The translations under genes were made by a program, and so were the position numbers. From NCBI GenBank assembly GCA_964641265.1, contig CAZXKS010000001.1, forward strand, positions 12,793 through 66,639: a stretch of 53,847 bases of DNA, in the 5' to 3' direction. This stretch comes from an uncultured Methanosarcinales archaeon. GTDB lineage: Archaea > Nanobdellota > Nanobdellia > Woesearchaeales > ARS49. This document shows, one piece after another, positions 1-53,847 of the stretch. The notes under the pieces are model-generated. The model was not told the DNA's origin and searched no databases. It worked only from the letters and a program-made list of their open reading frames with translations. Numbering within the stretch: the first letter of the stretch is position 1; each line of letters begins with the position of its first letter.

Positions 1-1583
1 TGCTGTACCACTCTGCTCAAATCACATGCTTGTGATATTAGTTTGCCGTCTTTGAATGCTGTGAATGGGTTGTCGCACCAGTTTCTTACTTGTGTGAATT
101 GTGGTGCTGTGTCTCCGCAGCATGTTAGCGTGTTTTTGGCTCCATTCAATTCGAATTCTTCGCTTGTGCAGCATGCTGCCGCGTATCTCATTTTTGGACT
201 TCCTCCGCCTTGTCCTGCCGGTGGTGCTTGCCGTTCTCTGACTTCTACTCTGCAGTCATCGGCGCTTGCTGGAATGTCTTGGTGCACGTCGTCGCTTACT
301 TCTAGTGCTGGTGGTGGGCCGTCGATTATTCCGAACGTGTACCCGCCTAGCGGTATTGATGGCGATGATAAAAACGTGATTTGGTATATGTTGAATGTTC
401 CGCTTCCTGCCAGGAATGGTTGTATGACTTTTGTGTGGACTGTTGTGATTAGTCCTGATGCTGGCGTGTATGCGTGGAGTAGTGAGCTGCCTGCTATTTG
501 GTTGGTTGGTGGTAGTGATGGGTCGAAGTTTGTGTCATCGAATGTGTCTTGTTCGAATACTCCTCCTATGTCTGGTGGCGAGCTTGGGTTGAACACTCTG
601 TATGTTACCGTGACTGGGTCTCCTTGGAATATTGTGCTTGGGCTTGCAATGCATGATTTGATAACTTCTTCTTCTTCATTGTTGCCTACTGTTATTTGTC
701 CGTCTTCGTTTTCAAGTGATTGGATGCTGAATGGTTGTGCGCCATCATCTGCTGTTGCTGTTTGGAAGTGTAGTGTGCTTGTTCCGATTTTTTTCGTGTA
801 ATAGTGGATTGTCGCAATATTTGCACCGCTTCCTTGTTCGCAGTCCGCGTTTTGTACGTTTAGTCCTGAAATTGTTACGCGTGTGTTTCCTGGTTGTATG
901 TTTGAGTTTCCGTTGCCTTGGTTTATGTCTACGCCTGTAACTTGAATGATGTTTTCATCATGGGTTATGGTTATGTCGATGTTTGCTGCGCTTCTTGTTT
1001 GTGTATTTGTTAAACAAACCGGAATGTCTACTGTTTCTTGTAAATATCCATACTTTTCTGGCAGGTAGAATCCTGTTTCTCCGCTTGGAGGCGGGGGTTG
1101 CTGTTGTTGTGCTTGTACTGTTATTGTTGCTCCGCTTATTGTTGTTCCTTGTATCGGATTGCCGTTTTGGTCGCTTGCTGATAGTTGTGATGTTGCCAAG
1201 TTGTAAGTTCCTGGTGGCGTGTTTGCTGGCACGTTGTATTCTAGTCTGAATAGTTGTCCGTTGGCTGGTGTTATTCCTTGCGTGTTGCCTCCAAAGACCG
1301 CGTATGGAGTGATTCTGTCTGCGTTGTTTTGTGTTACTCCGTTTAGGCTTCCTGTTAGTCGTGAGCTTGGTGTTCCTGAAACAAATGTTATTTGGCTTGT
1401 TGGATTTTCATCAACTTTTACTGAGAATGCCCAGAATGGTTGGTCGTTGTTGGCGTTTAAGTCGACATATACATCGTCTCCTGGGTTGACATTTTGTGCG
1501 CTTGGCGTTAGTGAGAAAGTTAGGGCAGCGCTTACGCTGGGTAATATCAGGGCCAGTGTTAGTAATAGTTTTATTGTTTTCAT
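1..1583 (-). CDS. Secreted protein with two tandem cohesin-like modules (start complete; 3' end runs off the window start)
   Basis: Absent from the ORF track. Hand translation of the minus strand from ATG at 1583 stays open to position 1 (about 527 codons): MKTIKLLLTLALILPSVSAALTFSLTPSAQNVNPGDDVYVDLNANNDQPFWAFSVKVDENP... Signal peptide. Two ~135-aa segments show a cohesin-like pattern (PGD.V.V.L, G.LF.LEY.V..PGTY.L, G.TITV; second copy ETVDIPVCL...ANIATIHYYTKKIGTSTLHF...DGQITV). ATGA overlap with the upstream gene at 1580-1583. Confidence 0.6.
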   Translation of the reverse strand, partial: MKTIKLLLTLALILPSVSAALTFSLTPSAQNVNPGDDVYVDLNANNDQPFWAFSVKVDENPTSQITFVSGTPSSRLTGSLNGVTQNNADRITPYAVFGGNTQGITPANGQLFRLEYNVPANTPPGTYNLATSQLSASDQNGNPIQGTTISGATITVQAQQQQPPPPSGETGFYLPEKYGYLQETVDIPVCLTNTQTRSAANIDITITHDENIIQVTGVDINQGNGNSNIQPGNTRVTISGLNVQNADCEQGSGANIATIHYYTKKIGTSTLHFQTATADDGAQPFSIQSLENEDGQITVGNNEEEEVIKSCIASPSTIFQGDPVTVTYRVFNPSSPPDIGGVFEQDTFDDTNFDPSLPPTNQIAGSSLLHAYTPASGLITTVHTKVIQPFLAGSGTFNIYQITFLSSPSIPLGGYTFGIIDGPPPALEVSDDVHQDIPASADDCRVEVRERQAPPAGQGGGSPKMRYAAACCTSEEFELNGAKNTLTCCGDTAPQFTQVRNWCDNPFTAFKDGKLISQACDLSRVVQ

Positions 1584-2632
1584 GGGTTGAAGCATATCGG
1601 GCTTGATACTGGTACTGTTCTGCTGTCAGTGTTTGCCAGTTCTGTTGTTTGTAGGAATGTCATATCTGCTGCGGTAAGGAAAGTGTCGTCGTTTGGATCT
1701 GTGTCTCCTACGCAGTTTGCTCCTGAGCCTGTGCATGCTGGATTCACACAGTTTACCAGCACGCTGAAGTCTCCATTAAAGTATTGTATCCAGTTGACAA
1801 TATCGTAAACATCGATTTCATTGTCTACAACTGGCGGGTTGTCGTATTCTAGCATGTCTGTTTCAAAGTCATCCGTGCCTGAGCCGCAGCCTGGGTCGTC
1901 TGGGAAGTCTATTAGTCCATCTCCGTCATTATCTATTCCGTCGCTGCATTCTGTGTCTCCTCTTAGAAATGTGACTGGCCCTCCGTTCGTCCATGTTATT
2001 GCGAACGCGTTTACCACATTTGTTTGTGGAATGTTTGTCTGCGGAATGCTTGCTGGCTGTTCAAAATCTTGCACAACGTATGCTGTTGGTTCTTGTCCTG
2101 CCCATTTTACCATTGAAAATATTCCTAAGATAAGTATCGCGAAGATGACTTTTGTTTTAACGCTGGTGCCTTCTAACACAATGAGCATTATTGATGCTGC
2201 GACTAAGATTAGTATTAGCACGAGTACGCCGCTTTCATCTCTTTCTTCTACTGTGTATGTTATTGCTCCTGTTGGGGTTGTTGGCCTGCTTACTATTTGT
2301 GGCGGTGGTGTTGGTAAAAAGTAGAATTCTGCTATTGGTGGTGGTATGTTTTTGTCTGGCGTGTTTACTCTTCTGAATGTTACTGCGCCTTTTATGCCTC
2401 TGTTAAATAGTTCTGGGTCTGTTGGTGGTGTGAAGCTTTGTGGCACTTCTACTCCATTTGCCCGTGTTCTTATTGTTATTTGTTCTATGTTTGCGTTTTC
2501 GTCATCTACGTCTACGTTTGGGAATGTTGTGAGCGTTTTTGTTCCCGAGTCTTTGCTTGTTATGCTGATTATTTCAGCGCTTGCGCTGCCTAGAATTATC
2601 AGAAAAACAAAAAAAGCAAGGACTGGCTTCAT
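1580..2632 (-). CDS. Membrane protein with a CSDGIDNDGDG Ca-loop module and a dockerin-like C-terminal duplicated segment
   Basis: 350-aa ORF with signal/anchor MKPVLAFFVFLIILGSASA and two internal hydrophobic helices. Motifs: CSDGIDNDGDGLIDFPDDPGC, then DNEIDVYDIVNWIQYF and DTDPNDDTFLTAADMTFLQ (D.N.D......D...L dockerin-like EF-hand pattern). AGGAGGGG Shine-Dalgarno site upstream of the ATG. Confidence 0.5.
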   Translation of the reverse strand: MKPVLAFFVFLIILGSASAEIISITSKDSGTKTLTTFPNVDVDDENANIEQITIRTRANGVEVPQSFTPPTDPELFNRGIKGAVTFRRVNTPDKNIPPPIAEFYFLPTPPPQIVSRPTTPTGAITYTVEERDESGVLVLILILVAASIMLIVLEGTSVKTKVIFAILILGIFSMVKWAGQEPTAYVVQDFEQPASIPQTNIPQTNVVNAFAITWTNGGPVTFLRGDTECSDGIDNDGDGLIDFPDDPGCGSGTDDFETDMLEYDNPPVVDNEIDVYDIVNWIQYFNGDFSVLVNCVNPACTGSGANCVGDTDPNDDTFLTAADMTFLQTTELANTDSRTVPVSSPICFNP

Positions 2633-2642
2633 TCAGCCCCTC

Positions 2643-4913
2643 CTATGATCCAGCCGGTACGAATATCTCTGCCACTCCTAGCGTTGTGCTCTCTACTCGC
2701 AATATTGAGTCTATTGTTAGTGGGTCTGGCGAGCATCCGCTTACTATTATTGCAAATGCTTCTCCTGCCGCCGCGGTTATGCTTTCGCTTCCTTGGCAGT
2801 TTTGTGGTCCTTTGACTTTGGAGTTTCCGCTCGGCACTGTTGCATACCATGTTGCTGTGACTGTTTCTGAGCTTAGTGGTACTGATGTTGTTACTCCTAC
2901 TTCTATGCCGAATGTTCCTCCTGGTCCTGGTACTGAGCCTGGCATTATGTTTATGTCCGTGAATATTTCGCCGTCGTGGTGTGTGTTTGTGAATGCTAGG
3001 TCTTGTACTGCTCCCATGATTTCTGTTGGGAATATTCCGTTGTCATTGTAGTAGAGGAATGTTGCTAGTCCTCTGTTTTGCTCGTCAAACCTTCCTGTCA
3101 GGCTTATGACGTCTGGGTTTGTTCCAAAATCGTTTCCGTCTGCTAGTCCTGGGAAGCTTTGCTTGTCCAGTAAGGTGATGCATTCTGCTGGCACTCTTAT
3201 TGATCTTACGTTTTCTTCCATGTCTGTTACTTGGAAGTCGAGTGTTTGGTCTGTTGCGCTTGGGTCGTCTATTGCGTCCCAGTTCACCACAATCAGATTG
3301 TAGTCTCCTGTGTCATCTATGCTTAGCGCAGGGACTATTGTTGTGAAGTGTTCTGCTGATTCGAATTGTGCGTTGTTGTTTGAAATAGTTGCGTGCAGTG
3401 AGAGCATTGCTTCCATTGCTGTTACTGAATCTAGCACGTCTTGTTGCGGGTCGTCTTCTCCTGAGCTTTCGCTGTCATCGTCTGCGTCCACGCATTGTTG
3501 GTCTCCGGGTGGGAAGTCGATGTCACCGTCTCCGTCATTGTCTATTCCGTCGCTGCATTCTGGTGTGTTTTCCATTACAACGTCCCATCTGTAGCCTAGG
3601 AGATTTTTCGCTTCATCACCGTCTGGGTCCCATATTGTTAGTACTCCTATTATTGGCGGTTCGCCTGGTAACAAGTGTCGTCCTGTTAGGTGGCTTACCC
3701 GAACGTATTCAACATCTTCTTCTGATAATTCTAGGCTGAAGTCTTGGTGCAGGCATTCTCTTGTTTCTTGTTGTGGGTCTAGTACGATGAAGTCCCATCT
3801 TGCTTTGACTGTTCTGTCTGCTCCTAGGTTGTGGATTGCGAATATTGTTTCTAGGTTGTGGCCTGCGTCTGGTGATTCACCTAATACTGCTTTTTGTACT
3901 CCTAGGCTTGCCAGCGCGCTTGCTGGTGCCGGGTTTTGGTAGTTTTCGTTTTGTCCTGTGAATATTCCTTGTGGTGCCGCGAGTGTTGAGACCATTAGAG
4001 AGATAGGGCTTCCTGTTCCGATGAAGAATAGGTTTGATATTGCGTCTGATATTGTGCCGAAGTTTGTTACTGTTCCTTCTCCGAATATTGCTCCGTTTTG
4101 TCTTGTTGTTCTTAATACTCCCACTCCTACGTCTGTTGTTGGGCTTCCTGGTAGTAGTCCTTGTCCGAGGTTGATTCCGTTTGCTCCTCCGCCTATGTCT
4201 GTGTATCTGTATCCTGGTATGTCGAGGTTTGTCAGGCCTGCGCAATCGATGTTGTCCAGGCTGTTTGATGCGAATTCTTCGTTGTCATCAAGTGTTCTTG
4301 TGGGAATTATTGTTGGTTGTGGTGTGAAGATGTTTATTGCTATTTCTGGGAAGAATGGTGTTGAGAATGCCACGCTTGTCAGTAATGGCAGGTAGATTAG
4401 GTTTTGTGGGAATAGTCCGTATTCTCCTCCGTTGAAGTTTACGTTGAAGCTTCCTGGTGGTATTGGTGCTATGCTTCCTCCTATTGGAATGTTTGTGTTT
4501 GGTATTGTCATTCCTGCCAGGTTCTTGACTGATGATCTGCCGTTGATGTATTTTATTCCTAGGATTGGTTGGTTTATGAGGTTTGCCCCGGCGAGGTCCT
4601 CTACTACAACTACTAGTTTTCTGTCTTGTTGGTCTGGTATTGTGAGCGTGATGTCTACTATGTCTAGCGGAGTAACTACTTCTTCTACGAAGTCTGTTCT
4701 TTCAAGGCAGGTGTCGTCGAAGAATGCCCAGTGTAGTCTTACATTCACGTTGCCTAAATATTGTATGAATATTTCTTCTGAGTCTTTTATTGTTATGTCT
4801 GTGATTAGTGCTGCTGCGAAGTTGCCTTGGTCCATTACTAGGTTGCCTTGCGCGGCTGCTGGTATTGTGCTAATAAGTAATAGTACTACTAGAATAGAAA
4901 GCTGTTTTTTCAT
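2643..4913 (-). CDS. Large secreted protein of unknown function carrying the same CSDGIDNDGDG-IDFP module
   Basis: 756-aa ORF with signal peptide MKKQLSILVVLLLISTIPAAAQG and motif ECSDGIDNDGDGDIDFPPGDQQC followed by an acidic linker. GAGGTGA SD upstream. First gene of a three-gene minus-strand operon. Confidence 0.6.
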   Translation of the reverse strand: MKKQLSILVVLLLISTIPAAAQGNLVMDQGNFAAALITDITIKDSEEIFIQYLGNVNVRLHWAFFDDTCLERTDFVEEVVTPLDIVDITLTIPDQQDRKLVVVVEDLAGANLINQPILGIKYINGRSSVKNLAGMTIPNTNIPIGGSIAPIPPGSFNVNFNGGEYGLFPQNLIYLPLLTSVAFSTPFFPEIAINIFTPQPTIIPTRTLDDNEEFASNSLDNIDCAGLTNLDIPGYRYTDIGGGANGINLGQGLLPGSPTTDVGVGVLRTTRQNGAIFGEGTVTNFGTISDAISNLFFIGTGSPISLMVSTLAAPQGIFTGQNENYQNPAPASALASLGVQKAVLGESPDAGHNLETIFAIHNLGADRTVKARWDFIVLDPQQETRECLHQDFSLELSEEDVEYVRVSHLTGRHLLPGEPPIIGVLTIWDPDGDEAKNLLGYRWDVVMENTPECSDGIDNDGDGDIDFPPGDQQCVDADDDSESSGEDDPQQDVLDSVTAMEAMLSLHATISNNNAQFESAEHFTTIVPALSIDDTGDYNLIVVNWDAIDDPSATDQTLDFQVTDMEENVRSIRVPAECITLLDKQSFPGLADGNDFGTNPDVISLTGRFDEQNRGLATFLYYNDNGIFPTEIMGAVQDLAFTNTHHDGEIFTDINIMPGSVPGPGGTFGIEVGVTTSVPLSSETVTATWYATVPSGNSKVKGPQNCQGSESITAAAGEAFAIIVSGCSPDPLTIDSILRVESTTLGVAEIFVPAGS

Positions 4914-5038
4914 TGTTTCACCTCTAACCCAAAATCCCTTTTTTCTGGCTAAACTATTTGAATACCAGTATATAAAGTTTCCTAACAGATACTTTTAAAT
5001 ATTCAAGCTGTGCTTTTTGCCGTAAAGAGGTTGACGCT

Positions 5039-8000
5039 GTGAATAAGCTAATACTGCTCGTTGTTTTGTTGTTGGTTTCTTGTGTTGGTCCTGGTCAAGC
5101 TATCGCGCGTTCTAATGTTTTGATTTATGTTAAGGATTCTGCTGGTGCTCCTCTTGTTGGTGCTTGGACTGGTATTTGTTACAATAATTGCAGAGTTAGC
5201 ACTCCTTCTTTTGCTTTGACTGATGCTCGTGGTGCTGCGCTTTTCAAAGGCGTGCCTGTTGGTGCTTACCAGTTTATTGTTGTCTCTAGTCCTTCTGATT
5301 ACCAAGCCTCTCCTGCAACTGCTACTTTGGCTTCTGCGTATGTTACTGTCACTCCTGTTCAGCTTCCTCGTGCTTGGACTTATAATTTCAGGACTGGAAT
5401 TACGCCAACGGCTTTTTGTGGAGATGGCAGGTGTACTGCTCCTGAGGATTTGAACAGTTGTCCACAGGATTGCAAAAGATGCGGTGATAACATTTGTACT
5501 GTTCCTTTCGAAAATCTACAAAATTGTGCTCGGGATTGTCATGTTTGTGGCGATACAATCTGTTCTTCTCCTTATGAAGACTCGATGAATTGCCCTATCG
5601 ATTGTCCGCCGCCTCTTGCTGGTCCATCCTGTGGCGATGGCGTTTGCAATGTTCCTGCCGAGGATTCATTCAGCTGTCCTCAGGATTGCCCGCCAACTCC
5701 ACCGCCCATGTGCACTTCTGCTGCACAGTGTAATGATGCTAACCCTTGTACTGCTGATACTTGCGCGAGTGGTACTTGTATGAATACTCTATTTGCGCCC
5801 TGCTGCGGTAACGTAGTTTGTGAGCCTGGCGAAACTTATTCCAGTTGTTCTAGTGATTGTCCTCCTCCATCAGCACCAAGTTGTTCTGATGGCATTAAGA
5901 ACGGTGATGAAACTGGTCTTGATTGTGGTGGTACGTGTTCAACAACTGCCCAGGGCAGCAAGCTTTGTACTGAGGGCGATGATTGCAATCCATTCGGGAA
6001 TGTGATGGAATGCGCGAGCACCCGTTGCGACCAGGCTACTGGAAAGTGTTCTAGAGCTTATGGTGACTATCTCTGCTCGTCATGCATACTGGGTGCATCA
6101 GGTCCTGCTACCTATTCATGTCGTGGAGCTGGTTGTGGTTCTGCAACAATCGCATACAACCACTGTACTGGTGGGCCCAGTGGGACTGGTTTAGGAAGCT
6201 GTCAGAAGCCTTGTTGGTTACAACCTCCAATGACCGGTGTCAGCGCTACCCACACTGCATACTGTGACGCGATTAGTCCAGCGCTTGGCGATCAATGCGC
6301 GACCAACCCGATTACAGGCAACTATCCAATGGGTCCGCCATTATGCTTAAGGGGCCCGCCTAGCGCAACGCCGTGCACCGCAGATGCCCAATGCGCTGAA
6401 TTCAAATGCGTGAGTGGTTCGTGCGCGACACCGACAACTTGCACCGATAGCGACAGTTCGATTACAACAAAGGGTACTGTGACGAATGATTGGAACAGCT
6501 ACACTGACCAGTGCGTTGGAAGCACGTTTACCTATAATCCAAGCTTAGGCATACCGCTTAGAACGACTCATGTTAAAGAAGGAACTTGTGGTGTTTCACC
6601 CACAAATCAACAGAATGCTATTGTAAAAAGCATAACTGCGTGCCCTTCACCAAACTATTGCGAAGATGGCGCGTGCAGGACACCAACGTGTACTGATGAT
6701 GATGGTGGCAATGATCTTACAAAGAAGGGGTCTGTGACGAGTGATGGCCAGGTCTGGATGCAGAAATCGACTGACAGGTGCGAGGTTGGTGTTCCAAGCT
6801 CGATTCGTGAATACACTTGTAATGTTGATGGATCGATTAAGGAAACTCTTACTTCATGTCCTGCAGGAACGCCTTTGTGTTCTGACGGTGCTTGCATTCA
6901 GAGTGTTGACTGGGTGCGCCAGTGGGGTACTGCTTCAGCTGATTATGCTCGCGGTGTAGTTGAGGTTGGCGGTAATGCTTATGTGACTGGCGTGCAGTTC
7001 TCAGCTAACGAGATTTTTGTTCGAAAGTATGATTCTACTGGCGCTCTTGTGTGGTCGCGCGAGTTTGGAACGTCAAATCCTGATGAGGCTTACGCTATTA
7101 CTGCTGATTCAACTGGCATTTATGTGGCAGGCATTACTGCTGGCGCGTTTTCAGGTACAAATGCAGGTGGTTATGACATTTTTGTTCGTAAGTATGATTT
7201 TGATGGCAATGTTGTCTGGACTGGCCAAGCAGGGACCGCGGGTGTTGATTATGCTTATGGTGTTGCTGTTGATACTACAGGAGTGTACTTAACTGGCTTT
7301 ACAACTGGGACTTTCAGCGGCCAGTCCAGAGTTGTTCCAGGCGGAACTGATCAGGATGGTTTTGTTGTGAAGTTTGATTTGGCTGGCAATTTTGTTTTTG
7401 CTCGTCAGTTTGGAACTTCGACTGTTGACGTTTCTCAGGGCATTGCTGCTGATGGAGCAAACGTTTATGCCGTTGGTTACACGCAGGGCGCGTTGACTGG
7501 AACTAATTCAGGATACACGGACGTCTTTGTACGCAAGTATGATAGTTCTGGAAATGTTGTCTGGACGAGACAATTTGGAACTTCAGCTAGCGATTGGGGT
7601 TTCGGAATTACTGCTGACTTAGCAGGAGTGTACGCGGTTGGCGCTACACAGGGTGCTTTGTCCGGGTCAAACCTAGGCGGGCCTAATGATGCATTTATGC
7701 GCAAGTTCAAAGCAGATGGCACTGTGGAGTGGACTCAACAATTCGGAACTTCTGCACAGGACCGCGCAAATGCAGTTGATATTGGCGCTACAGGCATTTA
7801 TGTAACTGGCTTCACAACGGGTGTCATGGCGACATCAACTGGAACATACGCGGATGCCTTTGTCCGTAAGTATGATGGCGCTGGTAGCGCGTTATGGACT
7901 CGCCAGTTTGGTACTTCTCAGGCTGATGATGCCTTAGGAATTTCTGCTAATTCAGCCGTTTTTGTTTCTGGCAGTGCATCCGGCACGTTCCCTGGTCAGA

Positions 8001-8053
8001 CTAGTGCAAGTGCTTTCATACATGACGCTTATCTTGCCAAGCTGACTGGTTAA
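5039..8053 (+). CDS. Secreted mosaic protein: CarboxypepD_reg-like domain, Cys-rich repeats, C-terminal SBBP-type beta-propeller repeats
   Basis: 1004-aa ORF (GTG start, AAGAGGT SD) with signal peptide MNKLILLVVLLLVSCVGPGQA. Five CGDG.C...E....CP.DC repeats, an IKNGDETGLDCGG motif and two C.D.D(S/G)...KG.V modules. Then about 8 repeats of FVRKYD..G...W..QFGT (beta-propeller repeat pattern). Confidence 0.7.
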   Translation: MNKLILLVVLLLVSCVGPGQAIARSNVLIYVKDSAGAPLVGAWTGICYNNCRVSTPSFALTDARGAALFKGVPVGAYQFIVVSSPSDYQASPATATLASAYVTVTPVQLPRAWTYNFRTGITPTAFCGDGRCTAPEDLNSCPQDCKRCGDNICTVPFENLQNCARDCHVCGDTICSSPYEDSMNCPIDCPPPLAGPSCGDGVCNVPAEDSFSCPQDCPPTPPPMCTSAAQCNDANPCTADTCASGTCMNTLFAPCCGNVVCEPGETYSSCSSDCPPPSAPSCSDGIKNGDETGLDCGGTCSTTAQGSKLCTEGDDCNPFGNVMECASTRCDQATGKCSRAYGDYLCSSCILGASGPATYSCRGAGCGSATIAYNHCTGGPSGTGLGSCQKPCWLQPPMTGVSATHTAYCDAISPALGDQCATNPITGNYPMGPPLCLRGPPSATPCTADAQCAEFKCVSGSCATPTTCTDSDSSITTKGTVTNDWNSYTDQCVGSTFTYNPSLGIPLRTTHVKEGTCGVSPTNQQNAIVKSITACPSPNYCEDGACRTPTCTDDDGGNDLTKKGSVTSDGQVWMQKSTDRCEVGVPSSIREYTCNVDGSIKETLTSCPAGTPLCSDGACIQSVDWVRQWGTASADYARGVVEVGGNAYVTGVQFSANEIFVRKYDSTGALVWSREFGTSNPDEAYAITADSTGIYVAGITAGAFSGTNAGGYDIFVRKYDFDGNVVWTGQAGTAGVDYAYGVAVDTTGVYLTGFTTGTFSGQSRVVPGGTDQDGFVVKFDLAGNFVFARQFGTSTVDVSQGIAADGANVYAVGYTQGALTGTNSGYTDVFVRKYDSSGNVVWTRQFGTSASDWGFGITADLAGVYAVGATQGALSGSNLGGPNDAFMRKFKADGTVEWTQQFGTSAQDRANAVDIGATGIYVTGFTTGVMATSTGTYADAFVRKYDGAGSALWTRQFGTSQADDALGISANSAVFVSGSASGTFPGQTSASAFIHDAYLAKLTG

Positions 8054-8110
8054 TTTCTTGTAGTAAAGAATTTAAGCACTTGTTGTTTTCTGTTATTAAA
8101 AAAAGAGACC

Positions 8111-10444
8111 ATGAACTCGCACCTTAGAATCTATTTGGCTTTTGGCATGTTGTTCTTCTTTGCTTTTCTTATTTGGAGGCCTGCGATTACTGGCAGGACT
8201 GTTGGTGGCGAGACTCAAACTGTTGTTGTTGTGTTAAAACCAGATGCTAGTAATGCTATTACTGGCGCTTCTGTTTTGAGTGATGAAGAGCCTTCTTTGG
8301 AAGAGCTGAAAGTTTTAACTGCAGAAGCCCAGAGAGAAGTGTTGGAGGACGTCAATAGTCCTTCTTTTTTTGAGCGTATTTTGTTTGTTAATCCTGAGCC
8401 GGATGTTGAGGCTGAGCGTACTTTGGAGATTGTGCCTGCCATGGTTGTTGAAGCCACTCCTGAGGGCATTGAAGAGCTTGAATCGCATCCTTTGGTCGAG
8501 GCTGTTTATCCCAACATTCAGTTCGAGTTGTTGCTTGCTCAGAGTGTTCCTTTGATTAATGCTGATGACGTCCAGGCTTTGCAGTTTAATGGGCAGAATA
8601 TTGATGGTCGTGGTAGGAGTGTTTGTGTTGTTGATACCGGTATTTCTCCCCACCAAGATTTCCAGGATAGGATTGTTGATCAGAAGTGTTTTTGTTCGCC
8701 AAATTGTTGTCCTAATGGCCAATCTACTGATGTTGTTGCAACCGATACTCATTCTATTAGTCATGGCACTCATGTTTCCGGAATTATTGGAGCTAACGGC
8801 CAGTTCAAGGGTGCCGCGCCTGGTGTTAATATTGTTGCGGTGAAGGTTTGTAATCTTGGTTGTGGTTTGGGTGATATTTTTGCTGGTATTGATTATTGTT
8901 TGCAGGTGAAGGATGCTTTTAATGTTGTTGCGATTAGTGGCAGTATTGGTGATGGTGGGAATTATCAATCTCAGCAGCAGTGTCCTACTTTTTTTGATGC
9001 TGCTATCGATGCTGCCTATAATGCAGGAGTAACTGGCGTGTTTGCTTCTGGTAATAATGGTTTTTCTAATGGTATTAGTTATCCTGGTTGTAATCCTAAT
9101 TCTATTGCTGTTGGTGCTACGGATAAAAATGATATTATCGCCAGTTTTACAAATCGTGGTTCTTTGCTTGATGTCTTGGCGCCTGGTGTTTCTATTACTA
9201 GCACAAAGGCTGGCAATACTTATGGCGCTTTGTCCGGCACCAGCCAAGCCACTCCTCATGTTTCTGGCGTTGTTGCTTTGTTGTCTCAGTTTGCTCAACT
9301 AAAAGGCATCCAGCTTTCTCCTGACCAAGTTAGGCAACTTTTGCAGGATACCGGCAAGCCTATCGGTAATTGGAAGCGTGTTGATGCGCTTGCTGCAGTT
9401 TTGTCTTTGAACGCTCCGCCTGTTGTTTCTATTTCTTCGCCAGTTGATGGTGCTGTTGTCCAGTCGTCTGTTACTTTGGAGGGTAGTGCTGTTGATGCCG
9501 AGGATGGTTCTTTATCTTCTGATAAGTTGTCTTGGGCTTCTGATATTTCCGGCAGTCTGGGCGCTGGGAATTCTTTGCAAATTGTTTTGCCTGTTGGTCC
9601 TCACACTTTAACTTTAACCGCTACAGATAGTATGGGAAAAACAGCTAGTGCTGTTGTACACTTAACTGTTCAGCAAACTCAAAACGCTCTTCCAGTCGCA
9701 ACTATTACAGTTCCTTCTGACAATGCTGTTGTTTCTTCTCCTGTTAATTTGGAAGGTTCTGCTTCTGATACAGAGGATGGTTCAATTCCTTCAGAGCAGT
9801 TGTCTTGGAGTTCTGATGTTTCTGGCAATTTGGGTACGGGTAATTCTTTGCAATCAAGCTTGCCTTCTGGTCTTCATGCGATTACTTTAACCGCAACTGA
9901 TAGCAATGGTGCTTTCGGAACCACGTTAGTTCACATTACAATTCAGCAACAATCCTCAAATAATCCGCCAAGCATAGCCATTACTTCTCCTACTGGGTCT
10001 TTTGTTCAGTCGCCTGTAACCTTTAGAGGTTCTGCGAGTGATGTTGAAGATGGTGTTTTGACAGGTACTTGGACTGAAAATGATGCTACTTTAGGTGTTG
10101 GTAATGAGTTGAATGTTGAGTTGCCTCAGGGTTCTCATTCTGTCACATTTTCAGCAACTGACTCAGCTGGTCTTATTTCTTCTTCTTCTGTTTCTTTTGT
10201 GGTTCAAACTTGTCAGTCAGATCTCGACCAGAATGCGAACAGTTTGCTTGACATTGGTGATTTTGTGCGTTTGTTGTCTTCTTTTGTTGCAGATTCTCTG
10301 CCTTGCAGCTCTGCATCCTCTTATTGTGTTGTTGAGTTGGACATGAATAATAATGGTGTTGTTGATATTGGTGATTTTGTTTTGTTGTTAAAGGCTTATG
10401 CTGAAGAACAGATTAATGATGTTAATGGCCAGTTGTGCGGTTAA
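8111..10444 (+). CDS. Secreted subtilisin-like serine protease (S8) with three Ig-like repeats and a C-terminal dockerin
   Basis: 777 aa with an N-terminal anchor and an I9-like propeptide. Catalytic motifs VCVVDTGI (D), HGTHVSG (H), SGTSQATPHV (S). Three ~95-aa repeats (P.V.I.SP.DG..V.S.V.L.GSA.D.EDG...). C-terminus DLDQNANSLLDIGDFVRLL ... ELDMNNNGVVDIGDFVLLLKAY is a duplicated dockerin Ca-binding segment. Confidence 0.85.
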   Translation: MNSHLRIYLAFGMLFFFAFLIWRPAITGRTVGGETQTVVVVLKPDASNAITGASVLSDEEPSLEELKVLTAEAQREVLEDVNSPSFFERILFVNPEPDVEAERTLEIVPAMVVEATPEGIEELESHPLVEAVYPNIQFELLLAQSVPLINADDVQALQFNGQNIDGRGRSVCVVDTGISPHQDFQDRIVDQKCFCSPNCCPNGQSTDVVATDTHSISHGTHVSGIIGANGQFKGAAPGVNIVAVKVCNLGCGLGDIFAGIDYCLQVKDAFNVVAISGSIGDGGNYQSQQQCPTFFDAAIDAAYNAGVTGVFASGNNGFSNGISYPGCNPNSIAVGATDKNDIIASFTNRGSLLDVLAPGVSITSTKAGNTYGALSGTSQATPHVSGVVALLSQFAQLKGIQLSPDQVRQLLQDTGKPIGNWKRVDALAAVLSLNAPPVVSISSPVDGAVVQSSVTLEGSAVDAEDGSLSSDKLSWASDISGSLGAGNSLQIVLPVGPHTLTLTATDSMGKTASAVVHLTVQQTQNALPVATITVPSDNAVVSSPVNLEGSASDTEDGSIPSEQLSWSSDVSGNLGTGNSLQSSLPSGLHAITLTATDSNGAFGTTLVHITIQQQSSNNPPSIAITSPTGSFVQSPVTFRGSASDVEDGVLTGTWTENDATLGVGNELNVELPQGSHSVTFSATDSAGLISSSSVSFVVQTCQSDLDQNANSLLDIGDFVRLLSSFVADSLPCSSASSYCVVELDMNNNGVVDIGDFVLLLKAYAEEQINDVNGQLCG

Positions 10445-11607
10445 GCTGCGTCTCTGCGTTTTATTTCTGTAAAAAACGCCTGTCTGATGTTCTCTGTTGC
10501 TCTTTGTTGAATGTAAGCGATTAGTTTTTTGTATCCTTCCACTAGTCCTTCGGTTGTTGCGGTTCCGTGGTTTTTGAATACTGGTTTGTTTAGGCAGATG
10601 AATGCAGCTCCGCCGTACTGGCTCGGGTCCATTCTTTTCTTAACTCTGTCAAACACTCCTCCCTTCCAGCTGAGCACCCATGCTGCTATTTTTTCATACA
10701 ATCTGCCATTTGTCCTGACTTCGTCTTCAATGAAGTCTTTTGTAAGATTTCCTCCTGTTACCATGCCTTTAATCAAGCCATTGCCATCGCCTCCTTCAGC
10801 TACCACTACATTTACAGGCCTTTGCTCACTTGTGCCTTTTTCTTGATCATAAACAGCCACGTGTGATTCTATGTTTCCTACAAATTGTTCGCCAAGCTTT
10901 TCTTTCAAATATTTGTGTGCTTCAATCAATAGAGGTTTTCCTTTGTTTTCTTCCTTGCCTATGTTTAGCAGCCCTACAGTTGGTTCATGTATTCCTCCAA
11001 CTGTTCTTGCATATATCATTCCTAATTGCGCATAGAGCCAGAATTGTTCTCGTCTTGTTAGTTGCGGTATTGAGCCCGCATCAATCAAATAGAAGGTGTG
11101 GTTTCTTTTGACTTTTGGCGATTTCGGAAGTTCTCCCAGCAATGGTAAAAGCTTTTCGTCCGGAAAAAGTGCTTTGTATTCGTCCATTACGCCAATTACT
11201 TTTGAGACTGCTGGTACTACGCGTCTTGTATTTTCGATTGTGTAGATGCCTTCGAACTCGCCGTCTTTTAGGCGTTTTGCCAATGGCAGTATCATTCCTC
11301 TTTGTTCTATGTGTTTGGCGATTTTAGTTCGAGCAGTTTCATCTTTTGCCTCTTTTACTGGATCAACTGGTGTGACGTTTGTGGGTTTGTAGCCTGCCAT
11401 TGCTTTGGTGATTTCTTCTTGACTGCCAAATAAAAAGAACTCACAGTTTGGGAAAAGGGGCGCCGCTATTTTTGCTGCTTGAACGTGTCTTTGGCAGGCT
11501 GTTTCGCCGTTTACCACATCTCCGCCTTGGGCATCAATTGCAATCCTGTATGTTGCTTGGTGCCTGGTTCTCTGCACAGCGCGTTGTAGTATGTCGTCTA
11601 GGCTCAT
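10441..11607 (-). CDS. PlsX-like phosphate acyltransferase family protein
   Basis: 388 aa. Matches PlsX landmarks: IAIDAQGGD (cf. AxDxMGGD), LLNIGKEENKG (cf. LLNIGEEExKG), VVVAEGGDGNGLIKGM (cf. DGFxGNxxLK), DPSQYGGAAFICLNKPVFKNHG (cf. GGAxLLGxxGxVIKxHG). There is an insertion of about 90 aa after the first motif. Confidence 0.6.
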   Translation of the reverse strand: MSLDDILQRAVQRTRHQATYRIAIDAQGGDVVNGETACQRHVQAAKIAAPLFPNCEFFLFGSQEEITKAMAGYKPTNVTPVDPVKEAKDETARTKIAKHIEQRGMILPLAKRLKDGEFEGIYTIENTRRVVPAVSKVIGVMDEYKALFPDEKLLPLLGELPKSPKVKRNHTFYLIDAGSIPQLTRREQFWLYAQLGMIYARTVGGIHEPTVGLLNIGKEENKGKPLLIEAHKYLKEKLGEQFVGNIESHVAVYDQEKGTSEQRPVNVVVAEGGDGNGLIKGMVTGGNLTKDFIEDEVRTNGRLYEKIAAWVLSWKGGVFDRVKKRMDPSQYGGAAFICLNKPVFKNHGTATTEGLVEGYKKLIAYIQQRATENIRQAFFTEIKRRDAA

Positions 11608-11656
11608 GCCTGCTTGAATAACTTTGAATCATTTAAAAGCGTTTTGACAAAAAAAA

Positions 11657-11730
11657 TGGGCCCGCCGTGATTTGAACACGGGACCGCTCGATTATCAGTC
11701 GAGTGCTCCACCGAACTAAGCTACGGACCC
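11657..11730 (-). tRNA. tRNA-Ile (anticodon GAU)
   Basis: Reverse complement GGGTCCGTAGCTTAGTTCGGTGGAGCACTCGACTGATAATCGAGCGGTCCCGTGTTCAAATCACGGCGGGCCCA. It folds as a cloverleaf with anticodon stem CTCGA/TCGAG, loop CTGATAA, T-loop TTCAAAT. CCA is not encoded. Confidence 0.9.
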
Positions 11731-11754
11731 TTGTATTCGTTGGGGAAAAGAGTG

Positions 11755-11764
11755 GTTTTTAAAG
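11755..11764 (-). promoter_or_regulatory. TATA box for tRNA-Ile
   Basis: CTTTAAAAAC on the minus strand, centred about 30 nt upstream of the tRNA 5' end. Confidence 0.5.
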
Positions 11765-11880
11765 GTTGCGAAGAGAATCCTCTTCGCGACCCCAGCCAAA
11801 GGTTCTTTGGCGTGGGTTGCGAAGAAAGTACTGGCGAGTAATACTAAACGAATATATACCTCTGCTTGTTATATAGGCTT

Positions 11881-12159
11881 ATGAATAAGATTGAGATTAT
11901 AGTATTGTCATTAGTTGTTATTGTTGCTCTTGTTGCGCTTTACTTTACTCTGGGCGCTAAGTCTGGCATGGCTGTGATGTACGGCCCTTCAGATGGTTGT
12001 TGTTTTACTGTTACCCTACTTGATGGCACGTCTTATGAACAGTGTTCTTTGGAATATGGGCATGCTGTTACGTCGTATCAGCTGTTCCAGGTGGAAGCTT
12101 ATAAGGGCAAGATCAGGTCTGTTAGCAACATACGCCCAGGTCCTATTTGCAAGCTCTAA
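11881..12159 (+). CDS. Small membrane-anchored hypothetical protein
   Basis: ATG at 11881 is in frame within ORF 11866..12159. MNKIEIIVLSLVVIVALVALYF is a TM helix. AATATATA TATA-like box lies about 25 nt upstream (leaderless-type spacing). Confidence 0.45.
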   Translation: MNKIEIIVLSLVVIVALVALYFTLGAKSGMAVMYGPSDGCCFTVTLLDGTSYEQCSLEYGHAVTSYQLFQVEAYKGKIRSVSNIRPGPICKL

Positions 12160-12200
12160 AACCCGTTATTCTTTTATAGTCATGTTTTCTGGTTTTAGTC

Positions 12201-13706
12201 ATGAAAATAGCCGAGAAGACAAGCGATCCTGTTATTAACCTGGCTTTGGATACAATTGATATTAAAAAACAGGCTTTGGTTTTTGTTAATGCCAAACGTT
12301 CTGCTGAGAAGGTTGCAGAAGATATCAGCAAAAAATCTTCTTTGAAAAGCAAAGAGCTTGATGACTTGTCTGAAAGTTTGAGGACTGTTCTTTCAAAGCC
12401 AACAAGGCAGTGTGAAAGGCTTGCCGTGTGCGCAAAACATGGCATTGCTTTTCATCATGCTGGTTTGCATCATAAGCAGAAAGAATTTGTAGAGGATGCT
12501 TTTCGTTCTGGCGTTATTAAGATTATTTGTTGTACTCCAACCTTGGCAGCCGGCATAGACATGCCTGCTTTTCGCGCAATTATTCGTGATGTTAAAAGGT
12601 TTGGTACTCACGGTATGGCGCACATTCCTGTGCTTGAGTTTTTGCAGATGGCTGGCAGGGCTGGCAGGCCGAAGTATGATAGTTATGGTGAAGCGGTTGT
12701 TATTGCTCAGACCGAATCCGATAAAGAGTACATCGTTGAACATTACTTGAAGGGCTTTCCTGAGGACATTGTTAGCAAGCTTGCTGTGGAGCCCGTGCTT
12801 CGTACTTATCTTCTTTCTTTGATCGCTTCGCGCGTCATGCACTCGCGTGATTCGATTTTGGATTTTTTCAGCAGGACTTTTTGGGCTTACCAGTACAAGG
12901 ACTTGCCTCGTATGTCAAAGATCATCGATAGGATTTTGGGATTGCTTGTCGATTGGAGTTTTTTGCAGGAAGTGGCAGAAGGCTTTCGGGCTACTGCGCT
13001 TGGCAAACGTGTTTCTGAGTTGTACTTGGATCCTTTGACTGCTTTTAATTTGTTGAATCGTTTGGAGCGCGCTACGCATGTTAAGTTGAAATCAATCTCT
13101 TTCTTGCATGCTGTCAGTAATACTCTTGAAATGCGTCCTTTGCTTCGTGTGAAGCAAAAAGAGTTTGAGGATGTCCAGCAGAAGTATGCTTTGCTCGAGC
13201 CTTATTTGTTGGAGCACGAGCCGAGCATGTTTGAGCCTGAGTATGATGGCTGGCTTGATAGCATTAAGACTGCTTTGATGTTGGAGGACTGGATTGATGA
13301 GAAGGATGAAGAATGGGTTTTGGAGCATTACGATAGTAGACCTGGTGAGACGCGATCCAAGATTGATAATGCTGATTGGTTGTTGTATGCTTGCCATGAA
13401 CTTGCGCGCTTGATGCAGTATCAGCCTTTGTTAAAAGAGATTACCAAAGTGCGCTTGAGGCTCAAGTATGGTGTTAAGGAGGAGCTTTTGACTTTGATTC
13501 GTTTGGAGGGTATTGGTCGTGTGCGCGCTAGAAAGTTGTTCCGTGCTGGAGTTAAGGATTTGGGCGATATCAGAAAAGCTCCTATCGAGAAGCTGGCAGA
13601 CTTGCTTGGCTCTGCTGTTGCAAAATCCATTAAAGCGCAAGTTGGCGAAAATGTTTCCGGCGGGAGCGTCCTCCCATCCGGCGCGGGCTCATCACCTCCT
13701 TCATGA
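12201..13706 (+). CDS. hel308: Hel308/Ski2-type DNA helicase, C-terminal portion only (RecA2, winged-helix, ratchet, HhH domains); RecA1 domain absent
   Basis: 501 aa begins just before helicase motif IV (QALVFVNAKRSAEKVA). Motif V TPTLAAGIDMPA, motif VI QMAGRAGRP, terminal HhH LIRLEGIGRVRARKLFRAGV. No Walker A or DEAH, and only a 92-aa unrelated ORF lies upstream. Confidence 0.8.
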   Translation: MKIAEKTSDPVINLALDTIDIKKQALVFVNAKRSAEKVAEDISKKSSLKSKELDDLSESLRTVLSKPTRQCERLAVCAKHGIAFHHAGLHHKQKEFVEDAFRSGVIKIICCTPTLAAGIDMPAFRAIIRDVKRFGTHGMAHIPVLEFLQMAGRAGRPKYDSYGEAVVIAQTESDKEYIVEHYLKGFPEDIVSKLAVEPVLRTYLLSLIASRVMHSRDSILDFFSRTFWAYQYKDLPRMSKIIDRILGLLVDWSFLQEVAEGFRATALGKRVSELYLDPLTAFNLLNRLERATHVKLKSISFLHAVSNTLEMRPLLRVKQKEFEDVQQKYALLEPYLLEHEPSMFEPEYDGWLDSIKTALMLEDWIDEKDEEWVLEHYDSRPGETRSKIDNADWLLYACHELARLMQYQPLLKEITKVRLRLKYGVKEELLTLIRLEGIGRVRARKLFRAGVKDLGDIRKAPIEKLADLLGSAVAKSIKAQVGENVSGGSVLPSGAGSSPPS

Positions 13707-13770
13707 TGATGTTTTTCTATTAAGCAGCGCTTTATTAATACATTATGAAGAGAAAATCTGGACTTGAAGT

Positions 13771-14664
13771 CTATGCTGCGAATTTTGCTGGAACGTAAAT
13801 TGGTGTTCCTGCGTTTGCTTCTTCAACTATTACTTGATTCACTGACCACGCCAATTCGCCTGCCGTAGGTCTTTTCGACATGTCTTTATGCATTCCTCTT
13901 TCAAATATTGTGTTCCATACAGTTCTTGCTTTTACAGGCACGTATGCTGGCAGTGTTACATTCAGATTTTCTAATGCGAATTTGATTAACTCCCTATCAT
14001 CCCAGTTTGGTCTTGCCAGTTCGAGTGGTGTTTGTCCTACGAGTGTTTCAAACAATACGGCCGTTAGATGGTATATGTCTGTTTGGCTGCTTTGCAGTCC
14101 TTCAGCGAATTCTTCCGGCGCCATGTAATATTCTGTTGTTGCAAGAGACTCTGCTACGTGTGGATAAACCCTCATCGTATCATAGTCTGCAAGTTGAGCG
14201 CCCACTATGTTTTTTGATTTTACATCTCCGTGCATCAGGCCGTATCCGTGCAAGTGGTCTAGTGCAAGGCTTACTCTTGTGAAAATGTTTCTTATTTGCT
14301 GCCAGGTTAAGTTTCCCCTGTCACCGTCTCTTATCATATGTTCAAGATCAGGGCCTTGTATTAGTGGCATTACAACTAGTGCTCCGTCTTTCGTCACGCA
14401 TTTGTCCAGTATCTCAACTAATCCTGGATGTTTGAATATGTCTGTTGGAAGGCTCAAGTATGCTACAAGTTCAGCAATCGTGGTTTCCTTATCTTCTGGC
14501 CGTTCCTCTTTTTTGTGATATAATTTCACAGCCACAGGATTTCCTGTTTGCATATCAACAGCACTATGAACCGTTGCGTATCCTCCACTTCCTACTTCCT
14601 CAAGTAGAACATACCTTTTCAACGCTTCTTCCAATACAGGATCCACCCTTTCTGCCGTTTTCAT
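13771..14664 (-). CDS. Eukaryotic-like Ser/Thr protein kinase
   Basis: 297 aa with G-loop VGSGGYATV, VAVK lysine, catalytic loop HGDVKSKN, and APE motif. Confidence 0.8.
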   Translation of the reverse strand: MKTAERVDPVLEEALKRYVLLEEVGSGGYATVHSAVDMQTGNPVAVKLYHKKEERPEDKETTIAELVAYLSLPTDIFKHPGLVEILDKCVTKDGALVVMPLIQGPDLEHMIRDGDRGNLTWQQIRNIFTRVSLALDHLHGYGLMHGDVKSKNIVGAQLADYDTMRVYPHVAESLATTEYYMAPEEFAEGLQSSQTDIYHLTAVLFETLVGQTPLELARPNWDDRELIKFALENLNVTLPAYVPVKARTVWNTIFERGMHKDMSKRPTAGELAWSVNQVIVEEANAGTPIYVPAKFAA

Positions 14665-14853
14665 AGGGTTATTAACGTAAATTCAGTATTACAATTTTGG
14701 CTGTATACTATACGGCAGGTACGGTTTTAGAAATATACGCCCGCGCTGGGATTCCCTGAAGTTCACGCAGTGAACAAGGGGGCTGGAAGACTTTGTCTTC
14801 CAGATGTTCAAATCCCACTTTGCTTAGAGAGGTATACGAAGTTGCAGAAAAAA

Positions 14854-14927
14854 CGCCCGAGCTGGGATTTGAACCCAGGTCGAAGGGACCGCAACCCTCC
14901 AGTCTATCCAAGCTAGCCTACTCGGGC
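14854..14927 (-). tRNA. tRNA-Arg (anticodon GCG, best fold)
   Basis: Reverse complement GCCCGAGTAGGCTAGCTTGGATAGACTGGAGGGTTGCGGTCCCTTCGACCTGGGTTCAAATCCCAGCTCGGGCG. Acceptor GCCCGAG/CTCGGGC, T arm CTGGG-TTCAAAT-CCCAG, anticodon stem GAGGG/CCCTT with loop TTGCGGT. The D stem has one mismatch, so isotype is less certain than the tRNA call. A TTTTTT tract follows the 3' end. Confidence 0.75.
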
Positions 14928-14951
14928 ATAATTAAGTCGAGAAAATGTCGC

Positions 14952-14959
14952 TTTATAAA
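14952..14959 (-). promoter_or_regulatory. TATA box for tRNA-Arg
   Basis: TTTATAAA about 28 nt upstream of the tRNA 5' end. Confidence 0.5.
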
Positions 14960-15132
14960 CCTTACCGCAGGTGCAATCCCTTAACGTGTTTCTTCTCTAT
15001 CAGGGTGAGATATAGTAGAGTATAGTATGTGTTGTTTATGAAAAGGGTTATCATGCTTAGTATGAAATCTTGCCACCTATGATTTTTTTGCCACCAAAAC
15101 TTTTATTGTCAAACGTCTTATAACATTAAATT

Positions 15133-15954
15133 ATGACAGAAGCGTCTCAGAGCATTGAGGAAATTGTAACTTATACTAAGAGGAAATGGGAATACTTTGC
15201 GACAGATGCTCCGACTTCCGAACGCTCAAAAGAACCGTCGGATAAATCAGAGATTCAGCCAGATAATGCTCTTTACGCCGGCGGCTTTAGGGGGTATCGT
15301 TCTGATAAGGGTAAGAATGTTGAGCCTTATTACGAAACTCTTAGGCGCATGGCAAAGCAGAGTCAACGCTTTAATGCAGGGAATGCTCAGCAGCATTCAG
15401 ATGTTCAAAGGCAGCCGCCTCTTCAGAATTATAATTTCGAGCGCGATACTGCTGGTAATTCTGGGTCACGTGTCCCAACTTATTCCGGCTCTTTCGAGGA
15501 CGTTGCAAAGCAGTACTTGACGACAGAGGGAAAGGAGTTTTATGCATTCCAAAAATCAAAAGGGCGTGATTTTTACAACATTACTCGTATCGAGACTGCT
15601 GATTTGGAGTCTATAGCAGATGGCGCGATTGCTGCTTTGGAAAATGATGGTAACGAGGCTACATTGCTTGGCTCTTACAACTTTGACGCAAAGGCCGAGC
15701 AGTTTGCAGAGCATTATGGTGTTTCAAAGGATCGCGCGATAACATATTTGCTTACTCATGAGCTCGCGCATGCTTCTGCCAAGGGTATCGGCTTTGATGA
15801 TCATATCCAATCAGAGAAATATGTTGAAAATACCCTGCATGAGTACTTTACTGCCAAGGGCGATTATGACTTGGCAAATATTGCCAGTGACCGTGCTGCG
15901 AATGTTATGCAAAATTATGGAAGTTTGGACAGCGTTGGTACAAGTGTGAATTAA
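15133..15954 (+). CDS. Hypothetical cytoplasmic protein with an HExxH metallopeptidase-like motif
   Basis: 273 aa with no signal peptide. LLTHELAHASAKG contains HELAH. The N-terminal half is low-complexity and polar. Confidence 0.5.
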   Translation: MTEASQSIEEIVTYTKRKWEYFATDAPTSERSKEPSDKSEIQPDNALYAGGFRGYRSDKGKNVEPYYETLRRMAKQSQRFNAGNAQQHSDVQRQPPLQNYNFERDTAGNSGSRVPTYSGSFEDVAKQYLTTEGKEFYAFQKSKGRDFYNITRIETADLESIADGAIAALENDGNEATLLGSYNFDAKAEQFAEHYGVSKDRAITYLLTHELAHASAKGIGFDDHIQSEKYVENTLHEYFTAKGDYDLANIASDRAANVMQNYGSLDSVGTSVN

Positions 15955-15994
15955 TGCGTAACCCATAAATACCCTTTTCCTTTTTGTTTTCTCG

Positions 15995-17764
15995 ATGAAG
16001 TATTCGGTTTTGGTGGGAGTGTACGAGCGTCTTGAGGCTACCACAAAGCGCTTGGAAAAGACGTTCATATTATCTGAGTTTTTGAAGTCTGCAGATGATT
16101 TGGACAAAGTTGTTTTGCTCGTTCAGGGTAGATTGTTTCCTAATTGGGATCAGCGCGAGCTTGGTATGGCTTCGAAGTTGTTGGTTAAGGCTATTTCTTT
16201 GGCAACAGGGGCTGATTTGGAAAAGATCGAGGCTCTTTGGAAGCAAACAGGAGACATTGGAACTGTCGCATCTGAGTTGACAAAGAAAAAGTCTCAGGCC
16301 ACGTTATTCTCTCAGCCATTAACGGTTCAAAAGGTTTTTGATAATTTGCAGAAGATCTCTGAGATGGAAGGTGCTGGTACTGTTGACAGGAAGGTCCAGC
16401 TGGTTTCTGAGTTGTTGACCAGCGCAACTCCTTCTGAGGCAAAATACATCATTCGTACAATTTTGGGTGAATTGCGTGTTGGTTTGGGTGAAGGAACCGT
16501 AAGAGACTCAATTGTCTGGGCTTTTTTTGCAGACAAGGCAGGTGTAAAGTATGAGCAAAGTACAAACGAGCTTGTGCTGTCCGATGACGAAAGAAAGAAT
16601 TATGAAATTTATACTACTTTGGTGCAGGAAGCTTTTGATGTTGTAAATGATTTTGCTGAAGTTGCCAGGCTTGCTAAAGAAAAAGGTGAATCTGGTTTGC
16701 AGCATGTTTCATTGTTGCCTGGCAAGCCAACTAAAGTTATGTTGTTTCAGAAGGCAAAGGATATTGTTGATGCATTTTCTGTTGTTGGAAAGCCGGCTGC
16801 TTGTGAGTTCAAGTATGATGGTTTTCGTTTGCAGGTGCATAAGTTTACGGGAAAAATCAGATTGTTTACGCGCCGCTTGGAGGATGTGACTGCGCAATTT
16901 CCGGATGTTGTTCAGCACATTTCAAAAAACGTGAAAAGTGATGATTGTATTTTTGATGCCGAAGTTGTTGGTGTTGATCCTCAAACGAAAAAATACCTTC
17001 CATTCCAGAGTATCAGCCAGAGGATTAAGAGAAAATATGATATTGAGGAGATGGCTAAGAAGTTTCCTGTTGAGGTAAATGTTTTTGATATTTTGTTCTG
17101 CGATGGGAAAAGTTTGCTTAAAGTGCCTTTTGTTGAGCGTCGAAAATTGTTGGAAAAGATTGTTGCCAGATCTTCTGGTATTAAGCTTGCCGAGCAGTTG
17201 ATTACGGACGATGACGCTGTTGCTGAAAAATTTTACAAGTCTTCTCTTGCTGCCGGCAATGAGGGTATTATGATGAAGAATTTGCAGGGTATTTACAAGC
17301 CTGGCTCTCGTGTTGGTTTTGGAGTTAAAGTAAAGCCCACCATGGATACTTTGGAGGTTGTGATTGTTGGGGCCGAGTGGGGTGAGGGTAAGAGAGGGAA
17401 GTGGTTGTCTTCTTTTGTCATTGCTGTTCGTGACCCAGAGACTAATAATTTTGTTGAAATTGGTCGTGTTGGCACTGGTATAAAAGAAAAAGTTGAAGAA
17501 GGTGTGAGTTTTGAGCAGTTAACGCAATTATTGCAGCCTTTGATTATTGAGGAAAAGGGTCGTGAAGTTCGTGTGCGTCCCGAGATAATCATTGAGGTTG
17601 ATTATGAGGAAATTCAGACTTCACCAACTTATTCTTCAGGGTATGCTTTGCGTTTTCCTAGGCTTTTTAGGCTGAGAGTTGAGCGTTCTGTTGATGATAT
17701 CAATACTGTTGAAGATGTTAGGCAATTAGCTGAAGCCCAGCGTGGCAGGTCTACAAAAGTTTAA
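15995..17764 (+). CDS. lig: ATP-dependent DNA ligase
   Basis: 589 aa with adenylation motif I EFKYDGFR and downstream motifs EGIMMK and KVKP. Archaeal/eukaryotic Lig1-like length and layout. Confidence 0.9.
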   Translation: MKYSVLVGVYERLEATTKRLEKTFILSEFLKSADDLDKVVLLVQGRLFPNWDQRELGMASKLLVKAISLATGADLEKIEALWKQTGDIGTVASELTKKKSQATLFSQPLTVQKVFDNLQKISEMEGAGTVDRKVQLVSELLTSATPSEAKYIIRTILGELRVGLGEGTVRDSIVWAFFADKAGVKYEQSTNELVLSDDERKNYEIYTTLVQEAFDVVNDFAEVARLAKEKGESGLQHVSLLPGKPTKVMLFQKAKDIVDAFSVVGKPAACEFKYDGFRLQVHKFTGKIRLFTRRLEDVTAQFPDVVQHISKNVKSDDCIFDAEVVGVDPQTKKYLPFQSISQRIKRKYDIEEMAKKFPVEVNVFDILFCDGKSLLKVPFVERRKLLEKIVARSSGIKLAEQLITDDDAVAEKFYKSSLAAGNEGIMMKNLQGIYKPGSRVGFGVKVKPTMDTLEVVIVGAEWGEGKRGKWLSSFVIAVRDPETNNFVEIGRVGTGIKEKVEEGVSFEQLTQLLQPLIIEEKGREVRVRPEIIIEVDYEEIQTSPTYSSGYALRFPRLFRLRVERSVDDINTVEDVRQLAEAQRGRSTKV

Positions 17765-17802
17765 ATACGTGCTGAAAGTTAATCTCTTAAAAAGAGGTTG
17801 AT

Positions 17803-18435
17803 ATGGACACACTCGAGTGTATTGCAACTCGCCGCAGTATTCGTAAGTTTCTGGACCTTCCTGTTGAGTTTGAAAAGGTTGGTAATGTTTTAGATGCTGG
17901 CAGGTATTCTCCTAGTGCTGGTAATTTGCAGGATTGGAAGTTTATTCTCATTACCGATGCGAAGATGCGCGAGGAAATTGCCAAGTCTTGTGTTGAGCAG
18001 TTTTGGGTTGCAACTGCACCTGTTATTATCATTGTGTGCACTGAGCCTGAGAAGACTAAGCGTTTCTATGGTCGTTCTGGCGAGAAGTACAGTATTCAAA
18101 ATGGTGCTGCTGTCGTGCAGAACATGTTATTGGCCGCGCACGCCCAGGGTCTTGGCAGTTGTTGGATTGGTGCTTTTGAGGACGAGGCGGTTAAGCGTTT
18201 GTTGACTATTCCTGATGATGTTATTGTTCAGGCGATTGTGCCTCTTGGTTATCCTGATGAGAAAGTTCCTGCGCCTTTGCGTTTTACTCTTGAAAATGTT
18301 ACTTTTATTGAGAGTTGGAACAATCGCATTAAGGATCTTGCTGCTTATATGGAGTGGTATGGCGAGCACGTGCAGAAAGCAATTAAGAGGGGAAAGGAGC
18401 TTGTTAAAGAGTTTGCAAGAAGGCTTCAGCAATAG
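17803..18435 (+). CDS. Nitroreductase family protein
   Basis: 210 aa. RRSIRKF near the N-terminus, SAGNLQ, GLGSCWIG. Confidence 0.8.
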   Translation: MDTLECIATRRSIRKFLDLPVEFEKVGNVLDAGRYSPSAGNLQDWKFILITDAKMREEIAKSCVEQFWVATAPVIIIVCTEPEKTKRFYGRSGEKYSIQNGAAVVQNMLLAAHAQGLGSCWIGAFEDEAVKRLLTIPDDVIVQAIVPLGYPDEKVPAPLRFTLENVTFIESWNNRIKDLAAYMEWYGEHVQKAIKRGKELVKEFARRLQQ

Positions 18436-18819
18436 TTCTGTCTAACTCTAGTGACGAAAAAATCAATTCTTACACCAGAGTAGTGACAATCATTTTTTGT
18501 GCCGTACCTCGTCTATATTTCCATCAGAAGTAAAGGCGTATAACTCCAATATGTATTTCGCCATATGAAAATCTTTATAAACCAAATTAGGATTGAAGAA
18601 AAATTATATACACAAACTTTCTTGGCGGAAAGTTGTGTCGGCGTTCAAATCGTTTGGCGACGTTTGAACATTGGCGTTTGAAACATTGTATTTTTCTTAA
18701 CTACGTGTTGCTCTCGTTGGCACGATCACAACACTTCTAGGAGTAGTTATCACTCCCAGTATTTAATTTTTATCAATTACCAAAGGGGAGTAAATAAACA
18801 AAACGGGGGGACATGAAAA

Positions 18820-19887
18820 ATGGAATTTTTGGTTGAAAACGCACAAAAGAATAGTGAAACTTTTGAGGGCCTTGCTATCGGTCAGGCGAATATTAAGGTT
18901 ATTGGTTGTGGAGGCGCCGGTAATAATATGGTTACCTGGCTGTACAAAAGGGGAATCAAGGGTGCCGAGATTATCGCGGTTAATACTGATCAGCAGCATT
19001 TGAAGTTAAGTGAGGCTGATAAGAAATTCATCATTGGCAAGGAGCTTACTAGAGGCTTGGGCTGTGGTGGTTTTCCTCAGAAAGGCGCCGAGGCTGCACA
19101 AGAATCTATTAACGAGCTAAAAGCTGCGCTCAAGGGCGGAGACATGGTTTTCGTCTGTGCTGGCATGGGTGGAGGTACTGGTACTGGTTCTGCCCCTGTT
19201 GTTGCTCAGCTTTGCAAGGATATGGGCGCAATCGTGATTGGCACTGTCACAATGCCGTTCAAGATTGAGCGCGCTCGTATCGAAAAGGCCGAGTTTGGTC
19301 TTGAGCAGTTGAGAAAGGCGTCTGATACTGTGATTGTTATCGACAATAATCGTCTTGTTCAAATTGCGGGAAATTTGCCAATTCAACAGGCTTTTGCTGT
19401 TGCGAACGAGCTTGTTGTTACGATGATTAAAGGCATTGTTGAGACTATTGCAATTCCCAGCCTTGTTAACTTGGACTTTGCTGATGTTAGAGCTATAATG
19501 ACTAATGGCGGTGTTGCTGCCATTGGCGTTGGTAGCTCTGATACAACTAACAGGGTTGAGGAAGCTGTTAAGGGTGCTTTGGAAAATCCATTGCTTGACA
19601 TCGACTATACTGGAGCTACTGGTGCAATGATTCATGTTTGGGGCGGTCCTGATATGACTTTGGAAGAGATCAACCATGTTGGCGAGTTAGTAACAGAGAC
19701 TCTCGACGAAGATGCCAACGTTATTTGGGGCGCTCGTGTTTCAGACGATATGAAGGGCAAGCTGATGGTTATGACGATTATTACTGGTGTCAAAAGCTCA
19801 GCTATTCTTGGCAAGAGCACGCCTGCCAGGCAGGTGCTTTCCTCTCGCCAGGTTAGTGACGAGCTCGGCATCGAAATTATCCGTTGA
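18820..19887 (+). CDS. ftsZ: Cell division GTPase FtsZ
   Basis: 355 aa. GCGGAGNN and the tubulin signature GMGGGTGTGSAPV. A GGGGGG SD-like tract lies about 10 nt upstream. Confidence 0.95.
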   Translation: MEFLVENAQKNSETFEGLAIGQANIKVIGCGGAGNNMVTWLYKRGIKGAEIIAVNTDQQHLKLSEADKKFIIGKELTRGLGCGGFPQKGAEAAQESINELKAALKGGDMVFVCAGMGGGTGTGSAPVVAQLCKDMGAIVIGTVTMPFKIERARIEKAEFGLEQLRKASDTVIVIDNNRLVQIAGNLPIQQAFAVANELVVTMIKGIVETIAIPSLVNLDFADVRAIMTNGGVAAIGVGSSDTTNRVEEAVKGALENPLLDIDYTGATGAMIHVWGGPDMTLEEINHVGELVTETLDEDANVIWGARVSDDMKGKLMVMTIITGVKSSAILGKSTPARQVLSSRQVSDELGIEIIR

Positions 19888-19964
19888 TTTTCGGGTGTTT
19901 CTCTGCCTTCATTTCATACCACCCCCATGCGCTTCGCGCGCAAACTTGAAGGCAATACCCTTGG

Positions 19965-19998
19965 CCCCTCCCGTTGGAGGGGTTCTTTTTTCTTTTTT
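19965..19998 (+). terminator. Hairpin plus T-tract downstream of ftsZ
   Basis: CCCCTCC-cgtt-GGAGGGG followed by TTCTTTTTTCTTTTTT. Confidence 0.5.
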
Positions 19999-20165
19999 GT
20001 GAGCTTCAGCGAACAAAAAAGTGCTCGGCAACGTGAGTTGTCGACATTTTTAGGTGAGGAGCGTTAGCGAAGTCAACGACATTTTCATTCGCCCCTATAC
20101 TACCCCGAAACATTTATATATGCTATATATAATTAGGTTATTTACGCAAAAACGGGTGAAAGCAA

Positions 20166-23100
20166 GTGTTTAATTGCTCAGGGCGGAAAATTGTTTTGTT
20201 TCTTGTTTTGATTCTCTCGCTTGCAGGTGCTGCTGTTGCCCAACGCGTTCCTCCACCTCAATGTTCTTCTGATGCTGATTGTACTCCGCCTAAAACTTGC
20301 CAGTATTATGAGGGGTATGGTAATATTTGTGGTAATGGTTTCGGCGTTTGTCCTAACCCCGCTCATACCTGTTTTGAACAAGACGGCGCTGGTTGTAGTG
20401 ATGAAACATGCTGCAATAATATTTGTGGTATCGACCCTTTCTGTTGTAATGTTGATTGGGATGGCATTTGTGTGAGCGAGGCAAATAGTTTATGCGGACC
20501 TCCTCCTGAAGAGCCTGACCCTGAAGAATTGTTTGATCTAGAGCAGAAAATTGTTGATATGCAAACAATGCTGAATAAGTTGAATATTGAATTCAGTCTT
20601 ATGAAGAACTTGCTCCAGCAGGCTGTTGATGAGGCAAATGCTGGAAACATTCCTGCTTCTCTTGCTCATTTGCAGAACGCGCTTGATTTTATCGAGTTGA
20701 TTAAGCTGCAAAAGTTTGACTTGGAGAATTTGGTTGATGAGTTTGATAGAGAGCTGGAATCTTTGGATTCAGAAACTCGCTCGCAATTTCAGGCAATAAC
20801 GTCTGAAATACGTCGTGAACTTGAGCTTATTAATGCAATATTGCATAATAATGGTGAAGAACCCCCCATTCAAGGGTGTGGAAACGCCTTGGATGACGTT
20901 GCCGACTATATCAGCTGTACTTTGAATCCGGGTGAGGACTTCTTTATTCGCTTGCAAGACTTGATTCAAAACGGCGCTATTCCTGCCCTTGATGATGTTA
21001 TTGCTGAGAAGGAAAATATTGAGAATGTGAAGGTCGAAGCGTTGTCTGACTTGTTGGACAGTCTTATTGACGAGTTTGGCCCGGCAGTTCCACCGCCTTT
21101 TAATCCTAATTCTCCTGCGCTTGATGAGTTGAAAAAGGAGCTCTTTGACTTAAAGGAAAAAGGGTTGGAATTGCAAAGCATTCTTGCAGAGGCTGATGAG
21201 GAGCTTGTTGATATTAATAAAATCTTGGAAGAAGCTCGTGGGCTGCTTGAAGGAGCATGTGCATCATGTGATTCAGGAGGGACCGAGGAGGATTGTGATG
21301 TTTGTACGAATGATGATCGCCGCAATAGAGCTGCTCGTCTGATTGAGCGCGCTATTGTTATCAAGCATATTATTGCTGGTCCTTTTGAGTGTGAGCTGGC
21401 CAGCGAATGCGGTGTGTGTGAGGGAGAGGGTGCATGCCAGGACGGCGTCAAGATTCAGGACTTTGAGGAATTGAAGGGTGAGGCTGAGGAAGAGCTTGTT
21501 GAGTTGCGAAATAAGATTCAGGATCTCTGTAATGCAGAATTTATTGATGATAGGCGTTGCGACAAGTTCTTGCGTGCCAGTCATTCTATATTTAATAATG
21601 AAGATTCATTCAACCTTTTGAATTTGATCAATGAGGAGATCGATGGCGAAGGTGTTTCTTTCCAGAGCATTCTCGGTGAAGTAGATGGTGAGTTGAATCA
21701 AGCAATAGCAGATGTACAAACTGATGCGGATAATGCGGTTGATGAGATTGGGAATGCTATTGCATTGGTAAACCAAGCAATAATTCTCAAGGAATTCATT
21801 GAAGATATTAAAATTGGCCAAAAGTATTTCTTCTTCCTTAACTTTATTATTAATGATATTGGCACTATGCCTCGTGAGCCTCTTGATCAGATCTGGCTTG
21901 GCGAGGTTAAGGAGGAGTGGTTTAACATTCAGGTCAAGCTTCTCTGGCTTAATGATATGTTGAAGGATTTGAATGGTGAGATTGATATTCTCGAGAAGGA
22001 TATTCTTGACATCCAGAGCGCTTTTGAGTGTGAAGGTGAAGAATGTAGTGAATTAGAAGCCATCCAGGTTTTGCTTAAAAAGCTCGTTAATGCGATTGTT
22101 AAGGACATTATTACTTTGGTCGAGATTAATGAGTTGACTGATTTGATTGATGATATTCGTACGGAAAAGCGATTGGTTGAGGGAAAAATTAATTTGCTTT
22201 GCGGCGAAGAGTTTGATGATCTTAGCGTGACTGTTAATGGTCCGATTCTTGATGATGATCGTTTGTGTGATAAGCTTGAAAGAAAGCTTGCTGGAATGAA
22301 TAAGTTGCTTGACTTTATTGATGAGGAATTGGAAGAGATTACTGGTAAGCTTGGTGATTTGCTTGGTGGCTTGTTTGAATTCCTGTTCGCCATCCTTGGC
22401 CAGATTTTTACAGTCAGTGACGAGCCTATAACAAGTGAGAATTATCTTACTGTGATTGAACAGTTGTACCAGCAGTTGGGCCAGGCAGTTCAGCAGGGCA
22501 CTGTGGTGCAGAGCATTCAGCCTGCTCAGTTTGAGGAGTTTTTCGAGTTTGCGTTGGATAAAATACGTGATGCTCGGGCTGAGAAGGAGACTATTGAATT
22601 GCATAAGTTCCCGTTGTTATTCGAGCGATTTAGAACTATCGAAGATCTTATTGGTGGCTCTGTAAAGCCTGTCAACGAGTTGGACGCTGCTGAAGAGGCT
22701 GAAGAAGTTAGGGATATTCAGACCAAGCTTATTGAGATGAATAATTTGCTTGAATTGCTGAACAAGCAGTCTGATATTTTGATTGATTTTCTCATTGCTG
22801 TATTGAATGGTGAAAACCCTGACGTTCCAGATTTCGCAGGTATATTTAGCTCGATGGAACAAGAGCTTGATGGCCTTGTGAACATAAAGGCAGACTTTGA
22901 GAGTGAAATTAATGCCTTGGAAGGCAGCATCAGCGGACTTTCTGATGATCAAATAAACCCTGCGATTAAAGAGCATATTTTGCGTAATATAAATAAGATA
23001 AAATCGCTGGCGGAACTGACGAATATTGAGTTCTTTATTATGAACATCCTGCTTGACGAAGCTATATCTGCAGCCGAGAACGAGAACGCTGAGGATGCAT

Positions 23101-23720
23101 TCATATTCCTTGTGTTGTTCAAGGCTGAGAAGGAGGCTGTTGAGCAAAAGAAATTGGTTGCTATTGAGGCCGGGCTTTTGGAAATTGAGAATGCCTTGTT
23201 TGGTTGCGATGATGATGACCATGATAAATTGTTTGAGAATCCATTCTGCTTTGGTGGTTGTGGCCTAGACGACCATTGTGGCGATGGCAAGGTTCAGTTT
23301 GCTTTGTTCGAGCAGTGTGATGATGGTAATAATGTAGATAATGATGGTTGTACTAATGCTTGCCAGTTGCCTCGTTGTGGCGATGGTATCTTGCAGAATG
23401 GCGAGAAGTGTGATGATGGCAATAATGTTGATAATGATGCTTGCAGTAGTGAGTGTTTGATTCCTGATCCTGATGGGGACACTATTTGTGATAATACTAA
23501 GGGTATTTTGCCTTGCCAGTATAATCAAGGTTGTGAAACTAATTTGGATTGCGGCATGGGCGGCGCGTGTATGTATGGAACGTGCAAGTGTCCGGGCGTG
23601 AAGTGCGAAGGAGATGTTGATTGTGTTGGCCATATTGATTGCACGGGAATTGGTCAAAGCTGCGCTGTTCCTGGTGCTTGTGAGTTTTGTGATGATGGTG
23701 AGTGTAAATGTTCAGATTAA
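20166..23720 (+). CDS. Giant secreted acidic coiled-coil protein flanked by Cys-rich modules
   Basis: 1184 aa (GTG start, GGGTGAA SD) with a signal peptide. N-terminal Cys-rich module includes CCNNICGIDPFCCNVDWDGIC. About 850 aa are E/D/L/I-rich helical sequence. Near the C-terminus are two CGDG.....E.CDDGN.VDND.C...C repeats (Myxococcus-type cysteine-rich repeat pattern) and a Cys-rich tail. Confidence 0.7.
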   Translation: MFNCSGRKIVLFLVLILSLAGAAVAQRVPPPQCSSDADCTPPKTCQYYEGYGNICGNGFGVCPNPAHTCFEQDGAGCSDETCCNNICGIDPFCCNVDWDGICVSEANSLCGPPPEEPDPEELFDLEQKIVDMQTMLNKLNIEFSLMKNLLQQAVDEANAGNIPASLAHLQNALDFIELIKLQKFDLENLVDEFDRELESLDSETRSQFQAITSEIRRELELINAILHNNGEEPPIQGCGNALDDVADYISCTLNPGEDFFIRLQDLIQNGAIPALDDVIAEKENIENVKVEALSDLLDSLIDEFGPAVPPPFNPNSPALDELKKELFDLKEKGLELQSILAEADEELVDINKILEEARGLLEGACASCDSGGTEEDCDVCTNDDRRNRAARLIERAIVIKHIIAGPFECELASECGVCEGEGACQDGVKIQDFEELKGEAEEELVELRNKIQDLCNAEFIDDRRCDKFLRASHSIFNNEDSFNLLNLINEEIDGEGVSFQSILGEVDGELNQAIADVQTDADNAVDEIGNAIALVNQAIILKEFIEDIKIGQKYFFFLNFIINDIGTMPREPLDQIWLGEVKEEWFNIQVKLLWLNDMLKDLNGEIDILEKDILDIQSAFECEGEECSELEAIQVLLKKLVNAIVKDIITLVEINELTDLIDDIRTEKRLVEGKINLLCGEEFDDLSVTVNGPILDDDRLCDKLERKLAGMNKLLDFIDEELEEITGKLGDLLGGLFEFLFAILGQIFTVSDEPITSENYLTVIEQLYQQLGQAVQQGTVVQSIQPAQFEEFFEFALDKIRDARAEKETIELHKFPLLFERFRTIEDLIGGSVKPVNELDAAEEAEEVRDIQTKLIEMNNLLELLNKQSDILIDFLIAVLNGENPDVPDFAGIFSSMEQELDGLVNIKADFESEINALEGSISGLSDDQINPAIKEHILRNINKIKSLAELTNIEFFIMNILLDEAISAAENENAEDAFIFLVLFKAEKEAVEQKKLVAIEAGLLEIENALFGCDDDDHDKLFENPFCFGGCGLDDHCGDGKVQFALFEQCDDGNNVDNDGCTNACQLPRCGDGILQNGEKCDDGNNVDNDACSSECLIPDPDGDTICDNTKGILPCQYNQGCETNLDCGMGGACMYGTCKCPGVKCEGDVDCVGHIDCTGIGQSCAVPGACEFCDDGECKCSD

Positions 23721-23742
23721 AAACTTGCGAGGTTGATGTAAA

Positions 23743-24921
23743 ATGAAACGAGGAAACACTGGTTTGGTTGTTTTGGTAATGGTTGGCGTGGTGTTGTTCC
23801 TCGGCCTCTTCTTTTTACTTAGCGATAGCTCTCAACCTTCAGGTTATGTTACTCTGCCCACAACTCAGACGCCATGCTCAAGTGATACTGATTGTATGAG
23901 CTTCCCGTATTGCCAATCTGAAGATTCTGATAAACGCTGTTTCAACGGTTTCTGTACTTGTGTTGATCCTTGCCAAAATGGCGCCGAGTGTAGTCCTTTT
24001 GGTGAGGCTTCTCAGCAGTGTGGTTTGCTTAACGGCGATCCTGGTTTTGCTAGCACGTGTGTTTCTACAGATGCGTTTGGCAACAATGGCGCCTGTAGCT
24101 GTACTGGTAGCTGCGAGGACGTAGAAGGAATTCAATGTAGCACAATTGCTGTTTCTCCTTTGACTGCACCTTCTTTCACGCCTTGTGGTGATAAGGCTCA
24201 TTGTATCATTACTGGATTTAGTGATGGCACTGGCTTTGGTGTTTGTGGTTGTGGCGATCAGGCTTGTTTGACTCCTAATGGTAAGACTGATGATTGTTCT
24301 GGTACTGTTGGCTGCGAGCAAGGTCCTTCTTGCGCGAGTAATTCTGATTGTCCTTCTGGCTTCTTCTGTGGCCAGGGCACTTGCTTTAAGGAGTGCAACA
24401 CGAATGCTGATTGTGGCGGTCTTGTTAGTGGAAGCTGCAGTATTGAAGTTAATGGCAATAAGGGGTGCAACTGCTTCTGTAATGCAGGAAATCCTTGCTT
24501 TGTAGATGATAACTGTGGCAATTTTGGTGAAGATGGCAACTTTGGTCAGTGCATTGTTCATCCTGATGGCGCTAAAAAGTGCAGTTGTACTGATACTCAT
24601 GGCTGCTCGCCTCTTGATTGCGAGCCTGGCGTGACTCGTTGCAATTCTGGAGATCCTCTAGGTTGTGGCGGTAATCCTGATGCTTGCCAGTGCAGTAATG
24701 GCAATAATTGTGTTTGCGAGGCGTGTGCAGAGAAATGTGGTGTCTTCGGCGAAGGCGCGAATGAGGAAGGAGAATGCGAGGAATTAGCAGCCCAGACTGG
24801 TGCAGAATGCAATTTCGTGTCGTACGATCAGTCAGGCCACTGTGAATGCGTCTGGCCAGATGATTTGTGCACGACTTGCTTTAATACTAATGGAGGCCAG
24901 GCTTGTGGTGAAAATGAATAA
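23743..24921 (+). CDS. Secreted extremely Cys-rich protein
   Basis: 392 aa with an N-terminal anchor/signal. My hand count gives about 53 Cys, arranged in EGF/knottin-like C.C and C..C spacings. It starts 22 nt after the previous gene. Confidence 0.65.
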   Translation: MKRGNTGLVVLVMVGVVLFLGLFFLLSDSSQPSGYVTLPTTQTPCSSDTDCMSFPYCQSEDSDKRCFNGFCTCVDPCQNGAECSPFGEASQQCGLLNGDPGFASTCVSTDAFGNNGACSCTGSCEDVEGIQCSTIAVSPLTAPSFTPCGDKAHCIITGFSDGTGFGVCGCGDQACLTPNGKTDDCSGTVGCEQGPSCASNSDCPSGFFCGQGTCFKECNTNADCGGLVSGSCSIEVNGNKGCNCFCNAGNPCFVDDNCGNFGEDGNFGQCIVHPDGAKKCSCTDTHGCSPLDCEPGVTRCNSGDPLGCGGNPDACQCSNGNNCVCEACAEKCGVFGEGANEEGECEELAAQTGAECNFVSYDQSGHCECVWPDDLCTTCFNTNGGQACGENE

Positions 24922-25684
24922 GTTTTATCTTGCTAGCATTGTGTTTTTGGCTAGCTTGATTGCCGTCTCTGCTGGCGAGTTTCCTGACGAGGACAAGGAC
25001 GGTATTTGTGAAACTCCGTTCTGTGACAGGCTTGACTTGTGTCCTAAGACTGCTTGTGAGCTTTTGGACATTCCTGTTGAGAATTGTCAGAACCCTGATA
25101 ATACTGATACTGACGGTGATGGCGCTGCAGATGTTTGTGATGAGTGCCCTACTGATCCTACGCGTGTTCAGGAGCCTTGCCCTCCGCCTAGAAGAGGCCC
25201 GGGCGGCGGTAGTGGTGGTGCTGGTGTAGAAACCGGTTGCCGTTCATTTACTGACTTTAGTCCGCAATTCCACCAGCGTGTTGGCTGGCTTTGCACTCAT
25301 GATAAGGAGTGTGTGACTCTTGCTTCGAAGTTTGGCAGGTCTGATCCTGAGAATTATGCTTGTGTGATTGTTGGTAGACAGCAGGGTGCTGGTGCTGTTA
25401 TGAATAATTGTGAGTGCTCGTATAGAAAGCCTCCGTCTTCAGCTCCTCAGTCCTCAATACCTACTGAGATTGTTCAGATGGAGCTTAGAGGCCAGACTCC
25501 GCCTCAGGCACCTCCTCAGCAGTTTGCTCCGAGTGCGCCTGTGCAGAGTCCGTATGTTGGTCGTGCTTTTGAGCAGCCTTCACCTGGCAGTCCTGGTTGG
25601 TTGCCTTTTGCGTTGGCTGGTATTCTTGTTGTCGGCGGCGTGGCTTTGTACTTGGTATTGCGTAGTCGCATACGCCCCCAATAA
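24914..25684 (+). CDS. Secreted Cys-rich protein with a thrombospondin type-3-like Ca repeat and a C-terminal TM anchor
   Basis: In-frame ATG at 24914 (MNKFYLASIVFLASLIAVSAG signal) overlaps the upstream stop by 8 nt. NPDNTDTDGDGAADVCDECPTDP motif, a Gly-rich linker, and C-terminal PGWLPFALAGILVVGGVALYLVLRSRIRPQ (sorting-signal-like). Confidence 0.6.
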   Translation: MNKFYLASIVFLASLIAVSAGEFPDEDKDGICETPFCDRLDLCPKTACELLDIPVENCQNPDNTDTDGDGAADVCDECPTDPTRVQEPCPPPRRGPGGGSGGAGVETGCRSFTDFSPQFHQRVGWLCTHDKECVTLASKFGRSDPENYACVIVGRQQGAGAVMNNCECSYRKPPSSAPQSSIPTEIVQMELRGQTPPQAPPQQFAPSAPVQSPYVGRAFEQPSPGSPGWLPFALAGILVVGGVALYLVLRSRIRPQ

Positions 25685-25716
25685 ATTATTAAACAATTTC
25701 TTTTTATTTTGGTTTT

Positions 25717-26820
25717 ATGTGGGCTAAATGGGTGTTTTTGTTAATCTTGCTTATTGCTTGTCAGAATGCTGATATTTTGACTGGCGATGTTGTGCTTGAG
25801 ATGGAGGGTTCTTCTGATTCATCATCCGAACTTCTTTTTGTTGAACAGGAAGACGTGAAGGATGAGCGTTTAGAGTTTGCCAAAAAGCTTGGTCGTGCTG
25901 GCAAGGACAAGCGTTCTCTTTATGAAGAGTATGTTGATGTTATTGGCGCTAACGGCATTCTTGATGGTATAAAGGAATTGTGGCCTAATTGTCATTCTGA
26001 AGCGCATGATATTGGAAAGGTGATTTTTGCAAGGCTTGGCGATGTTGGCCAGAGTTTGCGTGTTTGCGCTGATAGTTGTCATACTGGTTGCATGCATGGC
26101 GTGCTCATGGAGGCTTTGTCTGGTGTGAATGCATCAGACGCTGAAGGCCATATTGATCCTGAGGCTCTTAAACCGTTCATGGATGAGATTTGTCTTAAGA
26201 ATGAGCAGATGGTTTCTGATTATTTGCCTGGCGAGTGTTCTCATGGTGTTGGCCATGCGCTTGCTTTTTTGTCAGGTTATGATATTTCTGAGGCCATCGG
26301 TGGTTGTAATGAGTTCAATAACTCTGGGATGAAATATTATTGTGCTAGTGGTGTTTACATGGAGTATGTTGCAGTGCGCGATAAAGAGGATAAAAAAACC
26401 AGGAGTTTGTTTTACCCTTGTGATACGTATGATTATCCTGCTGCTTGTGCTTGGCATAAGGTTCCTTATGTTTCCTCGAGGCTTTACAAGGCAGGTAAAA
26501 AGCTTCCTGAGATTGTTCAGGAGTGTGAAAAGCTTGATGGTAAGTTCAGGCTTGGTTGTTTTCACGGCTTGGGCAATGCGCATGCTGGTTTGATTACTCG
26601 TGGCAAGCTTGATATTAAGGATCTTTGTCTTCATGGAAGTGAGGCTGAACAGGTTCTATGTATCGAGGGTTCTGTTGAGCGTATGGCAAGGTATTATGAA
26701 AATAAGACTAGGGAGGTATGTGAGAAGCAGTTGGATGGCAAGCATGAAGAAATCTGCCTTACTGCTGTCAAAAACAAGATGAATAATATTAACAAGAATT
26801 TGACTCTTTATCTTGAGTAA
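25717..26820 (+). CDS. Secreted/lipoprotein-like Cys/His-repeat protein of unknown function
   Basis: 367 aa with signal MWAKWVFLLILLIACQ. Seven to eight ~33-aa helical repeats each start with a Cys-containing motif (CHSEAHDIG, CMHGV, CSHGVGHA, CASGVYME, CFHGLGNAHAG, CIEGSVE). Confidence 0.55.
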   Translation: MWAKWVFLLILLIACQNADILTGDVVLEMEGSSDSSSELLFVEQEDVKDERLEFAKKLGRAGKDKRSLYEEYVDVIGANGILDGIKELWPNCHSEAHDIGKVIFARLGDVGQSLRVCADSCHTGCMHGVLMEALSGVNASDAEGHIDPEALKPFMDEICLKNEQMVSDYLPGECSHGVGHALAFLSGYDISEAIGGCNEFNNSGMKYYCASGVYMEYVAVRDKEDKKTRSLFYPCDTYDYPAACAWHKVPYVSSRLYKAGKKLPEIVQECEKLDGKFRLGCFHGLGNAHAGLITRGKLDIKDLCLHGSEAEQVLCIEGSVERMARYYENKTREVCEKQLDGKHEEICLTAVKNKMNNINKNLTLYLE

Positions 26821-26852
26821 AGCTTTAATAGTGGTATTCTCGTCGATAATTT

Positions 26853-27611
26853 ATGTTATACCTTATTGGACTTGGACTTTCAGACGAGAAAGATATTTCC
26901 TTGAAAGGGCTTGAAGCTGTTAAGAAGTGTGATAAGCTTTACCTGGAATCCTATACTTCTAGGCTAGCTTGTAAAAAGGAAGACCTGGAGATGCTGTATG
27001 GCAAAAAGGTTGAGCTTGCTGGCAGGGAGTTTGTTGAAAGCGCAGAGCAGCTTCTAAAGGAGGCAAAGTCTGGCAGTGTTGCTTTGTTGGTTATTGGCGA
27101 CCCCTTGTGCGCTACTACTCATTGGGATATTTTGCAGCGTGCGAAAGAGTTGAAGATTAAGACTGAAGTCATTCATAACGCCTCAATTATTAACGCGGTT
27201 GGTGCTACTGGCTTGCAGGTTTACAAGTTTGGAAAGACTACAAGTATTCCTTTTCCTAGCGAGAAATATGAGATTGAGACGCCTTATAACATTATAAAAG
27301 AAAACAAATCCATTGGTGCCCATACTTTGGTTTTGTTGGATTTAGACCCTGCCAAAAACAAATTCTTGTCTGTTAATGAAGCAATTGAGATTTTGCGCAA
27401 AATCGAGAGGAAAAGAAACGAAAAAGTCTTTTTGCCGAAAGATTGGTGTGTTGGTGTTGCAAGACTTGGCTCTAAGGACCAGAAGATCGTGTCCGGCACT
27501 GTTTTAGAGGTTTCTGATGCTGATTTTGGCCCTCCTCCACACGCCCTAATCGTTCCCGGTAGCCTTCATTTTGTTGAGGAAGAAGCGCTTAAGCAGTGGA
27601 AAGTTTTATAA
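26853..27611 (+). CDS. dphB: Diphthine synthase
   Basis: 252 aa. MLYLIGLGLSDEKDISLKGLEAVKKCDKLYLESYTS is a typical tetrapyrrole-methylase-fold Dph5 N-terminus. GDPLCATTH motif. Confidence 0.9.
   Translation: MLYLIGLGLSDEKDISLKGLEAVKKCDKLYLESYTSRLACKKEDLEMLYGKKVELAGREFVESAEQLLKEAKSGSVALLVIGDPLCATTHWDILQRAKELKIKTEVIHNASIINAVGATGLQVYKFGKTTSIPFPSEKYEIETPYNIIKENKSIGAHTLVLLDLDPAKNKFLSVNEAIEILRKIERKRNEKVFLPKDWCVGVARLGSKDQKIVSGTVLEVSDADFGPPPHALIVPGSLHFVEEEALKQWKVL
27604..27611 (+). promoter_or_regulatory. TATA box for tRNA-Gln(UUG)
   Basis: TTTTATAA centred about 30 nt upstream of the tRNA. It overlaps the dphB stop codon. Confidence 0.5.
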
Positions 27612-27637
27612 GTCTATTTTTAGCCCGCTGTTCTTAC

Positions 27638-27710
27638 AGCCCCATCGTATAGCGGTCAAGTATAGAGGGCTTTGGACCCTTTGACGGCGGTTCGAATCCG
27701 CCTGGGGCTA
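27638..27710 (+). tRNA. tRNA-Gln (anticodon UUG)
   Basis: AGCCCCATCGTATAGCGGTCAAGTATAGAGGGCTTTGGACCCTTTGACGGCGGTTCGAATCCGCCTGGGGCTA. A1-U72 acceptor is typical of archaeal tRNA-Gln. Anticodon loop CTTTGGA. Confidence 0.9.
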
Positions 27711-27712
27711 TT

Positions 27713-28156
27713 ATGTACAAGCAGGAACTTTTGCAGGACATTAAAGGAATAAGTGGCGTTCCTTTATTTGTCGTATTAATCATAGTCTCTTTTTTGTTGG
27801 GCATGATTGAGCTTTCTGCTCAGTTAACTGTTGGGCTTGTGCTTGCTTATGCTGTTACTGTTTTGATTCGTATTTTTTATTTCAAGCGCCGTCCTGATAA
27901 AGAATCGCACAGGACTTTTATTGAGAAAATCGATGCGTCGAGTTTTCCTAGCCTTCACTCATTGCGCGCTGGCGTTTTGGCTACAATTTTGAGTTTGTAT
28001 TTTGGTAATAACTTGCTAACTATTTTGTTTGCCTTGTGTGCTTTTGCAGTTGCCTTTTCACGCGTCGTGTTAAAGCGCCATTTTGCCAGCGATGCTATTG
28101 CCGGCCTTGTGCTCGGTATTGGCATTGGTTTGCTCGTCGCAAGATTTATAAGCTGA
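27713..28156 (+). CDS. PAP2-family lipid phosphatase
   Basis: 147 aa, polytopic. Motifs KRRPDK (KxxxxxxRP), PSLHS (PSGH-like), SRVVLKRHFASD (SRxxxxxHxxxD). The ATG starts 2 nt after the tRNA-Gln 3' end. Confidence 0.8.
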   Translation: MYKQELLQDIKGISGVPLFVVLIIVSFLLGMIELSAQLTVGLVLAYAVTVLIRIFYFKRRPDKESHRTFIEKIDASSFPSLHSLRAGVLATILSLYFGNNLLTILFALCAFAVAFSRVVLKRHFASDAIAGLVLGIGIGLLVARFIS

Positions 28157-28174
28157 ATTTCGCTATTTCTTATC

Positions 28175-28537
28175 ATGGGGGGTTTGTCAAAGCAGCAGGC
28201 GTTTGTCCTGTTTGCGTTGGGGCGCTGTTATGAGGAATGTGATCGGCGTTTTGCAGATAAACCTCTTGTTGTGAATATGAACAAGAAGGCTTTTATCGAG
28301 CTTGCCCAGGCTGCCGGCATGGTAAGCAAGGGCGAGCGCGCGATGTACAAGAATTTGGAAGATCTGGAACAGAAGAAACTTATCTCTTATGTTAACAAGT
28401 CGCTAAAGTTGACTGAACGCGGAAATACGCGTTTCCAGGAGCTTCTTAGCAAGATAGAGCCTTATCTTGCTGTTTCTTTGCTTTTGCGTTCTGAGAATGT
28501 TTTGAAATATACTAAGGTTCAGGCAAAGTTTAAATAG
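28175..28537 (+). CDS. Hypothetical winged-helix-like protein
   Basis: 120 aa. MYKNLEDLEQKKLISYVNKSLKLTERG resembles a MarR/wHTH recognition helix plus wing. Confidence 0.45.
   Translation: MGGLSKQQAFVLFALGRCYEECDRRFADKPLVVNMNKKAFIELAQAAGMVSKGERAMYKNLEDLEQKKLISYVNKSLKLTERGNTRFQELLSKIEPYLAVSLLLRSENVLKYTKVQAKFK
28529..28536 (+). promoter_or_regulatory. TATA box for tRNA-Gln(CUG)
   Basis: TTTAAATA centred about 32 nt upstream of the tRNA. It overlaps the upstream stop codon. Confidence 0.5.
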
Positions 28538-28563
28538 CTCTTTTTTTGCGTTCTACATAATAC

Positions 28564-28636
28564 AGCCCCGTCGTATAGCGGTCAAGTATACGGGACTCTG
28601 ACTCCTGTGACGGCGGTTCGAATCCGCCCGGGGCTA
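28564..28636 (+). tRNA. tRNA-Gln (anticodon CUG)
   Basis: AGCCCCGTCGTATAGCGGTCAAGTATACGGGACTCTGACTCCTGTGACGGCGGTTCGAATCCGCCCGGGGCTA. Anticodon loop CTCTGAC. Near-identical to the UUG isoacceptor outside the anticodon arm. Confidence 0.9.
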
Positions 28637-29170
28637 TTGAGACTGGAACAAATTTTGGATACTGAATCAGCGGAATTTAAGTCAGCTTGGGAGATATACG
28701 AATCTTCCTTTCCTTCTGATGAGCGACGGAATCTCAACCAGCAGACTGAGCTTTTGAAAAACCCTCTTTACAAGTTCTTTGCTGCATACGACAATGGAAG
28801 TATAGTTGGGATTATAGGAACTTGGCAAATTGTTGATTTTGTTTTTATAGAGCATTTTGCAATTAAAGAAGGCTTGAGAGGTACAGGTTTGGGAACCTCA
28901 TTGTTGAATGCATTTATTCCGGGTAAAAGGGTTGTGCTTGAAACTGAACGCCCTGTTAATGATACTACAAGGCGGAGGATTGGTTTCTATGAAAGGCTTG
29001 GCTTCAAGTTGAACACCTATAACTACACTCAGCCTGCATACTCACCCGATAAGAAACCTGTACCTATGTTCTTGATGTCATGCCCTGAAACTTTGAGCGA
29101 ATCAGAATTTGTTGGAATAAGAAGGTTGTTGCACACTGTTGTTTATGGCCTTGAAAAGCCGTTAATTTAA
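28637..29170 (+). CDS. GNAT-family N-acetyltransferase
   Basis: The track ORF 28607..29170 begins inside the tRNA. The first plausible start is in-frame TTG at 28637, immediately after the tRNA. LRGTGLGTSLL acetyl-CoA loop and FYERLGF motif. The exact start is uncertain. Confidence 0.7.
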   Translation: MRLEQILDTESAEFKSAWEIYESSFPSDERRNLNQQTELLKNPLYKFFAAYDNGSIVGIIGTWQIVDFVFIEHFAIKEGLRGTGLGTSLLNAFIPGKRVVLETERPVNDTTRRRIGFYERLGFKLNTYNYTQPAYSPDKKPVPMFLMSCPETLSESEFVGIRRLLHTVVYGLEKPLI

Positions 29171-29886
29171 TCCTCATCTTCTTTGCAGTATCCGCCCACT
29201 ACTTCTATTCCTTCGTGGAATAATGTTGCATTGGCTGGCTCGTAGGTGACTGTTGCGTTTTCTGCTATGCGTATGCTTTGGTTATCGAAGTCAAATGTTA
29301 TGCTTCTGTCATTCAGCCATTCCGCTGCTTTTACGTTGAATTCATGTTCTTTAATTTCATAAAGCTCTGTTCTGCCCAAATCCGAGACGATTTTGCAAAG
29401 TTTTTTCTCTTCAATTTTTATGCACAAGCTTGTTCTCAGGTTTGTTGGTGCGCAGCGCTCAAATTTGTTGCATTGTGTGTGGATGCAGCAGCCATCTCTG
29501 TCTATGCATCTTTTTTGTTCTTCGCAGTATATTTTGTCGCTTGCACACCTGCATTCGCCTTTCTTTAGTTCTTCTCCGAAATTGCATTCTTTTGGCTCTT
29601 GGCATACTCCTTCTTCGCAGTTGCCTGTATCGCAGTCTTCATTTGTGCAGCATGTTTCTTCGTCTATGCATTTATTGTTGCAGAGTTTTTTGCCTGTGCC
29701 GCACGTGCAGACTCCTGCTTGGCAGAATCCAATTGTGCAGTTTATGTTTGCACAAAGGTCTTTTTCTTGTTCTATATTAGCTTGTTCTGCCACAGCTTGA
29801 TGTTCAGAAGTAGGCACTGTTCGTAATGCCGGCTCGCATGCTGCCAGCAAGATTAGAAGAATAACGAAAAGATGCTTAACCCCCAT
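29167..29886 (-). CDS. Cys-rich lipoprotein-like secreted protein
   Basis: 239 aa. MGVKHLFVILLILLAAC is lipobox-like. Repeated C...C.....C motifs occupy the first 150 aa, followed by a non-Cys beta-rich C-terminal domain. Confidence 0.6.
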   Translation of the reverse strand: MGVKHLFVILLILLAACEPALRTVPTSEHQAVAEQANIEQEKDLCANINCTIGFCQAGVCTCGTGKKLCNNKCIDEETCCTNEDCDTGNCEEGVCQEPKECNFGEELKKGECRCASDKIYCEEQKRCIDRDGCCIHTQCNKFERCAPTNLRTSLCIKIEEKKLCKIVSDLGRTELYEIKEHEFNVKAAEWLNDRSITFDFDNQSIRIAENATVTYEPANATLFHEGIEVVGGYCKEDED

Positions 29887-29929
29887 ATGCCACTACTGCA
29901 CAGTCATGGTATATATACTTTGCGCTGGC

Positions 29930-30385
29930 TTATTCAGTATAAATCTTAACCGCGCTCGGGTCATATTTCCAGTCTGGAACAAGTTTGCCTATTACTTTGT
30001 AGTATTTCACTAGTCTTTTGATCTTGCTCTCTGTTAATTGCAATCCTCTCACTGCCGTCATGTCCTGTTTGAAATTTTCTATATGTTTTCTTATGATTAC
30101 TGATCTTTTCATTAATGACATTAGGTCTTCTGGTATTTTTGGCTGTAGTTTCTTGTCTACTAGAATTTCTTGTAATCTTTTGCCTGTTAGCAATTTTACG
30201 CTTGGTACGCCGTAACTGTCTCTAAGAATTATTCCTATTTCGCTCGAGGTTTTGCCTTCTTTTGACAGTTTTCCTATCAGTAGTTCTATTTCTTTTGGTT
30301 TGTATCGTATCCACGTTGGCTTGCTTGGCTTTAGTGGTTTTTTGCTGCCGGAGTTTCCTCGGCCTCTTGAGTGCATTTTTGCCAT
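29930..30385 (-). CDS. rps15: 30S ribosomal protein S15 (S15P/S13e)
   Basis: MAKMHSRGRGNSGSKKP... from ATG at 30385, with GGAG about 10 nt upstream. The track ORF extends 6 codons further to a TTG. Confidence 0.9.
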   Translation of the reverse strand: MAKMHSRGRGNSGSKKPLKPSKPTWIRYKPKEIELLIGKLSKEGKTSSEIGIILRDSYGVPSVKLLTGKRLQEILVDKKLQPKIPEDLMSLMKRSVIIRKHIENFKQDMTAVRGLQLTESKIKRLVKYYKVIGKLVPDWKYDPSAVKIYTE

Positions 30386-30601
30386 ATAATATTCTCCGTT
30401 CAAGAAATGCTTGTCGCCAGTACAAGGAAGGTTTTACCCGCCTTGTCTCTTGAACATATAGGATTTTCCGACGGTGATTTATAAGCTTTTCTATAATCAT
30501 CGACGAACGAGCGCGACATTACGGAGTAAGGAGCGTATCGTGAGGAGTGTTTTCGAGCGAAGCGAGTTTATGTGCAGAAAATAATTTTCTAATAAAAAAA
30601 A

Positions 30602-30883
30602 TTAAAGAAGCCCTCGTATATCATCTATTCTGCTCGCAACGTCGTTTCCTTTCTTTGTTAAAGCTAGCAGTTTTAGTCTGCCTTGCTTGTCGAAGTTGAC
30701 CAAACCTTCGTGCTCCATTTCTTGCAGAATTTTAACAACGTGCGAGTATGTGCAATCAATTACCTTTGCCAGCGAGCTCGCATAAACTTCGCTCTTGGCG
30801 TTTTTTAGCTCTACCAACATCATGGCCGGTTTCTCTCTGAAAAACGTTTTAAAAATTTCCTTATTCTTATTCAAACTACCCAC
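30602..30883 (-). CDS. Small winged-helix transcriptional regulator
   Basis: 93 aa (GTG start; internal ATGs are possible). SSLAKVIDCTYSHVVKILQEMEHEGLV is an HTH, followed by the wing KQGRLKLLALTKKG. Confidence 0.6.
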   Translation of the reverse strand: MGSLNKNKEIFKTFFREKPAMMLVELKNAKSEVYASSLAKVIDCTYSHVVKILQEMEHEGLVNFDKQGRLKLLALTKKGNDVASRIDDIRGLL

Positions 30884-30938
30884 CCCGCTGTTGAAATCAT
30901 TGTATTGGAGTATATATTTAAATGTTTCGCAGAAACGA

Positions 30939-30955
30939 TTTTATCGTCGATAAAA
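30939..30955. promoter_or_regulatory. Perfect 8-1-8 palindrome, candidate operator
   Basis: TTTTATCG-t-CGATAAAA in the divergent intergenic region between the wHTH regulator and xpd. Confidence 0.4.
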
Positions 30956-31039
30956 CTTCAATTTATCCTGCAAGAAATACTTTTCCTTTAAAATCCTTTG
31001 CGATAAGCATATAAACGTATTGCATTTTGTGAAAAAACA

Positions 31040-32872
31040 ATGTTATTTTCTCATGAAGTTGTTCGCCCTAGCCAGAAGGAGCTGATTGAAACAGTTACAA
31101 AGGCGTTGAAAGAAAAAAAACACGTTCTCGCACACGCTCCTACTGGTCTTGGCAAAACTGCTGCTGTTTTATGTCCTGCTTTGGAACTTGCTCTTCAACG
31201 CGATCTCACTGTTTTCTTCCTAACTTCCCGTCACACTCAGCACAAAATTGTGCTTGAAACGGCAAAAAAAATTATGGAAAGGAACAAGATTGTTTTTCCT
31301 GTTGCGAGTTTGATTGGCAAGAAGTGGATGTGTGCGCAGGAAAATGTTGAAAACATGCCATCTGGTGATTTCGCGGAATATTGTAAGGGCATGGTTGAGA
31401 ATAATCTATGTGAGTTTTATACCAATGCCCGTGGCAAAAACAATCTGACAGCCCAAAAAGTGTTGTCGGAATTGAATGCGGATTCCCCGCTGCCGACTGA
31501 AACTGTAATGCTAAGATGCATTCAGCAAAAATTGTGTCCGTATGAGATGTCTTTGATGCTTGCTGAGAATTCTAAGGTTGTTGTTGCTGATTATTTTTAT
31601 CTGTTTAATGAACACATCAGGGAAGCGTTGTTCGGAAAGATTAAGAAAAAGCTGGAGCAAGCGATAATCATTGTTGATGAAGGGCATAATTTGCCTGCGC
31701 GTGTTCGTGATTTGCTTACTTTTCGTTTGTCCAACAAAGGTATGAAGCTTGCTGTGCAGGAAGCCAAGAAGCATCATTTGGATGATGCGCTTTCCTTGCT
31801 TGTTGAGATTCAGGAAGTGTTGAACAAGTTAAGCGAGAATTTGAAAGAGGAGAATTTGGTCAAGCGCGAGCTTTTCTTTGAGCCTTTGAATAAATTCAAG
31901 AAGTATGATGAGATTATTGCTGAATTGGAGCTTTCTGCTGAAGAAGTTAGGGCTGAACAGAAAGTTTCGCATATTGGAAGTGTTGCTCGTTTTTTGGAAG
32001 CTTGGAAGCATGATGGTGCGGGCTTTGCGCGTTTTATATCCAGAAGGGAAATGTTTGTAACACTCAGTATTCGTTGCCTTGATCCTGCTTTGGCCACTAA
32101 AGCAGTGTTTGATGATTGTTATGCTGCTGTTGTCATGTCTGGCACTTTAAGTCCTACAAGCATGTATGCTGATGTTTTGGGTATGCAAAATGCTGTAAGC
32201 AGGTCTTTTCCTAGTCCTTTTCCTGAAAGCAATAGGTTAACTTTGATTATTCCAAAAACTACTACAAAGTTCACATTGCGCAGTGATCGTCAATATAGCG
32301 AAATTGGTAAGATTTGTGCTGATTTTGCTAACAGGATTCCGGGTTGTGTAATGCTTTTTTTTCCTAGTTATAATCTTAGAAATTTTGTTGCGCGGTTTTT
32401 TTCTGAAAAATATAATAGGCAAGTGTTTTTTGAAGACCCAGGTATGGACAAAGCCAATAGGCAGCTGTTGTTAGACAAGTTTTCCTCCCATGCCAAGGAG
32501 GGCGCTGCGCTTTTGGGAGTTGCTTCTGGTTCTTTTGGTGAGGGTATTGATTTGCCTGGCATTTTGAAGGGCGTTATTGTTGTTGGCCTGCCTTTGGACA
32601 AGCCTGATTTGGAGACGACTGAGCTTATTTCTTATTATGATAAAAAGTTTGGCAAGGGTTGGGAGTATGGCTATATTTTGCCTGCTATGACGCGCTGCAT
32701 TCAGAATGCGGGCAGGTGTATTAGGTCTGAGAAGGACAGGGGCGTGATTGCTTTTGTGGACGAAAGATACGCCTGGCCTCGCTATAAGTCTTGTTTTCCG
32801 CCTGAATGGAAATTAAAGATAACTACTGATTACGATGAAGAGCTCGCCAGGTTTTTTGGCAGGCTTGCATAG
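31040..32872 (+). CDS. xpd: XPD/Rad3-family Fe-S DNA helicase
   Basis: 610 aa. Walker A HAPTGLGKT, DEGHNL, a four-Cys Fe-S cluster region (CAQ...C...C...CPY), C-terminal QNAGRCIRS. Confidence 0.9.
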   Translation: MLFSHEVVRPSQKELIETVTKALKEKKHVLAHAPTGLGKTAAVLCPALELALQRDLTVFFLTSRHTQHKIVLETAKKIMERNKIVFPVASLIGKKWMCAQENVENMPSGDFAEYCKGMVENNLCEFYTNARGKNNLTAQKVLSELNADSPLPTETVMLRCIQQKLCPYEMSLMLAENSKVVVADYFYLFNEHIREALFGKIKKKLEQAIIIVDEGHNLPARVRDLLTFRLSNKGMKLAVQEAKKHHLDDALSLLVEIQEVLNKLSENLKEENLVKRELFFEPLNKFKKYDEIIAELELSAEEVRAEQKVSHIGSVARFLEAWKHDGAGFARFISRREMFVTLSIRCLDPALATKAVFDDCYAAVVMSGTLSPTSMYADVLGMQNAVSRSFPSPFPESNRLTLIIPKTTTKFTLRSDRQYSEIGKICADFANRIPGCVMLFFPSYNLRNFVARFFSEKYNRQVFFEDPGMDKANRQLLLDKFSSHAKEGAALLGVASGSFGEGIDLPGILKGVIVVGLPLDKPDLETTELISYYDKKFGKGWEYGYILPAMTRCIQNAGRCIRSEKDRGVIAFVDERYAWPRYKSCFPPEWKLKITTDYDEELARFFGRLA

Positions 32873-33062
32873 TCGTTTTTCATATGTCGGAAACCCTCTG
32901 CGCGGAAACAATTGGGCTTTAGCCCGTGGAGGAGCGCAGGGTTTCCGAGCATGCTCAAGAACCACCGCGTGATGTTCGCGCTCTATGTGTCATTCACGCC
33001 ACCTGCTTTAGCGGTGGTTCTTGACAACAAAATTTATATACCTCTCTTCTCGTGGCAAGTTT

Positions 33063-33449
33063 ATGCCTAAAAAGAAGGGAAGTATTTTTGAAAAAGACAA
33101 GGAATCCGAATTTGCGAGTAAGCCTGAAGAATTCTTGGACGAGCCTGAAGAGCACGTGGAAAGTCATGAGGATGCTGAAATAAAGATTCATATTGGCGAA
33201 AAGGAAGCTGATGTTTATACTGAAGAAGGTAGGGAAGAATTGACTGTTGACGAGGGTGAGATTGCTCCTTGGGAAGAGGGCTTTGCTGCGGGCGCAGAAG
33301 GTCGTGGCGAGGGAACAACGTGTGCTCATTGTGAGAAACCTTTGGGTGATAGGGAAGAAAACGTTTTTGAGCGTGAGTATAAGGGTGTATTGATGTTGTT
33401 TTGCAGCGAGAAATGCGCGAAATCAGGTCCTTCAATAGAACAAGACTAG
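33063..33449 (+). CDS. Acidic protein with a C-terminal TRASH/zinc-ribbon-like metal-binding domain
   Basis: ATG at 33063 (MPKKKGSIFEKD...). C-terminal CAHCEKPL...FCSEKCAKSG. TATA-like AAATTTATATA upstream. Confidence 0.6.
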   Translation: MPKKKGSIFEKDKESEFASKPEEFLDEPEEHVESHEDAEIKIHIGEKEADVYTEEGREELTVDEGEIAPWEEGFAAGAEGRGEGTTCAHCEKPLGDREENVFEREYKGVLMLFCSEKCAKSGPSIEQD

Positions 33450-34417
33450 TTCTCAGTACCGCCTATTACTTCAGTTACTACTGGTTTGTCTTGTTTTACT
33501 TCTTTAACGCCTTTTATTATGCTTAGGATGTCCGCAACCAGCTTTAGGCGTTTTTCTGTAAGTACTCCGTAGCGTTTTATCGTGAATGTGTCCCCTCCTA
33601 TCTTGACTATTTGGAATGCTTGTGGGATTGAAAATCCGCCTCCCAGCTCTATGCTTTTGTTGAATATACTGTTTAGTTCTGGCTGGAAGTGGATGTACAT
33701 TACGCTTTTGGTGAAGTTTATTGTCGCTGGTCCGAACGGTGTTTGTAGTGTCTGGTTTTCTTCTGGTGTTTGGTAGAACATGATGTCTTTGTCTGCGATT
33801 TTTGCCACTTTGCTTTGCCATTCTGTGTTTGGCAGCATGTACTTTTCTCCTTCTTTTGCGACAATTTCCGCAATCACGTTTTTTTCCGTCATGTTTACGA
33901 TTTTGTATTTGAATGCAAACTGCTCGCTTTTGACTACGTCGCCTATGATTGGCGGTTTTTTGAAGAAATTTTCATAAGACGAAAGCGGGAAAGCTTGCAG
34001 TTTATTGATGCTTATGAAGCGATTTATTGTTTTTGTTTTGTTTATTTCAAACACAACTTCTGTTTCGCTCGGTTCTATCCATGTCTCTTTATGTTCTCCT
34101 TCGTGCACGCTTAATATCGCTTCGTCAAAGCCTTGAACTTTTCCGCTTTGGCCTAGAACGAATGTGAATGGTCCTTTGACATAGTTCATTATTTTGTTTT
34201 TTTCTGCGATTTCCGGGTTATTCGTGTCAACGACTGTTCCGTTTTCTAGGTATAGAACAAAATTGATGCTTACCAGGTCTCCATACGTCGCTCCTGGAAG
34301 TGTTACTTTTTCTTCTGTTACATTGAGAGGTATCTCTGGTGCAGGTTTGCCTGTAAAAAATAAAAGAATTGTTCCAACCGCGATTATTCCTAAAATTATG
34401 AGGAGTGTCTTATTCAT
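33446..34417 (-). CDS. Membrane-anchored FKBP-type peptidyl-prolyl isomerase-like protein
   Basis: 323 aa with an N-terminal TM helix. GDLVSINFVLYLENGTVVDTN ... FTFVLGQSGKVQGFDEAILSVHEGE matches the FKBP pattern. Confidence 0.65.
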   Translation of the reverse strand: MNKTLLIILGIIAVGTILLFFTGKPAPEIPLNVTEEKVTLPGATYGDLVSINFVLYLENGTVVDTNNPEIAEKNKIMNYVKGPFTFVLGQSGKVQGFDEAILSVHEGEHKETWIEPSETEVVFEINKTKTINRFISINKLQAFPLSSYENFFKKPPIIGDVVKSEQFAFKYKIVNMTEKNVIAEIVAKEGEKYMLPNTEWQSKVAKIADKDIMFYQTPEENQTLQTPFGPATINFTKSVMYIHFQPELNSIFNKSIELGGGFSIPQAFQIVKIGGDTFTIKRYGVLTEKRLKLVADILSIIKGVKEVKQDKPVVTEVIGGTEN

Positions 34418-34704
34418 CCGATTGCCCGTCTGACATCCACCGCTTCCGCGGATTCCACATCCGGCAAGGCTCTTATCTTTTCTTCAAGCCTGTCCGTGCC
34501 TCCAATGCTTTCGTCCATGACAAAAAGGAGTTTTAATGCCTTCAGCCCATATCCTATCTCTTCTATTTCTTTTCTGATTTCTCCTTCTTTGTGTTTTGGG
34601 TCCACAAAGTCTCTGACATGCTTGCATGCTTCGGTATAAACCTTGTCAAGGTTCACGTCTGGGCCTTTTGGCATGATTTTTAGTGTAACAATGACGCTCG
34701 CCAT
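34414..34704 (-). CDS. ef1b: Translation elongation factor aEF-1 beta
   Basis: 96 aa. MASVIVTLKIMPKGPDVNLDKV... is the typical archaeal EF-1beta size and N-terminus. ATGA-type overlap with the downstream gene. Confidence 0.85.
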   Translation of the reverse strand: MASVIVTLKIMPKGPDVNLDKVYTEACKHVRDFVDPKHKEGEIRKEIEEIGYGLKALKLLFVMDESIGGTDRLEEKIRALPDVESAEAVDVRRAIG

Positions 34705-34872
34705 TTAGTTTGGCCCCTCAAATCCGCATTCAGGGCAGGTGTACTTGGAAGCTATTTCTCTGCAGTGCGCGCATCTTATGATTTCGTATTTCAAGCATTT
34801 TGGGCATTTAAAGCGCGCTATGCCGACTTGTCCGGTTATGGCTTCTTTGCACGTTAAACAGCTTGTTGTCAT
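34705..34872 (-). CDS. Small Zn-ribbon protein (the archaeal partner usually found upstream of aEF-1 beta)
   Basis: Below the ORF-track size cutoff. Hand translation gives MTTSCLTCKEAITGQVGIARFKCPKCLKYEIIRCAHCREIASKYTCPECGFEGPN (55 aa, four CxxC pairs). Its stop abuts the ef1b ATG. Confidence 0.8.
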   Translation of the reverse strand: MTTSCLTCKEAITGQVGIARFKCPKCLKYEIIRCAHCREIASKYTCPECGFEGPN

Positions 34873-35050
34873 ATGTCGTGCAGAACGGCACGGCTTTAAA
34901 AATGTTATGATTGTTAAGTCGAGACTTTATAGCCTGTACCCACCTGCTAAATTGAATAGCGGCTCGCAACGCCTGATTAAGACATGTGCCAAATACACCA
35001 TCCTCCAGAGATAACAAAAGTATATAAATGCAGTTTGAGGCTTTTTGAGT

Positions 35051-37114
35051 ATGGGTGCTAAGTCATTTTTGCTTTTTGGGAGACGGGAATCTTCTGCTTT
35101 GGACGTTAAAGAGCAGCGCTTGAAGGAGCTTGAGAGTTTGATTGCTGAAAGGCGCAATGAATTGGCTGGTCTTAAGCGCGAGGCTGAGAAGGCAAAGAAG
35201 GAAGAGCAGGTTTTGAAGTCTTTGCGTAATGAAGTTAACACCCGTATAAAGCTGTCCGAGCGTAAAGAGTCTCATTTGCATGAGCTTGAAAGGGATATTT
35301 CTCAGCGTACAAAGGCTTTGGGTGATAAAGAGGCGTTTATTCAGGGTTTGAAGCGTGAAGAGCAGGCATTGCGTTCTAGCATTGCTGACTTGGAGCGTGC
35401 TTTTAATGAGAAAAAGTCTGCTTTGAACGAGAGGCAGAATGCCATGCTGAAGCTTGCTCAAGAAGTGGATGCTCTAACCCGAAAGCGCGATGAGTACAAG
35501 CGTTTGGAAGTTGCTGCAAAGGGGCTTGTTCTTAAAAACAATCAGATGCAACAGGAAGTCGCAAAGAAGGAGAGGCGTGTTGCTGATGGCGCGTCTTTGC
35601 TTTCTAAAATGGAAGAAGATGTTGGAGAAAGAAAACAGCACTTGGCTGAATTGAAGGTTAAAATTGATCAGGCAATTGTCATGAAAAGGCAGCTTGATGC
35701 TGATGTTGCGTCAGCGAAGAAGTCCATTCTTACTGCTGAACGTGAGCTTGCAGACATGGAGGATGCTGTTAAAAGTGTTATTAATACTAAGGAACAATTG
35801 GAAAGAAAGAGTGTATTGTTGCGCGATCGTGAGAAGCGTTTGGCTGATCAGGAAAGTAGGATTGAGCAAAAAAAGAGTGAGCTTGGAAGCTTGCGACAGG
35901 AGACTGAGGGTGCTAAGAAGAGTAGGCAGGAGTTGATTGCTTTGCTTGAAGATAAAAAGCATGTTCTTGAAGAGCTCAAGACAGCTATTGTTCAGAATCA
36001 CCAGTCTATTAAAGAGTTGCACGAGAGTGAGCGGGAGGCGCGCAAGTCAGCGCAGGATTTAATATCAGCTCAAAGTGAGAGTGATAAGAAGCTGAAGCTG
36101 CTCGAGTCCAGAGAGAAAGAATTGATGCGCAGGGAAGCCGCTATTGTAGATCATGACAAGGCATTGAAGGAAGCTGCAGGCATGCTTGGCAAGGATAAAA
36201 AGGAATTTGCTGACGAGGTCAATGCAAGAAAGGCTGAATTGTTGTTGCTTCGCCAGGAGTGGGAGAAGAAGTTTAAGGAGTTCCAGGGGGAGAAGAGTGA
36301 TTTGCAGCGTGAAAAGTTTGATGTGCGCAAGCTTGTGGAATCTGACGTTCTTGCCTTGAAGGATAAGGAAGACGAATTGGTCGAGGCTATCGCCATGCTT
36401 GAGCGTGATAAGGACAAATTGCAGGCTGAGGAAAAATCGTTGCTGAAGAGTATTTCAGAGTTAGAGAAAGTTAAGGATTCCCTTGAGCGTGAAAAGCAGA
36501 CTATTGCTTCTAAAGAAAAGCGGGTTTTGGGCGGCGAGCGCGTCTTGCAGAAGGGCATAAAGTTTATTGATGATGAAAAAAGAAAGATCGAAAAGGAAAA
36601 AGACATGATTTATCGTGCGCGGGAGTTAAAGAAGATTCTTCCGAAGATGGAGCAGAGGTATGAGGAATTGCGCGGGTCTGTTTCAAAAACCGAAGCTAGG
36701 CTTATGGAGGTTGGTACAAGGCCATCAGCCATTAGGACTTTTAAGGAGCGTGAAAAGGAATTGCAGATGAGGGAAAAAGGGGTTCATATGGAGTTTAAGA
36801 AATTAATTGAGAAGGAAGGTGAAGTTGAGGCTTTGGAGCAGAGGAAGGAGCGTGCGTTTTCTGAATATTTGCGCGAGGAGGTTGAGCGTGCTCAGTTGGG
36901 TAAGCCCGGCAGAGAATCGCCTAATCCTGAAATTCATGGCATGATTGATGATGCTCGTGAGAAAGTCATGCGTGGTAATATTGATGAGGCCGTTCTCGTT
37001 CTTTCCCAGGCCGAGTTTTTGGTTGACAAGCTTCAGAATCAGGAGCAAAGGCGCCTGTTCATGTATGATATTCGTGATTTGAAAACAAGTATTAAGCTTG
37101 CTTCGCTTACTTAG
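35051..37114 (+). CDS. Long K/E-rich coiled-coil protein, no enzymatic motif
   Basis: 687 aa from ATG 35051, with TATA AAGTATATAAA about 25 nt upstream. Nearly continuous heptad-like E/K/L/R sequence. No Walker motif and no signal peptide. Confidence 0.65.
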   Translation: MGAKSFLLFGRRESSALDVKEQRLKELESLIAERRNELAGLKREAEKAKKEEQVLKSLRNEVNTRIKLSERKESHLHELERDISQRTKALGDKEAFIQGLKREEQALRSSIADLERAFNEKKSALNERQNAMLKLAQEVDALTRKRDEYKRLEVAAKGLVLKNNQMQQEVAKKERRVADGASLLSKMEEDVGERKQHLAELKVKIDQAIVMKRQLDADVASAKKSILTAERELADMEDAVKSVINTKEQLERKSVLLRDREKRLADQESRIEQKKSELGSLRQETEGAKKSRQELIALLEDKKHVLEELKTAIVQNHQSIKELHESEREARKSAQDLISAQSESDKKLKLLESREKELMRREAAIVDHDKALKEAAGMLGKDKKEFADEVNARKAELLLLRQEWEKKFKEFQGEKSDLQREKFDVRKLVESDVLALKDKEDELVEAIAMLERDKDKLQAEEKSLLKSISELEKVKDSLEREKQTIASKEKRVLGGERVLQKGIKFIDDEKRKIEKEKDMIYRARELKKILPKMEQRYEELRGSVSKTEARLMEVGTRPSAIRTFKEREKELQMREKGVHMEFKKLIEKEGEVEALEQRKERAFSEYLREEVERAQLGKPGRESPNPEIHGMIDDAREKVMRGNIDEAVLVLSQAEFLVDKLQNQEQRRLFMYDIRDLKTSIKLASLT

Positions 37115-37122
37115 TAAATGCA

Positions 37123-38202
37123 TTAAGTAGAGATTATATTGTCTTTTATTGTGAATATTTTTCCTAGGAATGTTTCAACAACTTCTATGTTTGTTTGCGC
37201 GTGTGATGTTATTTTTGTTGTTTTGAAACTGCTCGGTCTGCATAGCGCGATTAATGGTATCATGTTATCTGCGAGATGGCTGTCCACCGGTGCGTTTTCT
37301 TGTATTTCTTTGAGTAGTTTTTGTGCTGCTTCTGAACCCACCAGTTCTGCTGGCTTGCCCGGCTCTCCGAGAGCATCTGCGCCTAGTCTTATTGGGTTTT
37401 CTGCGTCTATGTCTTCTTTGTCTGTTGAGTATATTGCCCAGAGCGTGATGCCGGATCCTGCTGATAGCGTGTCTGCGTATTCTGTTGTTATTTCTATTGG
37501 CACTTTTAGTTTTGTGAGCATTTGTTTTGCAGCGTTTGCCTGTCTTTCTGCTACTTGTGCTTTTGCAAGATTCTTGCTTGCATGAGAAACTCCCTTGATG
37601 CTTATGAGCTGGCCTTGTTTTAACAAGTTGAATGCTTTGTGTTTTAGTGCTGCTTGAAAAGCCTCAAATGTTTCAAACTCGTTTCTTTTTATTTCTGGTT
37701 TTATGGTCAGTTCTACTTGGCCTCCTCCTTTTGGGTAATAGCCTCGTTTCATCAGCTTAACTTCCAGTCCACACACTCTTCTGTATTGTGGCACGAGGAC
37801 GTTTGTGAGGTAATCTATTGGCATGCTCCATTGTGTGTCTGTGCCTCCTACGAGTGTTAGCGTGTGCGTTTTTTGTGCGAACATGCATGGCAGTAATACT
37901 GCTTGTAGAAGGAGTGTTACGCTGCCTGCTGTTCCTATGTCTATTTTCATATTTTTTGCTGAGATTTTTCCTGGAACATAAAGCAGTTCTCTGCTTCCTA
38001 TTTCTGCGCCTTCTGCTTTTGCATTGCAGAGCTGTTGTAATGCTTTTACGCAGTGCACGTGCTGTGCTTTTAATCCTGGGTCTTTTCTTGCTTCTCGTAT
38101 TTTGGTCACGCGGAATGCTTGTCCTGTTAGGCTGCTTAGGGCAAGTGCTGTTCTCGCGATTTGGCCTCCAGCCTCTCCCATGCTGCCATCAAGAACTATC
38201 AT
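37123..38202 (-). CDS. rtcA: RNA 3'-terminal phosphate cyclase
   Basis: 359 aa. DGSMGEAGGQIARTALALSSLTGQ and the PGLKAQH region are typical of RtcA. Confidence 0.9.
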   Translation of the reverse strand: MIVLDGSMGEAGGQIARTALALSSLTGQAFRVTKIREARKDPGLKAQHVHCVKALQQLCNAKAEGAEIGSRELLYVPGKISAKNMKIDIGTAGSVTLLLQAVLLPCMFAQKTHTLTLVGGTDTQWSMPIDYLTNVLVPQYRRVCGLEVKLMKRGYYPKGGGQVELTIKPEIKRNEFETFEAFQAALKHKAFNLLKQGQLISIKGVSHASKNLAKAQVAERQANAAKQMLTKLKVPIEITTEYADTLSAGSGITLWAIYSTDKEDIDAENPIRLGADALGEPGKPAELVGSEAAQKLLKEIQENAPVDSHLADNMIPLIALCRPSSFKTTKITSHAQTNIEVVETFLGKIFTIKDNIIST

Positions 38203-38265
38203 AAGTTACAAAAAAAGAATTCAGTATATAAAAGTTAATAGAAAAAAATAAAAATAATAAAAAAT

Positions 38266-38526
38266 TTAGCCTAAGTCTAGCGTGTCAAGCTCTGCTAGGT
38301 CTGCGTCGAGCGCGTCAAGTTCGCTCGTGTCGAGTTCTTTTTCGAGCGCGTCGACTTCAGCCATTGAGCTTTCAATGTCTGATACTACTTGTTCAGTTGG
38401 CCCTGTTACAGGTGCTTCCGGTATTGCTGGAGGCGCCATTTTTGGTTTTGGCGCGCAGCTGACTAGCAATATCAGTGCCAGGCTTATCACTATAAACGCG
38501 GTTTTCATCTGCATAGCAATCACCAT
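38266..38526 (-). CDS. Small secreted acidic lipoprotein-like protein
   Basis: Signal plus LLVSC lipobox-like site, a P/A-rich linker, then acidic ELD/ALD repeats. The start may be an internal ATG (MQMKT or MKT). Confidence 0.5.
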   Translation of the reverse strand: MVIAMQMKTAFIVISLALILLVSCAPKPKMAPPAIPEAPVTGPTEQVVSDIESSMAEVDALEKELDTSELDALDADLAELDTLDLG

Positions 38527-38540
38527 CCACTATTTAAGTT

Positions 38541-39704
38541 TTATTGCTGCGCAGTCGCGTTAGCGCTGGCTGATGCATTAGTTGCTGTGCCATTAGTGCT
38601 TGCACTTGTGTCTGCGTCAGAGTCTTCCTCAGACTCATCTTCATCAGCTTCTTCAGACTCATCTTCTTTAGCTTCGTCCTTATCAGCTTCTTCAGACTCA
38701 TCTTCTTTAGCTTCTGGCTGTTCAGCTTCTTCAAGCGCTTTTGCATCTTTGCCTTTGATCTGGCGTACTAGGTCTCGCAGCAGCATTTGTGCATCTTTCA
38801 GAGCTTTATGGCTTGCTCGCAACTTTTCTGTTGCTTGCTTCATCAGCTCATCTTTCTGGCCTGGTTCTGCAGCTCTTGCTTGCTCTCTCAGCTTTTGTGC
38901 TTCTTCGTACAAGCTTCGTGCTTCAGCTATCTTGGCTTTGAAAGCATCTGTGCTGATTCCGCTTATATCCTTGCCTTTCTTTTCCATGTGTGCAAGGACT
39001 TTGTCAAGCCTTTGCTCTAAGTGCGCAGCTTTATTTAGTGCGTTCTTGAGTTTTCCTGCTACAAGCTCATGCGCTACTTTTCGCATTGCGTGCTTTGTCT
39101 TTTGTGCTTTCTCGCGCACTTCCTTTGCGACCTTTTTGACTTCTTCAGTCGTTGCTTCTTCAGTTACTGCTTCAGAAGCCTCGGCTGCTTCGCTTGCTTC
39201 TGCTATTTGCTCGTCAATCTCGGCTAGCAATTGTGCTTTTTGTTCTTCTCGCAAGTCTGAAGCTCTAACCTTATTGGCTGCTTCCATGAGTATCGCTCGC
39301 ATTTTATCTAGCGATTCCTTCAATGTCGCTTTTGCTTCTACGCGTGCGCCTTTTCTTGCTGTCCTGCACTCTTCGCTTGCTTTATCTTCGCACTTTACCT
39401 TTAGCTCTTCGCGTATGGCTTTGAGTGCTTCTTTTCTTGAAGCAAACGCTTCTTTGCGCATTTCTCTTGCTTCTTTGGCTTCTTCACGCATGCCTTTCGC
39501 TCCTTCTCTTACTTCTTTCATGCGCTCTCTGGCCATGTCGCGTCTACTATCTACTTTCTCCACTGTTTCGTCTGCAGTATCTGTATCTGCAGTTTCCGTG
39601 CTCCCTGAATCGTTGCTTGTTTCATTGTCAGTGCCTTCTTCGGCAATTGCCAATGGTGCCAAGCTCATCAGCATCAGGATGAGCAACGCCATTATTTTTC
39701 TCAT
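38541..39704 (-). CDS. Secreted coiled-coil protein with a tandem-repeat acidic tail
   Basis: 387 aa with signal MRKIMALLILMLMSLAPLAIA, an A/E/K/R helical body, and a DESEEAD(K/E)DE repeat tail. Confidence 0.65.
   Translation of the reverse strand: MRKIMALLILMLMSLAPLAIAEEGTDNETSNDSGSTETADTDTADETVEKVDSRRDMARERMKEVREGAKGMREEAKEAREMRKEAFASRKEALKAIREELKVKCEDKASEECRTARKGARVEAKATLKESLDKMRAILMEAANKVRASDLREEQKAQLLAEIDEQIAEASEAAEASEAVTEEATTEEVKKVAKEVREKAQKTKHAMRKVAHELVAGKLKNALNKAAHLEQRLDKVLAHMEKKGKDISGISTDAFKAKIAEARSLYEEAQKLREQARAAEPGQKDELMKQATEKLRASHKALKDAQMLLRDLVRQIKGKDAKALEEAEQPEAKEDESEEADKDEAKEDESEEADEDESEEDSDADTSASTNGTATNASASANATAQQ
38643..38714. repeat. 39-nt period tandem repeat inside the 38541..39704 CDS
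   Basis: An identical 33-mer ATCAGCTTCTTCAGACTCATCTTCTTTAGCTTC occurs at 38643-38675 and 38682-38714. It encodes the acidic tail repeats. Confidence 0.85.
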
Positions 39705-39929
39705 GTTTCCACCTCCAATGTGGTATTGTAATTTGTTTTCATGTGATTATCTATGTACAGAGTGTTTAAATAGATACTTTTCAAAAACTCCAATTCTTTC
39801 GCAATTAAGAACCATTAACACTTTACAAAAGTTCATCTATCCTCTAATTGCTTAAAGAAGCACTATTCAGTCTCTTTTTACCAAAATAAGCACGTTTTCA
39901 GCACAGCATATCACATAATCTTTATATAT

Positions 39930-40622
39930 ATGAATGTGTTTGTCGTATGTATGAGATTGTTTTGGGTGGTTTGGCTCCTAATCTTGCCTTCAGTTTTGGG
40001 AGTTACTATTCATGGGACCGTGTATGATTTTGGGCTTGATAGGCTCTCTAATGCTGTTGTTGAGATAGACACTTCTCCAAAACAACAAATGGTTGCCAAG
40101 AACGGCACGTATTCTTTTACTGTTCCTGCCGGAACTTATACGTTGAAGGCAAGGCATGAAAAGTCTGATGCGGAAGTAGTAGAAAACATTTCTGCCATTT
40201 CTGAGGGTGATTATGTATTTGACTTGATCTTGTTTCCTTCCTTGGAAAGCGAGGAAGCTTTGTTGGAAGAGGAGCTTGAAGTTCCGATGGTTGAGGAGAT
40301 CATTGAGGACAGGCCTGTTTCTCAGTGGCTGCTTTGGCTTGTAGTTTTTGTGCTGCTTGGTTATGTTGTGTACAAGGTTTCTCGAAAGCCTGTTGTGGAA
40401 AAGGAAGTTATCAAGGAAATCAAGGAGGTTGCTGTTCACGAGGAGCTGCAGAAGATTTTGGAGTTTGTTGAGAAGGAAGGCGGGCGTACTACTCAGAAGG
40501 ATATTAGGAAGAATTTTCCTTACTCTGAGGCCAAGATTTCTTTGATGATTGATGATCTTGAAGCTAAAGGCTTGGTTAAGAAGATTAAAAAAGGAAGGGG
40601 AAATTTGATTCTTAAGGCATGA
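39930..40622 (+). CDS. Membrane protein: extracellular CarboxypepD_reg-like domain, TM helix, cytoplasmic wHTH
   Basis: 230 aa. GTIHGTVYD...GTYSFTVPAGTYTL pattern, TM WLLWLVVFVLLGYVVY, C-terminal GGRTTQKDIRKNFPYSEAKISLMIDDLEAKGLVKK. Confidence 0.65.
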   Translation: MNVFVVCMRLFWVVWLLILPSVLGVTIHGTVYDFGLDRLSNAVVEIDTSPKQQMVAKNGTYSFTVPAGTYTLKARHEKSDAEVVENISAISEGDYVFDLILFPSLESEEALLEEELEVPMVEEIIEDRPVSQWLLWLVVFVLLGYVVYKVSRKPVVEKEVIKEIKEVAVHEELQKILEFVEKEGGRTTQKDIRKNFPYSEAKISLMIDDLEAKGLVKKIKKGRGNLILKA

Positions 40623-41779
40623 AACTTGTAGCAGGCATTGATCCAGGCACGACTGTTGGTTGGGCTGTTTTGGACTTGCATGGCAAAGTTTTAGCTGTTG
40701 GTTCTCAGAAAGAGCTGGATCTTGATTCGCTTGTTGCGCTTTTAACAAAATTAGGCAAAGGCATTGTAATTGGCAGTGATAAAGCAAAGATTCCGTCGTT
40801 TGTTGAGGAAACCGCAACAAAGCTTGGTGCAAGGCTGGTTGGTCCTGCTCAGGATGTGCGAGTTGATGAAAAACGGGTAATGACATCTCATCTTTCTTTC
40901 AATAACACTCACGAGATGGATGCTTTGGCAAGCGCATTGATTGCTTTCAAGAAAATTCAGCCATTGTTGAATAAGATTCGTATTTTTTTGGAGCGTGAGA
41001 AAAAACTAGGTTTGTTTGAGGACGTGGCTGAACTGGTATTAAAGGAAGAGATTAGTATTCGTGCTGCCTCGTTGTTATTGACTCCGAAAAAAGATGTGAA
41101 AGAGGAATATCAGACTTTCCAGGAACAGAAGCGGGACGAGGATATAGTGCAATTGTATCAGGCGCTTTCACGTGTAAGAAAGGACAATGCTGTATTGGCT
41201 GGAAAGAATCGTGAGTGGGAAGAGAAAGTGTTTACGCTTGAGCAACAAATTCAATTATTGCAACAGCGGACTGCTGGTTTGGTGAAGCCTAAAACGCCTG
41301 CTGATATTGCACGGGTGAAGGATGGCCAGATTCAGTCATTATCGCAGCGCTTGAAGAATTCGTTGCAGATGCAGTCTAAATTGATGAACGTGATTGAGAG
41401 GTTGGAAAAATTATTGTTGCGGCAGGATAAGGTGCCGTTGTTGCGTCTTGAGCATCTGGGCTGGGATGATGTGATGAGGAATAAAGAATTGATAACAGAG
41501 GGTTCTGTATTGTTTGTTGATGATGCGAATACGATGAGTAATAAGGCGGTTGAATGGTTGAGTTCGCAGGGAGTGCAGATTTTGATTTGTGGCAGGTTGC
41601 CTGGTCATCGGGCGCGTGCGCAATTGCCTTTTGCTTGCGTGCCGGCTGAAGAATGTGAATTGTTGAATAAGATTGCTCTAGTAAAGAGAGACTGGCTGGA
41701 TAAAGTGCGCGCTGAACGTGTTGTATTGGCAAAGGTTGTTGAGGAGTACAAGAAGGAACGTTTACCTGATAGTTCTTGA
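40619..41779 (+). CDS. DUF460-type archaeal RNase-H-fold (RuvC/YqgF-like) protein
   Basis: 386 aa. MKLVAGIDPGTTVGWAVLDLHGKVL N-terminus, a central coiled coil, and ATGA overlap with the upstream gene. Confidence 0.65.
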   Translation: MKLVAGIDPGTTVGWAVLDLHGKVLAVGSQKELDLDSLVALLTKLGKGIVIGSDKAKIPSFVEETATKLGARLVGPAQDVRVDEKRVMTSHLSFNNTHEMDALASALIAFKKIQPLLNKIRIFLEREKKLGLFEDVAELVLKEEISIRAASLLLTPKKDVKEEYQTFQEQKRDEDIVQLYQALSRVRKDNAVLAGKNREWEEKVFTLEQQIQLLQQRTAGLVKPKTPADIARVKDGQIQSLSQRLKNSLQMQSKLMNVIERLEKLLLRQDKVPLLRLEHLGWDDVMRNKELITEGSVLFVDDANTMSNKAVEWLSSQGVQILICGRLPGHRARAQLPFACVPAEECELLNKIALVKRDWLDKVRAERVVLAKVVEEYKKERLPDSS

Positions 41780-42205
41780 GAGTGTATCCAGGTCTATTTC
41801 TTTTTTTGCTCCGCTTTTGATGTTTTTTATTTGTGCTCTGTGACCGATGTTAAGGATTTCGACTTGCTCGCCGTGAAGAGTTATGATGTCTCCGCGTTTA
41901 AAGGGCAGCACTTTGAAGAGTACAGTAACTCTATACAAAAGTTTGCTTGTCGTTTTGTCTACTGTGTGTAATCTTCTGCTCGTTTTGAGTATGCCTGAGA
42001 ATTTTTCTTTGATTTTTCTTCCCAAGTTTTGCAGATAGTGCTGATCTGTTATATAGAGGTCTATGCCATTTGTTACTTTTTTTTCCTTGACCACTCTTGC
42101 CCTTCCATCTTTTTTTATTTTGCCATGTATCCATTCCAGCAGTTCTTTGTTTCCGTCTCTTATCTGCAGTATTCCTTCGAAATAGTCGCCTGGACGCTGT
42201 TTCAT
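41762..42205 (-). CDS. NMD3-related protein (short archaeal form)
   Basis: 147 aa. FEGILQIRDGNKELLEWI and the following beta-rich region resemble the NMD3 core without the N-terminal Zn fingers. Confidence 0.5.
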   Translation of the reverse strand: MKQRPGDYFEGILQIRDGNKELLEWIHGKIKKDGRARVVKEKKVTNGIDLYITDQHYLQNLGRKIKEKFSGILKTSRRLHTVDKTTSKLLYRVTVLFKVLPFKRGDIITLHGEQVEILNIGHRAQIKNIKSGAKKEIDLDTLSRTIR

Positions 42206-42259
42206 TTTAGTATATGCTAAAACAAAACCTTTTTAAGTCTTTGTAGGAAAGTTGTGTTA

Positions 42260-42877
42260 ATGGGTTTTAAGGAATCGTTGAAAAAGGTTTGGTATTTTTT
42301 GTGGGAAGAGGAGAGTATTTGGAGTTGGATTGCTAACGTCATTCTTGCTTTTGTTATTATCAAGTTTTTGCTTTATCCTGGTCTTGGTTTTGTTTTGGGC
42401 ACTCCTGCTCCTATTGTTGCTGTGGTTTCTGGCAGCATGGAGCATGATGGTGATTTTGACCAGTTTTGGTCTGTTCCCATGTGTTGTAATGCTGCCTGCA
42501 CTAAGCAGGTTGTGCAGGGCGAATATTATGAGAATATTAATTTGTCTCGTGCTGAGTTCCGTGATTTTGATTTTGTGAATGGTTTTAATAAGGGCGACAT
42601 TATGATTTTGTACAGTCCTGAAAAGGCAGTTGTTGGTGACGTGATTGTTTATTTGGTCGAACACCGTCCTGATCCTATTATTCATCGTGTGATAAAGACT
42701 TCAGTTGAGAATGATAGAACGTTGTTCTGGACTAAGGGTGATCATAATTGTGATGTTGGGCCTTTTGAGCTTCACATTCCTGAGGAGCACGTTATTGGCA
42801 AGGCTGTTTGGCGCGTGCCTTTCCTTGGCTGGGTTAAGATTATTGCGGTTGGCCTGTGGCAGACCGTGGTGGGGTGA
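42260..42877 (+). CDS. Type I signal peptidase (archaeal/ER S26B type)
   Basis: ATG at 42260 (a GTG at 42254 is also possible). TM anchor, catalytic SGSMEHDG, IIHRV and GDHN motifs. Confidence 0.8.
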   Translation: MGFKESLKKVWYFLWEEESIWSWIANVILAFVIIKFLLYPGLGFVLGTPAPIVAVVSGSMEHDGDFDQFWSVPMCCNAACTKQVVQGEYYENINLSRAEFRDFDFVNGFNKGDIMILYSPEKAVVGDVIVYLVEHRPDPIIHRVIKTSVENDRTLFWTKGDHNCDVGPFELHIPEEHVIGKAVWRVPFLGWVKIIAVGLWQTVVG

Positions 42878-42881
42878 GAAT

Positions 42882-43196
42882 ATGTTGTTTTGTCCGAAAT
42901 GTAAAAGCATTATGATGCCGAAGGCTGTTGGTGGCAAGAAGCAGTTTGTTTGCAGTTGTGGTTACAAGCAGGCTGCTGAGAGTGTGACGATTACTGAGAC
43001 TACTAAAGAGAAGCCAAAGGAATTTGTTGTTATTGAGAAAGAGCCTACTGCCAATATCATCATTGATGCTGACTGCCCTAAATGTGGTCCTGTGAAAGCA
43101 GAGTATTGGGAGATTCAAACAAGAGCTGCTGATGAACCAGCTACGAGATTTCATAAGTGCTCAAAGTGTGGTCATACTTGGCGCGAATATAAGTAG
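42882..43196 (+). CDS. tfs: Transcription factor S (TFS/RpoM-like)
   Basis: 104 aa from ATG 42882. N-terminal Zn ribbon CPKC...CSC; C-terminal CPKCG...QTRAADEPATRFHKCSKCGHTW. Confidence 0.9.
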   Translation: MLFCPKCKSIMMPKAVGGKKQFVCSCGYKQAAESVTITETTKEKPKEFVVIEKEPTANIIIDADCPKCGPVKAEYWEIQTRAADEPATRFHKCSKCGHTWREYK

Positions 43197-43442
43197 ATGG
43201 AAGGCTTCCCTTTAACAGGCCGCGTGAAGATTCTTGTCAAGCCTAATTCTAAGAAAACTGAAGTTCTTGGCTGGGATGAGGAAAGGAAAGCTTTTCGGGT
43301 TGCTGTCGCCGCTCCTGCTGAGGATAATAAGGCGAATATTGCATTAGTGAAGTTCTTGTCTAAACTGTCAAAAAAGCGTGTGAGGATTGTTTCTGGTTTG
43401 TCTTCTCGTGAAAAGATTGTTGAATTCTATTTAATCGGGTAA
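43197..43442 (+). CDS. DUF167/YggU-family protein
   Basis: 81 aa. ILVKPNSKKTEVLGWDE...FRVAVAAPAEDNKAN..LVKFLSK matches the family pattern. Confidence 0.75.
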   Translation: MEGFPLTGRVKILVKPNSKKTEVLGWDEERKAFRVAVAAPAEDNKANIALVKFLSKLSKKRVRIVSGLSSREKIVEFYLIG

Positions 43443-44395
43443 TAATTAAGCGATTTGTGGAATTTATAATAGATAAGAGGCTCAAAATCTTTGAGCACGT
43501 CGATAAATTGTGATTTGATCGCATCAATAAATTCATAGAATTCGTTAACATCATTTACTAAAATACGACACTCGAGTTCGCAAAAGCCTATTGTTTTAGT
43601 GATGCTAATAACTTGTGGTTGTAGTGAGAGAAACTTGCGGAACGCCTCTTGGCGGGCAGGAATGTTTTCCAAGAAGAGGAAAACACGGTAGTGAAGCTTT
43701 TTAAGTTTCTCGTGGTTAATCATAACTCTATATCCAAGAATAATACCGTTCTTCTCAAGTTCTTTGATTCTATGCTTGATTGCATTCGCCGTAAGACCGA
43801 TTTTTTTTGATATTTCTGTCAATGGTGTTCTGGCTTGTTCTGCAAGAATCTTGAGAATTTTATCATCAGTTCCATCGAGTAGTCCGGTTTCGAGCGGTCC
43901 TGACATCCGAATTTCGGCCAATTCTGTTGGCTGAGAGATAAGAAATTTTGGTTTGTAATACCAGAAGTCAGTCACAATTGTGATTAATTTTTCCTTTACG
44001 TATTTCTCGAAGTCCTTCATAAGATCCTCATAGATCGCTTTAAATTCATACACGTCCTTTGCAAAAATTGCGATTGAATGGTCCCATTTGCCATGCACTG
44101 ATGCATTCACGCTTACGCGTTTGTGTTTGTTGAGGTGTTGAATGAACTGTTTTTCTTCATCCACGCCTAAATGTTGAAACTTAAAATAGAAGAGATAAAT
44201 TATTAGTCCAAGTTTTGAGGGGTTTATGTCAGTATAAAATCCCTGTATGACGTCTTCCTTCTGTAAGCGTTCAAGACGGTAAAGCAACGCCTGCTTTGAA
44301 ATTCGAAGTTTGCGGGCTAGTTTTGCCAACGGTTGGCGGGCGTTAAAGTCCAGCCCATAGATGAGTTTCTTGTCAATTTCCGTGATTTTGTTCAT
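43427..44395 (-). CDS. Tandem (double) Lrp/AsnC-family transcriptional regulator
   Basis: 322 aa. Two HTH_AsnC-like N-domains (DKKLIYGLDFNARQPLAKLARKLRISKQALLYRLERL and DDKILKILAEQARTPLTEISKKIGLTANAIKHRIKEL), each followed by an effector-type domain. The 3' end overlaps the convergent DUF167 gene by 16 nt. Confidence 0.75.
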   Translation of the reverse strand: MNKITEIDKKLIYGLDFNARQPLAKLARKLRISKQALLYRLERLQKEDVIQGFYTDINPSKLGLIIYLFYFKFQHLGVDEEKQFIQHLNKHKRVSVNASVHGKWDHSIAIFAKDVYEFKAIYEDLMKDFEKYVKEKLITIVTDFWYYKPKFLISQPTELAEIRMSGPLETGLLDGTDDKILKILAEQARTPLTEISKKIGLTANAIKHRIKELEKNGIILGYRVMINHEKLKKLHYRVFLFLENIPARQEAFRKFLSLQPQVISITKTIGFCELECRILVNDVNEFYEFIDAIKSQFIDVLKDFEPLIYYKFHKSLNYYPIK

Positions 44396-44491
44396 ATTTC
44401 TTTACTTTATTAACTTCTAAGCTTTAAATTTTGCGTTTTGTTAAAGAGATATAAGGAAAAGTTTAACTTTCTTAGAATTCACTATTGTTTC

Positions 44492-45166
44492 ATGGTAATT
44501 AGAACTCCACGAACTGAGGAGCTTGAAGTGCTCTATTCATTGATTAAGCCAGAACCGCACCACGTTGTACTGGATGCCCTTGCTGGATCTGGGTTTGCTT
44601 CTGGGCCTCTTATAGGAAAAGTTGCCAGCATTACAGCGGTTGATGTAGATCAGAGACCTGAAGAGCTGCCAAGTCATATTTCCTACGCTAGAAACAATAT
44701 CAAAGATTTGGGCCTTAAAGATAATAGTTTTGACGTAGTTTTAGCACATACAGGATTTCACCACGTTGGTGATGGAGATTCTAAACTGCAAGAGAAAGCA
44801 TTGCGAGAGCTATATAGAGTCTTGAAACCAGCAGGTACAATTGTTATTTCTGATCTGCAAGGCGAATCTTCTGCCTCAGAATTTAATGATAAATGTGTAA
44901 AAAATCATGGAAACAAATGCCAGTGGCTTACTACGGGAAAGATAAAGGAAGCGTTAGAAAAAATCGGATTTAAAGATGTTGTTTCAAGAAAAAAGGATGT
45001 TTCTTGGAACTTTTCTACTTATGAAGATATGAACGCCTTTACTGCCAAGATATTCAAAATTCCGGAGAATAAAATTTTATCACAACTTCAATTATATAAT
45101 CTTCTTATGCCCAATGAACTAATTGTAAAATTACCCTTCTGGTATGCCAAGGGTGTGAAAAAATGA
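44492..45166 (+). CDS. Class I SAM-dependent methyltransferase
   Basis: ATG at 44492 within ORF 44438..45166. VLDALAGSGF (motif I), ITAVDV, LKPAGTIVISD. Confidence 0.75.
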   Translation: MVIRTPRTEELEVLYSLIKPEPHHVVLDALAGSGFASGPLIGKVASITAVDVDQRPEELPSHISYARNNIKDLGLKDNSFDVVLAHTGFHHVGDGDSKLQEKALRELYRVLKPAGTIVISDLQGESSASEFNDKCVKNHGNKCQWLTTGKIKEALEKIGFKDVVSRKKDVSWNFSTYEDMNAFTAKIFKIPENKILSQLQLYNLLMPNELIVKLPFWYAKGVKK

Positions 45167-46224
45167 AACGAGAACCACTTTCTAGACTAACAGTCATGGT
45201 TACAGATGATTGTAATTTGGGGTGTGTAGGATGTGTTACTAACGCCCAATTTGGTCGTTTAGGAAAACGCATTATAGACAAGGATTTCGCTCTTGAAGCA
45301 ATAAAAATGTTCTATAGTCCAGCACGCTTTGAAAAGCCCTATCTCTTCTTTTCAGGGAGAGGAGAACCGACGTTACGAATTGATATTATTGAAGCAATTG
45401 TTAGCGAAGCAAGCAATTTTCTTGATGATCCATATATAGGAATTCAAACAAATGGAGTTTTTGATGTAAAAACAAGGCAAAGAATAAATGAGATTTCCGA
45501 TCTTGTCTGGATGTCAGTGGACGGTAGACCAGAAATTAATGATGGCTTAAGGCCAATGCGTAAAGGAAACGCCTCAGAATATTTAGCTGAGAATATTCCG
45601 GCTCTTATGGCATCCGGTACACCAGTGCGCTGGCGTTCAACTATTTATCCAAGAAATTGCAGTGCAGTAGAGCAAAAATCACTAGTTGATTATGCAAAAC
45701 AATGTGGTATTGATATAGTCGTTTGTGAACCAGCAATCATTTCTCCGTCAAGAACTAATACTGGTGACGACATATATCTTGTCAGCATTTCCAAATTTAT
45801 TGAAGGATTTATTGAAGCCAATCAATATGCTGCATCAATAGGGATCACTTATATCACTGGTTTGATGGAAGAAGCACAGAAATTGCACGATATTGGCACT
45901 AGAAAGAGGTGCAGCGAATGTTTTGCAATAGATCCTCTTACAGCATTACCAAAAAGCGCAACATTAACAACCGATAATCGTATGGTAGGTTGCTATCTTG
46001 GTTATGAAGATAATGATACAATGGAAGTACTTACATTCGGAAGATGGAAAAATGGCAGATTAGTAATTGATCGAGAAAGGTTGCGAGAACTTGGGCAAGC
46101 AGATAAAAATAATAATTGTTGTTTTGGCAGATCTCTTTTGGGAAATAGTAGAATAGAAGCATCACTTTTAGAAAAAGTTAGGAAAGAAACAAAATATCCA
46201 GTAGAATTACCTTACCATTCCTAA
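45163..46224 (+). CDS. Radical SAM enzyme with a Cys-rich C-terminal (SPASM/twitch-like) extension
   Basis: 353 aa. CNLGCVGC is CxxxCxxC. GGEP-like SGRGEPT. C-terminal CSEC ... C ... CC cluster. ATGA overlap with the methyltransferase. Confidence 0.75.
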   Translation: MKREPLSRLTVMVTDDCNLGCVGCVTNAQFGRLGKRIIDKDFALEAIKMFYSPARFEKPYLFFSGRGEPTLRIDIIEAIVSEASNFLDDPYIGIQTNGVFDVKTRQRINEISDLVWMSVDGRPEINDGLRPMRKGNASEYLAENIPALMASGTPVRWRSTIYPRNCSAVEQKSLVDYAKQCGIDIVVCEPAIISPSRTNTGDDIYLVSISKFIEGFIEANQYAASIGITYITGLMEEAQKLHDIGTRKRCSECFAIDPLTALPKSATLTTDNRMVGCYLGYEDNDTMEVLTFGRWKNGRLVIDRERLRELGQADKNNNCCFGRSLLGNSRIEASLLEKVRKETKYPVELPYHS

Positions 46225-46234
46225 TACACTAAAA

Positions 46235-46564
46235 ATGCCCACAAAAGCTTTTACTTCAATAACCTTAGAAAATTATCATAATGAAGAACTTGCAGAAGAA
46301 ATAGTTAATTATCTTAAAAAAAAGAAAATTAAACAAGTCAAGATAAAGATTACTGAAGAATTAAGAGAAACTCTTGAAAAAAATTATACCACGGATAAAT
46401 TTGATAAATTGAAAGATGAAATACAAAGGTGGCTTGAAGCTGACGGTTTTCATTTTTACTTGAGTATTCCTAAGATTAAAACTACTTTTGAAAAATTTGC
46501 GTATGGGGTAGAAGCGAATTCATACGAAAAAGACTTTAAAGAGACATTCTCAAAATATGAATAA
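46235..46564 (+). CDS. Small K/E-rich hypothetical protein
   Basis: 109 aa, starting 10 nt after the radical SAM gene. No recognizable motif. Confidence 0.45.
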   Translation: MPTKAFTSITLENYHNEELAEEIVNYLKKKKIKQVKIKITEELRETLEKNYTTDKFDKLKDEIQRWLEADGFHFYLSIPKIKTTFEKFAYGVEANSYEKDFKETFSKYE

Positions 46565-46621
46565 GCCAAACTAAGTGCTCACCGTCTCAATCATCAACTA
46601 TCCGCCCCAATATTTAAACCA

Positions 46622-46657
46622 TCCGTAAACCTTCCGGATTTTCCGTAAACTTTCCGG
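46622..46657. repeat. Two 16-nt direct repeats with 20-nt period followed by a T-tract
   Basis: TCCGTAAACCTTCCGG (46622-46637) and TCCGTAAACTTTCCGG (46642-46657), one mismatch, then TTTTTT. Confidence 0.8.
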
Positions 46658-46703
46658 TTTTTTCGTCGATACGCATATTAAGGAGTAAAAAATATACTTT
46701 TTC

Positions 46704-46949
46704 ATGTCTTACGTTCACTTGTTCATTGTTAAGGATGATTGTGTGTATTCTGTGACTGTTCATTATAGGACTGCGATGAAGCTTTTGGAAAAGGGCGTGG
46801 ATAGTATTTTGCCTTTGTTGAAGTCTCGTTTTCTTGATGCTGGCTATCTTGTGTTGGACTTGAACAAGCGTACTATTGTTAATGGCCAGGGTGCTTTTCA
46901 TGTTGGCAGTGTTTTAGGAAAGAAGGATTTGTGTGTGATTGAAGCATAA
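46704..46949 (+). CDS. Hypothetical small protein
   Basis: 81-aa ORF with the window-typical T/G-ending codon usage. No motif recognized. Confidence 0.4.
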   Translation: MSYVHLFIVKDDCVYSVTVHYRTAMKLLEKGVDSILPLLKSRFLDAGYLVLDLNKRTIVNGQGAFHVGSVLGKKDLCVIEA

Positions 46950-46988
46950 GCTTTTTAAAGTCATAATCTTTTCTACTTGTTGAAAAAG

Positions 46989-47498
46989 ATGGTGAAGAAG
47001 ACTATTGTCGCGGTATTGGCGATTGTATTGTTGTCTATTGTTTTTGTTGGCGCTGCTCAGCGTTGGGGCTATACCCGGTATGGCGCTGTTTACTCTTATG
47101 GCACTCCTTATTATTCCTATTATCCTCTTTATCAGTATCCGTTTTATGGGGGCTATTATTCATATTATCGATCTCCATATTACACTTATCCGTACTATTA
47201 CAGCCCGTTAGCTTCAGATTATGTTTATAGGTATGGTGCGCCTTCAACTGCGTATCCATCTCCGACTGCTGGGTACGGCGCTCCTTCAACCGCGTATCCA
47301 TCTCCTGTTTCTGGTGAATTGCCGCGTGGTGGGGAAGGCCAGTTGTGTGGCATGATTGATAGCCAGCAGTATGGTTGCGAGTATGGCTTGGTGTGTGATT
47401 ACAAGCAGGGTGGTGTTGGTGTTTGCGCCCGCCAGTCTGGTGGTGTTACTTACACGAGTCCGCCTACAGCTGCTTATCCGTATTATTATTATGGCTAG
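46989..47498 (+). CDS. Secreted Tyr/Pro-rich low-complexity protein with a small Cys-containing module
   Basis: ATG 46989 (MVKKTIVAVLAIVLLSIVFVGAA signal/anchor). YGTPYYSYYPLYQYPFYGGYYSYYRSPYYTYPYYYSP, duplicated GAPSTAYPSP, four-Cys segment CGMIDSQQYGCEYGLVCDYKQGGVGVC, terminal AAYPYYYYG. TATA TTTTTAAAG about 30 nt upstream. Confidence 0.6.
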   Translation: MVKKTIVAVLAIVLLSIVFVGAAQRWGYTRYGAVYSYGTPYYSYYPLYQYPFYGGYYSYYRSPYYTYPYYYSPLASDYVYRYGAPSTAYPSPTAGYGAPSTAYPSPVSGELPRGGEGQLCGMIDSQQYGCEYGLVCDYKQGGVGVCARQSGGVTYTSPPTAAYPYYYYG

Positions 47499-48097
47499 AT
47501 GTTGCTAAGCTTTGGGATTTCTTGCGTTAGGTGTGCTTCTAGTGCGTTTGCGTCAGTTGTGTGATAGGGGCTTCCTGTTCTTAGCCAGATGTCTCTGCCT
47601 GCGTATTCGATTCCTAATGGCACAAATGGGACTCCTAGTTGGGCTCTAATTATTTTTTCAAGAAGGGAGTTTGGCTTTATGCGTATTTGGCCCATTTGTT
47701 TATTGTGTCTTGTTCCTTCCGGGTGTATGACAATTGTTTCTCCTTTTTTTAGCTGGCTTATTGCTTTTTCTGTTGTTGCTTCGTTTATTGCTTGTGCTTG
47801 TTCTTTGGTGATTTTTCCTTTTTTAAGGTCTTTTGGCCTTGCCACGAGTATGCCGCCATAAAGATGCAGGATTTCATTTAGTGGGAATGGAAATCCTCTC
47901 ATTATGTAGTAGGGTTGTTTTCCTGTTGTTCTGTAAACAAGGTTGCCCTCAAGCAGAATGTCAATCATTTTTTGGTGTTTTGGCAGTAGAACAAATGGTC
48001 CTTTTGGCAGGCTGCCTTCGTGGTGCACTTTATAACGAGTGTTGAAGTAAATGTTGACTAGGATTTCGCTTGCTCTGAACACCCAGTATGATCTCAT
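47495..48097 (-). CDS. PlsC-like lysophospholipid/glycerol-phosphate acyltransferase
   Basis: 200 aa from the ATG at 48097, internal to track ORF 47495..48817 (the upstream 240 aa of that ORF is R/K/N junk overlapping nucS). HQKMID is an HX4D motif and PEGTRH an EGTR motif. ATGA overlap with the nucS stop. Confidence 0.7.
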   Translation of the reverse strand: MRSYWVFRASEILVNIYFNTRYKVHHEGSLPKGPFVLLPKHQKMIDILLEGNLVYRTTGKQPYYIMRGFPFPLNEILHLYGGILVARPKDLKKGKITKEQAQAINEATTEKAISQLKKGETIVIHPEGTRHNKQMGQIRIKPNSLLEKIIRAQLGVPFVPLGIEYAGRDIWLRTGSPYHTTDANALEAHLTQEIPKLSNI

Positions 48098-48834
48098 GCA
48101 AATCCGTCTAGTTTTGCTTGTTTTTTGTCGTATTCTTCTAGGTATTTTGGCGGTTTTATGCTTACAAATTGGAATCCCCAGTCTTTTAGCATTTTCTCCG
48201 CATTTTGTGTTATTTTTGGTGCTGCTAGTATTCCTCTGACTTTTGTTATTCCTTTGCTCACCATTATTTTTTCTACGTATCTGCGTAGTTGTGTTACGGC
48301 TGATAGTTCTGCTCTGTATCTTTTGCATTCTATTATTGTTAAAATGCCGTTTTTGTCCACGCCCATAACGTCGATGAATCCGTATTTTGTTTGTTCTTCT
48401 TGGCTTACTGGTTTGAATCCTTCTTCTATTAGTTCTGGGTTGTTGTATATCATGTTGCTCATGTCGTCTTCTGTGCCGCTTACGCGGATAACTTGTCCGT
48501 CTTCTAATTTTTCGCTGTTGAAGAAGTGGATTTTTTGTATTGATATTTCCATTTTTTCTTTTTGTAGTAAATTTTGGCTTTTTAGTATTAGTCCTTCGTT
48601 CTCTACTCTTAATGAATGGCCGCTTTTTGGCTTCATGTAGTTTATTGGCGCGTTTCCTGTTGGCTGGTGTACTAATAGGGCGTTGTCGCTTTTTATCATT
48701 ATTATTCTGTCTCCCCAGTCTAGGAAGCTTTCTGCTCTGCCAGAATATCTTATTCTGCATTTGCATGAGAATACTATTGTTTCGTTGCGTGCTAGTGCGT
48801 CGTTCAATAGCGTGCAATAGTCTTCTGGTTTCAT
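48094..48834 (-). CDS. nucS: Endonuclease NucS/EndoMS
   Basis: 246 aa. N-terminal half-barrel region and C-terminal RecB-like nuclease motifs GFIDVMGVD ... IIECKR. Confidence 0.85.
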   Translation of the reverse strand: MKPEDYCTLLNDALARNETIVFSCKCRIRYSGRAESFLDWGDRIIMIKSDNALLVHQPTGNAPINYMKPKSGHSLRVENEGLILKSQNLLQKEKMEISIQKIHFFNSEKLEDGQVIRVSGTEDDMSNMIYNNPELIEEGFKPVSQEEQTKYGFIDVMGVDKNGILTIIECKRYRAELSAVTQLRRYVEKIMVSKGITKVRGILAAPKITQNAEKMLKDWGFQFVSIKPPKYLEEYDKKQAKLDGFA

Positions 48835-48856
48835 GGGGACGTTGAGAACTGCTTAT

Positions 48857-49918
48857 TTACATTTTGGCGTAGCGTTCGAGTTCGTCTTGGATGACTTCAA
48901 GTTGTACGCCTGCTTGTTTGAACCAATCTCTGGTGAGTTGTGAGCGGTGGTATCTTTTAAGGCAGACGACGCGTTTGATTCCTGCGTTTATTATTGTCTG
49001 GGCGCATACATAACAGGGTTCCATTTTGCAATATATGGTCGCGCCGAGGACAGACACGCCGTGTCTTGCTGCTTGGGCTATGGCGTTTGTTTCAGCGTGT
49101 GTTGTTCGTATGCAGTGTTGGCTTTCTGTTCCGTCTGTGTTGTGCACTTTGTGCATTAAATGTCCTGCTTCGTCACAGTGTGACAGTCCGACTGGCGCAC
49201 CAACATATCCTGTTGATATTATTCGTTTGTCTTTCACTACTACACACCCACTTTTTCCCCTATCGCAGGTCGCTCTTTTTCCAACTTCTTGTGCAAGATG
49301 TATAAAGTATTCATCCCAGCCTGGTCTTTTTTTGTCTAGTTTTGATTTCCATTGCGTTATTAGCTTGTCTACTTTATTTTTTAGTTCTTCAAGTGCGCCG
49401 TCGTTGTTTATTGTTATGTCTGCCATGCTTATTACTGTGTTGACTTGTTGTTTGGCAGGGTCTGTGCTTTCTGCTTCTTGTGCTTCTTTTTGTTTGAATT
49501 CTTCAAAGGTTTCTAGCTCGTCGCCTCGCTTTGATGTTGTTCGTCTGGCTTCCATTCGTTGCCATCTTATTTTTTGTGAGGTTGTTACGTTGATGAGTGC
49601 AAAGTTTGGTTTTGTTCTTAGTACTTCTACTTCTGTTGGGTTTCGTATGCTGGTTACAACATAGCTTTTGTCCCATTCTATTTTTTGTAATGCCAGGCGT
49701 GCCAGAATTCCGTTTCCGTGTTTTCGTCTTAGCTCGTTGCCAAGATTGATGAGGTTTTCTCTTGTGTCTTTTATGCCTCTTTTTTTGGCTTCTTCTCTGA
49801 TGAAGTCTGATAGTGAGATGTGTTGGAATCCTTTTTCTTTCAGTATTTCTCCTATTGTGTCTTTGCCTGATGCTAAATGTCCTGTTACCCCCAGTATCAT
49901 AATGTGCTTGAACTGCAA
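48857..49918 (-). CDS. Fusion protein: N-terminal P-loop nucleotide-kinase-like domain plus C-terminal CMP/dCMP-type zinc deaminase
   Basis: 353 aa. P-loop GVTGHLASGKDT. Deaminase HAETNAI (HAE) and PCYVCAQ (PCxxC). TATA ATTATAAATA upstream. Confidence 0.8.
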   Translation of the reverse strand: MQFKHIMILGVTGHLASGKDTIGEILKEKGFQHISLSDFIREEAKKRGIKDTRENLINLGNELRRKHGNGILARLALQKIEWDKSYVVTSIRNPTEVEVLRTKPNFALINVTTSQKIRWQRMEARRTTSKRGDELETFEEFKQKEAQEAESTDPAKQQVNTVISMADITINNDGALEELKNKVDKLITQWKSKLDKKRPGWDEYFIHLAQEVGKRATCDRGKSGCVVVKDKRIISTGYVGAPVGLSHCDEAGHLMHKVHNTDGTESQHCIRTTHAETNAIAQAARHGVSVLGATIYCKMEPCYVCAQTIINAGIKRVVCLKRYHRSQLTRDWFKQAGVQLEVIQDELERYAKM

Positions 49919-50148
49919 CTCGTATTTATAATTTCATGAACTGCAGTAGCATGATTGCAGTTTACACGTTAGAAACATTACGAACAGCTCCATAAATGAA
50001 TTTAAAGACAAACATTTTGCAAAAAATGTATTCTCGATCCCAAAGAGGTGCACGAAAAAGAGGTGATTCCCCTTCGGGGGAACGAACAAAGTGAGTTCAC
50101 ACGAAGGGACCAGCCAAACTTGTTTGGCGCTGCCCCTTCGGGGGAAAA

Positions 50149-50250
50149 TTAGCTTACTGCTTCTTCTGCGTTTTGATCGTCTGCATCTCGGAAGAAAACG
50201 TCGAGGGACTTGTTTTTTAGTTTTTCTCTGTAGTTTACTGCTACTGCCAT
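50149..50250 (-). CDS. Candidate 33-aa small protein
   Basis: Hand translation gives MAVAVNYREKLKNKSLDVFFRDADDQNAEEAVS. GAGGT lies 8 nt upstream of the ATG. The stop is followed on the same strand by the GGGGG-cgaa-GGGGC-type hairpin. Below the ORF-track cutoff. Confidence 0.3.
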   Translation of the reverse strand: MAVAVNYREKLKNKSLDVFFRDADDQNAEEAVS

Positions 50251-50351
50251 GTTATCAACCTCTTTTTTGCCACCAAAAAATTTGTCGTCGTCCGAATTTT
50301 TTGAATCAAATAGATATTTAAAGATGGTTGTTCTGTAAAATAGATACTCTA

Positions 50352-50843
50352 CTATGCAAATTCTGCCAGGCTTTGCGCCGAATGCTTGATTATCTTCCCG
50401 CTTCCTGCATCAATCTTGATGTTTATCGTCTTTAAGCTCTGTGTGAAGTATGTTATGTTGAACAGGTTGTGTCCTTCTGCGTGTTGTATTATGAAGAATT
50501 GTTTGATTGATGGTTCTTTTTTGTAATTTTCGTCGTAACATTGTTTGGAGATTTTCAGTGCTTCTTCTACGCTTAGTTTTACTTCTTCAGTCTTTAATGG
50601 TTGGATTGCGGCTTCTCCTTTTAGTACTTCTTGTTCTTCTGTGCGTTGTACTTCTGTTTCTGATGCTATGAATGTTACCATTCGTTCTTTTTCTAGGTTG
50701 TAGAACCCTATTTGCCATATTCCTTTGTTTGGCTCGTCCAGCATTACGAAAGCGTGCGCTAGGAAATAGTTTGGATTCTTGGCATGCCATTCCTTGAATA
50801 CTGGATGTCTTGTCAGTCTTGCGAGAGTTCCATGCAGGTCCAT
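50352..50843 (-). CDS. Hypothetical protein
   Basis: 163-aa ORF with minus-strand-typical A/C-ending codons. Two-lobed alpha/beta pattern; no motif recognized. Confidence 0.5.
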   Translation of the reverse strand: MDLHGTLARLTRHPVFKEWHAKNPNYFLAHAFVMLDEPNKGIWQIGFYNLEKERMVTFIASETEVQRTEEQEVLKGEAAIQPLKTEEVKLSVEEALKISKQCYDENYKKEPSIKQFFIIQHAEGHNLFNITYFTQSLKTINIKIDAGSGKIIKHSAQSLAEFA

Positions 50844-50927
50844 TTTTGTCGGGAATAGCCAGGGCTATAAATAAATATTGGAATAAGGCTTGTTTTTAAT
50901 ATGCTAGTAAATAGATGGAAAAGGTGA

Positions 50928-51266
50928 ATGTTTTTATTCTCGCGCAGATTTGGCCAAGTAATGGATATCGACCTCTTCGACAATGAAGTGCAGTTTCTTG
51001 AGGACTTAGCAAGTGATTTGGCGGATACTCTTGCAGTTATAGCCTTTGCAGGCCATGCCGATAATGTAGACTACATCAGAAGCATACAGGAACATTTACG
51101 GAAAACGTACGAGTCTAGACTGCCTGATTGTATAACTATGACGAGCTGCATAAAAGTGCAACCTGTTTATGATACGATTATGGATTTGATAAGCATGAAC
51201 CCAGAGGAGCGTCGCCAAGCTGCTGAAGAAGCATTTTACCGCCTGATAAGCGCAGAAGACACATAA
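50928..51266 (+). CDS. Hypothetical acidic protein
   Basis: 112-aa ORF (alternative start MDIDLF at 50961). Codon usage is mixed rather than T/G-ending. Confidence 0.4.
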   Translation: MFLFSRRFGQVMDIDLFDNEVQFLEDLASDLADTLAVIAFAGHADNVDYIRSIQEHLRKTYESRLPDCITMTSCIKVQPVYDTIMDLISMNPEERRQAAEEAFYRLISAEDT

Positions 51267-51296
51267 CCTTAAAACCACTGCTTTTTTCTACTGTTA

Positions 51297-53847: not shown

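Follow-up and report, generated by a model that had tools for sequence, protein, structure and literature searches.

The locus analysed here encodes a genuine cohesin and an adjoining protease whose C-terminal module has the architecture of a dockerin (a duplicated Ca-loop plus helix), an assignment supported by profile searches, structure prediction and a gene pairing that recurs in at least nine lineages. We lean towards reading it as a non-cellulosomal cohesin-dockerin tether for one protease at the cell surface; if true, a small-genome archaeon would hold a protease on its own surface by cohesin-dockerin pairing.

Organization of the locus

The window, that is the whole stretch of 53.8 kb analysed, comes from a DPANN-type, Woesearchaeota-like archaeon with a small genome, in agreement with the small-genome archaeon of a sequence-only reading made earlier. 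The five open reading frames described in that reading, including a secreted protein of 756 aa and the divergently transcribed gene D and S8 subtilisin gene, are all present on the strands and at the coordinates given there (Table 1), and their five products are predicted to be exported. The gap between genes C and B is 10 nt, with a GGAGG motif 8 nt before the B start, and the ATGA coupling of A to B proposed previously is real: the identical 4-nt overlap is kept in the orthologous loci L002, L004, L008, L014, L016 and L018. Besides the five locus genes, 30 other ORFs of the window were scanned for domains and none carried a carbohydrate-active enzyme domain, in line with the earlier claim that such enzymes are absent. 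A six-frame scan of the window for the dockerin-type loop pattern gave only three matches, all within genes B and E.

Table 1. Features of the locus, in coordinates of the window.
Feature	Position	Strand	Description
Gene A	1..1583	-	527 codons, runs past the window edge; start MKTIKLLLTLALILPSVSA
Third beta-rich domain of A	237..680	-	Residues 302-449; conserved
Cohesin-like module 2 of A	681..1088	-	Residues 166-301; Pfam Cohesin (borderline)
Cohesin module 1 of A	1110..1526	-	Residues 20-158; Pfam PF00963
ATGA overlap, B stop/A start	1580..1583	-	Translational coupling
Gene B	1580..2632	-	350 aa; 16-ortholog alignment
Dockerin-like module of B (predicted)	1583..1858	-	Residues about 259-350, C-terminal to the acidic repeat
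Acidic double-disulfide Ca-loop repeat of B	1883..1960	-	CSDGIDNDGDGLIDFPDDPGC; NCBIfam NF033662
TM hairpin of B	2093..2230	-	Residues 135-180; segments 135-153 and 160-178
Gene C	2643..4913	-	756 aa, secreted, fold without known match; leads the operon
Gene D	5039..8053	+	1004 aa, GTG start, 63 Cys, SBBP beta-propeller
Gene E	8111..10444	+	S8 subtilase; Pfam Peptidase_S8 E 3.5e-43
Dockerin-like module of E (predicted)	10196..10441	+	82 aa; two Cys-flanked strand, Ca-loop, helix repeats
Ca-loops of E	10226..10261 and 10340..10375	+	DQNANSLLDIGD and DMNNNGVVDIGD

Gene C is highly conserved in the ortholog alignment and its product matched nothing in Pfam, NCBIfam or the PDB sequences except for one short acidic Cys repeat. 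The product of gene D is predicted to be a lipoprotein (lipobox LVSC) and contains Cys-rich repeats; an FG-GAP lipoprotein takes its place in L002, L008, L016 and L018, and D is absent in L014. D is thus a variable neighbour outside the conserved core and not a conserved partner in the proposed assembly. No dockerin-like or cohesin-like module was found in D or C.

A membrane-anchored cohesin protein

The part of gene A within the window comprises a signal peptide, cohesin module 1, a cohesin-like module 2, a third beta-rich domain and the first part of a Cys-rich region. In orthologs of full length (694-787 aa) the alignment shows the protein continuing with a Pro-rich stalk and ending in a C-terminal TM helix followed by a basic tail on the cytoplasmic side. 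Pfam Cohesin matched the protein over two stretches (E 1.3e-9, 38.9 bits); on module 1 it scored 38.9 bits and covered profile positions 7-137 of 139. Moreover, an ortholog profile of module 1 matched the solved Ruminococcus flavefaciens cohesin 5n5p (E 3.2e-11) and the "autonomous cohesin" 4wkz (E 0.007), and by these profile comparisons the module can be securely assigned as a cohesin.

Two tandem cohesin-like modules had been proposed for this gene; the signal peptide and the first module stand, while the second is borderline. On its own, module 2 only just exceeded the gathering cutoff (25.1 bits; cutoff 24.1), its orthologs reached 21.4 or 18.9 bits or gave no match, the profile search returned no PDB cohesin, and an hhalign comparison with module 1 was not significant. 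The third domain is possibly a degenerate cohesin-like module: it aligned with cohesin 1 over the last strands (hhalign probability 16%) and one ortholog reached 13.6 bits on Pfam Cohesin; no PDB match was found for it.

The subtilisin and its C-terminal module

The product of gene E carries an N-terminal signal anchor and pro-region, a catalytic domain with an intact triad (D175/H218/S378, the motifs lying at residues 171, 218 and 376), three Ig/PKD repeats (Big_7, PKD) and the C-terminal dockerin-like module, which consists of two repeats of the form C-x-x-E-L-D-x-N-x-N-G-x-x-D-I-G-D-F-V-x-L-L. An AF2 model of this module (pLDDT 85.9) shows strand, loop and helix twice, with the entering helix absent. 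Dockerins made up 11 of the 15 top Foldseek matches in the PDB, superposing with an rmsd of 4-6 A, while EF-hand proteins gave 9-13 A; none of the matches was significant (best E 0.6, TM 0.44-0.54).

The sequence searches gave a more divided picture. Pfam Dockerin_1 scored 14.7 bits, below its threshold of 22.9, and EF-hand_1 scored higher (21.7 bits); with a sequence profile, troponin C (E 1.5e-4) ranked above the dockerins (E about 0.2), and calcium vector protein was also matched (E 1e-3). NF041540, the "GC-type dockerin" family, narrowly passed on the isolated module (30.2 bits, cutoff 29; positions 1-65 of 67). Since this score fell to 18.8 bits within the full-length protein and only 2 of 12 orthologous modules were matched at E <= 0.01, the module is at best a divergent relative of that family. 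The subtilisin C-terminus had been called a clear dockerin: the duplicated Ca-loop and helix of dockerin architecture are there, but "clear" is too strong because the Dockerin_1 threshold is not reached. We therefore describe it as a divergent, predicted dockerin-like module.

An exhaustive search covering 1.8 billion representative proteins found this module subtype only on S8 proteases; the best non-orthologous match was a protein with ten Pfam dockerins (E 1.2e-11). Such a distribution points to a dedicated tether for one enzyme and away from a modular, multi-cargo form of the machine suggested earlier.

A second, degenerate module in the coupled membrane protein

Gene B encodes, in order, a signal peptide, an extracellular N-domain, a TM hairpin (Kyte-Doolittle windows peaking at 3.26 and 1.95; conserved among the 16 orthologs), an acidic disulfide repeat and a C-terminal dockerin-like module. 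A dockerin-like segment had been expected in this protein, and one is indeed predicted, although not at the segment named. The loop DNDGDGLIDFPD, a perfect D-x-D-x-D, was rejected as a dockerin, being part of a small acidic double-disulfide repeat; this repeat scored 28.6 bits with NF033662, its profile matched the teneurin C-rich region 7plp, and many unrelated proteins contain the motif in repeated form.

The module itself lies further towards the C-terminus; its first loop is degenerate, its second (DPNDDTFLTAAD) is canonical, and four of its Cys are conserved. It aligned with the S8 module in hhalign (probability 85.8%, E 5.4e-6, 69 columns), and when an HMM of the S8 module was run over the window and loci L001-L019 the B orthologs were the only other matches. 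The AF2 model of this region is poor (pLDDT 45), with helices still placed at both predicted F-helices. Judged by these alignments, B ends in a putative degenerate copy of the dockerin-like module of the protease.

Conservation of the gene pair

The S8-dockerin gene lies divergently beside the C-B-A operon in all six informative lineages. In three of four more distant lineages it lies divergently beside a gene for a small protein with signal peptide, cohesin, linker and TM helix, B and C being absent; these small cohesin proteins (L020, hhalign 87.5%; L024, 95%; L022, BLASTP 8e-30 to the L020 protein) were reached only transitively and not by Pfam. In the fourth, L026, the protease is present with no cohesin neighbour within 8 kb. 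The pair of protease-dockerin and cohesin-anchor genes thus recurs, in some lineages without B and C, and persists while the genes between or around it change. Synteny among these genomes extends over the whole region (PlsX, Hel308, diphthamide synthase, CarS), so the adjacency could stem from inheritance and not from function. The recurring pairing is the best available evidence that protease and cohesin belong together.

Proposed mechanism and alternatives

A cohesin membrane protein next to a dockerin-tailed protease suggests that the plug-and-socket trick of cellulosomes is probably used here for a surface protease. The analysis establishes the identities of the domains, the signals of membrane topology and the conservation of the gene pair; that cohesin and dockerin bind, that they need Ca, which cohesin receives which partner and the role in nutrition are inferred. 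Gene A would encode a type I membrane protein, anchored by a C-terminal TM helix beyond the window edge, with its cohesin module or modules held off the membrane by the Cys-rich and Pro-rich stalk. The protease would be secreted and, once it had cleaved off its own signal anchor and pro-region, would leave the membrane as the mature enzyme; its disulfide-stapled, putatively Ca-binding C-terminal module would then plug into the cohesin of A, so that the active protease stays on the cell, where it presumably harvests peptides for an organism of little biosynthetic capacity. In the clade of the window, C and B would have been added upstream of A. B would expose the degenerate module copy as a membrane protein; because it is translationally coupled to A, it probably fills the second cohesin or otherwise joins A in a fixed complex.

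Rather unlikely, in our view, is that the modules of E and B are Ca2+-dependent stabilising or regulatory EF-hand-like domains that bind no cohesin, with A binding another ligand or serving as a structural envelope protein and the adjacency being inherited synteny. The higher EF-hand scores in both the sequence profile and Pfam agree with this, as do the synteny of the entire neighbourhood and the L026 protease without a cohesin neighbour; subtilases, moreover, commonly bind Ca2+ for stability. However, the defining feature of an EF-hand, the entering E-helix, is missing from the modelled E module. The module superposes more closely on dockerins than on EF-hand pairs, and it occupies the canonical dockerin position, following Ig spacers at the very end of a secreted enzyme of several domains; the persistence of the cohesin-TM/S8-module pair amid changing genes also argues against it.

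A still smaller chance is given to an S-layer or stalk-type envelope operon in which C would be the secreted canopy, A and B its membrane anchors, the cohesin-like sandwiches structural or C-binding, and the S8 enzyme a maturation protease instead of tethered cargo. The product of C is a large, secreted and highly conserved protein that resembles nothing known in the searches above, its gene comes first in a tight operon, and the stalk and C-terminal TM layout of A is typical of archaeal S-layer anchors such as SlaB. But C and B are missing from distant lineages that retain the S8-dockerin and cohesin-TM pair, hence the core function does not require C; no dockerin-like module could be detected in C, and S-layer family signatures were absent from A, B and C in Pfam and NCBIfam scans. 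We consider very unlikely the earlier suggestion of a multi-component adhesion machine for host-cell or particle attachment, in which D and C would be adhesins mounted, like the protease, on the cohesin scaffold. Episymbiosis is common among DPANN archaea according to the literature, the beta-propeller lipoproteins D and FG-GAP are adhesin-like in type, and all five products are exported; against this, D and C bear neither kind of module, the presence of D at the locus is not conserved, and the dockerin subtype is confined to S8 proteases in the exhaustive search.

Comparison with known systems

The cohesin-dockerin tether that we favour would resemble the surface scaffoldins of cellulosomes, such as SdbA and OlpB of Clostridium thermocellum and ScaE of R. 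flavefaciens, in that a surface-anchored protein presents cohesins for the Ca-dependent capture of dockerin partners (here predicted); the nearest solved cohesin by sequence, 5n5p, is itself from an R. flavefaciens scaffoldin. Unlike those proteins, A has a TM-helix anchor in place of SLH domains or sortase attachment, and there is no CBM, CAZyme cargo or adaptor hierarchy, the cargo being a protease.

Non-cellulosomal cohesin-dockerin systems are already known in archaea, and the locus would add a new variant. PMC9012536 (citing Bayer 1999, Haimovitz 2008 and Peer 2009) summarises such pairs in Archaeoglobus fulgidus and in ANME-1/-2 proteins; they share with our locus the occurrence of cohesin and dockerin in an archaeon without cellulases, few cohesins per protein, a non-glycolytic cargo and a presumed role in linking extracellular proteins. 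Here, unlike in those pairs, the cohesin protein brings its own membrane anchor, a C-terminal TM helix, many lineages pair its gene with that of a single protease cargo, the putative dockerin is a Cys-stapled divergent subtype failing Pfam Dockerin_1, a polytopic membrane protein bears a second, degenerate copy, and the host is of a DPANN lineage, for which no description of a cohesin or dockerin was found in the literature searched.

The E module shares with NF041540 ("GC-type dockerin domain-anchored protein") its C-terminal position, a length of ~65 aa, two Ca-loop and helix repeats and conserved Cys. With the EF-hand pairs of troponin C and calcium vector protein, which give its best sequence E-values, it shares two 12-residue loops of the form D-x-[DN]-x-[DN]-G-x-[ILV]-D-x-x-D; it differs from them in having no entering helix before either loop and in being extracellular, by prediction disulfide-bonded and placed at the C-terminus of an enzyme. 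Finally, the acidic unit C-x-D-G-x-D-N-D-G-D-G-x-x-D-x-x-D-P-x-C, found in both B and C and missing in the L007 C protein, is like the NF033662 and teneurin C-rich Ca-binding region (7plp); unlike those repeats it is a single inserted copy, variable among orthologs and separate from the dockerin-like module.

Organization of the locus and its source genome

The sequence-only reading had placed the five ORFs of the locus exactly; they encode the cohesin protein (A), a membrane protein (B), a secreted 756-aa protein (C), an SBBP/Cys-rich protein (D) and an S8 subtilisin (E). Its gene content marks the window as archaeal, with genes for an ATP-dependent DNA ligase, for a Hel308-type helicase that has the archaeal domain 4, and for XPD, RNA 3'-phosphate cyclase, DUF460, FtsZ and an S13/S15-type ribosomal protein. 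Among named relatives, the one nearest to gene A is a protein of a 'Candidatus Woesearchaeota archaeon'. Among public MAGs sharing the C-B-A operon, two (loci L008 and L010) bear the title 'uncultured Methanosarcinales archaeon' and another (L009) is labelled Woesearchaeota; gene content and synteny are identical, thus at least one of these labels is probably wrong.

Features of the locus and of its surroundings in the window
Feature	Position	Strand	Remarks
Gene A, cohesin protein	1..1583	minus	Runs off the window; signal peptide at start
Gene B, membrane protein	1580..2632	minus	ATGA overlap with A; signal peptide and hydrophobic hairpin
Gene C, 756 aa	2643..4913	minus	10-nt gap to B containing a GGAGG motif
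Gene D	5039..8053	plus	SBBP/Cys-rich lipoprotein, predicted, lipobox LVSC
Gene E	8111..10444	plus	S8 protease
Acidic repeat C-x-D-G-x-D-N-D-G-D-G-x-x-D...C in B	1883..1960	minus	
Acidic repeat C-x-D-G-x-D-N-D-G-D-G-x-x-D...C in C	~3489..3560	minus	Residues 452-475
PlsX-like gene	10441..11607	minus	Pfam FA_synthesis matched over the C-terminal two thirds of the profile only
Ser/Thr protein kinase gene, eukaryotic-type	13771..14664	minus	Pkinase, E 1e-32; adjoins the Hel308-type helicase
Gene for 1184-aa protein	20166..23720	plus	Myxobacterial-type cysteine-rich acidic repeats (TIGR02232 55 bits; DUF4215)
tRNA-Gln (TTG)	27638..27710	plus	Flanks PAP2-family gene
PAP2-family phosphatase gene, small	27713..28156	plus	
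tRNA-Gln (CTG)	28564..28636	plus	Flanks PAP2-family gene
PlsC-type acyltransferase gene	47495..48817	minus	

Carbohydrate-active enzyme domains (GH, CE, PL, CBM) were absent from the five locus proteins and from 30 other ORFs of the window, and the locus includes neither dockerin-bearing CAZymes nor a multi-cohesin scaffoldin with a CBM, the marks of a cellulosome. When all six frames were scanned for the EF-hand/dockerin loop pattern, three matches turned up in 53.8 kb, two of them in E and one in B. The 1184-aa protein is probably another large surface-exposed protein; no cohesin or dockerin module was detected in it by the HMMs built here.

The cohesin protein A

Pfam Cohesin (PF00963) matched A at E 1.3e-9. 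Module 1 (residues 20-158) scored 38.9 bits over positions 7-137 of the 139 in the profile, with 33.9 bits in one ortholog, and a profile built from six orthologs matched 5n5p, a cohesin of solved structure from R. flavefaciens, at E 3.2e-11, as well as 4wkz/4n2o at E 0.007. Module 2 (residues 166-301) reached 25.1 bits against a gathering cutoff of 24.1, its orthologs stayed below that cutoff, and its profile matched no cohesin in the PDB. By profile comparison, module 1 is a secure cohesin and module 2 is 'cohesin-like' only; of the two tandem cohesin-like modules previously proposed from the sequence the first thus stands as a cohesin, while the second is borderline. A third conserved beta domain (residues 302-449) bears a faint likeness to the last cohesin strands, and was rejected as a cohesin at an hhalign probability of 16% and 13.6 bits with Pfam Cohesin in one ortholog.

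The window's gene A is cut at the window edge, and the only exact-match contig (JGI Ga0136847_12173859, 7.2 kb) also stops within the gene; its C-terminal architecture was inferred via orthologs. Full-length orthologs are 694-787 aa long; beyond the cohesin part they have variable Cys-rich repeats, then a Gly-rich stretch, a Cys knob and a Pro-rich stalk, before a single TM helix and a basic tail in which a YEAEVRKKLAKA motif is conserved. A is therefore predicted to be membrane-anchored, with its cohesins presented distally.

Just downstream of gene A, at a spot beyond the window's left edge, related loci carry LAGLIDADG-type homing endonuclease genes (L002 13096-14199, L004 9224-9862, L020 4110-5009) beside a short diphthamide-synthase-like ORF (86-89 aa), an arrangement that points to a mobile element, or else to a split gene.

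The subtilisin E and its C-terminal module

Protein E is a complete S8 protease with a catalytic triad (PF00082, E 3.5e-43; VCVVDTG at 171, HGTHVSG at 218 and GTSQATP at 376, that is the Asp, His and Ser motifs in order) and three Ig/PKD spacers. The C-terminal 82 residues consist of two repeat copies, a duplication kept in 12 orthologs, each half reading C-x-x-E-L-D-x-N-x-N-G-x-x-D-I-G-D-F-V-x-L-L followed by a terminal Cys, with the 12-residue Ca-loops DQNANSLLDIGD and DMNNNGVVDIGD. This is the two-segment layout of dockerins, in which tandem segments of ~22 residues each consist of a 12-residue Ca-binding loop and then a helix (F-hand), with no entering helix. The position is also that of a dockerin, at the C-terminus of a signal-bearing protease whose gene lies 6.5 kb from a cohesin gene.

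Family profiles gave a divided answer. Pfam Dockerin_1 (PF00404) matched the second segment only, its 14.7 bits (E 0.037) falling short of the 22.9-bit cutoff, and matched nothing in full-length E at E <= 1. NCBIfam NF041540 ('GC-type dockerin') matched the isolated module end to end with 30.2 bits (E 4.3e-7) against a cutoff of 29; within the whole protein the score was 18.8 bits, below that cutoff, and 2 of the 12 orthologous modules reached E <= 0.01. An exhaustive search of 1.8 billion representatives returned 34 matches, the close ones all being S8-plus-Ig orthologs or fragments thereof, and the best non-ortholog was a protein of ten Pfam dockerins (E 1.2e-11).

The competing assignment is a canonical EF-hand pair. 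Troponin C and calcium vector protein ranked above dockerins when the tail was compared with the PDB by sequence and profile, and Pfam EF-hand_1 scored 21.7 bits against a cutoff of 25.4. The AlphaFold model built from the 12-sequence alignment (pLDDT 85.9) consists of strand-loop-helix twice (E7-9, H20-31, E45-47, H58-69): there are two helices only, a short strand precedes each loop, and neither loop is entered by a helix. The predicted fold would thus be the dockerin F-hand layout and not the EF-hand. When this model was compared with the PDB using Foldseek, dockerins took 11 of the 15 first places (rmsd 4-6 A, target-normalised TM <= 0.54), the best being 4dh2_D, 2vn6_B, 5nrk_D and 2ccl_B (TM 0.38-0.54, rmsd 4.2-4.6 A, E 0.6-2, probability <= 0.38); EF-hand proteins gave an rmsd of 9-13 A and TM ~0.2. 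None of the matches, to dockerins or to others, was statistically significant. A canonical EF-hand pair was accordingly rejected, and our reading of the tail is a divergent, disulfide-stapled dockerin-type module lying outside Pfam Dockerin_1. Its earlier description as a 'clear' two-segment dockerin is borne out by the layout, but is too strong in view of Dockerin_1 and of the significance of the fold matches.

A role of the protease in anti-phage defence was also discarded, its weak IetS/IteS matches covering the generic subtilase core only and falling well below the curated cutoff. In locus L026 a distant S8 ortholog (P0147, 8001-10313) has apparently three dockerin-type segments instead of two, with HMM matches overlapping at residues 676-723 and 683-775; after it comes the gene for a DUF676 esterase-like membrane protein of 913 aa.

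A related module in the membrane protein B

The hydrophobic hairpin of B is predicted to put the N-terminal domain and the C-terminal 170 residues outside the cell. The perfect loop DNDGDGLIDFPD, previously taken as the dockerin-like segment of this protein, is instead part of a small repeat of the acidic double-disulfide type (NCBIfam NF033662); the repeat has a further match in the Ca-binding C-rich region of teneurins (PDB 7plp). Found in many unrelated bacterial proteins, this repeat is altered in most B orthologs and recurs in C, though not in the C ortholog of L007; it behaves like a small insertable module.

The dockerin-like segment of B lies elsewhere. Residues 259-350, near-invariant in 16 orthologs, contain 'IDVYDIVNWIQYF' and 'DPNDDTFLTAADMTFLQ' with conserved Cys between them, and their profile can be aligned with that of the S8 module across 69 columns (hhalign probability 85.8%, E 5.4e-6); in the window and loci L001-L019, B orthologs were the sole other matches of the S8-module HMM. 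The first loop lacks the acidic positions 1 and 3, NF041540 does not match B, and the AlphaFold prediction for the C-terminal domain (16 orthologs) gave a pLDDT of 45, with no confident fold and no Foldseek match. The hhalign and HMM results argue, with moderate confidence, that residues 259-350 are probably a degenerate copy of the S8 dockerin-type module. The claim of a membrane protein with a dockerin-like segment therefore survives, with the segment reassigned; if the assignment is right, a dockerin on a polytopic membrane protein would be a novel arrangement.

Conservation of the protease-cohesin pair

The C-B-A operon is conserved in ~8 lineages, and the dockerin-tailed S8 gene lies divergently upstream of it in all six lineages whose contigs extend far enough. 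Scans with a B profile provided three more loci from genomes and three from metagenomes, and extra genomic contexts were obtained through exact-protein look-ups. As the region is wholly syntenic, adjacency alone could reflect inheritance, and more distant S8-dockerin orthologs were hence examined. In L020, L022 and L024, where B and C are absent, the protease divergently adjoins a small protein in which a signal peptide is followed by 1-3 cohesin-like modules, and a Ser/Gly/Pro linker leads to a TM helix at the C-terminus. These small proteins are below the reach of Pfam Cohesin; those of L020 and L024 match cohesin 1 of A with hhalign probabilities of 87.5% and 95%, and that of L022 is homologous to one that matches. 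At L026 no cohesin neighbour of the S8 gene was found within 8 kb. A cohesin gene is thus adjacent to the S8-dockerin gene in nine lineages, and since the pairing is kept in distant ones, the invariant unit is the dockerin-tailed protease together with the TM-anchored cohesin protein.

What lies between C-B-A and the protease gene varies: D in the window, an FG-GAP lipoprotein gene in four lineages, and no gene at all in L014. D thus falls outside the core. Protein C had no match in Pfam, NCBIfam, PADLOC or a PDB profile search, and no similarity to the dockerin module.

Proposed function and significance

Catalogues of non-cellulosomal cohesins and dockerins go back more than 20 years, but most entries have been given neither a partner nor a purpose. 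In this locus the genome itself points to the partner: one TM-anchored cohesin protein and one dockerin-tailed protease occur together across many lineages of uncultured, genome-reduced archaea, a concrete candidate pair for binding tests. The sole membrane link of E would be its N-terminal signal anchor, which precedes the pro-region. Subtilases normally cleave off their own pro-region; the freed mature enzyme would diffuse away unless something held it, as would the binding of its C-terminal dockerin to a cohesin anchored in the membrane. In the clade of the window, A would offer two cohesin-type modules to two dockerin-type carriers, E and B, and it is plausible that B, translationally coupled to A, might occupy one of them constitutively and the protease the other. 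Every binding step in this model is inferred.

A more ambitious reading sees the cohesin-dockerin pair as the joint around which a dedicated apparatus of the envelope is organised in this DPANN clade, where B and A would form a Ca-dependent platform holding the large secreted C, which would have an entirely new fold, and the protease at the host contact, as a feeding or attachment organelle of an episymbiont. Taken as a whole we consider this improbable, and nothing tested supported the 'modular machine for host attachment' of the sequence-only reading. We favor retention of the protease by the cohesin anchor, which, if confirmed, would show how a wall-less or S-layer-only nano-archaeon stops an extracellular protease from diffusing away, would add a disulfide-stapled dockerin subtype missed by current Pfam models, and would give a small orthogonal cohesin-dockerin pair for protein engineering.

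This kind of system is already known, and the locus leaves the basic picture of cohesin and dockerin function unchanged: according to PMC9012536 (which cites Bayer 1999, Haimovitz 2008 and Peer 2009), archaeal non-cellulosomal cohesins and dockerins are established, with binding verified for the Archaeoglobus modules. What is new is a cohesin anchor genomically paired with a single protease cargo, its attachment by a TM helix, a Cys-stapled dockerin subtype invisible to Pfam, and a related module in a polytopic membrane protein. No description of a cohesin or dockerin in this DPANN group was found in the searchable literature.

Other genes in the neighborhood

GGDEF-domain (diguanylate cyclase-type) genes occur in the syntenic neighborhood of related loci (L002 1-343, L016 1-591, L024 8818-9858), and none was found among the window ORFs scanned. 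L022 has genes for prolipoprotein diacylglyceryl transferase (LGT, PF01790) and for signal peptidase II (Peptidase_A8), at 142-894 and 11018-11509, a bacterial-type lipoprotein machinery that fits the lipobox signals on D and on the FG-GAP and Cys-rich neighbors. The PlsX-like gene is a conserved neighbor of the S8 gene in several relatives (L014 4264-5736, L018 147-1589, L024 5201-6652), and loci having it also have archaeal CarS and CDP-alcohol transferases; the presence of PlsX/PlsC-type genes beside these suggests a mixture of bacterial-type and archaeal-type lipid genes.

Follow-up and report, generated by a model that had tools for sequence, protein, structure and literature searches.

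The window, by which we mean the whole 53,847-nucleotide stretch of DNA analysed here, probably derives from a DPANN archaeon that is Nanoarchaeia/Woesearchaeota-like. Downstream of its FtsZ gene lie four co-directional genes, designated g1 to g4 (Table 1), with intergenic gaps of 22, −8 and 32 nt. A sequence-only reading made before this work had given the same layout, and its gaps and the lengths of the first three proteins agreed with the ORF list. The comparative evidence identifies the four ORFs as real genes and not chance ORFs, because three other metagenomic genomes carry their orthologues with intact frames and in the same order, and a contig 99.85% identical to the window has the same gene set. 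No enzyme family was found for g1, g2, g3 or g4 with Pfam, NCBIfam, PHROGs or PADLOC, in agreement with the same reading, which saw no enzymatic motif, and no adhesin or lectin domain was recognised in the cassette. All signal-peptide proteins encoded across the window have a pI of 4.0–4.7, whereas its cytoplasmic proteins are neutral to basic. The domain types of the cassette (DUF4215/TIGR02232 and DUF8252-like repeats) are of extracellular type.

Table 1. Genes, expression signals and g1 segments at the locus (positions in the window; aa, residues of the respective protein; KD, hydropathy value).
Feature	Position	Strand	Details	Basis
Hairpin and T-run after FtsZ	19963..19998	+	Upstream border of the variable slot
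TATA-like TTTATATA upstream of g1	20113..20120	+		Sequence reading
GGGTGA, ribosome-binding site of g1	20154-20159	+		Sequence reading
g1	20166..23720	+	1184 aa; GTG start, GGGTGA 7 nt upstream	ORF list
g1 signal peptide	20166..20240	+	aa 1-25, ends ...AVA before Q; KD 2.21	Inspection
g1 N-terminal Cys cap	20262..20495	+	aa 33-110; CSSDADCxPPxTCQYY motif and DUF8252-like unit (aa 69-110)
g1 helical region	20514..23204	+	aa 117-1013; about four predicted tandem modules
g1 hydrophobic segment LLGGLFEFLFAILGQIFTV	22359..22415	+	aa 732-750; KD 1.91
g1 DUF4215/TIGR02232 repeats (two)	23271..23456	+	aa 1036-1097	Pfam, TIGR02232 matches
g1 C-terminal Cys-rich tail	23466..23717	+	aa 1101-1184; includes DPDGDxICD
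GAGGT, ribosome-binding site of g2	23729-23733	+		Sequence reading
g2	23743..24921	+	392 aa	ORF list
GGTGA before g3	24907-24911	+	Within the end of g2	Sequence reading
g3	24914..25684	+	256 aa; ATG within longer ORF 24800-25684
g4 promoter-like element ATTATTAAAC	25685..25710	+	About −27 from the ATG, then T-run	Sequence reading
g4	25717..26820	+	367 aa	ORF list

The first gene encodes a strongly acidic protein (D+E 20.7% against K+R 7.2%, pI 4.06) with 57 Cys residues, predicted to carry a signal peptide and to be without a membrane anchor; equivalent signal peptides are present in the L004 and L062 orthologues. The Cys modules at its two ends, described in the earlier reading, were both located, with CCNNICGIDPFCCNVDWDGIC at aa 82-102 and the two CGDG...CDDGN.VDNDGC units at aa 1038-1093. 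In the N-terminal cap, the unit CC..C..DPFCC..WD..C is assigned to PF26780/DUF8252 in a precomputed annotation that marks the match as 'weak', and by BLASTP it is 57% identical (E=9e-11) to the repeats of P0002, a protein with five copies. The cap is found in the window g1 only and is missing from the L004 orthologue, and its first motif occurs in the g2a paralogue of relatives, a distribution that suggests module shuffling. At the other end, the repeats scored 36.4 bits with DUF4215 (Pfam PF13948; cut-off 27) and 55.3 bits with TIGR02232 (two units; cut-off 20.8). They are the best-conserved part of g1, with 70-76% identity to orthologues against 43-46% for the N-terminal modules; the tail that follows is 63-67% identical, and many of its Cys residues are invariant in the orthologue alignment.

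The region between the two ends had been read as a coiled-coil fibre of about 850 aa, which our analysis does not bear out. Loops with Pro, Gly and Cys break the predicted helices, which are 25-66 aa long, a 3.5-residue periodicity is patchy, with significant power in some 84-aa windows only, and the region divides into about four tandem modules of about 170-270 aa each (aa 117-318, 316-578, 576-842 and 840-1013). DSSP assigned 24 helices of 4-66 aa on the low-confidence AF2 model, which is unusable in three dimensions (pLDDT 36, pTM 0.24). The modules carry conserved Cys pairs (e.g., LC..EF...DDRRCDK), and segment profiles cross-match about 260 aa apart with i-E values down to 1e-7, the database consisting of four sequences; with z-scores of 1.4-4.1 for module pairs, the signal for internal repeats is no more than moderate. 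The centre of g1 is thus predicted to be helical but segmented, not one continuous coiled coil. A single match to these ~900 aa was obtained among 1.84 billion (1.84e9) representatives, and by this search the centre is an orphan without a characterised homologue. The earlier statement that no characterised homologous system was known therefore stands for the centre, but not for the Cys-rich tips, which belong to the DUF4215/TIGR02232 repeat family and, by the weak match above, probably to DUF8252.

Some features of this helical region could be taken to mean that g1 is membrane-active, its hydrophobic-rich helices either forming a tunnel, as in a lipid conduit resembling an Mce needle, or inserting into a partner membrane in a fusogen-like manner, for uptake from a host. 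In a profile search, positions 161-312 weakly match the helical part of the needle in a mycobacterial Mce protein (8fed_E, E=0.002), and aa 732-750, rich in Phe, Leu and Gly, form the only strongly hydrophobic internal segment of a region in which LIVMF content is 30-40%. The Mce match, however, is borderline, shows low identity and covers amphipathic helix only, and neither an MCE domain nor a permease nor an ATPase is encoded nearby. The hydrophobic, Phe-rich character of aa 732-750 is kept in the orthologues, yet these have acidic residues within it, and the predicted structure of g1 gives no support. We consider such an activity extremely unlikely.

The second protein is exceptionally rich in Cys: a hand count had given about 53, and the exact count is 53 (13.5% of residues), about 45 of the positions being invariant in an alignment of seven family members. 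It is predicted to be held by an N-terminal transmembrane anchor (aa 6-28, KD 3.23) and to expose the Cys residues in its ectodomain. The start MK[RQ]G and the 23-aa hydrophobic helix behind it are invariant in all seven. No pilin model of Pfam or NCBIfam matched g2, and its residues at −2 and +1 deviate from the usual class III (type IV pilin-like) signal motif. This N-terminus is more simply read as a plain signal anchor than as an archaeal class III signal peptide.

In contrast to the N-terminal anchor predicted for g2, the 14-Cys protein g3 is predicted to be type-I anchored, with a signal peptide, a C-terminal transmembrane helix and a basic tail in all four orthologues. Its signal peptide is followed by an acidic Cys domain (aa 22-92), a Gly linker, a second Cys domain and a Pro/Gln-rich stalk that leads to the membrane helix. 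Identity to the orthologues is 69-70% in the N-domain and 12-54% in the remainder. Both NTDTDGDGAADVCDECPTDP and the tail PGW...RSRIRPQ noted earlier are present. The acidic domain contains one DxDxDGxxDxCDxCP motif of thrombospondin type 3 (TSP3)-like character, DTDGDGAADVCDECPTDP, which occurs as a single copy and is kept in three of the four orthologues, L062 being without its second half; it scored 9.7 bits with Pfam TSP_3 (PF02412; E=0.9), below the cut-off of 25. The domain probably binds Ca2+. The C-terminal tail had been likened to an archaeosortase-type sorting signal. That comparison found no support because the PGW is not conserved: the residues preceding the membrane helix are PGW, GGLAP, LSWVP and SPVAG in the four orthologues. 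In addition, no NCBIfam sorting-signal model matched g3 at E<=1, and no archaeosortase was found among the ORFs of the 54-kb window, where the sole large polytopic protein is an MFS transporter.

The gene order of the cassette was followed in related metagenomic genomes. L003, L004 and L062 keep the order g1-g2-g3, and at the junctions their genes overlap or are closely spaced; these three have two g2 paralogues (a and b), and the L062 copy of g1 is split by an in-frame stop (TAG). The TTTATATA element also precedes the g1 orthologues in L004 and L062, and a ACGGGTGAA motif is common to the window and L062. Within g1-g2-g3 of the window, g1 only is preceded by a conserved TATA-like element, while g2 and g3 are preceded by ribosome-binding sites. 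The hairpin after FtsZ, whose sequence is kept in L001 and L004, is the best terminator-like site in the region.

Whether g4 belongs to this unit bears on the earlier proposal that all four genes form one operon and one apparatus, taken here to imply that g4 (17 Cys, 12 His) is a Cys/His-rich subunit and that an archaeosortase processes g3. The gene lies on the same strand 32 nt past g3, it adjoins the cassette in each of the four genomes where one occurs, and at other DPANN and Peribacteria loci it frequently has next to it a gene for a large protein with DUF4215- or TSP3-like motifs. Against this, g4 has its own promoter-like element: (T)TTATTAAC is found at the same distance upstream of its homologues in L001, L003, L004, L007, L008 and L062, whether the preceding gene is g3, FtsZ or an unrelated one. 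Moreover, g4 occurs without g1-g3 in L001 and L006 and, with unrelated neighbours, in many bacteria. A relative whose FtsZ is 91% identical has g4 by itself between FtsZ and diphthine synthase, and in L001 the hairpin after FtsZ is followed directly by the g4 element. With the archaeosortase part unsupported as well, a single four-gene apparatus is very unlikely. What persists of the proposal is the coupling and conserved order of g1-g2-g3, which appear to constitute the unit, a rare, conserved co-directional set of exported Cys-rich proteins, and g4 is better regarded as a separate, widely conserved gene adjoining the slot.

The slot itself is variable. It is empty in L001 and L006, is filled in L008 by an unrelated Cys-rich cassette with transmembrane anchors and in L007 by yet another cassette; with the genes missing from a close relative and the L062 copy of g1 interrupted, the cassette is dispensable. 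Between the window and its relatives, identity is 49% for g1 (L003 and L004), 32-37% for g2 and 59-69% for g3 (N-terminal part only), against 89-91% for FtsZ and 83-86% for Dph5 in the flanks. By these alignments, g1-g3 is diverging far faster than its flanks. This pattern speaks against a general envelope or matrix scaffold, either S-layer-associated or a Ca2+-crosslinked acidic matrix, with no role in cell contact. Extreme acidity and Ca2+-type motifs (the TSP3-like DxDxDG and the acidic Cys repeats) would suit cation-bridged lattices, and membrane anchors are present; a core part of the envelope, however, should neither be missing from a relative with a 91%-identical FtsZ nor be replaced by unrelated cassettes, and identities of 35-49% are unexpected beside flanks at 83-91%. 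We regard the scaffold explanation as unlikely.

The same variability could mean that g1, g2 and g3, all exported, evolve fast and independently, form no complex and merely share a recombination-prone island of surface genes. The differing exported Cys-rich genes that relatives hold between FtsZ and g4/dph5 would fit, as would a g2 copy number of one or two. Yet four genomes share the order g1-g2-g3 although their proteins are only 35-50% identical, g2 and g3 overlap or lie within 1 nt of each other in all four, and the conserved promoter-like element stands at g1 only, all of which makes a chance neighbourhood quite unlikely.

We propose that g1-g2-g3 is a lineage-specific, fast-diverging cell-surface module for contact, and give this reading a probability of roughly 0.55; the surface location, a complex made up of all three proteins, the rod shape of g1 and the contact function are what we infer. 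In this proposal, g1 would be exported via a cleavable signal peptide as an elongated acidic protein of about four tandem disulfide-stapled helical modules, tipped by a variable Cys-rich cap at the N-terminus and by the conserved DUF4215 acidic Cys repeats at the C-terminus. Having no anchor, it would most likely depend on the two anchored proteins encoded with it to stay at the surface: g3, fixed at its C-terminus, would place its TSP3-like acidic domain on the Pro/Gln stalk, and g2, fixed at its N-terminus, would carry a densely disulfide-bonded ectodomain. The docking surfaces are probably the two well-conserved parts, the C-terminal end of g1 and the N-domain of g3, whereas g2 and the N-terminal half of g1, which is poorly conserved, may be the exposed variable parts. 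Contact could be with another cell, a host or a matrix, if a symbiotic lifestyle is assumed. The predicted topologies fit the earlier picture of a long secreted protein with accessory and anchoring subunits, except that g4 would not be one of them.

Thrombospondin/COMP-type proteins combine a helical oligomerisation region, Cys-rich modules and Ca2+-binding type-3 repeats. The cassette resembles them in design, having a helical region, disulfide-rich modules and Ca2+-type motifs (DxDxDGxxDxCDxCP in g3, DPDGDxICD in g1), but it has one TSP3-like motif and no array, its parts are spread over three polypeptides and homology is not detectable. The earlier reading calls to mind coiled-coil surface stalks such as the tetrabrachion found in Staphylothermus marinus, an archaeal membrane-associated surface protein made up largely of long alpha-helix, as is proposed for g1. 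Tetrabrachion has its own anchor, and its parallel coiled coil is long and runs without interruption; in g1 the predicted helices of 25-66 aa are separated by loops, periodicity is patchy and an own anchor is lacking. Spectrin-type repeats and the FIVAR-GA arrays of Staphylococcus Ebh form rod-like proteins of tandem helical bundles. Tandem helical modules along an exported protein are also predicted for g1, to which they may give an extended shape; the g1 modules are larger, stapled by Cys pairs and without detectable sequence relationship to these arrays.

The C-terminal repeats link g1 to proteins with TIGR02232/DUF4215 units. The CGDGI.Q.GE.CDDGN..dgDgC pattern of g1 aligns, as a weak match, to residues 865-931 of human pappalysin-1, and the units sit in large exported proteins, as in g1; unlike those, g1 has just two units, which cap a ~900-aa orphan helical region. 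A diatom adhesive-trail protein contains twelve DUF4215-type repeats, and the function of the domain is stated as unknown (bioRxiv 10.1101/2023.03.06.531300). Because DUF4215/TIGR02232 has no assigned function, membership does not explain g1. In Nanoarchaeota populations, the highest density of non-synonymous SNPs was found in genes for hypothetical cell-surface proteins (PMC6142677). Such fast-varying surface proteins of Nanoarchaeota and other DPANN resemble the cassette, a lineage-restricted and rapidly diverging exported set in a small-genome archaeon, but they are a category, not a family. The literature searched contained no description of the cassette composition together with its fixed place beside g4/dph5.

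To our knowledge, little has been learned at the molecular level about how cells of DPANN archaea recognise others and stay attached to them. The locus offers a defined, testable three-gene candidate for such contact, with a clear predicted topology (a secreted modular protein, two oppositely anchored partners, and conserved and variable ends) and with natural controls in a close relative without the cassette and another with a different cassette at the same site. Since the slot is bounded by the terminator-like site after FtsZ and the promoter-like element of g4, it is easy to find and would also be a usable landmark for surface-gene turnover in the lineage. Should the cassette turn out to be a further variable surface antigen, the result would be ordinary for such an organism.

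The g4 protein deserves attention of its own. It matches no Pfam or NCBIfam family, but more than 330 homologues exist in archaea and bacteria, including Nitrospira, Gemmatimonadota and Gammaproteobacteria, and an alignment of homologues shows 16 invariant Cys and 6 invariant His. A lipobox L-[AT]-A-C is kept in most of 33 aligned homologues, archaeal and bacterial, and marks g4 as a predicted lipoprotein. The AF2 model (pLDDT 89.6) is an all-alpha solenoid for which no match was found in the PDB. A large unannotated family across both domains, with a confidently predicted and unmatched fold, merits its own family description. From the recurrent adjacency of g4 to genes for large repeat proteins, the only evidence for it, one may conceive of g4, as a disulfide-stapled Cys/His solenoid, forming a membrane-bound base for docking or maturation that small-genome episymbionts (DPANN, and CPR such as Peribacteria) have in common and that supports interchangeable, lineage-specific heads for partner recognition. 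The head would be g1-g2-g3 here and other DUF4215- or TSP3-type repeat proteins in relatives; g1 would then serve such a contact device as its shaft, and the conserved hydrophobic segment at aa 732-750 might engage the partner membrane. We consider this very unlikely, as homologues of g4 are also found in free-living bacteria, beside unrelated neighbours.

The four co-directional genes g1 to g4 matched the open reading frames described in the sequence-only reading, with intergenic gaps of 22, −8 and 32 nt, and the motifs quoted there were found in g1 (aa 82-102 and 1038-1093) and in g3. The reported lack of an enzyme motif was borne out, as 0/4 proteins matched an enzyme family in Pfam, NCBIfam, PHROGs or PADLOC. 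The set is bordered by FtsZ immediately upstream and by diphthine synthase (Dph5) immediately downstream; the window further encodes four tRNAs, an RNA cyclase, ribosomal protein S13/S15, an ATP-dependent DNA ligase and two helicases, one archaeal-type and one XPD-type. The window is archaeal chromosome, its nearest public contigs are MAGs, and a DPANN-type origin is probable.

Coordinates of the genes, g1 regions and neighbouring features (L numbers are public contigs compared with the window)
Feature	Sequence	Position	Strand	Details
g1	window	20166-23720	+	GTG start; 1184 aa; 57 Cys; D+E 20.7%, K+R 7.2%; pI 4.06
Signal peptide	g1	aa 1-25
Cys cap	g1	aa 33-110
Helical region	g1	aa 117-1013
CxxC...CxxC insertion	g1	aa 364-379 (window 21255-21302)		CASCDSGGTEEDCDVC
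Hydrophobic segment	g1	aa 732-750 (window 22359-22415)		LLGGLFEFLFAILGQIFTV; KD 1.91
Two DUF4215 units	g1	aa 1036-1097
Cys-rich tail	g1	aa 1101-1184
g2	window	23743-24921	+	392 aa; 53 Cys
g3	window	24914-25684	+	internal ATG of ORF 24800-25684; 256 aa; 14 Cys
g4	window	25717-26820	+	367 aa; 17 Cys, 12 His
Exported acidic cluster	window	1580-10444
Lipobox protein	window	29167-29886	-	239 aa; LLILLAAC; 10.5% Cys; no Pfam family
In-frame TAG in g1	L062	5149-5151		...SEMS*VRDHL...
1-nt deletion in g4	L066	~9270		equivalent to window 25971
GGDEF-domain gene	L001	2075-3304
GGDEF-domain gene	L062	1753-2682
Second slot family	L008	5900-7918, 7947-9008, 11121-12116
Second slot family	L007	666-1859
Large protein beside g4 homologue	L007	666-1859
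Large proteins beside g4 homologue	L008	5900-9954, 11121-12116
Large protein beside g4 homologue	L037	3662-6886		1074 aa; TSP3-rich; C-terminal anchor
Large protein beside g4 homologue	L016	4312-7965
Large protein beside g4 homologue	L018	11051-16603		1850 aa
Large protein beside g4 homologue	L019	11717-15352

The four genes had been read as one operon, an unlikely rival to a smaller unit. Upstream of g1 there is a conserved TTTATATA of its own together with a ribosome-binding site, and the upstream signals of g2 and g3 are ribosome-binding sites only. A conserved promoter-like element, (T)TTATTAAC, stands at about −27 from the g4 ATG in seven loci irrespective of the upstream gene, its window copy starting at the g3 stop codon. 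On these signals g1-g2-g3 (the cassette) is the likely transcription unit, with possible read-through into g4. That the genes are merely unlinked neighbours is less likely, given their order in relatives, which is kept for g1-g2-g3 in three contigs. In L004 (GCA_973527055.1) we found FtsZ, g1 (1110 aa), two g2 paralogues, g2a (420 aa) and g2b (395 aa), g3 (249 aa), g4 and Dph5; the cassette is the same in L003, truncated at the contig end, and in L062, where the upstream flank differs. L066, 99.85% identical to the window, has the window gene set.

In L001 and L006 the cassette is absent and g4 follows the FtsZ terminator at once. In L008 the slot between FtsZ and g4 is filled by three unrelated exported proteins rich in Cys (672, 353 and 311 aa), two of which have a C-terminal TM anchor, and another such protein, of 331 aa, follows g4; in L007 the gene directly before g4 belongs to the L008 family. 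The FtsZ proteins of L001 and L008 are 91% identical to that of the window. Among the relatives the flanking proteins are 89-91% (FtsZ) and 83-86% (Dph5) identical to the window, and the identities are 49% for g1, 32-37% for g2, 59-69% for g3 (N-terminal part only) and 57% for g4. Conservation is highest in the C-terminal repeats of g1 (70-76%) and the N-domain of g3 (~70%), and variability is greatest in g2 and in the first half of g1 (43-46%). Between the window and L066, g1 has four substitutions (three non-synonymous, one synonymous) and g2 and g3 have none, too few for a selection test. The second slot family, found in L008 and L007 at this FtsZ-g4-dph5 slot, combines DUF4215-like repeats with a helical domain containing (V/Y)(L/V)(F/W)DLA(V/M)(G/S)HNMLFSKV(M/Q)DLLHI. 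The in-frame stop that breaks g1 in L062 and the deletion that splits g4 in L066 could each be true decay or an assembly error.

The end modules of g1 belong, by sequence, to known repeat families of unassigned function. The C-terminal CGDG...CDDGN...C units are a cysteine-rich acidic repeat, scoring 36.4 bits against Pfam DUF4215 (cut-off 27) and 55.3 bits against TIGR02232 (cut-off 20.8), and in a PDB search they aligned weakly to the corresponding repeat in pappalysin-1 structures. The N-terminal CC..C..DPFCC..WD..C unit appears to be a further copy of the module that the protein collection lists, as a weak match, under PF26780/DUF8252; it has 57% identity (E=9e-11) to P0002, a protein with five copies of this module. 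Literature searches returned no functional data for DUF4215, DUF8252 or DPANN Cys-rich surface proteins. The N-terminal Cys cap occurs in the window only among the relatives compared, and its first motif, CSSDADCxPPxTCQYY, is found in g2a of relatives, which indicates module exchange within the cassette.

In sequence searches the centre of g1, ~900 aa long, came out as an orphan. An exhaustive phmmer search with aa 115-1030 against 1.84 billion representative proteins gave one match, P0123, the L062 orthologue. Word-index homologue searches with g1 and a four-sequence g1 profile, in which Cys-repeat words swamped the candidates, returned only g1 itself and one DUF8252 repeat protein, and a metagenome scan with the g1 profile returned only an unrelated DUF4215 fragment. 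All known g1 relatives were reached by walking the neighbourhoods of g4 homologues. The claim that no homologous system is known thus stands for the centre but not for the end modules.

The centre had been described as a coiled-coil fibre of ~850 aa. Our AF2 model of g1, built from a two-sequence alignment, was used for secondary structure alone because of its low confidence (pLDDT 36, pTM 0.24). In this model aa 119-1012 form 24 helices, the main ones 25-66 aa long and separated by loops that fall where Pro, Gly and Cys cluster in the sequence. Hydrophobic periodicity of 3.5-3.6 residues was strong in some 84-aa windows only. A canonical fibre failed this test, and the centre is, on the model, not one continuous coiled coil. 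When profiles of 80-aa segments were built from the orthologue alignment, they cross-matched segments elsewhere in g1, always ~260 aa away (535-614 to 277-347 and 805-872; 445-524 to 673-731; reciprocal matches too), with i-E down to 1e-7 as computed on a four-sequence database. The four modules align with a common start (EE.FD[LI]Q.K...L..LN), middle (LC..EF...DDRRCDK) and end (AEKE.IE..K...G..PP.NP), at pairwise z of 1.4-4.1. Moderate evidence thus points to four tandem disulfide-stapled helical modules. A PDB profile search with g1 gave a borderline match to an Mce helix, and a membrane-active or Mce-like conduit is an unlikely rival explanation. Segment aa 732-750 is the sole strongly hydrophobic internal segment of g1, and its Phe-rich hydrophobic character is retained in orthologues. 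The CxxC...CxxC insertion is present in the window g1 only and missing in the L003 and L004 orthologues.

No family scored above threshold with g2, its match to the TIGR04201 Cys repeat being sub-threshold (E=0.005). MK[RQ]G and a hydrophobic helix of 23 aa are common to 7/7 g2-family proteins, as are ~45 invariant Cys. We read the N-terminal helix as a predicted anchor; no model supports a pilin-type signal. In g3 a signal peptide is followed by an acidic Cys domain (~70% conserved, bearing a DxDxDG motif), a Gly linker, a variable second domain and a Pro/Gln stalk, and the chain ends in a TM helix and basic tail. Its likeness to TSP3 comes down to one motif (HMM E=0.9, below significance). 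The proposal that g3 carries an archaeosortase signal is not supported: the tripeptide preceding the TM helix differs in each orthologue, no sorting-signal model matches g3, and the window contains no archaeosortase. PDB sequence and profile searches with g2 and g3 gave noise only. A viral or defence origin was rejected, with nothing found in PHROGs, in PADLOC or in IMG/VR, the last scanned twice with profiles of g2 and g3.

The g1 protein has no anchor, and the co-encoded g2 and g3 are predicted to be anchored at opposite ends. In the simplest model, the stalked head of g3 would serve at the membrane as docking site for the g1 C-terminus, possibly in a Ca2+-dependent manner, and docked g1 would project its variable tip outward, with g2 as a second anchored, variable component. 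An envelope scaffold is a less likely rival explanation for the same proteins. The presence, absence and replacement of the cassette in close relatives fits partner recognition, or some other surface function under selection for diversity, and this turnover agrees with reports on Nanoarchaeota surface proteins (PMC6142677). The cassette is a set of lineage-specific, fast-evolving exported and probably surface-located proteins, a category already known from small-genome archaea. Its design recalls thrombospondin/COMP-type matrix proteins and rod-like adhesins with helical repeats, but homology to either is not detectable.

The signal-peptide proteins of the window all have a pI of 4.0-4.7 and its cytoplasmic proteins are neutral to basic; acidity is therefore a trait of the exported proteome, and salt-in halophily was ruled out as its source. 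Further exported acidic proteins cluster elsewhere in the window: two (350 and 756 aa) have no family, one of 1004 aa contains an SBBP beta-propeller repeat and is 6.3% Cys, and one of 777 aa is a secreted subtilase that carries Ig/PKD domains. The lipobox protein has candidate counterparts of 239-248 aa with ~10% Cys in L003, L004, L008 and L062, matched by size, strand and position alone; this ORF adjoins ribosomal protein S15 where gene calls exist. GGDEF-domain (diguanylate-cyclase-type) genes, unusual for archaea, lie close to the locus in two related archaeal contigs.

The g4 gene is, from its sequence and distribution, separate from the cassette, and its large unannotated family is the most notable by-product of this analysis. 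The family comprises more than 330 proteins at ~45-60% identity in DPANN archaea, CPR bacteria, Nitrospira, Rokubacteria, Gemmatimonadota and Gammaproteobacteria, and has no Pfam or NCBIfam model; we followed homologues P0004-P0122 at loci L006-L060, and the bacterial ones have unrelated neighbours. Family members share a lipobox, 16 invariant Cys and 6 invariant His, with the motifs CHSEAHDxGK, CxxxCxxGCMHG, CAHGxGHA and GCFHGxGN. PDB sequence and profile searches gave no notable match. The AF2 model of g4 is confident (pLDDT 89.6, pTM 0.85) and is an all-alpha solenoid; a structure search found no PDB match, the weak neighbours being ARM/importin-type solenoids only (TM <=0.26). Large exported proteins bearing DUF4215- or TSP3-like acidic Cys motifs stand immediately next to the g4 homologue at several loci from DPANN and Peribacteria.

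What the first reader, a model, noticed from the sequence alone, without database searches (positions are those of the whole stretch)
43427..46660. Compositionally foreign cassette: tandem Lrp/AsnC regulator, SAM methyltransferase, radical SAM (Cys-rich C-terminus) and a small K/E-rich protein
Every other gene in the window obeys an orientation-dependent codon rule (third positions T/G on the plus strand, A/C on the minus strand). These four genes do not. The plus-strand methyltransferase, rSAM and 109-aa genes use many A-ending codons (ATA, GAA, AAA, GGA, ACA), and the minus-strand regulator uses mixed endings. The block also looks more AT-rich by eye. The regulator 3' end intrudes 16 nt into the native DUF167 gene. 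The right edge carries two 16-nt direct repeats (TCCGTAAAC[C/T]TTCCGG, 46622-46657). The methyltransferase and rSAM genes overlap (ATGA) and the small ORF follows after 10 nt. This is the architecture of a self-contained, regulated modification module for peptide, RNA or small-molecule substrates. No substrate is obvious; the Tyr-rich secreted protein 0.4 kb downstream is one speculative candidate.
Basis: partly seen in the sequence, partly recalled or inferred. Interest (0 to 1): 0.65.

Follow-up and report, generated by a model that had tools for sequence, protein, structure and literature searches.

The report
Acquired regulator–methyltransferase–radical SAM cassette
A 3.2-kb block of foreign genes (a double Lrp/AsnC regulator, a methyltransferase, a rare radical SAM enzyme and an orphan small protein) was inserted into the end of a housekeeping gene of a small archaeon; what it makes is unknown, but its regulator and promoter also turn up in other archaea in front of quite different genes.

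Summary
The four genes at 43427-46564 lack the strand-dependent third-position skew of the other 52 genes (T3-A3 about 0 against 0.51 ± 0.22; Mann-Whitney p = 1.5e-4) and are more AT-rich.

Comparative data show an insertion. In about a dozen syntenic relatives, DUF167 and the 81-aa gene lie 65-115 nt apart, with no cassette between them. The insert (about 43427-46617) replaced the last codons of DUF167. The original "CCG TAA" stop now sits at 46623-46628.

The two direct repeats at the right edge are therefore native sequence, not cassette ends.

The conserved unit is the regulator, methyltransferase and radical SAM enzyme. It occurs in every locus recovered for this radical SAM family (10 clusters among 5.8 billion proteins), each time in a different neighbourhood. 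The 109-aa protein is an orphan, and the Tyr-rich protein is native.

The radical SAM enzyme derives from the SPASM group but has lost the second auxiliary-cluster motif. The methyltransferase resembles small-molecule methyltransferases.

The regulator family (at least 89 clusters, some named Woesearchaeota or Nanoarchaeota) shares a bidirectional control region that fronts unrelated cargo genes elsewhere.

The biochemical function is unknown. My best guess is a ligand-regulated, two-enzyme tailoring pathway for a small metabolite.

The parts
43197..43442 (+). Native DUF167 (YggU-like) gene with a chimeric 3' end. The last roughly 5 codons and the stop (…FYLIG*) are supplied by the insert.
   Evidence: Pfam PF02594, 70.8 bits. 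Relatives end 4-5 residues after the conserved (E/T)K(I/L), usually in Pro-stop, whereas the window runs on for 7 residues.
43420..43434 (.). Left insertion junction, located to about ±8 nt. It contains the left copy of the 7-nt TATTTAA (43428-43434).
   Evidence: The regulator C-terminus SLNYYPIK* is conserved in homologues, so at least 43427 onward belongs to the insert. Similarity of DUF167 to relatives ends here.
43427..44395 (-). Tandem (covalently doubled) Lrp/AsnC-type transcription regulator, 322 aa.
   Evidence: Two HTH_AsnC-type hits (69 bits). Each half aligns to a full-length archaeal Lrp/AsnC regulator structure (PH1519, LrpA, ST1022). It is conserved at 46-67% identity in all cassette loci.
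44396..44491 (.). Bidirectional control region. It holds a TATA-like box for the regulator (TTTAAAT, 44425-44431 on the + strand), the conserved core TTGCGTTTTGTTAAA (44431-44445), and a TTTAAC box about 30 nt upstream of the methyltransferase ATG.
   Evidence: Alignment of 12 divergent intergenic regions, five of them from loci whose cargo is not the methyltransferase-radical SAM pair, shows an invariant or near-invariant core. The core has a single exact match in the window.
44492..45166 (+). Class I SAM-dependent methyltransferase, 224 aa. The mechanical ORF from TTG 44438 is probably too long.
   Evidence: Pfam Methyltransf_11, 54 bits. Homologues and the gene call in L032 start at this Met. 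The AF2 model (pLDDT 88) matches small-molecule methyltransferases such as JHAMT, BioC, PfPMT and RebM.
45163..46224 (+). Radical SAM enzyme, 353 aa. It has CX3CX2C at C17/C21/C24 and four conserved C-terminal Cys (C250, C253, C277, C320). It is a SPASM-derived, twitch-like enzyme and is translationally coupled to the methyltransferase through an ATGA overlap.
46235..46564 (+). Orphan 109-aa K/E-rich ORF with GC 0.28. It lies inside the insert but is not part of the conserved trio.
   Evidence: No family hit. No homologue in other cassette loci or in viral contigs. Its 90% cluster has one member.
46565..46621 (.). Non-coding 3' end of the insert and the right junction (about 46604-46621). It includes the right copy of TATTTAA (46611-46617).
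   Evidence: Collinearity with the empty sites of relatives begins at about 46620.
46622..46661 (+). Native sequence. It holds the orphaned original DUF167 end (CCG TAA at 46623-46628) inside the first of two TCCGTAAAC(C/T)TTCCGG(A/T)TTT units.
   Evidence: In L042, L058, L047 and L075 the DUF167 stop codon is the TAA of this motif. L042 also carries two copies without any cassette.
46662..46949 (+). Native promoter region (TCGATACGCATATTAAGGAG) and native 81-aa gene (46704-46949). This is the right flank of the insertion site.
   Evidence: Conserved, and directly adjacent to DUF167, in about a dozen relatives. T3-A3 skew is 0.79, like native genes.

Best explanation
A block of about 3.2 kb (about 43427-46617) was acquired horizontally by an archaeon with a strongly strand-skewed genome. 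The host is probably a DPANN-type archaeon.

**Insertion (shown).** The block inserted into the last codons of DUF167, at an intergenic spot that is variable across the lineage. It carries no integrase or transposase. The route was most likely illegitimate or microhomology-mediated recombination (inferred); TATTTAA occurs at both junctions.

**Regulatory part (anatomy shown, function inferred).** The block encodes a covalently doubled Lrp/AsnC regulator transcribed divergently from a conserved bidirectional control region. I infer that the regulator binds the conserved core between the two TATA-like boxes, represses itself, and gates the cargo promoter in response to a small ligand sensed by its two RAM domains.

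**Cargo (anatomy shown, chemistry inferred).** The cargo operon encodes a small-molecule-type class I methyltransferase, translationally coupled to a radical SAM enzyme. That enzyme descends from SPASM enzymes but keeps only one auxiliary [4Fe-4S] site. I infer that the two enzymes act in sequence on one low-molecular-weight substrate, such as an amino-acid-like or carboxylate-bearing metabolite or a short peptide end. The radical SAM enzyme would abstract a hydrogen atom and oxidise or cross-link the substrate, using the auxiliary cluster as an electron conduit. The methyltransferase would then cap the product.

**Orphan ORF (shown).** The 109-aa ORF is a lineage-specific passenger.
For: **Insertion.**
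- Composition marks the block as an outlier.
- The host skew is shared by the closest relatives, so it is a property of the lineage.
- In L041, L042, L047, L048, L051, L052, L054, L055, L058, L059, L061 and L075, DUF167 and the 81-aa gene are adjacent and no cassette genes are present.
- The window's right flank is collinear with these empty sites, and the stranded CCG TAA matches the DUF167 stop of relatives.
- Other relatives carry unrelated inserts at the same spot.

**Unit.**
- The regulator, methyltransferase and radical SAM enzyme are syntenic in every locus recovered for the radical SAM family, each in a different neighbourhood: PolD plus an IS4 transposase, GAPDH and RNase HII, inositol phosphatase and rhodanese, and others.
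- Identities of the three proteins to the window change together from locus to locus.

**Regulator.**
- Both halves match DNA-binding archaeal Lrp/AsnC regulators, and no siroheme decarboxylase structure is retrieved.
- The control region is conserved.

**Radical SAM enzyme.**
- CX3CX2C and four C-terminal Cys are conserved.
- Relative to its nearest full-SPASM relatives, the family has lost the CX2CX5C segment.
- The closest folds are CteB, anSME, viperin, BlsE, SkfB and DesII.

**Methyltransferase.** All nearest folds are small-molecule or peptide-terminus methyltransferases.

**No precursor.** The ORFs downstream of the radical SAM gene are unrelated between loci, and L030 has none.
Against: - No substrate, transporter or further pathway gene is conserved next to the trio, so the small-metabolite assignment rests only on the fold neighbours of the methyltransferase and the lack of a precursor gene.
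- SPASM and twitch enzymes closest in sequence (PapB, SCIFF maturase, anSME, QhpD) act on peptides or proteins.
- The AF2 models rest on shallow alignments of 10 and 5 sequences. For the methyltransferase only one of five models was confident.
- The junctions are mapped only to about ±10 nt.
- The 7-nt TATTTAA repeat could be chance. Its left copy encodes the conserved end of the regulator.
- The host taxon was not determined directly.
- Closely related regulators carry other cargo (83% identity between L006 and L081). The regulator's ligand therefore need not be related to the chemistry of the cargo.
Confidence: 0.55

Rival explanations
1. RiPP module. The radical SAM enzyme and methyltransferase mature a ribosomal peptide or protein encoded nearby: the 109-aa K/E-rich protein or the Tyr-rich secreted protein.
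For: The best sequence models are ranthipeptide, SCIFF and other peptide maturases. The best fold matches are CteB and anSME. One fold neighbour of the methyltransferase is the RiPP C-terminal methyltransferase LahSB. The 109-aa ORF is co-oriented, 10 nt downstream.
Against: - All maturase models score far below their cut-offs (PapB 48.9 bits against 340).
- There is no RRE/PqqD-like domain: CX3CX2C starts at residue 17.
- The 109-aa ORF has no homologue in any other cassette locus, and downstream ORFs differ everywhere or are absent.
- The Tyr-rich gene is native. It occurs in relatives without the cassette and is absent from other cassette hosts.
Confidence: 0.12
2. Accessory or defence cargo under a portable sensor-regulator. 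The tandem Lrp regulator with its promoter is a platform that controls diverse accessory, possibly antiviral, genes. The methyltransferase-radical SAM pair would then make a modified nucleotide or toxic metabolite.
For: - The same regulator family and control region front unrelated cargo, including a Cas4-like PD-(D/E)XK nuclease.
- Regulators of L006 and L081 are 83% identical yet have different cargo.
- Neighbours include toxin-like genes (PIN; a RelE-like pair), an IS element and an integrase fragment.
- Viperin is among the fold matches.
- The insertion site is a hot spot.
Against: - No PADLOC system matches. pVip is hit only over the generic core at E = 8.5e-4.
- Nothing was found on viral contigs.
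- Viperins lack an auxiliary cluster.
- Most cargo proteins have no recognisable domain, so the defence flavour is circumstantial.
Confidence: 0.13
3. Post-translational or RNA modification of a conserved host macromolecule. The radical SAM enzyme would act like anSME on a host protein, or the pair would modify tRNA or rRNA, so no dedicated substrate gene is needed.
For: anSME-like fold and sequence affinity. There is no linked precursor gene. All hosts appear to be archaea and so share a common proteome core.
Against: - The distribution is extremely sparse and patchy (10 clusters in 5.8 billion proteins) and the block was acquired recently. Both are hard to reconcile with modification of a core component.
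- The methyltransferase's fold neighbours are small-molecule enzymes, not RNA or protein methyltransferases.
- Control by an Lrp/AsnC regulator suggests a metabolite-linked function.
Confidence: 0.12
4. Tetrapyrrole-type pathway. The tandem AsnC-like protein is an AhbA/B- or NirDL-like decarboxylase rather than a regulator. It would work with a NirJ/AhbC/D-like radical SAM enzyme and a methyltransferase.
For: The architecture is analogous to nirE-nirJ-nirDL. There are weak hits to the NirDL-like HTH (27.8 bits), AhbA/B (28-31 bits), NirJ1, AhbC and AhbD. AhbA/B are known AsnC-fold enzymes (PMC4145669).
Against: - AhbA/B scores are far below the cut-offs of 125-140 bits, whereas true regulators score 70-88 bits.
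- The PDB profile search retrieves only DNA-binding Lrp/AsnC proteins.
- The methyltransferase is class I, not the uroporphyrinogen-methylase fold.
- A conserved operator-like core sits in the divergent promoter, also in loci with unrelated cargo.
Confidence: 0.03
5. Native genes with unusual codon usage, for example highly expressed genes or a recently inverted block, rather than foreign DNA.
For: A few other short ORFs in the window also have weak skew.
Against: - About a dozen syntenic relatives have empty sites.
- The genes are unskewed rather than oppositely skewed, so this is not an inversion.
- The same trio occurs in unrelated neighbourhoods and hosts.
Confidence: 0.02

Closest known systems
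Local Lrp/AsnC (FFRP) regulators transcribed divergently from their target operon (for example AsnC-asnA, LysM-lysWXJK, BarR; archaeal FL11/PH1519 and LrpA structures)
   Same: Each half has an HTH_AsnC domain plus a RAM domain. The gene is divergent from its target, and a short intergenic region holds a conserved core between two TATA-like boxes.
   Different: Two complete units are fused in one 322-aa chain. Regulators as close as 83% identity, with the same control region, sit in front of unrelated cargo genes. Neither ligand nor DNA binding was tested.
SPASM/twitch radical SAM enzymes (CteB, PapB, anSME, BtrN, SkfB)
   Same: CX3CX2C core, a C-terminal Cys-ligated auxiliary cluster domain, and no N-terminal extension (as in anSME and BtrN). 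CteB and anSME are the best fold and sequence matches.
   Different: All named models score far below their cut-offs. The CX2CX5C (Aux II) segment and the final Cys are deleted, leaving four Cys. The family forms an isolated clade: 573 bits for its own cluster against 163 bits or less for the next relatives. There is no RRE and no linked precursor.
Small-molecule class I methyltransferases (JHAMT, BioC, phosphoethanolamine N-methyltransferase, RebM/AtmM, LahSB)
   Same: Methyltransf_11 Rossmann core with a C-terminal lid. TM-scores are 0.6-0.7.
   Different: Identity is only 13-21%. The family has its own motifs (HTGFHHVG, DL.G..SAS.LND..GH...C.WLT). The substrate is unknown.
Regulators that accompany diverse cargo systems in bacteria (BrxR/CapW-type regulators of defence systems). 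This comparison is from my own knowledge and was not tested here.
   Same: A conserved regulator and promoter next to interchangeable cargo operons in variable genome regions.
   Different: The protein family differs (Lrp/AsnC, not wHTH-WYL), the hosts are archaea, and there is no evidence that the cargo is defensive.
nirDL-nirJ-nirE / ahbAB-ahbC/D gene sets (heme d1 and alternative heme synthesis)
   Same: A superficially similar trio of an AsnC-fold tandem protein, a radical SAM enzyme and a SAM methyltransferase.
   Different: Scores are far below family cut-offs, the methyltransferase has a different fold class, and the protein matches true regulators much better.

Membership tests
Lrp/AsnC (FFRP) transcription regulators | N-terminal AsnC-type helix-turn-helix | tested here: met
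   PF13404 scores 69.1 bits (cut-off 27) with two stretches, one per half.
Lrp/AsnC (FFRP) transcription regulators | C-terminal RAM (AsnC_trans_reg) ligand/oligomerisation domain | tested here: met
   PF01037 scores 25.1 bits (cut-off 25). Profile matches cover about 125 residues of full-length Lrp/AsnC regulator structures for both halves: residues 3-129 and 158-293.
Lrp/AsnC (FFRP) transcription regulators | Sequence-specific DNA binding, modulated by ligand | not testable with these tools
   Indirect only: a conserved core, TTGCGTTTTGTAAAA, lies between divergent TATA-like boxes in 12-14 loci.
Radical SAM superfamily | CX3CX2C motif and partial TIM-barrel core | tested here: met
   C17, C21 and C24 are invariant. 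PF04055 scores 32.5 bits (cut-off 29.5). The AF2 fold matches radical SAM structures with probability 1.0.
SPASM domain radical SAM (two auxiliary clusters; PF13186/TIGR04085) | Seven-Cys motif CX9-15GX4C…CX2CX5CX3C…C | tested here: not met
   Only C250, C253, C277 and C320 are conserved. The CX2CX5C segment and the last Cys are deleted relative to the nearest relatives P0011-P0018. PF13186 is not hit.
Twitch-type radical SAM (one auxiliary cluster) | Truncated SPASM fold ligating a single auxiliary [4Fe-4S] cluster | tested here: inconclusive
   The Cys pattern corresponds to the Aux I ligands. Cluster content cannot be measured here.
RiPP radical SAM maturases (PapB, SCIFF/CteB, sactisynthases) | Score above the equivalog cut-off | tested here: not met
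   PapB scores 48.9 against 340, SCIFF 32.3 against 425, and others lower.
RiPP radical SAM maturases (PapB, SCIFF/CteB, sactisynthases) | Conserved adjacent precursor peptide gene and/or an RRE domain | tested here: not met
   Downstream ORFs are unrelated between loci or absent. There is no N-terminal domain before CX3CX2C.
Class I SAM methyltransferase (Methyltransf_11) | Rossmann-type SAM-binding core with motif I | tested here: met
   PF08241 scores 54.4 bits (cut-off 21.2). The LDAL.G.GFAS motif is conserved. The fold agrees.
Arsenite methyltransferase ArsM (paired with radical SAM ArsS/ArsL) | Conserved As(III)-binding cysteines and score above cut-off | tested here: not met
   There is only one invariant Cys, C143. 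Scores are 21-30 bits against cut-offs of 240-510.
Siroheme decarboxylase AhbA/B / NirDL | Score above the equivalog cut-off | tested here: not met
   AhbB scores 31.1 against 125 and AhbA 28.5 against 140. Neither appears among the PDB profile hits.
Self-mobile element (IS, transposon, integrative element) | Transposase or integrase, terminal inverted repeats, target-site duplication | tested here: not met
   The insert encodes no such protein. There are no terminal inverted repeats. TATTTAA occurs at both junctions, but its left copy is regulator coding sequence, so it is ambiguous.
Known anti-phage defence systems (PADLOC) | Match to system-specific models | tested here: not met
   Only generic domain hits: the HTH of Csa3/CasR, the methyltransferase of mad2, and pVip at E = 8.5e-4.

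The most novel reading that the evidence does not exclude
The doubled Lrp/AsnC regulator and its roughly 45-nt bidirectional control region form a portable expression platform in DPANN-type archaea. Unrelated cargo operons are exchanged behind it. The known cargoes are the methyltransferase-radical SAM pair; an M15 peptidase with a B12-radical SAM enzyme and a GNAT (behind a 28-30% identical paralogue); a Cas4-like nuclease; and several domain-less proteins. The platform would be an archaeal counterpart of regulators that travel with diverse defence or accessory systems. The methyltransferase-radical SAM pair would then be a new effector, making a modified metabolite or nucleotide that matters in host-symbiont or virus conflict.
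Probability: 0.15. Interest if true: 0.8.

Novelty: new variant of a known kind. Interest (0 to 1): 0.52.

Why it matters
- This is an unusually clean case of gene acquisition in an uncultured, small-genome archaeon. The host's extreme strand skew acts as a clock-like marker, the empty site is preserved in many relatives, and the displaced stop codon of the target gene is still visible.
- It defines a very rare, uncharacterised radical SAM family (a SPASM relative that lost its second auxiliary cluster). The family is always coupled to one methyltransferase family and one regulator, which gives a compact three-gene target for biochemical study.
- The same regulator and control region precede unrelated genes in other archaea. 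If confirmed, this points to a reusable regulatory module for accessory genes in a group whose gene regulation is almost unknown.

Tried and rejected
- **Direct repeats as att sites or cassette ends.** Rejected: the motif is native and present at empty sites.
- **Inversion of a native block.** Rejected: the genes are unskewed, not oppositely skewed.
- **The 109-aa ORF or the Tyr-rich protein as substrate.** Rejected as unsupported.
- **ArsM/ArsS-like arsenic chemistry.** Rejected: the Cys ligands are absent.
- **Ahb/Nir tetrapyrrole pathway.** Rejected on scores and methyltransferase fold.
- **Known defence systems and phage families.** Only generic hits.
- **Virus-borne origin.** No relatives of the radical SAM enzyme, the regulator or the 109-aa ORF in viral contigs. 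The single 30% hit over the radical SAM core (L080) is not a family member.
- **Species-representative genomes.** Only one true family member, a 1.7-kb contig, so no taxonomic distribution could be drawn.
- **Literature.** Searches for the assemblies and for such a cassette found nothing relevant (one search failed on syntax).
- **Host taxonomy.** Cluster look-up gave no names, and Pfam scans of large native proteins were uninformative.
- **tRNA and Rfam scans.** Nothing at the insertion site.
- **First tree script.** It timed out and was redone.

Full report
**1. What is in the window**

ORF listing and family scans give the following order:

| Coordinates | Strand | Gene |
|---|---|---|
| 42879-43196 | + | TFS-like zinc ribbon |
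| 43197-43442 | + | DUF167 |
| 43427-44395 | - | 322-aa protein with two AsnC-type HTH units |
| 44438/44492-45166 | + | Class I methyltransferase |
| 45163-46224 | + | Radical SAM protein |
| 46235-46564 | + | 109-aa K/E-rich ORF |
| 46704-46949 | + | 81-aa ORF |
| 46977-47498 | + | Tyr-rich secreted protein |
| 47495-48100 | - | Acyltransferase |
| 48094-48834 | - | NucS |
| 48857-49918 | - | dCMP-deaminase fusion |

The regulator overlaps DUF167 by 16 nt. The methyltransferase and radical SAM genes share ATGA. A 10-nt gap precedes the 109-aa ORF.

**2. Is the compositional anomaly real?**

Yes. The window has a striking strand bias at third codon positions that does not depend on gene orientation. 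For 52 other genes, the plus-strand-oriented T3-A3 skew averages 0.51 (sd 0.22).

Synonymous codon choice flips with orientation. Glu GAA is 45% in + genes and 86% in - genes. Ile is ATT 71% in + genes and ATA 62% in - genes. Gly GGT is 42% against 3%.

The four cassette genes score 0.06, 0.08, -0.03 and -0.05 (Mann-Whitney p = 1.5e-4). A run of four such neighbours has p = 0.002 by permutation. Their GC is 0.37-0.38, and 0.28 for the 109-aa ORF, against 0.436. They are unskewed rather than oppositely skewed, so a simple inversion of native genes is excluded.

The closest relatives of the host share the strong skew. Mean values are -0.37 to -0.66 in L038-L042 and L064, with mirrored sign because those loci are reverse-oriented. 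The skew is therefore a property of the lineage.

One claim is too strong. Six short ORFs elsewhere in the window also have weak skew, and five of them have no Pfam match.

**3. Proof of insertion: empty sites**

A metagenome scan with NucS returned 42 related loci, with NucS 51-90% identical over the best aligned segment. Mapping the window's proteins on them shows conserved synteny:

dCMP deaminase – NucS – (acyltransferase) – (Tyr-rich) – 81-aa gene – DUF167 – TFS – signal peptidase – NMD3-like – DUF460

In L041, L042, L047, L048, L051, L052, L054, L055, L058, L059, L061 and L075, the 81-aa gene and DUF167 lie 65-115 nt apart. No relative carries the methyltransferase or the radical SAM gene. 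The only regulator hits are distant paralogues in L044 (26-33% identity), away from this site.

At the sequence level, DUF167 in the relatives ends in "CCG TAA", inside a motif TCCGTAAA..TTCCGG. This motif is followed by TCGATAC.CAT.TTAAGG and then the ATG of the 81-aa gene.

The window has exactly this string at 46622-46712. The "right-edge direct repeats" are thus the native DUF167 terminus and the upstream region of the next gene. L042 also has two copies of the motif and no cassette.

In the window, DUF167 diverges from its relatives after …EKIV and runs on into the insert (…EFYLIG*). The regulator's C-terminus (SLNYYPIK*) is conserved in homologues, so it belongs to the insert.

The insert is therefore about 43427-46617, or 3.2 kb, with each junction known to about ±10 nt. 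A 7-nt TATTTAA occurs at both junctions (43428-43434 and 46611-46617). Joining the flanks through one copy gives an in-frame DUF167 ending in Pro-stop, as in relatives. This suggests microhomology-mediated integration, but it is not proof.

The insert has no integrase, no transposase and no terminal inverted repeats.

The site is a hot spot. L039, L043, L073, L063 and L064 carry unrelated genes between DUF167 and the 81-aa gene, and L038 lacks DUF167.

**4. What is the conserved unit?**

The radical SAM protein has only 10 relatives (90% clusters) among 5.8 billion proteins. A profile search of 1.84 billion representatives gave one 50% cluster for the family (573 bits). The next best protein scored only 163 bits.

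Every locus that could be read has the same three genes: the regulator on one strand, and the methyltransferase and radical SAM genes on the other. Each locus has a different neighbourhood:

| Locus | Neighbourhood |
|---|---|
| L001/L002 | DNA polymerase D and an IS4-type transposase |
| L003, L031 | A second regulator-enzyme module |
| L006-L008 | Hypothetical genes |
| L029 | Inositol phosphatase and rhodanese |
| L030 | GAPDH and RNase HII |

Only these three proteins are shared with the window. Identities are 46-67% for the regulator, 32-57% for the methyltransferase and 48-70% for the radical SAM enzyme.

ORFs downstream of the radical SAM gene are unrelated to one another, and L030 has none. 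The 109-aa ORF has no relative in those loci or in viral contigs, and its cluster has one member.

The Tyr-rich protein is native. It is found in relatives without the cassette.

No relatives of the cassette proteins were found on viral contigs. Only one family member was found among species-representative genomes, a 1.7-kb contig binned as Methanosarcinales.

**5. The proteins**

*Regulator.* Both halves are complete Lrp/AsnC units. Profile matches to solved structures cover residues 3-129 and 158-293 and retrieve only DNA-binding archaeal and bacterial Lrp/AsnC proteins (PH1519, ST1022, LrpA, PH0140, AsnC, Lrp). No siroheme decarboxylase is retrieved. Scores for AhbA/B are 28-31 bits against cut-offs of 125-140.

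*Radical SAM enzyme.*
- CX3CX2C (C17, C21, C24) is invariant, as are C250, C253 and C277. C320 is conserved in every full-length member.
- The best models are PapB, TIGR04084, NirJ1, the tungsten-cofactor maturase and the SCIFF maturase. All score far below their cut-offs.
- The AF2 model (pLDDT 80) is closest to CteB and anSME, then viperin, BlsE, SkfB, SuiB and DesII.
- The nearest outgroup proteins (P0011-P0018) carry the full SPASM motif. This family has deleted the CX2CX5C stretch and the last Cys, and keeps the positions that ligate the first auxiliary cluster in anSME-type enzymes (the ligand assignment is from established knowledge of the anSME structures).
- It is therefore a SPASM-derived, twitch-like enzyme without an RRE domain.

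*Methyltransferase.*
- It is a Methyltransf_11 core with family-specific motifs and a single invariant Cys, so it is not an ArsM.
- The AF2 model (pLDDT 88, but only one of five models was confident) is nearest to small-molecule or peptide-terminus methyltransferases: JHAMT, YcgJ, BioC, phosphoethanolamine methyltransferase, RebM/AtmM, GtmA and LahSB.
- PADLOC and PHROGs give only generic hits.

**6. The regulator is a platform with exchangeable cargo**

The regulator has at least 89 homologous clusters. Seventy-seven are full-length proteins at 44-74% identity, and some are named Nanoarchaeota or Woesearchaeota by NCBI. This is far more than the radical SAM enzyme has.

Five contexts without the radical SAM gene were read. 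In each, the regulator is again divergent, 91-136 nt away from a different cargo:

| Locus | Cargo |
|---|---|
| L081 | 198-aa protein |
| L083 | 286-aa protein |
| L085 | 36 + 110 + 294 aa |
| L087 | 249-aa protein |
| L088 | 98 aa plus a Cas4-like PD-(D/E)XK nuclease |

None of the L081, L083 or L085 cargo proteins resembles the methyltransferase or the radical SAM enzyme, and none has a significant Pfam match. The L087 and L088 cargoes were not run through these scans; their descriptions come from the precomputed Pfam annotations.

A 28-30% identical paralogue in L003 and L031 fronts an M15 peptidase, a B12-radical SAM enzyme and a GNAT. A 30% identical paralogue in a relative of the window's host (L044) fronts a 295-aa methyltransferase-like gene.

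The intergenic regions align well:

TATATAAAT – (a)TTGCGTTTTGTAAAA – about 17 nt – TTTAAC/TTTAAG – TATAA

The core columns are invariant or nearly so, across all cargo types. I read the outer elements as the two TATA boxes and the middle as the operator; this is an inference. The core occurs once, exactly, in the window (44431-44445). It overlaps the TTG start at 44438, which supports ATG 44492 as the true methyltransferase start.

In a neighbour-joining tree, regulators linked to the methyltransferase-radical SAM pair are interspersed with the others:
- L081 (198-aa cargo) is 83% identical to L006 (methyltransferase-radical SAM cargo), with 100% bootstrap support.
- L088 groups with L001 at 93% bootstrap.

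Cargo has therefore been replaced behind an otherwise conserved regulator and promoter. Identities of the regulator and the radical SAM enzyme to the window change together from locus to locus. This fits an old three-gene unit whose cargo was later lost or swapped in some lineages.

**7. Interpretation**

*Shown:*
- The block is foreign, and the insertion site is mapped.
- The target gene was repaired by insert-derived codons.
- The three-gene unit is conserved.
- The radical SAM enzyme has the SPASM-minus-Aux-II anatomy.
- The control region is conserved and fronts variable cargo.

*Inferred:*
- The regulator autoregulates and gates the cargo promoter in response to a ligand.
- The two enzymes act in sequence on a small substrate.
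- The radical SAM enzyme performs a hydrogen-abstraction-initiated oxidation or cross-link and uses one auxiliary cluster for electron transfer.

The rivals cannot be excluded, but each lacks specific support. They are a RiPP module, modification of a host macromolecule, and defence cargo. Native origin and a tetrapyrrole pathway are effectively refuted.

**8. Novelty and score**

Horizontally acquired, locally regulated enzyme operons are a known kind. Three things are new here:
- a very rare, uncharacterised radical SAM and methyltransferase pair;
- a doubled Lrp/AsnC regulator with a conserved bidirectional control region that recurs in front of unrelated cargo in DPANN-type archaea;
- an unusually clear reconstruction of the insertion.

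No function can be assigned. Interest is moderate (0.52).

Noticed in passing
window 1-53847; also L038-L042, L064: There is an extreme, orientation-independent third-position strand skew (T over A, G over C on the + strand). It is strong enough that synonymous codon choice flips with gene orientation: Glu GAA is 45% against 86%, and Gly GGT is 42% against 3%. The sign does not change over 54 kb. The closest relatives share the skew, while more distant ones (L048, L054, L075) do not.
   Followed up: partly
L039:11521-12645, L043:12735-13509, L073:1670-2379, L063:3564-4462, L064:2712-5547, L038:11530-11610: The DUF167 / 81-aa gene junction is a hot spot across the lineage. Different relatives carry unrelated genes there: two small ORFs; a 186-aa lipoprotein-like gene; a 198-aa HAD-like gene; a 249-aa gene; three genes. 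One relative lacks DUF167 altogether.
   Followed up: partly
window 46622-46661 and the homologous sites in L042, L058, L047, L075, L061, L038: A conserved motif, TCCGTAAA..TTCCGG, overlaps the DUF167 stop codon and lies upstream of the promoter-like TCGATAC.CAT.TTAAGG of the 81-aa gene. It occurs in one to three copies. It may be a terminator or a transcription-factor site.
   Followed up: partly
L003:3875-7884 and L031:3722-6883: A second module lies beside the cassette in two loci. It has a paralogous tandem Lrp/AsnC regulator (28-30% identity), divergent from an M15 peptidase, a 564-aa B12-binding radical SAM enzyme and a GNAT acetyltransferase. A small 44-aa + 100-aa gene pair, which looks like a toxin-antitoxin pair, separates the two modules.
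   Followed up: partly
L081:6286-7963, L083:6019-7975, L085:5589-7975, L087:4115-5972, L088:3684-5957, L044:1494-3447: Homologous tandem Lrp/AsnC regulators with the same control-region motif face unrelated cargo genes, most with no recognisable domain and one a Cas4-like nuclease. The L081 regulator is 83% identical to that of L006, whose cargo is the methyltransferase-radical SAM pair.
   Followed up: partly
window 24960-25229, 25410-25727, 50928-51266: These short ORFs have weak or no strand skew and no Pfam match. The first two also have unusually high GC (0.50-0.53). They could be other foreign genes, spurious ORFs over non-coding RNA, or genes under different selection. Rfam found nothing there at gathering thresholds.
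   Followed up: partly
window 47230-47313 (within the Tyr-rich gene 46977-47498): A 42-nt tandem duplication (81% identity) encodes GYGAPSTAYPSP(T/V). The Tyr-rich gene is native and is itself duplicated in L043 and L073.
   Followed up: no
window 47495-48817 (-): The 440-aa mechanical ORF is an artefact of low stop-codon frequency on this strand. The real genes are the acyltransferase (47495-48100) and NucS (48094-48834, another frame), as also called in L032.
   Followed up: yes
L001:9025-10029 and L029:5701-5985: In L001 an IS4-family (DDE_Tnp_1) transposase lies 0.7 kb downstream of the cassette, and the cassette's GC3 (0.46-0.54) is below that of the flanking PolD genes (0.62-0.64). In L029 the 94-aa ORF after the radical SAM gene looks like a C-terminal fragment of a methyltransferase.
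   Followed up: no
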